This document shows, in pieces, positions 1 to 64,000 of a DNA stretch of 64,000 bases. A program made the position numbers and the translations under genes. The notes below the pieces were generated by a model, which saw only the letters and a list, made by a program, of their open reading frames with translations, did not search any database and had not been told where the DNA came from. Within the stretch, counting starts at the first letter, position 1, and every line of letters begins with the position of its first letter. The stretch spans positions 88,970,001-89,034,000 of the forward strand of contig OZ024744.1 in the NCBI GenBank assembly GCA_964016885.1, written 5' to 3'. The stretch is from Eledone cirrhosa (lineage: Eukaryota).

Positions 1-533
1 AGTGGGGAAAGGCCTTGCACTCGACCAATCCCACTCTCTGAGCATCGAAATCACTACTCGAAAACGAGAACTGGTCAACATTGTCGGATGCTTCCGAAGC
101 CGCAGTTTGTTTTTCAGAGTTTCTCTCTCGAAGAAAGGTGTTGTGACAACAACTGGGGGCCTCTCACTCCAAGGTGAAAAAGAAAGTACTATTTGGATGG
201 TCGCTGACTCTGCTGAGTTCCTCCGCCATTTGCCCGGTCTTGTATTTCATACCGCAAGGTGTCCAAATATTACCCTCTTCCTCAATCAAGCTTGGTGGGG
301 TTACCGGTTTAATAACCGACGACCCGACCATGAGACAGGTGCTACTGGGTTATATGTTACCAGTAGCACTCGAGAGCGACCTGACATAATACATACATAC
401 ATACGTACAAACATACATACATGCATACATACATACATACATACATACATACATACATACATACATACATACATACATACATACATACATACATACATAC
501 ATACATACATACATACATACATACATACATACA
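1..533 (+). mobile_element. 3' end of an unidentified non-LTR retroelement with (CATA)n tail
   Basis: Ends ...gttaccagtagcactcgagagcgacctgacataa followed by (CATA)n. A diverged second copy follows at about 645-1225. Confidence 0.5.
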
Positions 534-644
534 TGATGACTGCCCCATCGTTATCGAGAATGGCCATTGCACGTTATACCATTATTAATAATTATTAATA
601 ATTCTATCGTGCAATGCCTGTGCATGAATTTTAAAGTGAGCAAA

Positions 645-1225
645 GACTGTGCACTGAGCCAATCCCATTCTCTGAGCGACAGTAGCTATAACCCAAAAAG
701 AAGAAAAGATCAACATCATCGGTAACTACTGAGCCGCAGGTTTTATGTCGGAGTTATCCCAGTTTCCTGGGTTGCCTTCTCCTAGAAGAATGCCCTGATA
801 AAGGCTAGGGGTCCTTCACTCCCAGTGGTTTAACCGCACGATCGGGTGTCCAGCCCGACTATTTTTATGTCCCCGCGCATATACATACATATGCACCCAT
901 TTATATACACATATACATACATATTTACATGTGTATATACATATTTACACACGTTTGGATGGCTGTTGACTCTTATGAGTTCTTCCGCCCTTTGTCAGGT
1001 TTTCTTTTTGTCCTGCAGGGTGTCCAAATCACCCTCCTCACCAAGTAAACTTGATGGGGTTGCTGGTTTAGTCGCCGATAACCCGACCATGCGACAGGTT
1101 GTACTGGGTTACATGTTACCAGTAGCACTCAAGAGTGACCTGACATAACATACATACATACATACATACATACATACATACATACATACATACATACATA
1201 CATACATACATACATACGTACATAC
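645..1225 (+). mobile_element. Second diverged copy of the same retroelement 3' end with (CATA)n tail
   Basis: Shares ccaatccca.tctctgagc, tttggatgg..g.tgactct and gttaccagtagcactc.agag.gacctgacataa+(CATA)n with 1-533. Confidence 0.5.
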
Positions 1226-1556
1226 AATCCGTACCTACAAATGCATGCATGCAGACATGCATACATATCTACCTAGTTAATGTTGTGTAAATTCAAATGA
1301 GAGAGTCTTGTAACTATGTTAGAAACCGACTCTCTCTTTATTGGCAAAAATTTGTGAAATTATAAAACCAGAAGAACATACATATATACATACATACATC
1401 ATATGTATGTAATTATGTTTGTTTCTCTACCACATCAGATTCTTGTGTAACAAAATTTATTTTTCTGAAGATTCATATAGTTATACATTTAGTAAATCAT
1501 GATTGAAAAGGTAAATCGGTAGTTTAAGATGAAGCTAGTGATATTTGGAGAGTTAA

Positions 1557-1772
1557 CCCTCATCGGCCTGAAATGCAGCAGAGCCTGGGTTGGTCTCATA
1601 CTGCACTAGGTTGCCGCTGGAGAAAGTGTCACTGCATGTGGCATCTCAGATGAGAGGTTTACCATAGCGGAACGGGACGATAGTCATGCCGTCTAGCCTT
1701 TTGCCGTCCCCTGGGTCCTGTCCCGCCAGCTCTAACTGGGAGGGGAATACTGAAGCATCCAAGCCTTGCTTT
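1557..1772 (-). pseudogene. CRE-clade retrotransposon REL endonuclease fragment
   Basis: Reverse strand translates KQGLDASVFPSQLE...GDGKRLDGMTIVPFRYGKPLI*DATCSDTF, homologous to the C-terminus of ORF 14443..15660. Confidence 0.8.
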
Positions 1773-2340
1773 TAGTTTGATTTTCTGCTTTAGGCTTGTT
1801 TCTCGTAAGAGTCCGGTGTTAATCAGTAAGCATACTGGGGTACCAGTTGCCCTGGTAACGCATTACCATAGTAAGAATATCCCATGAAAGCACTCGCTAT
1901 CTTCATCGTTTACAGCACACATGTTTTTCCAGAAAACGTTCCCAGTGAGAGATCAAGAATTTAGCTCTCTCCGGGCTTATAATTTCGTCCAAACATCGCT
2001 GCAAGGATGAATAAGCGAAACCGAACATTCAATGCGAACATGGCATCACCCTTACTATCTATCACTCTACGGTGCTTACTCAGGTTTATTCATTTATAAT
2101 AGTTTTTAATTTAAGTACGAGGCCAAAATTTGGTGGGGCGGGGCGCAAAATATTATTATGTCGACGCGAGTACTTTATTTTATCAAGCTTGCAATGAAAT
2201 GTAAAGTTGACCTTGGTGGAATTTGAGCTCAAAATTTGAGCTCAAAGGCCAGAAAAAATTACCACGTAGTATTTTGTCCGACGCTCTAACGATGCTGTCA
2301 ATCCTGGTCTTGGTCCTGGCTCATTCATCAATTATAATAC

Positions 2341-2665
2341 ATTCCTCAGCGGCAACCTGGAGCAATCTGAGACTAACCCAGACTCTGCTGCACTTCGGGC
2401 CGACGAATGTAAACTCTCCAAATATCAGTCGTTCGCCGACAGGTTTGCAGTCGCACCAGTGGCAGTGGAGACTTCTGGTGTCCTTGGCCCTAGGGCCACC
2501 TCCCTACTCACCACCATCTACATAGAGTTGGCTACCCGCAGGTATGAACCTCACGAGCTGGAATGTCTCTTCCAACGCGTCTCCATCACGATCCTCCGGG
2601 GAAACGCCTTCTCCATTCTGTCCGCCGGGGCGCGGAGCGACCAGCGCGTGAGCCTCCATTTGCTG
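2341..2665 (+). pseudogene. CRE-clade retrotransposon C-terminal fragment
   Basis: ORF 2459..2761 AVETSGVLGPRATSLLTTI..ELATRRYEPHELECLFQRVSITILRGNA matches the end of the 14.4-kb element. Confidence 0.8.
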
Positions 2666-2801
2666 ATAATAGTGCGAGATGGGGAGAGTGAGAGAGACAG
2701 AGGCAGGGACAGTGCGGGTTTGGACTTGGTGTATGAGTATAAGTTTCACTTAAAACAATAATTGTGATTTTATATGCTTTTGTTGTGAACTGATTATATA
2801 T

Positions 2802-2980
2802 TGGCATATCAGTAAGGGGGTCGGACGCCATGCTTTGACGCAGAGAGTACGGCCTTTTACGGTCTGAGTTCAAGTCCCGCCGAGGTTAGCTTTGCCTTTC
2901 ATCCTTACGGGGTCGAAAAAATAAAGTACCAGTAATGCACTGGTTAATTGCTGGCCTTGTGCCAAAAGTAGAAACAGTTG
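2802..2980 (+). mobile_element. tRNA-derived SINE (window-wide family)
   Basis: A-box-like tggcatatcagt, B-box gagttcaagtcc, body gccgaggtt..ctttgcctttcatccttacggggtcga and tail ccaaaagtagaaaca. Confidence 0.85.
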
Positions 2981-4899
2981 TTTTGATATTAACAACAGAA
3001 TTTGTTTTGTTTTAATGTCTCTTCTTTAGGCGGTAAACAGACAGTGACGTTAGGACATCTGCGAGATGCATTGTGGTATTGATTTTGAATCTCTGAGCTG
3101 TGCTCAAATCTCACCGGGGACATCATTTGGTTGTCAATAGATAAAGTACCGTTGCATGGGAGGTGGATTGACGGGATTATTATGGTGTCACCAGAAAAGT
3201 AGTGACACTTCGGCCAGAAGTTGCGACCTAGATATAATGTCAGCAATAGAAATACCAATGAAAATCTAGTTTTCTTAATCCTTTCTGAAAAAAAAATCGG
3301 CATCTTCTCTTTTTTTTTGTTTAATCGCCAAGCCTGCTGAATATATTTGTTAACTTGTCAGATTAGCTATGGTATGGTATGGACCCGTAACGCCCGAGAA
3401 ATCGTAGCGACGCCATATTGACATACGGCGTTTCTAGAGCATTTTAAAACCTGGCGGATCTCATCACCTCTCCAGGTAGATATAGTAGATTTCTTCCAGA
3501 CAAGGATAGAGAGAGAGAGTGAAAGAAAGCAAGTGAGAAGGGGACATAGAGGAAGAATCGACGCCAGTGCTAGACTGGTACTGTTATTATCCACCATGAT
3601 TGGATGAAAGGCAAATTTGACTTCAGATTAGCTATGACCCCGCCACCACGACCACAACCACCACCAATCAAATAAGTTTTTTTTTTTTAGTTTTTTTTTT
3701 TAACGGCTATTTCCATCTACTTTAATCTACTTTAATATTTGAGGAAGAACCAAGACTATTAAAGACCCATCGAAAGGACTACCGGGGTATTAATACAACA
3801 CAGCAAAATCATTAGCGCCAACTACTTCTAAGCACCGATTAGTTACAACAGTCACTATCACGAGATGTTCAATGTGGAAGTTAATAAAAACAGGATACTA
3901 ATATTTATAATTCCAGCACGCGGGAAAGGCATCTACGCGTTAGCTCGATCTGCTAGAACTAGGAGCCAACTCTCCTTCAAATCATATTTTATAGTATTGA
4001 AAGGGGACGAAGATAATGAATAATGTAGTCCTATATATTGTATGTTTGAATACAAGACGAGATAGACATAGGTAGATCTATTTGATCAGAACACTTCCAG
4101 AGATAAACAGCAATAGTAAGAAGCAGGGTTGGGAGACATGTATCGACCCCAGTCGGATTAAAATCCTAGTTGCTCTGGCAAGATTTGAATTCAAAATAGC
4201 TAGAATAAATACCGTCAGACATTTTGCCTCGATATTTAAGCACTTCTGGCTATTCGCTGAATTCAACAAATAGAGCATTTACAATATCTACATCTGTGGA
4301 ATATTTTCGTTGGAATGCAAATAAATATAAATCTTATATAATCTAAGCATATTTGTCCAGATTATCTGAAAATTCCATGTTCATATGAAACCAATCCTAA
4401 TTTTTTAAATAAGGAATTTTAAATAGGGGAAAAACTTTCAAACCAATTAATTTTATAGATGAAACAGTGATTTATTAGAAAGAAAGAGTTTTATTGATTT
4501 ATTAAAGATTATTTTTTTTCCTTAAAATCATGAATTATTATTTTCTTTCTTTTAAATAGATGTATTTGAAATGACGACATATTGTATTTTCATGTCAAAT
4601 CGTTGTGCAAAATACCATGAGACATATCAACCTATTAAAAAATATCACGAGCTGATTAGATTCAGCAAAATATTTTAAATTGTGGTATGAAGATGGATAT
4701 TTAAAGCTTGAATAAATTATTTTCTATCTTTATTATATTTCAGATGATCAAATTTAAAGGTGGGGTGCTTAGGAACTAAAAAGAAAGTGTGATTCTAGAC
4801 TTAATATTTGTATATGTTTATCACTAAATAATTCTACTTCAATTTATATCTAAATATATTCTCATATAAAGAGTGCAGTAAGTCGACCAAAGTGTAAAG

Positions 4900-5064
4900 C
4901 AGGCATGAACAACTTTCTTCGATCAGTGAGCCGCATAGGATGTGGCTCATCATAAGGTGGGTCGCACTGCTAAAAAGTTCGAGGCAATTTTGAAATTAAG
5001 CGTGCCGTTCAGAAAGCAAAATGGGCCGCATTCGGCTCGCGAGCCGCCGTTTTACCCATGGCTG
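4900..5064. mobile_element. hAT (Charlie-like) MITE
   Basis: Termini CAGGCATG...CATGGCTG, internal gggccgca/gagccgc motifs, and flanks gtgtaaag/atgtagaa resembling a decayed 8-bp TSD. Confidence 0.55.
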
Positions 5065-5727
5065 ATGTAGAAAGTCAGACAATATAGTTTCGCGTCACGT
5101 TTAGAAGAATTTTCATGTATTTCATCTCTATAAGATTGATAAAATAAGTATTTCTCCTGTACTTATATACTTCTCAGTAAAATAAGGCTTTCTCCAAGAT
5201 AACTATCACTAAATTTACGTTTGAATAATATTGTACACATGGCGATGATGGATCTTCTGTCGGTTTCGATGGTAAACATTTAGTTGTTCGAGCAACTGAA
5301 TGTTCGACTCATGAATTAACGAATTAACCTTAAGTAAGTGGTTGAGTATTCCACAGACAATTGTACTCCGAAACAAAATCAGCATGACACAATATGTGAC
5401 AAGGCTAGACCCATGAATTACAGATACAATCCAGCAGGCGGCCTTCCACAAAGTTTCACCCGCAAAAAGATTCAATCAAATGCCTCGGATCGATGTGATG
5501 CAACAGTATTGAACCCTGGACATCGTGATTGTAAAACAAATTTCTTACCCACTCAGCCATGCAAGTGATTATATACGACCGTGGTTAAATACCTGAGCTA
5601 AATAAGTGTTAAATTTAAAAGAAATAGTTTCACCAAAAATATTTTATTGCACCCAACTTATTTGTAGTTATAAATCAATCAACATTCAGTTCTTCTTCTC
5701 CTTACCCTAGATGTATAACCATAAGTA

Positions 5728-6292
5728 CGGGTTGGTACGAATTCTTGCACTTATTTCAGCCCCCTGCCTTCTATCACTCGTGAACACGGCCCCAAGATAC
5801 ATGAACTTCTCTACCTGATTCAGTGGAATTCCATTCACATGTAGAGTGCATTGCGCTGACTTCGTTGAGAGAACCGGTGTCTCAGTTTTCACAGTACTGA
5901 TTTTCATTCCAGCCATGCAGCACTCGGCATCAAATCTATCAATTGCAAGTCGGATTTCCTTCTGTTGAGTTAAGTAACACCTTGTCGTCTACAAATTCCA
6001 ACTGACTCATTTTATACTTTCCAGTAATGATACCACTTCCAACCCGGCTGTGCATGACAATGTTGTTTATGTAAATAATGAACGGGAGAGGTGATAGTAC
6101 ACACCCTTGGTGGAGTCTGACTCCCACATTGAATGGTTTCGATTTAGCATCATTTATCCTAACACAAATACTTGAGCATTCGTATAGAGAAATCAGGGCA
6201 GCAAGAAGCGGACCATCGATCCCATACTCCTTCAGAACGTTGCACAGCAGGTCCAGAGGAACGCAGTCATATGCCTTTTCAAGGTCGATAAC
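5728..6292 (-). pseudogene. RTE-clade LINE reverse transcriptase fragment
   Basis: Reverse strand gives DLEKAYD, GVRLHQGCVLSPL, EFVDD and LNQVEKFMYLG, with frameshifts. Confidence 0.8.
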
Positions 6293-6423
6293 TGAAAATT
6301 GACTTTCATTTATTGTTTATATTTTCATGGTGGAAATCTCAAAATATATTAAATGCAATACAGTGTTTCAAAATGAATGTAAAATAAGCAAGAGCTTCAT
6401 TGTAATATGTGGAATGATCGGTC

Positions 6424-6650
6424 CACTTATAAGAATTTAACCAAATGTACAACTTCCTCGCTTATTCCAACCTTCTCCCGTTTATTCCAAGCCTCCGCTT
6501 ATAAGAATTTAACAAAATGCCCAACTTTCTCGCTTATTCAAACCAACCCACTTATTCCAACAGTCCCCCGCTTATAAGAATTTAAGCAAATGTCCTCCCC
6601 CAACGTTTATTCCAAACTCCAGCTTATAAGAATTTAAGCATATATTCAAA
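6424..6650. repeat. Four degenerate ~70-bp repeats built from cttataagaatttaa and ttattccaa motifs
   Basis: cttataagaatttaa recurs at about 6426, 6498, 6571 and 6623. Confidence 0.7.
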
Positions 6651-6659
6651 CCCTAAAAG

Positions 6660-7325
6660 AACGCACAGCTTTCTTTAAAGGCTTCAACCTCTCCATACAA
6701 GTTGAGGCCTACCTTTCTGTCGTAAACTACCTCGACGTTACCCTCAACTAGTCGAATGGCTTGCACTACCCATATAGAAAGCCGAATGATACGCTTAATT
6801 ACATAAATAAGCATTCTAACCATCCTGTCAGCTTAACCAAGAACCTGGTAAGAAACGTTTCTTTGAGGCTTTCTCGTCTATCTACAAACGAGCATATTTT
6901 CACCAATGATTCCACATATTACAATGAAGCTCTTGCTCGGAGTGGATTTGTCGATAACGTAGCATATACTAAGTATGAGCATAAACCTAGGAAAAATAGA
7001 TCCCGACGCATTATATGGTATAACCCACCATATAATATGGAGGTGGCCACACCATTAGCTAAAATCTTTCTCTCCCTAATTAAGAAGCATTTCCCCTCAG
7101 CACATAAATATAATAAAATGTTTAATAGGAATACCCTTAAAATATCTTACTCCACGACTCCTAACCTTGCACATAACATCATTACATCAAATTTAGCTAA
7201 ATTACCTAGACGTAGTAACACGAGCAACCCTGTAGCTAGTACTAACTGTAATTGTAGGAATCGGGAAGACTGCCCTCTATTCGGGAAATGCCTATCTAGT
7301 AATACTGTCTACAAATGTAAGGTCG
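6660..7325 (+). pseudogene. Penelope-like element fragment (RT thumb, linker, start of GIY-YIG)
   Basis: VNYLDVTL; ORF 6761..7363 YPYRKPND..YINKHSNHP, IIWYNPPY, FNRNTLKISYS and CNCRNREDCPLFGKC are typical of PLEs. Confidence 0.9.
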
Positions 7326-7558
7326 GCATGAGCTGTATTAATTTTATCGATATCTCTAATTGATTTGTCCGATCATTGCCACCAAACTACTAAATCTATA
7401 TGAGTACACTTTGTCTCTGAAATGTATTTCAAATGTCATTCGGTGACATAGTGTATGACAAAGGTATTGCACTGACATAGGTGCACAAAGTATTTTGCAG
7501 TAGAGTGATCTCATGCATCTAATAGTATACGCACACATATATACATTCATATATATAT

Positions 7559-7663
7559 ATAAAGGGTGTCCCCAAAAGATGTATACACACTTTGATTACC
7601 TGTACAGGCAATAGGTATTAGAATGCTGTTTAGGTGGGTGTACATTTTTTAGACACTCTGTAT
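7559..7663. mobile_element. Tc1/mariner-type MITE
   Basis: TA-flanked inverted termini aagggtgtcccaaaagatgtatac / tgtacattttttagacactctg. Confidence 0.55.
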
Positions 7664-7829
7664 ACATATATATATATATAGTAAGAATATTTTCGAAACA
7701 GTGAGTGAGTGTGAAATTATTATAAATGTAAGCTATCGCCGTATTTTGACTAAAGAAATTAAAGAAATTATTTAGCCTGATAGTGGGGTTAAAAACCCTT
7801 CGAGAAATGGAAAGAGATGAGTATTGATG

Positions 7830-8024
<195 letters not shown>

Positions 8025-8443
8025 GTAACACAAAAGTTAGTTCACCATACCGAGAACAATTGTATATATATATATATATATATATATGAAAGAAATCAAA
8101 GAACGCCTACATATCATACAATTTTTATTTGCTAACAATGTTTCATCCATACCATTGGGCAGGAATCATCATAGCTTTAAAAATAAAATTACAATGCTGA
8201 GTATAGGCTCTACCGAGCTTCGTCACATGGACATTAGAAATACAATAGAGGGCAACCAGAGGGAGATCGGAAATGGCGAGTATTGAGAGAGTGCATGGTG
8301 GGGTTATTATTCAGCACTATTGCCGAGGTTAACTTTGTCTTTCATCCTTACGGGGTCGATAAAATAAATAAAGTACAAGTAATGTACTGGGTAATTGCTG
8401 GCCTTGTGCCAAAAGTAGAAACAATTATTATATATTATATAGT

Positions 8444-8635
8444 AGGGCGGTGGATTGGCAGTATCGGTAGAGCGTCGGACAACATGCTTTCCAGCATAGT
8501 TAGGTCCCTTTACGATCTGAGTTCAAATCCCGCCGAGGTTGACTTTGCCTTTCATCCTTACGAGGTCGATAAAATAAAGTACCAGTAATGCACTGGGTAA
8601 TTGCTGGCCTTGTGCCTAAAGTAGAAACAATTATT
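8444..8635 (+). mobile_element. tRNA-derived SINE, full length
   Basis: gggcggtggattggcagtatcggtagag...gagttcaaatcccgccgagg...cctaaagtagaaacaattatt. Confidence 0.9.
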
Positions 8636-8828
8636 ATATATTATATATTTTAACTATTGTTTTTATTTTTTGCTTTTGTGTGCCCTCACGTGCTTCTGCA
8701 TCTTGGAAAAATCTGCCTGTACCATTGCATTTAGCTGTAGTGCTGAATAAAATCCCCACTATGCACTCTCTCAATACTCGCCATTTCCGATCTCCCTCTG
8801 GTTGCCCTCCATTGTATTTCTTTTTAAA

Positions 8829-8873
8829 GCTCTGATGATTCCTGCCCAATGGTATGGATGAAACATTGTTAGC
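8829..8873 (+). ncRNA. Minimal type I hammerhead ribozyme
   Basis: gct-CTGATGA-ttcctgcc caat ggtatggat-GAAAC-att-GTT-agc. Confidence 0.65.
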
Positions 8874-9018
8874 AAATAAAAATTGTATGAGTATGTAGGC
8901 GTTATTTGATTTCTTTTACATATAACGGCTCTGTTCATGTACATTGAGCTTATATAATACTGTCATAAATACGACACGGTGCAGGTGCGCTTATGCGCAC
9001 ACGCTCAGTGGTCTAAGT

Positions 9019-9780
<762 letters not shown>

Positions 9781-9953
9781 TATATAACTGCTTTGTATAA
9801 CAACTGATGTTATTACATTGAGCTATTTAACTTACTGGTAATAGGATAGTAATTAAAGACTATCTCTCACTATTTAGGGTTTGTATATATATAATATATT
9901 ACCATCAAAGGTTTTATTGCATACATTACCATAAATAGTACCCTTAATACTTA

Positions 9954-10046
<93 letters not shown>

Positions 10047-10182
10047 GGCGTACGGTCTGCTTCTCTGACTGCTCATGAAATTCACCCAGATTATGCTGAT
10101 CGGATAACTATCATGATTGCTTGCTGTTTTCCCAACCTTCGGTTTGCTTTTCCTTCTGTTGTTTACTTTACGCGTTTCACTT

Positions 10183-10284
10183 GTCCCAATAGCTTATTTT
10201 AGTTATTGCTCGCACCAACCTGAGGTATCTGATTTTTAATGCGATGAAATACCAATGATGGTTGGCAAATCACTGATGAGGGAC
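10183..10284 (+). ncRNA. Putative non-circularly permuted hammerhead ribozyme with kink-turn (copy A1)
   Basis: GTCC-hairpin-TCGCA CCAACC TGA GGTAT C TGATTT TTAA TGCGA T GAA ATACC AATGAT GGTTGG C AAATCA CTGATGA G GGAC, with covariation across subfamilies. Confidence 0.7.
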
Positions 10285-10713
10285 TAATTTTATAATATGT
10301 AATCCATGTGCAACCATGCAGTATTCTTCTCCCCATGTTTTTCATATATATTTATCTAAACTGCGATTATCTGTTTCTCTCTTTCTCTCTTACTGCTCCC
10401 CCGTTCTCTCTGTTTCTCTTACCTACTTTCGTCCCCTCTGTCAGTTAACACTTTCTCTCGACTGACCTCTTCCTCGCACTTCCACTCACTCACTCTCTGT
10501 TTCTCCCCTTCTCACTTCCTCCCGTTCGCTAGTAGTGGGGTTCCTTCTTTCTCACACCGCATTCACGGCGTACGGTCTGCTTCTCTGACCGCTCATGAAA
10601 TTCACCCAGCTTATGCTGATCGGATAACTATCATGTGGCTTGCTGTTTTCCAACCTTTGGTTTGCTTTTCCTTCTGTTGTTTACTTGTCTCACTCGCTTT
10701 ACGCGTTTCACTT

Positions 10714-10815
10714 GTCCCAATAGTTTATTTTAGTTATTGCTCGCACCAACCTGAGGTATCTGATTTTTAATGCGATGAAATACCAATGATAGTTGGCAAA
10801 TCACTGATGAAGGAC
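10714..10815 (+). ncRNA. Putative permuted hammerhead (copy A2)
   Basis: Same 102-nt motif 531 bp downstream. Confidence 0.7.
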
Positions 10816-11058
10816 TAATTTTATAATATGTAATCCATGTGCAACCATGTTTTTCATATATATATATATATCTTAATTTTATAAATTTTATATAGAAATT
10901 ACTTTAATGTATGTGGGTATTTATGTACGAAGTGTGTGTATGTTAGTGGTCATAGAGTTCATACATAAACACGTCAACACAGAGTTATGTAAATTGTATG
11001 TATATGCAGGTGCATTATATGTATGTATATACATTACTGCTCTCTCACACACACATAT

Positions 11059-11780
<722 letters not shown>

Positions 11781-11792
11781 ATGTGTATATGC

Positions 11793-11838
<46 letters not shown>

Positions 11839-11896
11839 ATTTATATATATACATATACATATATACACATTTATATGTGTATATATTTTAATTATA

Positions 11897-11955
<59 letters not shown>

Positions 11956-12034
11956 ACCTGTGTATGTATATATGTGTATATATATATAAGTGTATATATA
12001 TATATGTATATATATATATATGTATAAAAATGTG

Positions 12035-12106
<72 letters not shown>

Positions 12107-12327
12107 GAGAGGGAGAGAGAGAGAGATTGCTTTTTGTTTTCATCATCAATTTATCTATGTGTTTACTTATTTGCAGCTGCATAGCCTTTTCTTTGACGCT
12201 TCGCTGCACAAGTATGCTGATGCTTTTAATATATATGTGTATGTATATATATATATACATAAGCATGTATATATATGTATATATATATATAACGGATGAG
12301 TTGTTGTAAGGAACCAGATGGACCATT

Positions 12328-12362
<35 letters not shown>

Positions 12363-12410
12363 TTGTGTGTGTGTGCGTATATATATATGTGTGTGTGTGC
12401 GTATATATAT

Positions 12411-12503
<93 letters not shown>

Positions 12504-12520
12504 AGTGTGTGTGTGTGTAC

Positions 12521-12622
<102 letters not shown>

Positions 12623-12795
12623 TACATACATATATATAATATATATACATATATAATATATATACATACATATATATATATATAATATATATACGTATAT
12701 ATAAATGTGTGTATATGAGTGTGTATGTATGTTGGTACGTATTTATGCATGTACTGCATGTACACATACATACGTAAACACAGACGGAGTCAAAC

Positions 12796-12910
<115 letters not shown>

Positions 12911-13097
12911 GTAGTCCAGTAGGTAGTATGAAGAGGTTATTGTGTCCACAGAACAAAACATGTTGTTAAGACTTCTGGTGGCAGATGGACAGGATGTTCG
13001 ACACGAAACAACACTGTAGGCGAATGTGTAGGTTGCATGGGAAGTAACATTGATAGGAAACTAATGAAGAAGGGGAGAGGATGAGGGGGGGGGGAGA

Positions 13098-13225
13098 AAG
13101 AAGAAGAAGAAGAAGAAGAAGAAGAAGAAGAAGAAGAAGAAGAAGAAGAAGAAGAAGAAGAAGAAGAAGAAGAAGAAGAAGAAGAAGAAGAAGAAGAAGA
13201 AGAAGAAGAAGAAGAAGAAGAAGAA
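13098..13225 (+). repeat. (AAG)n microsatellite
   Basis: Direct reading. Confidence 0.95.
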
Positions 13226-13569
13226 CGAAAGAACGAACGGTAACTACAAATAATAATTTCAATGATAATAACAAGTATAACAATAATAACAATAACAATA
13301 ACAACAATAGCAATAACAACAGAAGTAAACAAATACAACAATAAATGAAGACAAACGTGTGTGTGTATATATATATATATAAATATATATACACACACAC
13401 AGACACAGATTCATATTATAAACAAGTTTAAGTGAGTTGATAATATAACCATATAAAGGGGCAAAGAAAAATGTTAAAGGTGATTGTGATCTCTTAGTCT
13501 CCAGCAAAATTATATAATAAACAGATCAGAGTTTAATGTAATGGCTAAATGCTGTAGTAAATGGCTAAT

Positions 13570-13998
13570 TACTGTAGTGGAGTCTGTGCTGCTGTACGGG
13601 TCTGAGACTTGGACACTGACCAAGAAACTCACTCAGATGGTGGATGGGTGCTACACGAGAATGCTGAGGATGGCTCTGAACATTAATCAGTATACACTGA
13701 GGATGAAAAACTCAGAGCTGTATGGGAGCCTCCCAAAAGTCAGCTCAAAAGTGGCACAGAGTCGAGACTGAGGTTGGCTGGACATGCTCACCGACATCCA
13801 GAGTTGACACTGCACTCAGTGCTCTTGTTGGGGCCCCTGCATGGACAAACTGGAAGGGGAAGACAAAGGTTAACGTATGTTGATGCCCTAAGGACAGACA
13901 CTTGTCTGTTGGAGACGCAGGACATGGCAGCGATAGTGATGGACAGAGACCGCTGGAATGAACTCGTCCATGGATCTCGGGAATTTTACCCGCCCTAG
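13570..13998 (+). pseudogene. RTE-clade LINE 3' fragment
   Basis: VVESVLLYGSETWTLTKKL..DGCYTRMLR, LAGHAHRHPE and GRQRLTYVD..DRDRW. The same family is at 36634-37090. Confidence 0.85.
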
Positions 13999-14013
13999 AT
14001 ATATATATATATT

Positions 14014-14135
14014 TGATTTTTAATGCGATGAAATACCAATAATCGTTGGCAAATCACTGATGAGGGACTCATTTTATAACTTGAAATCCATGTGCAACCA
14101 TGCAGTATTCTTCTCCCCATATTTTTCATACATAT
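14014..14135 (+). mobile_element. 5'-truncated copy of permuted-hammerhead subfamily A
   Basis: Begins tgatttttaatgcgatgaaatacc directly after (TA)n. Confidence 0.8.
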
Positions 14136-14142
14136 ATATAGT

Positions 14143-14322
14143 AATTGTTTCTACTTTAGGCACAAGGCCAGCAATTACCCAGTACATTACTGGTACTTCA
14201 TTTTATCGACCCCGTAAGGATAAAAGGCAAAGTTAACCTCGGCGGGATTTGAACTCAGATCATAAAGGGACGTAACTCTATGCTTCAAAGCATGGTGTCC
14301 GACTCTCTACCGATACTGCCAA
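14143..14322 (-). mobile_element. tRNA-derived SINE
   Basis: Reverse complement of the family consensus. Confidence 0.9.
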
Positions 14323-14361
14323 CCTCATAATGACGTATATTTATTTGAACGCTATTAGTTT

Positions 14362-17300
14362 GTTTTTTTTTAAGAAGAAACGTAATTTATTATTGTACAA
14401 AATATAATTTAGAGAAATATCAGATGAAAGAATGGTATTTAACTAATGTAATGGTACGCGATGGGGCCCACCCACATACCCCGGCGGACAGAATGGAGAA
14501 GGCGTTTCCCCGGATGAGGCAAGGGAGACGCGCTGGAAAAGCCACTCCAACTCGCGGGGCTCACACCTGCGGGTGGCCAGCTCAGCGCCTATGGTGGTGA
14601 GTAAGGAAGTAGCCCTGGAGCCGAGGACACCAGAAGTCTCCACTGCCAGGAGTACAACCGCAAACCTGTCGGAGAGAGACAGGTATTTGAGGAGTTTGGC
14701 CCCCTCAGCCCGACTTGCAGCAGAACCTGGGTCAGTCGCAGACTGCACCAGGTTGCGGCTGCAGAAAGTGTCAGTGCAAGTGGCATCCCAGACGAGGGGT
14801 TTGCCACCGCGGAACGGGAAGATGGTCATGCCATCTGGCCTTTTGCCGTCCCCTCGGTCCAGCCACACCGGCTCGACCTGGGAAGGGAAGCCTGCAGAGT
14901 CTAAGCCATGCTTAATGACCTCGTTGAGGGCAGCATGGCGTGGAATGCGGGCGGCACTGTGGAGACAGGAAAGCGGGTGGAGGCCGAAAGAGTCCACGGT
15001 GGGACCGCAGCGACATTGGTGTGGCTGGCAGATCCGGAGGCCAAGCCTCAGGGAAACGCCGATTCGCAGGCTATGGTTTTCTATCTGCGTGCCAGTCGAG
15101 AAGGAGGGCAGGTCAATGAGCCAGGCACCACTGTGGGGTTTAGAGGTCGCACGAAAACAAGCAAGGCGGTGTTGGTCGAGCTGGCGCCTGAGCCTGTCTG
15201 AAGCCAGGCTGCAGTGGATGGCATCCCAAGTGCGTTGGGGGGACTTGACGTCAACAGGAGGAGAAGGAGGAGGGAAGTCTACTGAGCTAAGTCCCAGCCG
15301 GTCCCACGTCTCACAGGCGGCCACACGTTCTCTGAACACAGAGGGTTCTGTTCTGTTTTGAAGAACCCTGCTGACGAGGACGCGGCACAAGGTTACCGAC
15401 GAAAGATACGCCAGCAAAGCTAGTGAGATCGGGGACCGGAGGCCAAGGCCGCTATACCTGACCGGTAAATTGGCCTGTTGCCAACCTATGTCGTCAAACT
15501 TGACGTTGCATATCCCCTCGGCTGCTGCTCGGATACAAGTATCGAGGTCAGCGAGGAGAGATGTCTGGGTGTAGCATGGAGCGCTGCAGTGTATATAGAG
15601 GAGCTTCGGCATGGCGAAGCAGTTCCTCAGCAGAAAGAGAGCTGGGTGGCCGTCAATCAAGCCCAGTCGGCTCGTGAGAGTCTGGAGCTGTTGAAGCCTG
15701 GACCTGATGGTGGAGCGGATGGCCGGCGAGTGGATCGGTGACCCGAGGATGAGGACATCCTCTTTGGGGGGTCACCTGAACCTGGCGGAGAATGGACCGC
15801 AGCATCGAGGCTGACGTTCACCACCTCCAACTTGGCCGAATTGACCTGGAGGCCGATTCCCCCCAGGGCAGGAATCACCGATTGAAGGTCATGGCAGACC
15901 GTCCGTATGGGCCCGCCCAACGTAGCATCATCCAGATACCAAACGTTGAGAGGGGCCGTGATACTCCGGGCGATGTGGTCAATACGAAGGGCAAACAGGA
16001 GGGGTCCCAAAGGGTCGCCCTGTTGGACCCCAGTAGCCGAGGGTATGACCGTATCAGCAGCTAGGAGCATGCTCGAGGCTCCATATGACAGGTAGGCCAG
16101 CGTGTAGGCAGAGGGGGGTCGGCTTAGGCAGGCCTCGAGCAGATGATCCCGGCGTAAAGATTTAAAGGCATTCGTCATGTCAAGCTTGACAATGAGGCGC
16201 CTGGAGTCCCTGGATGCCGGTACCGATGGGCAGCTGCTGAAGAACTGCCTGATTGCATGAGAGGCTCCCTCACAGCCACCGGACACGCCGACATCCAGTT
16301 GCACCGGACTAAATTCCTCACCCAGTTCGTGTGTGACGGACTTGCAGATCACCTTGGCAGCCAGCCTCCGGAAGACGTTGCCCACAGCAATGGGGCATTT
16401 GCTACCCTCTTTCTTCCTGAGAGCGGTGAGGCTGGCTGAACAAAAGGGGCCTCGGGCGTAAGGGTCGAGGGCACAATGAATGAGCCTATTGGTGAGCGCC
16501 ACAATTGCACTCAGAAGGCGACGCCCGGCCAGAGCGGAGAGGGGGGATGTCAACTCCTTGAGGTGGCCTGGTCGGAGACCACCAACACCTCTGCAGCTGC
16601 TAGCTGGGAAGGACCTGATGGCGGCCATGATATCTGCATCAGTAGCCACAAGGAGCAAGTGGGGATCGGGTGGGAGTATGGGTCTGAGATCAGTCGGTGG
16701 TTCAGTGTGTTTGAGCCGCAGAGCAGCCAGGACCTCCTCGGTGGGTTGGAGGACAGTGTCCTCTGAGGCAACAACACTGACTGCGGCCAAGACATCACCC
16801 ATGATAAGCTTTGCGTTTACCTGGTCAAACGCTTGGCGCTGGCCTTGGGGGTGGAGGATAGGGGGTACCTGAGGCTGGGGTGTGTGTCGTCCCTAGGCAC
16901 GCTTGGAATGGCGCTCGCCCAAATGACGAGACATTGGCCTTGACGAAGGCTGCTGTTGACCGGCCGCGGTCAGCGCCAGAGCTGGGGAGGCCGAGGGCAA
17001 GTGGGGCGAAATAGAACAGCCGCTCCCAGTCACTGGCTCGATAGGAGTGCAGGGCGCTCTCAATCGCGGAAGCGAGGGCATCGGCTACCGGCACCCATGC
17101 CACTCTCGGGATCCTGAATGGGATCTTCCGGAGCCACCTGAGCCGAGCGATGTTGACCAGCGAGGCTCGGGCGCCAGGCAAGCTCGCTGTCCCATCTGGT
17201 GGTGTGCCAGACGGCCGTGGCTGGGAAGACGTGGGAAAGGGGCAGCTCCTGCACCTCCACGCTGCGAGAGCATTGGAAGCTCGACGAGTCAAGCCAACGC

Positions 17301-17400
17301 AGGTGAGGTGGTGGAAGCAGCCGCACCCTAAACAGTTCCGGCCCCTCTTCCGTTTGTTATTATCCTCGCTTTTGTTTTCATTCATTGCCAGGGAACGTCT
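14362..17400 (-). mobile_element. CRE-clade non-LTR retrotransposon (PHD-like finger, RT, zinc knuckle, REL endonuclease), frameshifted
   Basis: ORF 16825..17385 has C..C..FHHLTCVGL..WRCRSC. ORF 15657..16802 has PIAVGNVFRRL, LDMTNAF, GVQQGDPLGP and WYLDD. ORF 14443..15660 has CRCG..HPLSC..RHAALN..EP..DGKRPDG..WD. A short A-tail lies at about 14362-14371. Confidence 0.88.
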
Positions 17401-17401
17401 C

Positions 17402-17664
<263 letters not shown>

Positions 17665-17704
17665 TGTTAGAAGGTAAGCGGACATAATGAAAAGATGAAA
17701 AGTT

Positions 17705-17816
17705 TCTCTTCGTCAGCTTTTTACTACGGATCATGGATGTTTCTGCGCATTATAAACAGCACATCGATCCGTAGCGCGCCCCTGGCCTTTTGTCTATTAA
17801 AAGGCCACGAGGGAAA
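17705..17816 (-). ncRNA. Putative permuted hammerhead, most divergent subfamily D (probably inactive, GUG at the cleavage site)
   Basis: GCGCG CTACGG ATC GATGT G CTGTTTA TAA TGCGC A GAA ACATC CATGAT CCGTAG TAAAAAG CTGACGA aligns without gaps (70 nt) to subfamilies A-C. Confidence 0.65.
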
Positions 17817-18224
17817 GAAGTGATAGCGAAGAGCGAGGGAGAAAGAAAAAGGGAAGAAGGAAAAAATGAAGTAAATATGCCGATAGAAAGGCGAACACAG
17901 GATAATGGCACATGTATGTGAGTAACCGAAGAGAAAATAGATCAAGTTTAACCAAGCCCATTTGCCATAATTACGGTGAGCAGGTAATTCTGTGGCGATT
18001 CTCAGTAAAGTGAGGGTAGAGAGAGAAAAAGACGGAGAAACCGGAAGTGAGAATAGTAGAGGACAGAGGGGGAGAGTAAGAGTGATAGAGGGAGAGGAGG
18101 AGGAGAAGGGAAAGGGAGTCAATCCAAAAGGGTTTGTGTTTACGACGCACGTGCGTCCGACGCCGAAAAATAATTTAATGGATAGAGAGGAAGAGAGAGA
18201 GGGGGAGAGAGAGAGAGAAGAGAT

Positions 18225-18259
<35 letters not shown>

Positions 18260-18349
18260 GAGATGGTGGGGGGAATAAGTCCGACGTGGAACAACAAATC
18301 GAGCGAGACAGGTAGAGAAGATGTCACCGCAGTAAATATATATATATAT

Positions 18350-19090
18350 GAATTTGTTTTGCAAGGTTTTTGATATAAAATCGTGTGTCGAAACAAATAT
18401 TGTTATACTAGGGGAGGATCATATTGTTATAATATTGCCAGAAATAATAACAGAACACACTCACTGTTTGGTTGGTTTTCGCTTCAGTATCTTTTATATC
18501 GCCATAGTTAATTCATTTGGCAATCAATGTTCTTTGACTGACCAACGGTTAAAAATACAGATATAAATATATATATATAGTCCATCAAAGTTCTTTCGTC
18601 GCACATCTGCAACATCATCAGTGGTATTATTATGTTTCCTCTCATTGTATTGTATTGTATTGTACCTTAATGTCTACGCCATCTTTATTTTAATTTATTT
18701 ATTTATTTATTCTTGTCTCTGTCTCTGTGCATGCGTTTGCGTGTGTGTATAATGTTTGGTCTGTGTGTTCGCGTTTGAGTGTATGTGTTTTTGTTTTTGT
18801 ATTCTATCTTTGTTCACTAGTGTGTGTTTATATGTGTTTGTTGTTATTGTACTTGTGTATATATTTATTTATTTATATTTCCCTTAAGTCAGTATTGTTT
18901 GTTTGGGTATGGGTGTTGTTGTTATTCCATTCAGTGTTTCTGTTCAACTTCGGTCTTCTTAGTTCTATCTCAGTTGCTTCTCTGATTTGCCTACCGGTTG
19001 AGTTTCTATACTTAGATATTATTTTAATTTCTATGTTGTCTATATTACCGTCATGTTCTTGTCTGGCGTTTTCGTATAGTACTGAACCGT
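18350..19090 (-). mobile_element. Penelope-like element 3' end (GIY-YIG C-terminus, 3' UTR, HHR-bearing terminal repeat)
   Basis: Reverse strand SVLYENARQEHDGNIDNIEIKIISKYRNSTGRQIREATEIELRRPKLN, and CTGATGA-tgttgca gatg tgcgac-GAAAG at about 18585-18625. Confidence 0.75.
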
Positions 19091-21189
19091 TTTTTGTTGC
19101 TTTTTTTTTTTTGTCCTAATGAACCGTTTTTGTTTTTTTTTGTATATATATAAACGAAAGATTAACAAGGATTTTAATTAGGGCATTTAATAGATTTATT
19201 AAATGTAAAATTTATCAGGCGGAAGTATTCAAAATTATTTCTTTTAAAATTATCCTATTCAACTAAAACAAAATGAGATAATCCCTTTTTGTCCACACAC
19301 AATTTTTCCCTCTTTCTTTTAAGATAATCCACGACCCTCCTTTTATATACCTATTGGCATCCTTTTTTAAAGTATTTTATCAACACCTTGAATATCAGTT
19401 TTATACCCTACCTTTAAGTCGACCATTTTGTAGAATTTGTATCCCTTACCACTCTTACTTAGGTGTTTATATTCAATAAAATAATTATTTTATAATTCTT
19501 AAATCCACACGATATTATATTCACAGTTTTATTCTTTTCCCTCTGTAAGTACATCATACGTTGTTATACGGTTCTTCGTCAGTACACCTTCACTTTATTA
19601 CTGTTGTATTGCTTCCATACATTTTTAATGCCTTCTTATTGATATTCTATTAATATTAATTCTATAACTTCACTTACTAAGTCTAATAGAATGTATAAGC
19701 TCTGTTTGTATACCTCTAGTTTTATTTAGTGCGTAGTATATTTTCTACCAAAACATTGTAGTTCGTAAAATATATATAACTATTGAATGTTAGTTTTTAT
19801 TACGTCTTTAAGCTTCCATAATTTTTTTAATATTTTTACTGCAATATTTCAATATTATTGTTTACGTTCTAGAATATGTCAGGTATTTATTTATTCGGAT
19901 TTGGTCTATTATGACCATTCTTTCTGTTCCCACTCTAAACCGGTTATCCACTATGTAATGTACAATGTCCACTCTGATTTGCAGATTCGTATTTACAACG
20001 ATTTTTGTAACTTTATTGAGCGTGTGGAATGCGGCGAAGCTAAGCAAAATCTAAACGCCTGGTTCGTTGTAATTAATGTATATATATATATATATTATAA
20101 ATTACCCAATAATCAAAGCTATATTCAAATAAGTTTATTGCTGACAATCGTTTCTTCCAAACTTTCGTTTTGAATTATCGGAGCACTAACAAAATTTGGA
20201 CATATAATTAACTTCCTATTCAACTGAACAATCATATAGATACATGGATATTAATGTTGTCATCAACAGTTTCGTATTTACAGAGTGGAATGGATGTGAC
20301 AAAGATTACAAGAGAATTGTATAATAATTAAAGAGGCACAGAGCGGAATGCATGTGAGAGAGATTACAAGGGAATAGTATAATAATTAAAGAGGTAGAAA
20401 GTTACTCGTAAAACGAGGACACTAGCAGTACATATGCAAATGTATAGAGAGTGCAAATGCGTTAGGCATATACAGGACAGTTAGGCAGGAAATAAGCAAT
20501 GGTACTAGGCATATATAATTACTGTATGGCAAAGGTATCACATAAAATAATTTAGGTTTACAAGCATATCAAGCAGACAAAGATGTTTGTGTATTAAAAT
20601 TATGAGTTTATGGTGGATGTAGTGTGATAGTTGTTTCTGTAATGTTCAAATGTGCATGTGTTGAGAGTATTAATGTTATTGTTATCTTTTCCATTACATT
20701 GGTTATATTTTATTTTAGTGAATGTTTTCAATTAGTTAAGCTATGGATTGTATATTAGTTACAGCTATGGATTGTATATCCAGGGTTCGAGTTGTTCTGG
20801 GATGATTCTTCTGACGGTTTAATTTCCGGAAGTGAGTTTGAGATCTGTATTAAGGGGAGCTAATGTGAAAGGGGAGGTAATTAGCGATTAATTTGTATAT
20901 GATAGAAACAAATATAAAAAATGTATAGTTGTTTACAGCTCCAATTAGTTAATTCCTTGTGCTAATATACATTATATTGTGTTACAAGTGAATCCATTTT
21001 ATATAATGCTATTTATATTTAATCTTAAATCAATTTATTTTCCTATAATACATTAAAGGTCTCCTGATAGTGTTATCTATCCATTACTGAATAAAATATA
21101 AGTAAGGTATAGAAAAAATGCATAGTTGTTTACAGGTCCAATTAATTAAATCTCTTGTGTTATTAATATACATTATATTATGTTATAAG

Positions 21190-21360
21190 GGCGGTGAATT
21201 GGCAGTATCGGTAGAGGGTTGGTTGGACGCCATGCTTTCTAGCATAGTTACGTCCCTTTACATTCTGAGTTCAAATCCCGCCGAGGTTAACGGGGTCGAT
21301 AAAATAAAGTACCAGTAATGTACTGGGTAATTGCTTGCCTTGTGCCTAAAGTAGAAACAA
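21190..21360 (+). mobile_element. tRNA-derived SINE with 18-bp TSD
   Basis: attatattatgttataag at 21172-21189 and 21360-21377. Confidence 0.9.
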
Positions 21361-21403
21361 TTATATTATGTTATAAGTGAGTCGCTTATAATCAATAGAG
21401 TGA

Positions 21404-21575
21404 AATGGAGGACATTCCATTACGATAGAAATCGAACAGACAAAAACAAAGATGCAAACAATTTCGACTCTTACGGCTTTAAAACTTTTAAAAGCCCACC
21501 TCACATCACATCACTTACATCACCTTATTAAACTCTTTCGAAAATGATCTAATAAAACTAGTGAAGAACATAAGG
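21404..21575 (+). pseudogene. Penelope-like N-terminal ORF fragment
   Basis: Translates ...DSYGFKTFKSPP...LLNSFENDLIKLVKNI. Confidence 0.6.
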
Positions 21576-21989
21576 GACAGAAAACATCATAATTGATGAT
21601 GTAATTTGAATTTGTAAATTTGCCGGTTACATATATATGTTTTGAACAGTTTCCGGTGATCTAGTAGAGTTAACATCGTATTTAAAATTGAGTGGCACTG
21701 TTTTAGTGTTCAGCAATTTTTAGACAACTCTATCAGTGAAACAATTGTTAGACTGCAAATAAATCCCCTTTTTTGCACTGTTGACCATGTTATTCTCTAC
21801 TTTTTCAATTTTATTACTCCAAGATAAACTTACATAGAAATACAAGTGAAATCATAAACTCGTCATCTACATAAACGTCTTGTTGAGTCAAGCAAGGCCG
21901 TATGCTAAAACTATCCATAATAAGAAGTATTCACAACCTTTAATTGGATTACATTTAACGATATTTTGTTATCATTTATATATATACAG

Positions 21990-23325
<1,336 letters not shown>

Positions 23326-23339
23326 ATATATATATACAT

Positions 23340-24318
<979 letters not shown>

Positions 24319-24392
24319 GTACATATATATATATGTATATATATATATGTATATATATATATGTACATATATATATATGTATATATATATAT

Positions 24393-25237
24393 AATTTTCC
24401 ACGCAATACTTTTAGTTAGCACCCCGAACACATAATTGGGAATATAATCACCTATTTCCTAATCTTTGTTGAGGGAGTTGGAATTTGGCCGGAGTATCGC
24501 TAAAAAGCTTTCTCCAATATTGTATTTATTTACTTACTCTTGGCGCAGCAGATTTGAAAAAAATTCCCGGTATAAGGTTAGCATTTCTTTGTTTATTTTT
24601 TATATATGAATATTGATTGTTCCTCATATCTCATTCTGTTATTTTGCCCGAGAAAATATCTCTGTGTGTCATCAAATGTTGTACACACATAGATATTTTT
24701 TCAATTTCCAATTGAGTTCTTAGCACGTGGCCTGAATTCCTTTCAGAGTTCATTGTCACGCGCATGTATTGTTTTTTTTTGGCGGTAATTCACTTCCTCA
24801 TTTTTTGAATCAGTTCGAGCACTTCTTTCAGAACTGCTGGACTGGTAACCTGACGGATACCTCAGGCACAGAAAGTGATTATCGCTAAATGCTGATGTTG
24901 GTTAGATTATCAATATTAGTATTATTGGGGCACCCACTGATGAATTATAGGAGCCCACTTGAATATATATCTATTGATGGTATACAAGCTCCTACATAAA
25001 TTGGTATAATTTCACACAAATTGTAGGAATCCTATAATGAAACGAGACGTCCGTCTGGGAAGAGATATATTAGATATATCACATTTGAAATAATACAGCC
25101 AATTTTCCACGCAATACTTTTAGTTAGCACACCGAACACATAATTGGGAATATAATCACTTATTTCCTAATGTTTGTTGAGTGAGTTGGAATTTGGCCGG
25201 AGTATCGCTAAAAAGGTTTCTCCGATATTGTATTTAT
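24393..25237 (+). mobile_element. Non-coding element with ~135-bp direct terminal repeats (708-bp period) and an HHR
   Basis: 24393-24528 is repeated at 25101-25237, and the element is flanked by (TA)n. Confidence 0.8.
24933..25059 (+). ncRNA. Type I hammerhead with branched stem II
   Basis: ccca-CTGATGA-attatagga...tcctataat-GAAACG-agacgtc-CGTC-tggg. Confidence 0.75.
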
Positions 25238-25259
25238 ATGTATATATATATATATATAT

Positions 25260-25617
25260 AAAGAAAAAGAGATGAAATCGAAAATGCAACTGGAGTCTTA
25301 TTTTTTTTTTTAATATATATATTTATTTGGTTCCTTTACCGGTTTCGCAGTTCTTCTGCTTTTCAAAAGGTGAGTTGAGATGGAGGGTCTGTGGCTCCAT
25401 CTCAACTCACCTTTTGAGATGGAGCCACAGACCCTCCATCTCAACTCACCTTTTGAAAAGCAGAAGAACTGCGAAACCGGTAAAGGAACCAAATAAATAT
25501 ATATATTTTTTTTTTAAATAAGACTCCAGTTGCATTTTCGATTTCATCTCTTTTTCTTCATACTTTCACTCGTGTAGGACACCTCGATTATTTTTCATTT
25601 TGTAAAAAAAACCTCAC

Positions 25618-25625
<8 letters not shown>
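25260..25625. repeat. Palindromic solo PLE terminal repeat with a double fold-back centre
   Basis: 25260-25395 is the reverse complement of 25424-25558. Same family as the termini of the PLE at 49300-52290. Confidence 0.9.
25449..25486 (+). ncRNA. Minimal hammerhead with U3-A8 core variant
   Basis: cctt-TTGAAAA-gcag aagaa ctgc-GAAAC-cg-GTA-aagg; 6 copies in the window. Confidence 0.7.
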
Positions 25626-25693
<68 letters not shown>

Positions 25694-25740
25694 CGCTTTT
25701 TGCGTGTAGGGATATATACTTTATTATTATTATTCTCTCA

Positions 25741-25932
25741 GGGCCGTGGATTGGCAGTATCGGTAGAGGGTCGGACGCCATGCTTTTCAATTTAGTTACG
25801 TCCCTTTACGATCTGAGTTCAAATCCCGCCGTGGTTGACTTTGCCTTTCATCCTTACGGGATCGATAAAATAAAGTACCAGTAATGCACTGGGTTATTGC
25901 TGGCCTTGTGCCTAAAGTAGAAACAATTATTA
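25741..25932 (+). mobile_element. tRNA-derived SINE, full length
   Basis: Matches the family consensus. Confidence 0.9.
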
Positions 25933-26144
25933 TTATACTCCTCTTGGTCGAGAAAAAAATTGGTCGTTTTGACTGCTGCTATTTATAGTGGTAGTAGACT
26001 GACCTCCCTGCCTCTGCTTCTATCTTTACACACGGCACTGGACAGAATTGCTTCCACATCATTCATTCTCATCTCGGGAACAATTTTGAATAGCGCCAGT
26101 TCGTAATTTGAACTCGGGAATTTTATATTCTCCGAGTGAAAAGA

Positions 26145-26231
26145 ACCTTCTGACGAGAGTTTATCTTTTCAATGGAAGGACAAAAGGACCATCCATTTAT
26201 TTTTGAGACTCGAAACCGATTCGGTAAAGGT
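26145..26231 (+). ncRNA. Type I hammerhead ribozyme
   Basis: acctt-CTGACGA-gagttt...agactc-GAAACCG-att-CGGTA-aaggt; all three stems are intact. Confidence 0.8.
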
Positions 26232-26298
26232 AACCATAGTGTGTACAGTGAATTTTTTGAAATTTATTTTGAAACTTTTTCTTATTTGCTAAATCTTG

Positions 26299-26349
<51 letters not shown>

Positions 26350-26496
26350 CAGTATTATATATATTATATATATATATAGTACAGTATTGTTGAGACCTGG
26401 AAATGTATTCCTTGAGCTCATAAAATTACAGGAGATTAACACGAGTCTTTAACTCCGTTTTTTCAATTCTCTCTCTCAGTCTCTCTCCCTCACTCA

Positions 26497-26527
<31 letters not shown>

Positions 26528-26603
26528 TCTCTCTCTCTCTCTCTGCGCATGTGTATTCATACGGTTGTTTCTCCTTTTCCTGTTCCGTGCAAACATTCAC
26601 AGT

Positions 26604-26642
26604 CCGAGCTGAAGGTCCGCAAGGTGAAACATTTGTTCTTGG
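26604..26642 (+). ncRNA. Minimal hammerhead (A9G, possibly decayed)
   Basis: ccgag-CTGAAGG-tcc gcaa ggt-GAAAC-attt-GTT-cttgg. Confidence 0.55.
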
Positions 26643-26778
26643 TATGGTGAACTTACTGTTGTGTTACTACTTATATATATATATGCTCTGGTCACCTTTG
26701 ATCCATGGAGCGCTTGCCAGCATAACTCGGAAATTGCGTTTCGCTTATTTCTACCCGCCGAATTACGATTCTCGCTGA

Positions 26779-26865
<87 letters not shown>

Positions 26866-27224
26866 AGCTGACGGCCGTATGTATGTAACAAACTTTTTGC
26901 CAAACGGCTGGACCAAACAACACCAAATTTGTACCGTAGATGTAACTTTTTCCAAGTAAGAAAGTGAGGGTATCTTTGTCTACTAAATTTAGTTAAAAGA
27001 TTAAAGATATTTTATTGTTTATTTAAATATTTACTTCTTTAAAATTTTCAAATGTCAACACTTCCGGTTAGTGTTCTCTCTCTTTCTTATTCTGTCTTTC
27101 TAGATAGATACATAGCTATAACGTCGGGCCCTTATAATATCTGTCTGTATGTCTGGCTGTCTGCATTACGAAAACCATTCTGTACATTGACTTTGCTGTG
27201 TGTGTGTATTTATAGCATGTATAT

Positions 27225-30007
27225 TAGGGTGTTCCAGAATCCCACAATTTACACAAAAGTGTTTTTTTCTTAACTCCCTATGCATTTTCTCATGTCATTT
27301 TGTATATTATCAATTTATAATGTAATTTTGATTATTTCAGACTAATTTAAGCCTTGCCTAATAGTTGTAAATTGGCAGAATAATGGCGGAATCCAGTGGG
27401 CCTAGATGTAGCTACTCGCTCCGTTGTGATGATCGAGAAATATGGCTCATGGGGCAATATGTTACATACTTTTCACCAAACAAAATACCAACAAAGGGGG
27501 ATGTTCTAAGATATTTCTTCTACCTGAAAGATGGTCCTATGAAACACGAAAAGCATGTGAGCTTTAATGGTGCTGTTGCGGATAGGCTTGTGATGGAAGT
27601 AGTTAGTCCGTGGGGAAAAAGCTGGTGTGGCGACTCAACGAAAAGGCAAAGTGAAACTGAAAATTATGAACATGTACAGTGAATACAGAAATTTACAAAA
27701 AAACAAAGGTTCTAAGTCAAACAAAGAAAAGGAAGCACTATTTATTTCTGAATTGGATTCATATTTCTACATTGCACATACTGATGCTGAAAAGAAAATT
27801 TTGAAAGACCGTCTTCGTAATAATGAACAGAAAATGGAAGATGCTACATTTCTCGAAGTCCTGCGTTGCCAGAAAAAAGTATCTCTTGGTGCTGAAGACA
27901 AGGGTTACCAGAAAAAGGTATCTTCAAAGTTTAAGTGTGATCAGGTTTCTGTGGCTCGTCGAGAGTCAGAGAACCATAGAAAACGTTTGTCAGGATCTGT
28001 AGCAGCACAACTTCCACGTAATGAACTGAGTGATTCAAGTTCAACCAATGATGAAACTGAAGATGAACAGGATCCTGAATTTCAGGCCTCAAACCCACCC
28101 AGAGACAGCTCAAAGTCAGACAAGAAACGAAAAATCCAGCTGGAACTCCCAAAGAATCCATTTCAAAGTCCAAAAATGTCTCTAATGGCTGATCGTTTAA
28201 ACCTGACACTGGGCCAGAGAACAGCATTTATGGCATCGATTATTTCTGAGGGTGAGACTGACATAGACGCCACAACTCTCTCCAAGAATAGTAGCAGACG
28301 TTCAGCTAAGAAAATCAGAACTGTGGGGGCTGAACACATAACGGAACAATTTGCTGTACCAGACTTTGTTATCTTGCATTGGGATGGCAAAATAATTCCT
28401 GGTGACCACGAGAGGCTAGGTGTGCTAGTTGCTGGAACTCCGAACTTCAGAGAAGGTAAACTCCTCGGTGTTCCCATAATTCCTGATGGCACTGAAACCA
28501 CCCAAGCCAAAGCATCATTTGATCTTGTTAAAGATTGGAATGTTGATAGGTCTGTGATGGGCTTGGTCTTCGACTCAACTGCTTCGAATTCTGGATGGAA
28601 AAATGGTGCCTGCGTGAAACTAGAAGAGAGGCTCAACAAAAAGGTGTTTTATTTTGCTTATCGGCACCATGTCATGGAGCATATCTTGTGTGCAGTGTGG
28701 CAACAACTATTCGGAGCAATGTCCAGTCCAGACACCCCAGAGTTCAAGGAGTTCATAAGAGATTGGATGTCACTCACTGACAAGACCAACTTTAAAACAT
28801 TGAACATTGTCGACCGGAGACTCAAGCGTCTGTGTTCTGAGAACATCAAGTTCCTTGCTGACATCCGACGATGGGGAAATGAGTTCTCTTCCACGGGATG
28901 ACTACCGAGAATGTGCCGAGTTGATGTTGATCTTGCCTGGTGTCACCCCTCCTCGTGGAATTCATTGGATGCTGCCTGGTGCACATCCTAACGCTCGGTG
29001 CATGTCCACAATCATCTATAGTTCAAATATTTATGCATTTGGTGAGCGACTCAATTATGATCAAGCTAAAATGGAAAAGTTGCGCCGGATCTGTATATTC
29101 AATGCTCTGTTCTACGTGCGATACTGGCTGACAGCAGTCAAGTGTGCTGATGCACCATCCAATGACCTTCACTTCTACGTGGAGTTGACACAGTACAGTA
29201 AGGTTGACAGAGATCTCTCGCAGGCAGCCACTACTGCTCTGAGCAGGCATCTTTGGTACCTGACGGAGGAAACCATTCCACTAGCACTGTTTTCAAGTCG
29301 GGTCCAAGAGTCCAAGAAGAAACAAATAACCCAACGTCTTGTCAAAACGAAAACGTCTGGGCCTCTCGACCGTGGTGCTCCAGTATTTCCCGAGTTGAAG
29401 TCGTCCACGAAGCTGCCTCATCTAGTTGGGAAGAAATCAAGGCTTCTGTTCGATCTCCTTGGTCTCAACGATACTTGGCTTGAGCTGTCACCTGCAACTT
29501 GGTCATCACAAGCGTCATATCGAAATGCCTGTGTTGTTGTTCACAATATCAAGGTAGTCAACGATCTGGCGGAGAGAGCAGTCAAGTTGATAACTGATTT
29601 TGTTGCCATCACCAAGAATGAGGAGGAGAAGCAGTGTGTTCTTCAAGTAGTCGAAGCTCATCGTCGCAAGGTCCCGGATTTCAAAAAAGAAACTCTGAAA
29701 AGAATATGACTGGAGTTAACTTAACTGAACTTGTTTCTTCCTTGTACGCCTTTATATTCAAAGCTGGTTTACTAAATATAATGGATTAATAAAATAAACA
29801 ATTATTGTATGGTCATATTTGGTTTCACATTTTCATGATTTCATGCAACATAATCACACTTTCTACTATAATCACCATGATATAGGCAAGACTCAAAATA
29901 ATTTATTTTATACAAAATATGTTTTATTTTACGAATTGGGGCATTTATAATGGGAAAATATATAGGGAGCGTTAGTACTGTAACCTTGCTTTTTATGGCA
30001 CACTCTA
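27225..30007 (+). mobile_element. hATm-like DNA transposon, full length
   Basis: Termini TAGGGTGTTCCA / TGGCACACTCTA, flanks ATGTATAT / ATATATAT (7/8 TSD), and an inverted subterminal ctccctat..attttc.cat motif. Confidence 0.75.
27383..29709 (+). pseudogene. DDE transposase (hATm-like), split by two frameshifts
   Basis: ORFs 27383..27682, 27627..28901 and 28807..29709 carry LHWDGK, FDSTASNSG, AYRHH (CxxH degenerated), RHLWYL and VVNDLAERAVKL. Confidence 0.8.
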
Positions 30008-30016
30008 ATATATATA

Positions 30017-30112
<96 letters not shown>

Positions 30113-30115
<3 letters not shown>

Positions 30116-30322
30116 AGAAAAACCACAGACCCTCCATCTCAACTCTACTTTTGAAAAGCAGAAGAACTGCGAAACCGGTAAAGGAACCAAATAAATATAT
30201 ATATTTTAAAAAAAATAAGACTCCAGTTGCATTTTCGATTCGATCTTTTTTTCTTTATACTTTCACTCGTGTAGGACACCGGTTATTTTCCATTTTGTTA
30301 AAAAAAAAACTCACTTTCTAAT
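30113..30322 (+). mobile_element. Solo PLE terminal repeat (U3-A8 HHR family) in (TA)n
   Basis: Matches 25424-25625. Confidence 0.85.
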
Positions 30323-30694
30323 ATATATATATATAGTGTTAGTATCATAAATAAGATCCAGTTTAATTTGTACATTTTATTACACCATTCCTTTATACGT
30401 ATATATATACATAAATAAACATGTTATTTACCGTTGTTAAAAAAGAAGTATAATTGTTTGTACTTTTGGCACAAGGCCAGCAATTATCCCTGTACATTAC
30501 TGGTACTTTATTATATATAATATATATAATACGACATTCCTCTCTCTTTCTTACTCTGTCTTTTTAGATAGATACATAGCTATAACATTGCGCCCTTATA
30601 ATATCTGTCCGTATGTCTGCCTGTCTGCATTGACTTCGCTTCTAACCAACTTTTAATTAATTATATATATATATAATTATATCCTCTTGTACTT

Positions 30695-33600
30695 ATTTTC
30701 AACAGTAATACTATACTATATATTTTCAACAGTAATACTGTACTATATATTTTCAACATTAATACTATACTATATATTTTCAATATTAATACTCGATTGG
30801 CAGTATCGGTAGAGGGTCGGACGCCATGCTTTCCAGCATAGTTACGTCCCTTTACGATCTGAGTTCAAATCCCGCCGAGGTTGACTTTGCCTTTCATCCT
30901 TACGGGGTCGATAAAATAAAGTACCAGTAATGCACTGGGTAATTGCTGGCCTTGTGCCTAAAGTAGAAACAAATATTAATACTATACTATATATTTTCAA
31001 CAGTAATACTATAATATACTATACATTTTCAACAGTAATACTATACTATTCTATATATTTTCAACAGTAATACTATACTGTATGTTTTCAACAGTAATAT
31101 TATACTATATATTTTCAACAGTAATAATGTGCTATACTATATAGTTTCAACAGTTATACTGTACTATATATTTTCAACAGTTATACTGTACTATATATTT
31201 TCAACAGTAATACTATACTATATATTTTCAACAGTAATACTGTACTATATATTTTCAACATTAATACTATACTATACTATATATTTTCAACAGTAATGCT
31301 ATACTATATATTTTCAACAGTAATACTATACTTTACATTTTCAACAGTAATTCTATACTATACTATATATTTTGAACGGTAATACCGTACTATATATTTT
31401 CAACGGTAATACTGTACTATATATTTTCAACAGTAATACTATACTATATATTTTCAACAGTAATACTATACTATATATTTTCAACAGTAATACTATACTA
31501 TATATTTTCAACAGTAATACTATATTATATATTTTCAACAGTAATACTGTACTATATATTTTCAACAGTAATACTATATTATATATTTTCAACAGTAATA
31601 CTATACTATATATTTTCAACAGTAATACTATACTATATATTTTCAACACTAATACTATACTATATATTTTCAACAGTAATACTATACTATATATTTTCAA
31701 CAGTAATACTATACTATATATTTTCAACAGTAATACTATACTATACTATATATTTTGAACGGTAATACCGTACTATATATTTTCAACGGTAATACTGTAC
31801 TGTACTATATATTTTCAACAGTAATACTGTACTATATATTTTTAACAGTAATACTATACTATATATTTTCAACAGTAATATTATACTTTACATTTTCAAC
31901 AGTAATTCTATACTATACTATATATTTTGAACGGTAATACCTACTATATATTTTCAACGGTAATACTGTACTATATATTTTCAACAGTAATACTATACTA
32001 TATATTTTCAACAGTAATACTATACTATATATTTTCAACAGTAATACTATACTATATATTTTCAACAGTAATACTATACTATATATTTTCAAAAGTAATA
32101 CTGTACTATATATTTTCAACAGTAATACTATATTATATATTTTCAACAGTAATACTATACTATATATTTTCAACAGTAATACTATACTATATATTTTCAA
32201 CACTAATACTATACTATATATTTTCAACAGTAATACTATACTATATATTTTCAACAGTAATACTATACTATATATTTTCAACACTAATACTATACTATAT
32301 ATTTTCAACAGTAATACTATACTATATATTTTCAACAGTAATACTATACTATATATTTTCAACACTAATACTATACTATATATTTTCAACAGTAATACTA
32401 TACTATATATTTTCAACAGTAATACTATACTATATATTTTCAACAGTAATACTATACTATACTATATATTTTGAACGGTAATACCGTACTATATATTTTC
32501 AACGGTAATACTGTACTGTACTATATATTTTCAAAAGTAATACTGTACTATATATTTTTAACAGTAATACTATACTATATATTTTCAACAGTAATACTAT
32601 ACTTTACATTTTCAACAGTAATTCTATACTATACTATATATTTTGAACGGTAATACCGTACTATATATTTTCAACGGTAATACTGTACTATATATTTTCA
32701 ACAGTAATACTATACTATATATTTTCAACAGTAATACTATACTATATATTTTCAACAGTAATACTATACTATATATTTTCAACAGTAATACTGTACTATA
32801 TATTTTCAACAGTAATACTATATTATATATTTTCAACAGTAATACTATACTATATATTTTCAACAGTAATACTATACTATATATTTTCAACACTAATACT
32901 ATACTATATATTTTCAACAGTAATACTATACTATATATTTTCAACAGTAATACTGTACTATATATTTTCAACAGTAATACTATATTATATATTTTCAACA
33001 GTAATACTATACTATATATTTTCAACAGTAATACTATACTATATATTTTCAACACTAATACTATACTATATATTTTCAACAGTAATACTATACTATATAT
33101 TTTCAACAGTAATACTATACTTTACATTTTCAACAGTAATCCTATACTATACTATATATTTTGAACGGTAATACCGTACTATATATTTTCAACAGTAATA
33201 CTGTACTATATATTTTTAACAGTAATACTATACTATACTATATATTTTCAACAGTAATACTGTACTATACTATATATTTTCAACACTAATACTATACTAT
33301 ATATTTTCAACAGTAATACTATACTATATATTTTCAACAGTAATACTATACTATATATTTTCAACAGTAATACTATACTATATATTTTCAACAGTAATAC
33401 TGTACTATATATTTTCAACAGTAATACTATATTATATATTTTTAACAGTAATACTATACTATATATTTTCAACAGTAATACTATACTATATATTTTCAAC
33501 ACTAATACTATACTATATATTTTCAACAGTAATACTATACTATATATTTTCAACAGTAATACTATACTATATATTTTCAACACTAATACTATACTATATA

Positions 33601-34482
33601 TTTTCAACAGTAATACTATACTATATATTTTCAACAGTAATACTATACTATATATTTTCAACACTAATACTATACTATATATTTTCAACAGTAGTACTAT
33701 ACTATATATTTTCAACAGTAATACTATACTATATATTTTCAACAGTAATTCTATACTATACTATATATTTTGAACGGTAATACCGTACTATATATTTTCA
33801 ACGGTAATACTGTACTATATATTTTCAACAGTAATACTATACTATATATTTTCAACAGTAATACTATACTATATATTTTCAACAGTAATACTATACTATA
33901 TATTTTCAACACTAATACTATACTATATATTTTCAACAGTAATACTATACTATATATTTTCAACAGTAATACTGTACTATATATTTTCAACAGTAATACT
34001 ATATTATATATTTTCAACAGTAATACTATACTATATATTTTCAACAGTAATACTATACTATATATTTTCAACACTAATACTATACTATATATTTTCAACA
34101 GTAATACTATACTTTACATTTTCAACAGTAATCCTATACTATACTATATATTTTGAACGGTAATACCGTACTATATATTTTCAACAGTAATACTGTACTA
34201 TATATTTTTAACAGTAATACTATACTATACTATATATTTTCAACAGTAATACTGTACTATACTATATATTTTCAACACTAATACTATAATATATATTTTC
34301 AACAGTAATACTATACTATATATTTTCAACAGTAATACTATACTATATATTTTCAACAGTAATATTATTCTATATATTTTCAACAGTAATACTATACTAT
34401 ATATTTTCAACAGTAATACTATACTACATATTTTCAACTGTAATACTATACTACATATTTTCAACAGTAATACTATACTACA
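30695..34482 (+). repeat. 27-bp minisatellite (ttttcaacagtaatactatactatata)n with higher-order variant blocks
   Basis: 9-aa periodicity in the ORF track (IFNSNTILY) and recurring variant units such as ttttgaacggtaataccgtac. Confidence 0.97.
30794..30972 (+). mobile_element. SINE inserted into the minisatellite, 12-bp TSD
   Basis: aatattaatact at 30782-30793 and 30972-30983. Confidence 0.9.
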
Positions 34483-34602
34483 CAGACGCCTTATCGTCTG
34501 CTTACCCAAGCGAAGCTAGGTACGTCAGCTATATATATATATCTGGATGCTGTAGAACACGCCAATGGTAGACGGGCGCCAGCCGGACGGGCCAGGTAGT
34601 AC

Positions 34603-34664
<62 letters not shown>

Positions 34665-34684
34665 GCGCGCATATATATATATAA

Positions 34685-34754
<70 letters not shown>

Positions 34755-35188
34755 ATATATATGCGCGCGTGTGTGTGTGTAATAATGATAGTGAAAAAAA
34801 TCAAAGTTGTGCGTGTGCGTGTGCGTGTGCGTGTATGTTCACACACATAGACACATACACACACACACATATATACTATATATATATATGTATGTATATA
34901 AGAAGTTAAGCCAAAGATTATCCGCACTTTTGCCATAACATATCTTTAGGTTTGTTACACCGCCTTATGTTCATGCGTGCTAAAAGTTGCTACTATTGTG
35001 GTCACGTGATCGACGTTTGAGCTCGATCAAACCATTTTTTTTTTTTTTTTTTAGCTGCTGATACAGTGTAAACATGGTCGCTCTCCTGATCTTAATATTA
35101 CCACCTGTAAGCACGCATCAGCTGAAGGCTGTGTGACAAATCTAAAGATATGTTATGACGAAAGTGCGGAAAATGTTTGACTTACCCT

Positions 35189-35466
<278 letters not shown>

Positions 35467-35468
<2 letters not shown>

Positions 35469-36010
35469 TAATGAAATTCAAAGTACTTCAGATGTTAAAA
35501 TTATTTTATTGAAAGGCCGATGACAGCAGAGGCCATGTAACTCCGTGTCAAATCCAGTGCCATGATCTCATCAGACAGCTTCTTACATAATAAGGTTACT
35601 TTTATTAGACAATCACCATGCGCCAATAGAAGCCTGTTACACCAATAGAGATGGCCAGCATGAACTCTGTGAGCGTTCAAGGTGGTGGAAAGGAACCTGC
35701 ATAAGACTGGGCTCTTGTGGTTTTAGGGCGATGTATTGTTTTACGCCTGCGCACAGCCGTAGGAACTGATTGAAGTTCACAGGGGAACAGGTGATCGCTT
35801 CAAAAACATCGTGTTCGTCTGCTCCCTAGTCACTTCGAACTTACTTGGATTGCCTAATAAAAGTAACCTTATTATATAAGAAGCTTCTCTGATGAGATCA
35901 TGGCATTGGATTTAACACAGAGTTACGTGGCCTCTGTTGTCATTGAAATATATATAACGGCCTTTCACTAAAGGAAGTTTAACATCTGAACTACTTTGTA
36001 CTTCATTATT
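35467..36010. mobile_element. Element with ~150-bp diverged inverted ends and an HHR at 35884-35961
   Basis: 35467-35614 is the reverse complement of 35848-36010. The motif reads CTGATGA-gatcatggca...tgtcatt-GAAAT-atat-ATA-acggc, and the other arm preserves gctgt, which pairs with acggc. Confidence 0.7.
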
Positions 36011-36511
36011 CTATAAATACTCAGTCCTTCCTATGCGGAAAAAGTACGTTGAGTTCTTAAATGGAATTGCATCAATATTTTATTGTAAATATATATATAT
36101 ATATATATATATATAGCCGTCGAAACGGCTTGAGCTCTGCCATCGGGGTCCTGACTCTTTTCCTATCACCCACTCTACTACCAAAAGTATCGAGTACTCT
36201 GGTGCGTTATGGTCCACCTGGTTTCTTATCATACTTCCTTCGTTATATATATATATATATTTGATATTGGTTAAGTAGTGAGTCTTGTTATTCTGGAGTT
36301 TCACTTGCGCTCTCGTAGGAGTGTGTATGTGAAGGCACGGGCTCTAAAGGTTAAGGTGTTCGACATACGATCATAAGGTCAGAATTTAGATTCCTGAACC
36401 GGGCGGCATTGTCTTATTGAGCGAAATACTTTATTTCATTTTGCTTGTAGAGTTGCGATAATATAAACGATAATATCAACAATGGAAATAGTGTTTCCTC
36501 GGTCCGATCTG

Positions 36512-36610
<99 letters not shown>

Positions 36611-36633
36611 CGCGTGCGTGTGCGTGTGCGTGT

Positions 36634-37090
36634 GTCTATAAAGACCTGAAGATCCGTCTCTTCGTTGCTGTAGTGGAGTCTGTGCTGCTGTACGGGTCTG
36701 AGACTTGGACACTGACCAAGAAACTCACTCAGATGGTGGATGGGTGCTACACGAGAATGCTGAGGATGACTCTGAACATTAATCAGTATACACTGAGGAT
36801 GAAGAACTCAGAGCTGTACGGGAGCCCTCCAAACGTTAACTCGAAATTAACAGAGAGGAGACTGATGTTAGCTGGACATGCTCACCGACATTCAGAGTTG
36901 ACACTACACTCACTACTCCTGTGGGAGTTCCTACACAGACACACTAGAAGAGGGAGGCCGAGGTTGACATATATTGATGCCATAAGAACAGACACTGGTC
37001 TCTGGGAGACGCATGGCATGCCAGCGATAATGAGGGACAGAGACCGCTGGAGAGAACTCGTCCATGGATCTCAGGAATTTTACGCGCCCT
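36634..37090 (+). pseudogene. RTE-clade LINE 3' fragment
   Basis: LKIRLFVAVVESVLLYGSETWTL...GRPRLTYID...DRDRW. Confidence 0.85.
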
Positions 37091-37118
37091 ATATATATAT
37101 ATATATATATACACACAC

Positions 37119-37187
<69 letters not shown>

Positions 37188-37270
37188 GGAGGTGAGTTTT
37201 ATTGTAGTACAATAAAGCAATGCAGATATCGGATAAGAATCACTCTACAGTTTGTAGGACTGGAGTATAC

Positions 37271-37494
37271 ATAATATATAAGATCAAAAGATGGTTAAAG
37301 GAGTTCCATGTATTTTATTATGCGCATTTCAAATATGTTGATTTAAAACTGCACTATCCACAAGTGTTTTTTAGCCTTCATATCATGTTCTCCTGTTTTA
37401 TCTGATGAAAACACAAATATTATTGCATGATGATGTTTGTTTTTGAAATGCGCATAATAAAATACATGGAACTCCTTTAACCATCTTTTGATCT

Positions 37495-37503
<9 letters not shown>
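37271..37503. repeat. Short inverted PLE-type repeat (arms ~62 bp)
   Basis: 37271-37333 is the reverse complement of 37442-37503. Confidence 0.85.
37394..37464 (+). ncRNA. Type I hammerhead ribozyme
   Basis: tgttttat-CTGATGA-aaacacaaata...tgtttgttttt-GAAAT-gcgc-ATA-ataaaata. Confidence 0.8.
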
Positions 37504-37533
<30 letters not shown>

Positions 37534-38445
37534 CACATACATACATTTAATTCCACTCCCATCTAATTTCTTCCTCTTTCTTTCTACCTGCACCTCTCTC
37601 TCTCTCTCCCTCCCTCTCTCTCTCTTTCTCTCACTCTCTCTCACTTTCGCACACACAAACACACACACACTCTTCATTTTTGCAACCAGTATGTTCAATG
37701 TTAGTGACGTTAAGAAGAGAACACTATGCTTGCATAATTGCTGTAGTTGATCAGCGATTTTTTTTTTACTGCAAGTTTGCAATCCTTGTCTGCCACTTCT
37801 ATGATGTTCATCTTCAAACGAAATAACACACGGATCAAGAAGCGCATTACTAAATCCAGCTTTAGCTATCATCAGATATTTGAACGAGGGCTCAACTTGT
37901 TTACAAAATTCGTTACTTTATTTACTATCACAAGGAAAACAAATGCAGGTAATATAGACGTCAGTTAGTTTATGTGTCTGAGTTAGGTACGACTCTACTA
38001 AAATATGTTGATATATGTTGATATGTATTCGATGTAACATACTTGTCGAATCAAATTAGTAATCAAGAGAGACTTAATTTATACCAATTGCTCTCATATA
38101 ATCCTTAATGCTCTCGAGACACGGTAAATTTTCGGCAACATGGTATTTATCAGGGATTATGGATGTGATAAGGATGTAGAGGCGATATTATAATCCCACT
38201 AGTCGTCTAGATCTCCTCGATGATACATTCATCTACGTATGTGTGTGTGTGCATATATATATGTATATATATATAAACATACATACGTAGATACAAACAT
38301 ACATACATACAAACATACATACGTACATACATACGTACATACATATATGCATACGTATATATATATATATATATTCATACGAACGTATATGCATACACAC
38401 GTGTATATTTACATATATACATCTATGCATACAAGCATAAATATG

Positions 38446-38514
<69 letters not shown>

Positions 38515-38520
<6 letters not shown>

Positions 38521-38956
38521 GTGGAGACAGTAAACAGAAAACAAAAAAACAAAACAAAACGTGGAAGCGAAGAGGCAGTACAAATGTTAATATTAGTTTC
38601 ACGCTTGAGAGTGGGGGGTGACGTTTCTGGCATAAGTCCTTCATCAGGAGAAAAGTGGGCAGGAAGAGAGTTCCGAGGGTGTGTGGGGGAGTGGAGAGAA
38701 AAGGGAGGAAAAAATTTAAAGTAAAAAGAAACAAGTGGTGAAAGGGTGTCAGGCGCGTAGAGGTGGTGGTGGGTGGAGAGCGGTGGAAAGGAGAGAAGGA
38801 GACGATGATCTAGTAGAGTTAACATCGTATTTAAAATTGAGTGGCACTGTTTTTAGTGTTCAGCAATTTTTAGCCAACTCTATCAGTGAAACAATTGTTA
38901 GACTGCAAATAAATCCCCTTTTTTGTACTGTTGACCATGTTATTCTCCACTTTTTC

Positions 38957-38960
<4 letters not shown>
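38515..38960 (-). mobile_element. Probable PLE 3' end with HHR-like core at about 38619-38650
   Basis: 38808-38960 is repeated at 21658-21810. The reverse strand reads CTGATGA-aggacttatgcca-GAAACGTC, but stem I pairs poorly. Confidence 0.55.
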
Positions 38961-39017
<57 letters not shown>

Positions 39018-39046
39018 GATTGGTGCTCTGAAATAGCGATGTATAC

Positions 39047-39895
<849 letters not shown>

Positions 39896-40765
39896 ATATA
39901 TATATATAAATATATATATAACCAAAAGTTAAATGCGGATGAATTTTAAAGACCATAAAGGAAATTTCGAAGAGGACTTGCCTGTTAGACTTATCGCACC
40001 TTCTAAGTCAGACATTGGAATAATTAGTAAAAACATAATAGATAGAATTTTGCCAACCTTATCATTGAGGTCAAGGCTTAACTTATGGAAGGACACTAGT
40101 GAAGTCGTAGATTGGTTTAGGAACATTAAAAATAAGAAAAATCATAAATTTATTCAAATGTACATAGCGAGCTACTACTCCTCAATAACTCCTAACCTTT
40201 TGAATAAGGCACTTTTATACGCATATAAACACACTGATCTATCTAGTGAGGAGATTAATATTATTTTAACGGCTAGGCGAACCTTGATTAACTTTAAAAA
40301 AGAATTTCGACATTGCCATGGGATCGTCCGACTCTGCGCAAGTTACCGATCTTCTGGGAATTTTTATCCTTAATATGATAAATAGAAAACTGCCGGAGAT
40401 TACCGGTGGTTTATATAGAGATGATATATTACTTACTGTAGTTAAATATAGCAATGGTGAATTAAATAGAGTAAAGAAAATAATTATAGAATTCTTTAAA
40501 AATTACGACCTAAAATTAGAAGTGGAAAGTAACAGTAAAATAGTTAACTTCCTAGACGTAACCCTTAATTTAAACTCAGGCCTATATTACCCCTTCCATA
40601 AACCCAATGAAAACCTAAATTATGTTAGTTTTTATTCTAATCCTCCTAAATGTGTTAAAAATGCAATAGTCAATAGTGTTCAACAACGTTTAACTAGATT
40701 ATCTGCTAACAAATCCATTTTTAATAGTAAAGCTGAATATTATAATGAAGCGTTGCATAAAGCAA

Positions 40766-40872
40766 CCTCCCGCCGAGGTTGACTTTGCCTTTCATCCTTA
40801 CAGGGTCGATAAAATAAAGTACCAGTAATGAACTGGCTAATTGCTGGCCTTGTGCCTAAAGTAGAAACAATT
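40766..40872 (+). mobile_element. 5'-truncated SINE with ~26-bp TSD
   Basis: attataatgaagcgttgcataaagca at 40739-40764 and 40870-40895. Confidence 0.9.
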
Positions 40873-41319
40873 ATAATGAAGCGTTGCATAAAGCAGGATA
40901 TAAAAATAATATTGAATATGTAGAAAATAATAATTGTAATTATAAACAAAATGTTCATAATAATTGAAATAATATAAATAAAACTGACTGTAAAAATAAA
41001 AATAAATATTTAAATAAAAATAGCAATTTCGAGAATAAATCAGTGAAAAAAATTAGTACTAGATCTATTATTTGGTATGCCCCACCAGCATCTTTAGCTA
41101 TTAAACGACCTTTAGCACATTTATTTTTTAAAGCGTTGGATAAATGTTTCCCTAGAACACGTAAATATTACTCTATCTTCAATAGACACTCAGTTAAACT
41201 CTCTTACTCAACAACTATGAATATGGCTCAAAATATTGCAAAAATAAATAGTAGAATTCCTAGTTCTAACCAACATATAATTAGCGATAATGGCAATAAT
41301 AATAATGATGATAATAATA

Positions 41320-44300
41320 ATGATTTCATTTATTAGCCACAAGGGCCGACATGTAGGGGACAATACAAAGACAGGGACAGTGGGGTTTACAATAAGGTGG
41401 AATAAAAGTGCACAATGGCAAGACTAACTTAACAATGAAAATATAAAAATATAAAATAAACTATGCATAAATATAACAAAATAAATTCCCTGGGGTGCTT
41501 CAGGTACCCCACCAATCCTGAACCACCCTGCGCTTCTAGGGCACCCATGGAGAGCACCCCTCTCCTCAAGTTAGCCAGCCTATAGGCGCATAGTCAGAGT
41601 AGGCCCATTCACACGAGCCATTCTCGACACATTCACCCACCTTTCGACACATTCACCCACCCAAATGTACTGGGGGGCAGCACTTCTCTCTCCACCCTCA
41701 CCTTCCTTTCCAGGTGAAACTTGAAGAAGTTGATGAGGGATTGGCCGAAGAGAAAAGTGTCTGTCTTTAGTCCTTTCAACCTGGTCCACCATATAATCTC
41801 TTTCGCAACTGCCACCAGACAGAGGAAAATTTCCTGCTCTTCCTGACCTAAGGAAGGCGGTGGATCGATCTTCACTATGGACTCGGCCGATGGCCGGATT
41901 CGTTCCACACGCGACAGTAGCTGTTCGACATAACTCCACAAGTCAGTAATGCACGGACATTGGACAAGTGCGTGCAGAACGGTTTCTTCGTTCTGTGCGC
42001 ATCTTGGGCAGGTCATTCTGACAGCCCTTCCGTGCCTGTAGAGATTATCCCGAACCGGCAGTGCCCCCCGGTAGCACTGCCAAGCGAGGGATTTCTGGAA
42101 ATTGTCCATCGTCCCCGGCTCAAAAGTCCTCCGGTACAGACTGGTCAGTTCGACTTCGTCGAGGCCTAAAGCTTCTCCGAGTGCGTCATCGTACTTGCCC
42201 ACCACTAATCCTCTATAGAACTCGAGAGTGGAAGTTCCACTGATCGCATTGCCCGCTTGGTAGAGGGCAGTGAGTGCCTGGCAACATTCCAGGTACCCGT
42301 CACCCAGTCTCGGTCTCTTCTTGACCCAGGACTGCAGCTCAGTCAGAGAAATGAGCTGCGGAAAGGCCCGTCTGATAAACGGCGACCACACCTGTTCAAG
42401 ATTGAGGCAGAATATCTGGAGATGTCGCAGCCTCAACGCATGTCTGCGCATCATTAGCCACGGCATGCCCAGCCCTCCGCGTAGAGGGTGCTGGCAGCAG
42501 ATGGACCGCCTCACCAACGGAACTTGTCCCCTCCACAAGAATTTGAAGAGGAGCCGTTCCAACTTGACGAGGCGCGGACGGGGGCAAGGCACGACGGTTA
42601 GGCGGTAGTAGATGACGGACGCGATGTACGCATTCGCCACCTCCGCGCGACCTTTCAGTGATAGCTTCCTCCCAGCCCATTTTTGGGTGAGACTGGCTAC
42701 TCTGCTCGTTACCTCGTCCCAATTCTTTTCCACCTGGAGGTCTGGTCCGAACCAAACCCCGAGCAACCCCACGACGCTGTTGGACGGCATGGGCTTGCCT
42801 TTCCAGGTTCCGAGCTGCAAGCCCACCGACTTTTCCGGGTTAAGTTTAGCTCCTGTCAACCTTTCATATTCCTTCAATAAGGTGCCGACCACCTCGATTT
42901 CTGAGGTGTTCGACACCATCACGGTGATGTCGTCCGCATAAGCCGACACCGCCTTTCCACGTCCCGGTTCGAGCCGGATGCCCTGCAACAGCTCCAGCTT
43001 CCGCAGTAAAGGCTCGAGAGTCAATACGTACAGAAGGGAAGAGAGAGGGCACCCTTGACGGACCGATCGGGAGAGCCGGAATGGTTCCGAGAGGTGGCCA
43101 TTAACTTTGACCACCGAATATGTGCCGCTGTGCATTGCAGCGATCCAGCTTCTAAAGACAGGGCCGAAGCCAGCTGCTTTGAGGACAAACTCCAGATACC
43201 GATGGTCGACCCTATCGAACGCTTTAGATTGATCTAAATTGGTCAGTGCCCCACCGAAGCCAGGTTTACACCCTACCCTCTCTATGATGTATCGCATGAG
43301 GTGGAGATTGTCGTGTATGGACCTGGCTGGGATTGCGCAAGTTTGCGCCTCCCCAACCAAATCCTCGACGACAAGCGCCAATCTCTTTGCTAACACCTTG
43401 GCCAAAATCTTAAACTCTGTGTTGAGCAGAGTTATGGGCCTGAAGTTGTCTAATGTATCCCTCTTGTTCTCGTATTTCCTTATCAGCGTCACCACTCCCC
43501 TACTCACACAACTGGGAATACTCCCATTCTGCTGCCAGTTGCAGTAGAGTGCTTCGAGGAGTTCGGAGAACAAGTCTGGCATATTTACGTAAAGCTCGTA
43601 GGGCAGGCCAACCAAACCGGGTGACTTGCGCCTAATACAGCCGACAAGGGCGTCCTGAATTTCGGCTGAAGTAATCGGCCTTTCGCAAGGCTCAGCGTTG
43701 ACCGTAGAGATGCGTGGCAAGCCGTCAAGGTAGGGACTGAAATCCGCTACTCTCTCTGACTCCCCACTCTCTCTGAACAACCGAGCAAAGTGCTGGCGAA
43801 AGGCCTCACACACCCGCTTGAAATCGCTTATCTCGTGTCCATCTCGGTCCGCCAAAGACCGAATTGTGGTTTTATTACCACGCTGCGCCTCCGCCACGCG
43901 GGCCCACCGAACAGCTTTAGTTCCCTCGTTTCTCAGCGCACGCGCCTTAGCTCTGACAATGCAACCTTCGTGTTTGGCATTGAAGAAATGGTCTAATGCC
44001 ATTCTCGCCGCTAACACGTCAGTTGCGATGCCCCTACAAATAGCCTCGTCTAACTTATCTACCAGCTCCCCCTCCTTTCTATTTTTCTCTAACGCTAGTT
44101 CTTTGCTGAACTCTATCGAAGTTACTCTAATCTCTCTTTTGAGAGCCACCCACCATCTGTTGTTGGTGATCCCCCCTGTCAACTTTTGCTTAACTAAATT
44201 GTTGACTCTGTCCCTGTAAGCCTTACGTGCCGGAAATGACATGTTCAGCTTCCAGTAACCCGGTCCTAACCTACACGTTTTATTTAGGTCGACCGTACAG

Positions 44301-44958
44301 ATCACAAATTTGTGATCTGAATAGGCGACCGTTTTAAAAAGTGGACAGCCCACACTATTTCTATCTATTTTCCTAATGAAGATCCTGTCTATATACGATC
44401 TAGATGACCCCATTCGGTTGGTCCATGTCCATACTGGCACATTGGGGAAATCTAGTCGATACCTGTCAGACAGTTGGAACTGGCTGAGTAGGTGCTTGAG
44501 GCTTTTGCACCCCCGCTCCTATCGGCTACTCCCACACAATCCCAGCGTGCGTCTAAGATGCTATTCCAGTCCCCCGCTAACAGTAAAGGGCGAGACGTAC
44601 CCAGAAAGGTCTCCAGGCGCCTAAAGAAGTCAGGTCGTCCGGCCCCTGTAGGGGCGTAGACGGCCAGCAGTCTAAAGGCACCACCTTCGCTACTGCTCAC
44701 ATCGAAGACCACCAACTTACCGTCCGGGTCCCGGAAGATCGACCTTACCTCGAGATCCAGTCCTTTCCTAAACAGCACTTCCACCCCACCCCCATTCCCG
44801 GCCTGCTAACAGATGCGAAGATCTGATAGTCGTCGAAAATGGGGGCTAGTGCGCGCGTGTCGGAAATTCTGGTCTCGCTTACGGCAATCACATCCATTTC
44901 CAGCGACCGGAGGTCGTTGAGCAGGCGACCCTGCTTCCAGAGTGACCCCAGGCCGCGA
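41320..44958 (-). mobile_element. Tx1/L1-clade LINE (ORF2 and 3' UTR) inserted in (AAT)n
   Basis: APE motifs RGL..SET, AGDWNSILD, YIDRIF and SDH; RT motifs NFRPITLLN, LDQSKAFDRV, VRQGCPLS and AYADD; C-terminal CPRC..ETVLHALVQC; end aataaatgaaatcattatt. Confidence 0.92.
41633..44440 (-). CDS. LINE ORF2 (endonuclease C-part, RT, zinc knuckle), 935 aa open
   Basis: ORF track. The upstream APE part is frameshifted (44452..44784). Confidence 0.85.
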   Translation of the reverse strand: MPVWTWTNRMGSSRSYIDRIFIRKIDRNSVGCPLFKTVAYSDHKFVICTVDLNKTCRLGPGYWKLNMSFPARKAYRDRVNNLVKQKLTGGITNNRWWVALKREIRVTSIEFSKELALEKNRKEGELVDKLDEAICRGIATDVLAARMALDHFFNAKHEGCIVRAKARALRNEGTKAVRWARVAEAQRGNKTTIRSLADRDGHEISDFKRVCEAFRQHFARLFRESGESERVADFSPYLDGLPRISTVNAEPCERPITSAEIQDALVGCIRRKSPGLVGLPYELYVNMPDLFSELLEALYCNWQQNGSIPSCVSRGVVTLIRKYENKRDTLDNFRPITLLNTEFKILAKVLAKRLALVVEDLVGEAQTCAIPARSIHDNLHLMRYIIERVGCKPGFGGALTNLDQSKAFDRVDHRYLEFVLKAAGFGPVFRSWIAAMHSGTYSVVKVNGHLSEPFRLSRSVRQGCPLSSLLYVLTLEPLLRKLELLQGIRLEPGRGKAVSAYADDITVMVSNTSEIEVVGTLLKEYERLTGAKLNPEKSVGLQLGTWKGKPMPSNSVVGLLGVWFGPDLQVEKNWDEVTSRVASLTQKWAGRKLSLKGRAEVANAYIASVIYYRLTVVPCPRPRLVKLERLLFKFLWRGQVPLVRRSICCQHPLRGGLGMPWLMMRRHALRLRHLQIFCLNLEQVWSPFIRRAFPQLISLTELQSWVKKRPRLGDGYLECCQALTALYQAGNAISGTSTLEFYRGLVVGKYDDALGEALGLDEVELTSLYRRTFEPGTMDNFQKSLAWQCYRGALPVRDNLYRHGRAVRMTCPRCAQNEETVLHALVQCPCITDLWSYVEQLLSRVERIRPSAESIVKIDPPPSLGQEEQEIFLCLVAVAKEIIWWTRLKGLKTDTFLFGQSLINFFKFHLERKVRVEREVLPPSTFGWVNVSKGG

Positions 44959-45052
44959 ATAATGATAATAATAATAATACTATAGTTATTGAGAATAACA
45001 ATAACAATAATTTAAGCACGTATAGTAGAACACCTACAAATATTAACAATGA

Positions 45053-45231
45053 TAATTGTTTCTACTTTAGGCACAAGGCCAGCAATTACCCAGTGCATTA
45101 CGGGTACTTTATTTTGTCGACCCCGTAAGGATGAAAGGTAAAGTCAACCTCGGCGGGATTTGAACTCAGATCGTAAAGGGATGTAACTATGCTGGAAAGC
45201 ATGGCGTGCGACCCTCTACCGATACTGCCAA
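45053..45231 (-). mobile_element. tRNA-derived SINE inside the PLE
   Basis: Reverse complement of the consensus. Confidence 0.9.
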
Positions 45232-46909
45232 TACACATGATAATGCGAACAGTTTAGATTATAGAAATAGCATGAGATCGAACTATAACTGTAGAAGGAA
45301 ATCTGAATGCCCTTTGCAAAATGACTGCCTAGATAAGAATTTAGTATATAAATGTACCATTAAAGCAAATAATAATATTACTTATAACTACATAGGTGCA
45401 ACTTCATCGAACTTTAAACTGAGATTTTCCAATCATAAACATTCTTTTTCTAATCCGGAAAAAAATGTTCTACTTCATTATCACAATTAATATGGTCTTA
45501 AAAGAGAAAAATATAAAATACTCACTCTCTTGGACTAAACTTCGAAACTGTGAACCATATCGGAATAATTCCATCTCACCTAACTGCAATCTTTGCAATC
45601 TAGAGACTCTATTAATAATTGCTAATTATGGTAATTTAATTAATAAAAAAGTGAGTTATTCTCAAATTGCCTCCATAAATCTGCAACAACATTTCAAGCA
45701 TCATATAAAATTAGGAAATAACATTGACTGAGTGAGAAAAGATATTGACTCTTATTAATAATTCTTGTAATGCTACTATTATTGTTATTATTGTTATTAT
45801 TGATATTATGTATAATGTTCTACCTCACCTTAGGAAATGCTTATCGGTTCTTTTATAGAGTAGGTTTGATTGATTAAATACCTTTAGATTGATTTTGAAT
45901 CCTCTTTTTAAGTCTTGAATTTTCTAAATTTGAGATCTGTAATATCTTCAGGCTTTCAAACCGTTTAGTTAATTTAAACATTTAGATACGTCGTACGGAG
46001 CTATTGTTTACATTTATCGTGTATATGTTTCGTATTATCCAAATTGATTATTAATCTGTATTTAACTTGATCTATAGTATTAAATAGAGTAAGATTTCGT
46101 TGAATCGAAATAATAATACTCTCATGAGTATATAGCTAATAATTAATCCTATTTGTAATTGACAAGTATTGATTTAAATAATATTGTTTATAATATTTGT
46201 ATTTCTAAACATTATATAAAATGCATATACAGATGCTAATATCCAAGTAAATTAAGTTAAACACTCGCATAATTATTTACTCATCATTGTTAGTTAATAA
46301 TGTTTCTAACTCTGAATTTTGTAACTAAATTATTGAATGTATTTATTAATTTAACTATGCTCCAGATTATCATTGAAAATATTTTATATTATTTTATATT
46401 ATCGTATATTGTTTTAATTTTGATATAATATAATAGTATAATTTCTATCAAATACAATAGATTAAACATTTCACGGTATTTAATTGATCGGTTCTACCTA
46501 AATTAATATTTGAAAAAAAACGGTCACGCATCATGTCTCTCTTCTCTTCCTCTATTTTCCTTATGCAATTATATATTCTACCATCTCTATCTCCCTTTCT
46601 TTGTTTTTATCTTCATCTCCTTATCTTTTCCCTTTCTCTCTCTCTCATTTGGGTTCTTTCTCTAATACGGATATTTACATATTTAAATATTTAAATATTT
46701 AATATTTATGTACTTATGTGTTTATGTAATTATTTTTTATGTATTTATTTATTTGTTCTACACTTTCTCCTACTCACCCTCTCCATTATATTTAGTTTGT
46801 CATGTTAGTACTTATGGTATATAAATATTGAGTTTTGTTATAATTAATCGCTGCCAAGACTGGAATTGAACCATCAGCACAGTTGAGGTATGTCATACAT
46901 CAATTTATG

Positions 46910-46976
46910 TATTTTATCTGATGAGGACGTACTGAAAAAAATAGCACAGTACCTCCGAAATATATATAATAAAATA
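46910..46976 (+). ncRNA. Type I hammerhead at the 3' end of the PLE
   Basis: tattttat-CTGATGA-ggacgtactg...cagtacctcc-GAAAT-atat-ATA-ataaaata. Confidence 0.85.
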
Positions 46977-47019
46977 TATTTTGATTACGTTGAATGTTTA
47001 TATTTATTAATATTTTGAA

Positions 47020-47054
<35 letters not shown>

Positions 47055-47146
47055 ACAAAGGAATTGGTAAGTCCAGAAATAGCCGTCGAAACGGCTTGAG
47101 CTCTGCCGTCGGGGTCATCCTTTTTCATATATATATATATATATAT

Positions 47147-48147
47147 AATTGTTTCTACTTTTGGCACAAAGCCAGCAATTACCCAGTGCATTACTGGTAC
47201 TTTAATTTATCGACCTTGTAAGGATGAAAGGCAAAGTTAACCTCGGCGGGATTTGAACTCAGAATGGCAAGTGCCGTAACTATGTGTCAAAGCATGGCGC
47301 CCGACTCTCTACCGATACTGCCAATCCCGCCTTTATATATATTTACACAATGTATAGCAAAACTAAAAATATTATCTGAAGGGTATTTGAAATCAGAATA
47401 CAAAGAGTCTATAATTAAAAGTCGCAAACAATTCTGACTGACTCTCTACCGTTTCTACAGTTACACTACCCTGATTCCTACTAATAATAATTATTTCTAC
47501 TTTTGGCATAAGGACAGCTTTTACCTCAGTGCGTGACTGGTACTTTATTTTATCGACCCTGTAAAGATGAAAGACAAAGTTATCCTCGGCGGGATTTGAA
47601 CTCAGAATGGCAAGGGCCGTAACTCTATGTGTCAAATCATGGCGTCCAACCCTAATAACTCATTCTATTTCTGTACTTCTACAATAATTTCCTCCAAATC
47701 GTCATATCTCCTAATCATTCACTCATTTCTCCCTCTTTATCTTTCTCTCCTTCTTTCTCTTTCTCTTTCTCTCCTTCTTTCTCTCTCTCTCTCTCTCTTC
47801 CTCTCTCTTTCTTTCCGTCTCCGTTTCCTTTCTCTGTCACTTTCTCCTCCACAATATTAAATAAAATATGTATGCGTTTGTGTCTGTGTGTTTATAGTGA
47901 CAGATATGTATATGTGTGTGTGTGTGTGTTTATAGTGACAGATATGCATGTGTGTGTGTATAATAAATAATTGTTTCTACTTTTGGCACAAGGCCAGCAA
48001 TTACCCCAGTGTATCACTGGTACTTTATTTTATCGACCCCGTAAGGATGAAAGGCAAAGTTAACCTCGGCGGGATTTGAACTCAGACCGTAAAGGGCCGT
48101 AACTCTCTGCTGCAAAGCATGGCGTCCGACCATCTACTGATACTGCC
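47147..48147 (-). mobile_element. Three same-orientation SINEs (47147-47332, 47488-47653, 47968-48147)
   Basis: Each contains gggatttgaactcaga and gatgaaag.caaagtta.cctcggc. Confidence 0.88.
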
Positions 48148-48382
48148 CTGTGTATACATACATATAATATTTACACAAACGCGCATACATACGCATCTAC
48201 ATACACACACTCCCACACATTTTTCTTCTCTTTTGCTTCTCTCATACTGCTTCCTCTCTCTAACTCTCATTATCTCTCTCTCATTCTCTCACTCTTTTTT
48301 TCTCTCACTGTCACTGTCTCTCTCCCATTCTCACTTTTTTTCTTTCATTCTTTCACTTTTTCTCTCTCACTCTTTCTCTCTC

Positions 48383-48448
<66 letters not shown>

Positions 48449-48719
48449 TCTCTCTCTCTCCCTCGCTCTGTCTATCTCTCTCTCACCCTCTATATCTCTA
48501 ATGGTCTCTCTTTGCACCCTCTCTCTCTATCTCTGCAGTTCGTCTCTCCCCCTCTCTCTCTCTCTATCTGTCTATCTTTCTCTCTATATATATCTATATC
48601 AATATATATATATATATATCTATATATATATGTCTCTGTGGCCTAGCGGTAGGTACTAGAGACGGTAGAGATACTGGCATTGGGTTCAGTCCTGGTAGAG
48701 AGATACATGTAATCTTTTA

Positions 48720-48770
<51 letters not shown>

Positions 48771-49203
48771 AATTAATAAAAACAATGAAATAAAAACAAA
48801 GAACAGGTTCCTTGTGTTGAAAAAATCATCATTTTACGATCGTTTCTTGGATATATATGTGTGTTGGTATGTATATCATATTAAAGATATATGTAAAAAA
48901 TATTACAAATTATCAGAGGAGGTATACATACCTTCAATTATATATGTCATCTTCAGATATATATATATATATATATCCTCCATTCTCCCTATCTTTCTAT
49001 CTCTCTCTCTCTATATATATATATATATAGAGAGAAAAAGTTTAACCCCAGCGGCACAGCTCAAGCCGTTTCGACGGCTATTTCTGGAACAGCTTCAACT
49101 CTGACACTGGGTTAAACATTTTCCTATTATCTACTCTACTACCGTAAGTTTTGAGTACTCTGGTGCGTTATGGTCTATCTGGTTCCTTACCACAACTCCT
49201 TCG

Positions 49204-49267
<64 letters not shown>

Positions 49268-49299
49268 TCCATTCTCTCTCTATATATATATATATATAT

Positions 49300-52290
<2,991 letters not shown>

Positions 52291-52317
52291 TATATATATA
52301 TATATATATCCTTCATT

Positions 52318-52405
<88 letters not shown>

Positions 52406-52409
52406 ATAT

Positions 52410-53020
52410 ATATATTAATTAAAAAATAGAACAAGAAACCAGGACTATCCATCATCAGTGATCTTCTGGCCATCATCGATATTTCTTCGCATTAAAGAGC
52501 AGATACTTCAAGCCAGCGCGAACAATAACTAAATTAAGTTATTGGGATAAAAAGAATTGGGTGGAAAAAGAGAGACATGTAAACATACAAAAATGGTAAG
52601 GCAACATAAATAGAGGAAAATGAGAAAACAAATCAGTGATACATGTGAACTTAAGTTCTAGCAAATCAATGACGAGAAGACGAAGGACGCGTCCGAACCC
52701 TGCGAAATGTAAGCGAGAAAAGGATATCACACAGGTCAGACGGAATGAAGTGAGAGAGGGGGAGTAACAGAGAGTGAGTGAGTGAAAGTGTGAGGAAGGG
52801 GCCAGCCGAGAGAGGGTGACCAGCAGAGGGGGTGAATGAAAGTAAGAGGTACAAGGAGAGATAAGGGGGAGAGAGAAAGAGGAAAGCAGTAAGGGAAAGA
52901 AAGAGACAGGTCACGGCGGGGGGAAGAAATATAGGAATGAAAAATGGTGTGCTGCGTTGTTGCGAATGTAATACATATGAATTAAAAAATACAGCAAGAA
53001 ACCAGGACTATCCGTCATCA
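52410..53020 (-). mobile_element. Non-coding element (563-bp period) carrying permuted hammerhead subfamily C
   Basis: caagaaaccaggactatcc.tcatca is repeated at 52432 and 52995, and the purine-rich strand resembles 59760-60400. Confidence 0.75.
52447..52548 (-). ncRNA. Putative permuted hammerhead (copy C)
   Basis: ATCC-hairpin-TCGCG CTGGCT TGA AGTAT C TGCTCTT TAA TGCGA A GAA ATATC GATGAT GGCCAG AAGATCA CTGATGA T GGAT. Confidence 0.7.
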
Positions 53021-53198
53021 CATATATATATATATCCTCCATTCGCTCCCTCCCTTAAGCCACAGTATATAGAGTATATAATCTATACATTATACAAGCT
53101 ATATTACTGTATGCTGCGCTATCTCTTTTATTTTTATACCTTTCTCACACACATATATATATATAATATATATATATATAAATGTAATGAAGAACTTA

Positions 53199-53230
<32 letters not shown>

Positions 53231-53231
53231 A

Positions 53232-53420
53232 GGGCGGGGGATTGGCAGTATCGGTAGAGGGTCGGACGCCATGCTTTCCAGAATAGTTACGTCCCTTTAC
53301 GATCTGAGTTCAAATCCCGCCGACGTTGACTTTGCCTTTCATCCTTACGGGGTCGATAAAATAAAGTACCAGTAATGCACTGGGTAATAGCTGGTCTTGT
53401 GCCTAAAGTAGAAACAATTA
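53232..53420 (+). mobile_element. tRNA-derived SINE, full length
   Basis: Matches the consensus. Confidence 0.9.
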
Positions 53421-53636
53421 TATACATATATATATATATATAATATATATATTATATATATAATATATATTATAGTAATAATAATAAATTTGAAGACTAA
53501 AATCCAAAGAGGGCTCGATAAGGATAAATATATATCAAATATATAAGAACCGTAGAGCAAATATTCAGAAGATCCCGTTAAGGGTGAAAGCAGCGATTCT
53601 TTGCTTAAACTTTAATCTGTTATTTTAATAAATTAA

Positions 53637-54129
<493 letters not shown>

Positions 54130-54231
54130 TATTATTATTATTATACTTTAATCTGTTATTTTAATATATATATATATATACATTTAAGTATCAGCCGTAC
54201 TTAGAGTGAGAAATGAAACTTCATTTTTTCC

Positions 54232-54285
<54 letters not shown>

Positions 54286-54297
54286 GTATATATATAT

Positions 54298-54411
<114 letters not shown>

Positions 54412-54449
54412 ATATACATACATACATGTATATATGCATATATATATAT

Positions 54450-54806
54450 ATATTAAAATAACAGATTAAAGTTTAAGCAAAGAATCACTGCTTTCACCCT
54501 TAAGGGGATCTTCTGAAACTAAAAACATCAATCTGTGAACGCAGAAGTAAATATTTCAAAAAACCTTGCACGAACCAAAGTATCGTCTTCCTACCTTCGT
54601 TTGCAACGTTTTTGAAATATTTACTTCTGCGTTCACAGATTTACTTTTTTAGTTTCAGAAGATCCCGTTAAGGGTGAAAGCAGCGATTTTTTGCTTAAAC
54701 TATAATCTGTTATTTTAATAAATATTTGCTCTACGGTTCTTATCTATCTGATATATATTTATCCTTATCGAGCCCTCTTTGGATTTTAGTCTTCAAATTT
54801 ATTATT
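54450..54806. repeat. Palindromic PLE-type terminal repeat
   Basis: 54450-54570 is the reverse complement of 54602-54720. The tail 54720-54806 is inverted at 53479-53565. Confidence 0.85.
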
Positions 54807-54849
54807 ACTATATATTATTATTATTAATATTATTATTATTATTATAAGC

Positions 54850-57749
54850 AAATGTTGACAGGGGGATCATCAACAACAGATGGTGGGGGGCTCTCAAAAG
54901 AGAGATTAGAGTAACTTCGATAGAGTTCAGCAAAGAACTAGCGTTAGAGAAAAATAGAAAGGAGGGGGAGCTGGTAGATAAGTTAGACGAGGCTATTTGT
55001 AGTGGCATCGCAACTGACGTGCTAGCGGCGAGAATGGCATTAGACCATTTCTTCAATGCCAAACACGAAGGTTGCATTGTCAGAGCTAAGGCGCGTGCGC
55101 TGAGAAACGAGGAAACTAAAGCTGTTCGATGGGCCCGCGTGGTGGAGGCGCAGCGTGGTAATAAAACCACAATTCGGTCTTTGGCGGACCGAGACGGACA
55201 CGAGATAAGCGATTCCAAGCGGATGAGTGAGGCCTTTCGCCAGCACTTTGCTCGATTGTTCAGGGAGAGTGGCGAGTCAGAGAGAGTAGCGGATTTCAGT
55301 CCCTACCTTGACGGCTTGCCGCGCATCTCGACGGTCGATGCTGAGCGCTGCGAAAGGCCGATTACTTCAGCCGAAATTCAGGACGCCCTTGTCGGCTGCA
55401 TAAGGCGCAAGTCACCCGGTTTCGATGGCCTGCTCTACGAGCTTTACGTAAATATGCCAGACTTGTTCTCCGAACTCCTCGAAACACTCTACTGCAACTG
55501 GCAGCAGAATGGGAGTATTCCCAGTTCTGTGAGCAGGGGAGTGGTGACGCTGATAAGGAAAGACGAGAACAAGAGGGATACATTAGACAACTTCAGGCCC
55601 ATAACTCTGCTCAACACAGAGTTTAAGAGTTTGGCCAAGGTGTTAGCAAAGAGATTGGCGCTTGTCGTCGAGGATTTGGTTGGGGAGGCCCAAACTTGCA
55701 CAATCCCAGCCAGGTCCATACACGACAATCTCCACCTCATGCGATACATCATAGAGAGGGTAGGGTGTAAACCTGGCTTCGGTGGGGCACTGATCAATTT
55801 AGATCAATCGAAAGCGTTCGATAGGGTCGACCATCGGTATCTGGAGTTTGTCCTCAAAGCAGCTGGCTTCGGCCCTGTCTTTAGAAGCTGGATCGTTGCA
55901 ATGCACAGCGGCACACGCTCGGAGGTCAAGGTTAATGGCCACCTCTCGGAACCATTTCGGCTCTCCCGATCGGTCCGTCAAGGGTGCCCTCGCTCTTCCC
56001 TTCTGTACGTATTGACTCTCAAGCCTTTACTGCGGAAGCTGGAGCTGTTGCAGGGCATCCCGCTCGAACCGGGACGTGGAAAGGCGGTGTCGGCTTATGC
56101 GGACGACATCACCGTGATGGTGTCGAACACCTCAGAAATCGAGGTGGTCGGCACCTTATTGAAGGAATATGAAAGGTTGACAGGAGCCAAACTTAACCCG
56201 GAAAAGTCGGTGGGCTTGCAGCTCGGAACCTAGAGAGGCAAGCCCATGCCGTCCAACAGCGTCGTGGGGCGCTGGACGGACGGACCGGTAAAGTTGCTTG
56301 GGGTTTGGTTCGGACCAGACCTCCAGGTGGAAAAGAATTGGGACGAGGTAACGAGCAGAGTAGCCAGTCTCACCCAAAAATGGGCTGGGAGGAAGCTATC
56401 ACTGAAAGGTCGCGCGGAGGTGGCGAATGCGTACATCGTGTCCGTCATCTACTACCGCCTAAGCGTCGTGCCTTGCCCCCGTCCGCACCTCGTCAAGTTG
56501 GAACGGCTCCTCTTCAAATTCTTGTGGAGGGGACAAGTTCCGTTGGTGAGGCGGTCCATCTGCTGCCAGCACCCTCTACGCGGAGGGCTGGGCATGCCGT
56601 GGCTAATGATGCGCAGACATGCGTTGAGGCTGCGACATCTCCAGATATTCTGCCTCAATCTTGAACAGGTGTGGTCGCCGTTTATCAGACGGGCCTTTCC
56701 GCAGCTCATTTCTTTGACAGAGCTGCAATCCTGGGTCAAGAAGAGACCGAGACTGGGTGACTGGCACCTGGAATGTTGCCAGGCACTCACTGCCCTCTAC
56801 CAAGCGGGCAATGCGATCAGTGGAACTTCCACTCTCGAGTTCTATAGAGGATTAGTGGTGGGCAAGTACGATGACGCACTCGGAGAAGCTTTAGGCCTCG
56901 ACGAAGTCGAACTGACCAGTCTGTACCGGAGGACTTTTGAGCCGGGGACGATGGACAATTTCCAGAAATCCCTCGCTTGGCAGTGCTACCGGGGGGCACT
57001 ACCGGTTCGGGATAAACTCTAAAGGCACGGAAGTGCTGTCAGACGGACCCGCCCAAGATGCGCACAGAACGAAGAAACCGTTCTGCACGCACTTGTCAAT
57101 GTCCGTGCATTACTGACTTGTGGAGTTATGTCGAACAGCTACTGTCGCGTGTGGAACGAATCCGACTATCGGCCGAGTCCATAGTGAAGATCGAGCCGCC
57201 ACCTTCCTTAGGTCAGGAAGAGCAGGAAATTTTCCTCTGTCTGGTGGCAGTTGCGAAAGAGATTATATGGTGGACCAGGTTGAAAGGACTAAAGACAGAC
57301 ACTTTTCTCTTCGGCCAATCCCTCATCAACTTCTTCAAGTTTCACCTGGAAAGGAGGGTGAGGGTGGAGATAGAAGTGCTGCCCCCCAGTACATTTGCGA
57401 AAAGGTGGGTGAATGTGGCGAGAATGGCTCGTGTGAATGGGCCTACTCTGACCATGCGCCTATAGGCTGCCTAACTTGAGGAGAGGGGTGCTCTCCTGGG
57501 TGCCCTAGAAGCGCAGGGTGGTTCAGGATTGGTGGGGTACCTGAAGCACCCCAGGGTCGTAGACCCCCTATCGGGGAATTTATTTTGTTATATTTATGCA
57601 TAGTTTATTTTATATTTTTATATTTTCATTGTTAAATTAGTCTTGCCATTGTGCACTTTTACTCGACCTTATTGTAAACCACCACTGTCCCTGTCTTTGT
57701 ATTGTCCAACTACATGTCGGCCCTTGTGGCTAATAAATGAAATCATTAT
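54850..57749 (+). mobile_element. Tx1/L1-clade LINE, second 5'-truncated copy with stops
   Basis: ORFs 55019..56233, 56246..57022 and 57058..57465 are nearly identical to the 41.6-44.4 kb copy. It has the same 3' end and is preceded by (ATT)n. Confidence 0.92.
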
Positions 57750-57955
57750 CGGTGGATTGGCAGTATCGGTAGAGGATCGGACGCCATGCTTTCCAGCATA
57801 GTTACGTCCCTTTACGATCTGAGTTCAAATCCCCCCGAGGTTGACTTTGCCTTTCATCCTTACGGGGTCGATAAAATAAAGTACCAGTAATGCACTGGGT
57901 AATTGCTGGCCTTGTGCCTAAAGTAGAAACAATTATTATTATTATTATTATTATT
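57750..57955 (+). mobile_element. SINE directly abutting the LINE 3' end, with (ATT)n tail
   Basis: gaaatcattat-cggtggattggcagtatcgg. Confidence 0.9.
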
Positions 57956-57997
57956 ACTATATATATATATATATATAAGTTCTTCATTTCTTTATTA

Positions 57998-58042
<45 letters not shown>

Positions 58043-58931
58043 ACGCTCATGCACATACATACACACGCGCACACGCATATTTATACACGAACACACACAC
58101 ATACACTCACAAATACACACATACATACACACGCATACACACATACACACATATATTCGCATACATACATACACACACATATTCACATATATACACAATA
58201 CGAAACACACACACACACTCACACACATACACACTCACACATTAGCACGCACACATTAGCACACACACATTACTACACACACATACATACACATTAACGC
58301 ACACACACACACACATACACACACGCATTAATACACACACATTACCACACATACATACGCAAAACGAAACACACACACTCACACACATGCACACGTTCAC
58401 ACATGAACATACACACACAAACGCACATACACATACACACACATACACACACATACACACACATTAGCACTCACACATGCATACAAACACCCACACATAT
58501 ACACTCTCTTTCACTTTCTTTTACCCTCTCATTTTGGCTATTTTTCCATCTAACGACACCCCTCTCCCTCTCTCTCTCTTCCTCTTTTCCTCTCTTCCTC
58601 TCTCTCCCTCGCCGCCTCTCTCTCTCCTACTCTCCCTTTTTCTCGCCCAATCACTTCCTTCCTCTCTTCTTTCCGTAACCGCCATGATATCTTTGACGGA
58701 AGATTCGGCCGGAAACATTTATCTTCGTGTGCACCTAGTGTACCAATTGCACCGCCTCAACCTTTCATAAAGAACGTTGACGGTGGAAGCTTCATACTCC
58801 GTAACCAACAAGCAGAGCTCAGCAGTTGACTATGTGTGTATACATATATTTATACATATTATACATATGTTATATATATATATATTTTTCAAATGTATTA
58901 TTATTACTATATATATATAACATATATGTAA

Positions 58932-59760
<829 letters not shown>

Positions 59761-60398
59761 AATATGAATAAAGTTAGTCCTTTATCAGTGATCTTCCAAC
59801 CATCATTGGTATATCATCGCTTTAAAGACCATATACCTCCGGTTGGTGCAAGCAACGGCTAAAAAAAGTCGTTGGGACACGTAAATAAAGGGGACACGAG
59901 AGTGTAAAGAAACAAAGATGGTGAAGCAACGAAAAGTAAGGAAGAAGGAGTCAAGTCCAAAATTTCCATGAATATAAGTTCGGTGAAATCGTGAACGAGG
60001 GAGAATAAAGACCATCAAACCTGGTTGGAATGTGAGCAAGGAAGGAATTCCGTACAGGTCTAACGGGAGGAAGAAGGGGTCTAGTCTGTGAATTCGGTGA
60101 ACGCAAGTTCTGTGAAAGACGAGAGAGAGAAAAAAAGCGACCTGCCTGACCAAGGGTGCGAAAGAAAGGAATTACGCGCAGGTCAAACGGGAAGAAGGAG
60201 AGGTAGTAACAGAGAGTGAGTGAGTGAAGGGTGAGGAAGAGGCTAACAGAGAGAGTGACTGTTAGAGAGTGTAAAGATACAGAGAAAGAGGAAGCAGTAA
60301 GAACGAAATAGACGGGTCACAGCGGGGGAAAAAATATGTGTAAATATGAGAATAAACGTGCTGCGTGGTTGCTAATGGGTTACATATGAATAAAGTTA

Positions 60399-60500
60399 GT
60401 CCTTCATCAGTGATCTTCCAACCATCATTGGCATTTCATCGCTTTAAAGACCATATACCTCCGGTTGGTGCGAGCAACGGCTAAAAAAAGTCGTTGGGAC
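60399..60500 (-). ncRNA. Putative permuted hammerhead (copy B2)
   Basis: Intact CTGATGA and GAAA; stem III GGTAT/ATGCC keeps pairing through a U-G wobble. Confidence 0.7.
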
Positions 60501-60820
60501 ACGTAAATAAAGGGGACCTGAGAGTGTAAACAAAAAAAGATGGTGAAGCAACGAAAGGTGAGGAAGATCTCTCGTCTACGATTTCACAGAACTTACGTTC
60601 ACCGAATTCACAGACTAGATCCCTTCTTCCTCCCGTTAGGCCTGTACGGAATTCCTTCCTTGCTCACATTCCAACCAGGTTTGATGGTCTTTAATCTTTC
60701 TCGTTCACGATTTCACCGAACTTATATTCATGGAAATTTGGGACTTGACTCCTTCTTCCTCACTTTTCGTTGCTTCACCATCTTTGTTTCTTTACACTCT
60801 CGTGTCCCCTTTATTTACGT

Positions 60821-60922
60821 GTCCCAACGACTTTTTTTAGCCCTTGCTCGCACCAACCGGAGGTATATGGTCTTTAAAGCGATGAAATACCAATGATGGT
60901 TGGAAGATCACTGATGAAGGAC
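60821..60922 (+). ncRNA. Putative permuted hammerhead (copy B3)
   Basis: TCGCA CCAACC GGA GGTAT A TGGTCTT TAA AGCGA T GAA ATACC AATGAT GGTTGG AAGATCA CTGATGA A GGAC. Confidence 0.7.
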
Positions 60923-60969
60923 TAACTTTATTCATATGTAACCCATTAGCAACCACGCAGCACGTTTAT

Positions 60970-61035
<66 letters not shown>

Positions 61036-61043
<8 letters not shown>

Positions 61044-61250
61044 GTGAGGTTTTTTTTACAAAATGAAAAATAACCGACGTGTCCTACACGAGTGAAAGTA
61101 TAAAGAAAAAAAGATGAAATCGAAAATGCAACTGGAGTCTTATTTTAAAAAAAATATATATATTTATTTGGTTCCTTTACCGCTTTCGCAGTTCTTCTGC
61201 TTTTCAAAAGTAGAGTTGAGATGGAGTGTCTGTGGTTTTTCTCACATCTG
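61036..61250 (-). mobile_element. Solo PLE terminal repeat (U3-A8 HHR family)
   Basis: Matches 49300-49515. Confidence 0.85.
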
Positions 61251-61269
61251 ATATATATATATATATATC

Positions 61270-61993
<724 letters not shown>

Positions 61994-62122
61994 TATATTG
62001 TCTTTAGGCGTTGAAATGTCCAAGACTCCCGGCAGACAATTGATGAAGGAAAATTTTCTCCCGTTCTTGCTTTCCTCTTTTTATAAGTACACCTTATGCA
62101 GCAACTACATAGCCCGTTTATT

Positions 62123-62181
<59 letters not shown>

Positions 62182-62279
62182 AGGGAGTGTAACTTGGAGT
62201 TACTGTAGGTTCACCCGTGTGAGCACTCGGTGTTTAGTTTCACTTCTGTGTTGAGGTGTAGAGCTATATATAGTGTAAT

Positions 62280-63133
<854 letters not shown>

Positions 63134-63246
63134 TATTGTTCTGCAACCCCATGCATTGAACCACAAAGTTACTAAGACAAAACCTATGTATTTGCTAGCA
63201 TTGGTATGCATCTGTGTGTATATATATGTTACTAGATATATTAATT

Positions 63247-63365
<119 letters not shown>

Positions 63366-63377
63366 GAGCGAGGGAGA

Positions 63378-63489
63378 GAAATTGCTTCTACAGGACTAGA
63401 ACTTTTTCATTCGAAGGAAATCATCAGGAAAGCGCTTTCCTGCTGATTTCCTTCGAATGAAAAAATTATAGTCCTGTAGAAGCAATTTA
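63378..63489. repeat. ~110-bp loopless palindrome
   Basis: Centre ggaaagcgctttcc. The reverse strand of the left arm reads CTGATGA-tttc cttc gaat-GAAA. Confidence 0.85.
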
Positions 63490-63578
63490 TATATAAAATT
63501 TATTTGTATGCACTAATGTATTGAGTACCTTACTTACTGTGGTTACCCCTGATTGAACCCGGGACTCATATACATACG

Positions 63579-63626
<48 letters not shown>

Positions 63627-63776
63627 TGTGTGTGTGTGTGTGTCTGTGTGTGTGTGTGTGTGTGTGTATGTGTGTGTGAATGTGTGTGTGTGCGTGAACT
63701 TATGGGATTGGTCTATCACTTGATCTTATTTATGAATATAAATTAATATATGAATATGTGGGTGAAAAAGAAAGTA

Positions 63777-64000
63777 TACGAGGCTGGGCTGAAATGTTCA
63801 TAGGCTGATTATAAAGGAATGACGCTAAAGCTGAGAAGTCTTGCATGCATTAATTTGAACTTTTCGTCTTAATAACTACATTGTTTTTTAAGGAAAAATG
63901 ACATCTGACGTTCAAAAAGACATCAAAATTAACCAGTATCGGAATGATGATGACGTCAAGTCTGCTGTTGATGACTTTTAACCAATAGGATGAAAGCTTC
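63777..64000 (+). mobile_element. Mariner-type transposon remnant
   Basis: TA-cgaggctgggctgaaatgttcatag terminus, and DDDVKSAVDDF resembles a mariner transposase C-terminus. Confidence 0.5.

Follow-up and report, generated by a model that had tools for sequence, protein, structure and literature searches.

A complete hammerhead core, newly arranged, in a covarying RNA structure with many copies in the genome of Eledone cirrhosa

Introduction

The three core blocks of hammerhead ribozymes of types I, II and III follow one another in the orders C-G-S, G-S-C and S-C-G. A non-circular permutation, type SGC, was described by Eckert et al. (2023; PMC10085705) and cleaves. According to that paper the type comes from metatranscriptomes and, apart from one GCS candidate, from no genome of a known organism, and it is assumed that block C cannot be interrupted. 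HRIMA-1 has a short U-rich linker and, after CUGAUGA, a bulged U, stem II, usually one purine and an interaction strand (PMC10085705). The published SGC ribozymes are slow (0.007-0.13 per min, with longer constructs), and a helper protein has been suggested (PMC10085705). The same text leaves open how the interaction helix can adjoin the end of stem III. In hammerheads the G10.1-C11.1 pair is highly conserved (Cervera 2014, PMC4209133).

Hammerheads are also known from mobile elements. Metazoan non-LTR retrozymes (PMC7229834) carry type I hammerheads in units of 150-450 bp, and their RNA and its circles have been shown. In the pseudo-LTRs of Penelope-like elements (PLEs), next to an ORF, there are minimal hammerheads of type I, the palindromic helix III of which is tiny (PMC4209133).

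The stretch of 64,000 nucleotides analysed here (contig OZ024744.1) is referred to as the window. The initial annotation had reported from it a motif with the core strands in the order NUH, GAAA, CUGAUGA. This order is that of the published type SGC, which self-cleaves, and the statement made there that non-circularly permuted hammerheads had been reported agrees with the same paper (PMC10085705). The motif, being S-G-C, has the block order of none of the types I-III. Overall, the results are best explained, with a probability of about 0.7, by a self-cleaving hammerhead of the S-G-C class with an unpublished connectivity, located in retrozyme-like units.

Occurrence of the motif in the window and in the genome

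All seven copies listed by the initial annotation were found at their positions and on their strands. A core pattern with up to three mismatches gave 8 matches in the window against 0.05 expected, and none of 100 shuffles reached 8. The window also holds two further fragments of the motif, at about 14015-14068 (+) and at 61994-62052 (+). The copies are as follows.

10183-10284 (+): motif copy 1, subfamily A; core positions and stems all intact
10714-10815 (+): motif copy 2, subfamily A; single mismatch in helix d, predicted cut after 10760
14015-14139 (+): A-type copy, 5'-truncated, starting approximately at the predicted cut site, between (TA)n runs; eighth core match at about 14015-14068
17705-17816 (-): copy of subfamily D, which its GUG triplet probably renders inactive; host unit from about 17660 to 18330
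52447-52548 (-): subfamily C copy with one mismatch each in stems I and III; host unit about 52405-53022
59777-59878 (-): subfamily B copy with a broken core (GAUA, CUGAUAA); downstream member of a 622-nt tandem
60399-60500 (-): subfamily B copy, intact; predicted cut after 60454
60821-60922 (+): copy of subfamily B; its unit, at about 60582-60975, is inverted and 5'-truncated and abuts the 5' end of the B tandem
61994-62052 (+): subfamily H, degenerate 3' fragment (E 0.015)

Three of the seven listed copies are damaged, namely 17705 in the cleavage triplet, 59777 in the core and 52447 by its stem mismatches. The cleavage triplets AUC or AUA, which had been assigned to the motif as a whole, do not apply to the D copy at 17705, which has GUG and, moreover, A instead of C before GAAA; the other D copies mostly have GUC or GUU.

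In the genome (3.0 Gb), the pattern GAAA-N5-AUGAU-N12..14-CUGANGA gave at least 14,196 exact matches compared with 14 for the reversed control, and C follows GAAA in 565 of the 14,196. Two subfamilies lie outside this pattern: H, with 558 genome matches (control 0), and G, with at least 42 matches when 40 of 835 candidates were scored. A sequence-blind S-G-C descriptor found 9 matches in 464 kb, two new subfamilies among them, and none in the reversed control. The natural variants of the motif thus span at least eight subfamilies. A-type units reach 97% identity to the window copy, which indicates recent spread, and the E and F copies are old.

Pattern matches in viral contigs (24 loci, 8 distinct), in prokaryote genomes (17) and in metagenomes (at least 120 loci, 97 distinct among the matches listed) failed the stem test, in which the best score outside the own genome was 10 of 12 among the matches listed, and 47 of 64 own copies scored 11-12. 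A sequencing run of a second organism gave four contigs with a depth of 2-10 on the unit, which is too thin to count as a second species.

Anatomy of the motif and covariation of its helices

Read from 5' to 3', the first half of copy 10183-10284 consists of one strand of helix a, hairpin b, one strand each of helices c and d, 3 nt and the stem III strand with U16.1 and H17. After H17 (10229) follow the stem I strand, a linker, the partner strand of helix c, N11.1, and GAAA with the stem III partner. The 3' part is formed, in order, by 6 nt, the partners of helix d and of stem I, CUGAUGA, N10.1 and the partner of helix a.

10183-10186 (+): helix a, 5' strand, partner 10281-10284, holding the two ends of the motif; 98.4% paired, G-C replaced by A-U in 9 of 46 rows, also predicted by ViennaRNA
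10187-10208 (+): hairpin b, the second inserted arm of the stem II four-way junction; 4 of 8 pairs change on both sides
10210-10214 (+): 5' strand of helix c, through which the 5' end of the motif provides the distal part of stem II, partner 10240-10244; 87.4% paired
10215-10220 (+): helix d strand; 96% paired, 5 of 6 pairs change on both sides
10221-10223 (+): non-bulged strand of the putative k-turn (3n, 2n, 1n); 2n is G in 43 and T in 3 rows, 1n is A in 44 of 46, and these positions are absent from the search pattern
10224-10229 (+): stem III, 5' strand, with U16.1 at 10228 and H17 at 10229 (base counts from 46 rows); predicted cut after 10229
10230-10235 (+): stem I strand 3' of the cut site, partner 10267-10272 (pseudoknot); 97.1% paired, 3 of 6 pairs change on both sides
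10236-10245 (+): short linker from stem I to stem II, similar to the short U-rich linker of HRIMA-1, then the helix c 3' strand and N11.1 (10245)
10246-10253 (+): G12-A13-A14-A15.1 and the stem III 3' strand (46-row alignment)
10254-10259 (+): bulged strand of the putative k-turn, with a 3-nt bulge, 1b G, 2b A and 3b; positions partly fixed by the search pattern
10273-10280 (+): CUGAUGA core and N10.1 (10280), partner 10245; 45 of 46 rows paired, with three pair types

In A, K and D, the nested fold predicted by ViennaRNA contained helices a, b, d and III. Single-strand folding gave a strong z-score for D (-4.2) and weak ones, from -0.8 to -1.6, for A, B, C and K.

The main alignment comprised 46 full-length copies of the A/B/C type, picked by eye from 105 distinct ones; the choice excluded copies that were truncated, rearranged or of the D/E/F type as well as a few that were nearly identical, and a separate alignment was made of 19 D copies. 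The helices and the covariation quoted in the initial annotation were borne out on these 46 and 19 copies. In the 46 rows, 95.1% of 1608 cells were paired, compared with 87.1 +/- 0.4% after shuffling and 25-42% with slid partners, and 156 cells carried a change on both sides, compared with 48 +/- 8 after shuffling (0 of 500 shuffles reach this value); the rows go back to a few master copies, so the cells are not independent events and kinship inflates the pairing figures. The number of covarying pairs, 17 of 35, was within the shuffle range (45 of 500). Covariation is good in helices b, d and I. The weakest support is that of helix c: one of its pairs is doubly changed (6 rows), and the outermost, 10214:10240, is paired in 29 of 46 rows and may be a 1-nt linker; its sequence differs and still stays paired in subfamilies D, G and H. 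Stem III is near-invariant within A/B/C and differs between subfamilies while remaining paired. In subfamily D, 88.7% of cells were paired (19 rows). G.U pairs outnumber A.C mismatches by 82 to 32, which indicates that the structure belongs to the RNA of the motif strand.

The strands of stems I and III close the core with the right partners (97% and 96% paired). U16.1 is kept in 45 of 46 rows, and H17 is C in 24, A in 22 and never G; neither position is part of the search pattern, which does partly fix CUGANGA and GAAA. GAAA and CUGANGA are kept under all 11 subfamily labels, as are stems I and III, the sequences of which differ. In this comparison the greedy helix finder was relied on for stems I and III only; for B, C2, C3, J2, D2, E and F it misplaced helix a, b or c, and for C3 helix d as well. 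The likeness among the A/B/C units is 68-78% in the sequence around the motif and 77-82% in the motif itself, and conservation is thus no decisive argument when taken alone. Taken together, the motif is genuine: an RNA structure that covaries, occurs in high copy number and contains the complete hammerhead core, newly arranged.

The likeness to such a core might also be that of an RNA signal which is structured without being catalytic and which serves the PLE reverse transcriptase as a handle or binds a protein at a k-turn similar to box C/D. The location of the motif near the 3' insertion end of its unit, where a reverse transcriptase handle is expected, is consistent with this explanation. 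However, the avoidance of G at H17 and the covariation of the pair 10.1-11.1 are predicted by hammerhead chemistry and would not be expected of a non-catalytic signal, and subfamilies D and G, which have no k-turn, keep CUGANGA, GAAA, UH and the three stems. A non-catalytic role is thus quite improbable.

Stem II is split

The initial annotation had assigned the right partners to all three core strands. This is correct for stems I and III; for stem II it is untrue beyond one base pair, since the strands after CUGAUGA and before GAAA pair at one position only. CUGANGA contributes at most the pair 10.1-11.1, and the remainder of stem II is supplied by the 5' end of the motif. In 45 of 46 rows the base that follows CUGANGA forms a pair with the one that precedes GAAA, namely U.G in 17, A-U in 16 and U-A in 12. 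Past this pair the strand leads off into helix a. A rival partner of N11.1 in A/B/C, position 10209, was rejected, as it was paired in only 9 of 36 rows.

N11.1 is U or A in all 46 A/B/C rows, which therefore have no G10.1-C11.1 pair. In D and G this pair is present, with 10.1 supplied by the 5' strand of helix c (14 of 19 D rows; 7 G copies). In D, G and part of H, helix a begins directly after A9 and helix c extends up to GAAA; in subfamilies A2 and A3, stem II pairing is possible either way, and in several H copies an A at 11.1 has no Watson-Crick partner. In every subfamily in which helix a could be placed, it follows the core. These variants may be branch-migration forms of one four-way junction, with helix c stacked on the core and helix a on helix b, a three-dimensional stacking that we infer as a model of the junction. 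Compared with the published type SGC, the chain would be opened between A9 and the stem II strand, with helices a and b filling the gap. The counterpart of the opening point in HRIMA-1 would be one bulged U, and the former ends, the interaction helix and stem III, would be joined, mostly via a k-turn.

The absence of G10.1-C11.1 from the abundant A/B/C types is a point against hammerhead activity. The motif may be a hammerhead-derived fold that alone cleaves poorly or not at all and needs a protein, for instance a k-turn binder of the L7Ae family, or a tandem partner, or that is a fading relic in the common subfamilies. The non-G-C pair at 10.1-11.1 in A/B/C and the shortness of helix c are in line with this, as are the low rates and the suggested helper protein of the published SGC ribozymes (PMC10085705) and the fact that metazoan repeat hammerheads often work as dimers (PMC7229834, PMC4209133). 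Stem III of the motif, however, has a full length of 5 bp, and what usually makes hammerheads fold as dimers does not apply here. Moreover, the pair 10.1-11.1 shows compensatory change among young subfamilies, which indicates ongoing constraint, and the A type has spread recently. Poor or absent cleavage is therefore considered unlikely, and self-cleavage of the motif, as judged from its sequence, is likely.

The junction between stem III and helix d

In the A/B/C rows, a 3-nt bulge is followed by 1b G (45 of 46), 2b A (46) and a closing C (46), with 2n G in 43 and U in 3 and 1n A in 44. The k-turn consensus is thus found in these rows and is replaced in D, by plain pairs and a 3-nt bulge, and in G, by a bulge on the opposite strand. 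Subfamily H, the first copy of which came from the sequence-blind descriptor, keeps the 3-nt bulge and GA. Subfamilies H and J2 have A.U at 2b.2n, a variant known from the k-turn Kt-23 (Schroeder and Lilley 2009, PMC2790904). The likeness to a k-turn lies in the 3-nt bulge followed by G.A and A.G; the difference is that in the motif the element links two ribozyme helices and is absent from D and G. On these sequence features the junction probably adopts the k-turn fold. D and G carry bulges in place of the k-turn, and a bend therefore matters more than the k-turn itself. No natural k-turn hammerhead was found in a search of the full-text literature available. At the join of stem III and the interaction helix, which Eckert et al. 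(PMC10085705) left open, the predicted k-turn would supply the sharp bend.

The k-turn strands read like box C/D motifs, and the sole Rfam matches of the motif are very weak ones to C/D snoRNA (E 0.6-0.9), with nothing at the gathering score. Both observations fit the non-catalytic explanation considered above.

Comparison with published systems

The motif has the order S, G, C of type SGC, and it shares with it two core pseudoknots, a stem II of about 5 bp, the short U-rich linker that connects stem I with stem II, the lengths of the linkers and a helix that joins these two stems at their distal ends (helix d, covarying in 5 of 6 pairs) (PMC10085705). In the type SGC rows compared, block C (CGAAA ... 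CUGAUGA(U)G and stem II) is uninterrupted, C precedes GAAA, and CUGAUGA(U)G leads directly into stem II and the interaction strand at the 3' end. In the motif these two strands are located at the 5' end, and block C is broken up by helices a and b. Furthermore, both strands of the motif connect stem III with the interaction helix, and it is a high-copy animal repeat. An assignment to HRIMA-1 or to a variant of the published SGC was rejected, given the interruption of block C and the single match of a loosened descriptor in loci of the own genome. A search of the open full-text literature found neither a report of the wiring of the motif nor one of a non-circular hammerhead in an animal genome. 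Hammerhead variants with extra stems are known (Weinberg 2015). Passages of PMC13725137, PMC11662667 and PMC10162972 give nothing further on this wiring; the alignments of Eckert 2023 (PMC10085705) may include a rare row that has it.

Like the metazoan non-LTR retrozymes, the units of the motif are non-coding, low-GC tandems with one ribozyme motif each, thousands of copies and PLEs as the likely mobiliser (PMC7229834). The differences are the S-G-C core instead of type I and the unit length of 445-762 nt. With the hammerheads of PLE pseudo-LTRs the motif shares the layout, the multiplicity of families, the compensatory changes and an insertion between positions 9 and 10.1 (PMC4209133; Craig et al. 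2021), and it differs from them in not being a minimal type I motif beside an ORF.

The comparison with the Rfam hammerhead models proposed in the initial annotation gave no match at the gathering score, a result to be read with the fact that Rfam also misses the ordinary minimal hammerheads of the window. These are of type I and PLE type, with a tiny palindromic helix III, and several have U before GAAA.

37402-37464 (+): minimal type I hammerhead
46918-46976 (+): minimal type I hammerhead
59402-59454 (+): minimal type I hammerhead, within the long inverted repeat 58957-59689
59192-59244 (-): minimal type I hammerhead, within the same inverted repeat

Two further loci, L279 and L311, contain a type I-like motif with extra hairpins in stem II, and its sequence after CUGAUGA resembles subfamily F. 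This motif is a possible evolutionary link between the classical and the rewired form.

The host element and its mobilisation

The host element of the first two copies is a partial tandem of a non-coding unit.

10047-10855 (+): partial tandem of a 531-nt non-coding unit (cut to cut 10230-10760), flanked by (TA)n

Neighbouring copies on the same strand are spaced by 445-762 nt (21 pairs), in arrays of up to four copies. The longest ATG ORF in a doubled A unit encodes 49 aa, and the A and B units have no ATG ORF above 66 aa. The A, B and C units are related end to end (68-78%), with a GC content of 43-44%, and A and D units gave no alignment. The units 10230-10760 and 59833-60453 are about 67% C+U on the ribozyme strand. 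A (TA)4+ run occurs within 150 nt downstream of A9 in 85 of 115 copies, compared with 14.6% of random places; part of this count is a short internal TA run in tandem copies. Inverted 5'-truncated partner units occur, in agreement with published accounts of PLEs (bioRxiv 2021.04.23.441226).

PLEs with intact 775-aa ORFs are abundant in the genome. The window holds a copy of a young PLE and fragments of other PLE families that are candidate mobilisers.

50919-52025 (-): 5'-truncated copy of a young PLE, with GIY-YIG; the element has many intact 775-aa ORFs at 96-98% identity
6752-7363 (+): fragment of another PLE family, no Pfam match
40288-41261 (+): fragment of another PLE family, no Pfam match

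By their motifs, the last two are presumably Nematis-like. Around intact PLE ORFs, one of 14 ten-kb loci held a motif copy, on the opposite strand and about 2 kb downstream. With five protein probes, a PLE protein match was found within 1.5 kb of 7 of 132 motif copies, none of them continuous upstream, and no 3' end shared by the unit and an autonomous PLE was found. The unit as a part of the young 775-aa PLE (fragment 50919-51947 (-)) was rejected, as the 14 PLE loci have no joined motif. Between the two tandem PLE ORFs of locus L073, no hammerhead was detected by regex, which is odd for this clade. 'No hammerhead detected' has been reported for some retroelements (bioRxiv 2021.04.23.441226), and the present results suggest that in some cases this may be a problem of the descriptor.

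The partial tandems, the inverted truncated partner and the (TA)n target correspond to the layout of PLEs, the pseudo-LTRs of which carry hammerheads (PMC4209133). The unit could thus be the pseudo-LTR of an unseen autonomous PLE, most copies being its 5'-truncated ends, with no separate circular RNA, and the many PLE families in the genome, probed with five proteins, leave room for such an element. However, tandems that run from motif to motif over 445-762 nt, in up to four copies and without an ORF, speak against it, as does the scarcity of PLE proteins near the motif (7 of 132 copies) and of the motif at PLE loci (1 of 14, on the opposite strand). A pseudo-LTR origin is therefore very improbable.

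A check for 5' truncation at the cut site returned 562 matches, and the first 100, read by eye, gave no clear excess, which would fit poor cleavage of the motif. Of these 100, roughly half stop at TA microhomology immediately ahead of the anchor; some 4 begin precisely at the cut and show no homology, and another 12 or so are ambiguous.

Further repeats and coding remnants were observed in the window, including a repeat that we take to resemble an octopus SINE.

41633-44518 (-): LINE reverse-transcriptase copy
54848-57397 (+): inverted second copy of the same, 97-98% identical
14443-17457 (-): frameshifted non-LTR retrotransposon (RVT_1), downstream of the D copy with (CA)n(TA)n between
27603-29709 (+): two overlapping long ORFs resembling a DNA transposase, no Pfam match
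30977-34480: 27-nt tandem array of about 126 copies

Discussion

The preferred explanation, a self-cleaving S-G-C hammerhead in retrozyme-like units, leads to the following scheme of spread. In a tandem transcript each motif would fold and be cut after H17 (10229), releasing unit-length RNA with a 5'-OH and a cyclic phosphate, ends that belong to the established chemistry of hammerheads. The unit RNA would then be closed into a circle by a host ligase or by the ribozyme itself. The PLE reverse transcriptase/endonuclease would prime at nicked (TA)n on the short UA-rich stretch just downstream of the motif and copy the RNA in a single round or in several, which would leave partial tandems whose 5' ends are random. 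This scheme of mobilisation follows the retrozyme model (PMC7229834). The repeats probably use the motif to cut their RNA into spreading units, and circles of unit RNA together with mobilisation by PLEs are somewhat favoured by the sequence organisation described above.

More tentatively, the motif could be an active natural hammerhead outside all six three-block permutations, with more than 14,000 copies, in which the k-turn lets a protein of the L7Ae family (15.5K/Snu13) tune the cutting or re-joining of circular retrozyme RNA. As part of the same speculative proposal, the wiring would amount to a non-circular permutation that is itself circularly permuted, and stem II would hold a four-way junction.

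If the motif cleaves, both the assumption of an uninterruptible block C and the non-genomic limit of the type described by Eckert et al. (PMC10085705) fall. Moreover, if the proposed wiring is true, standard descriptors would miss this class of hammerheads in other animals too.
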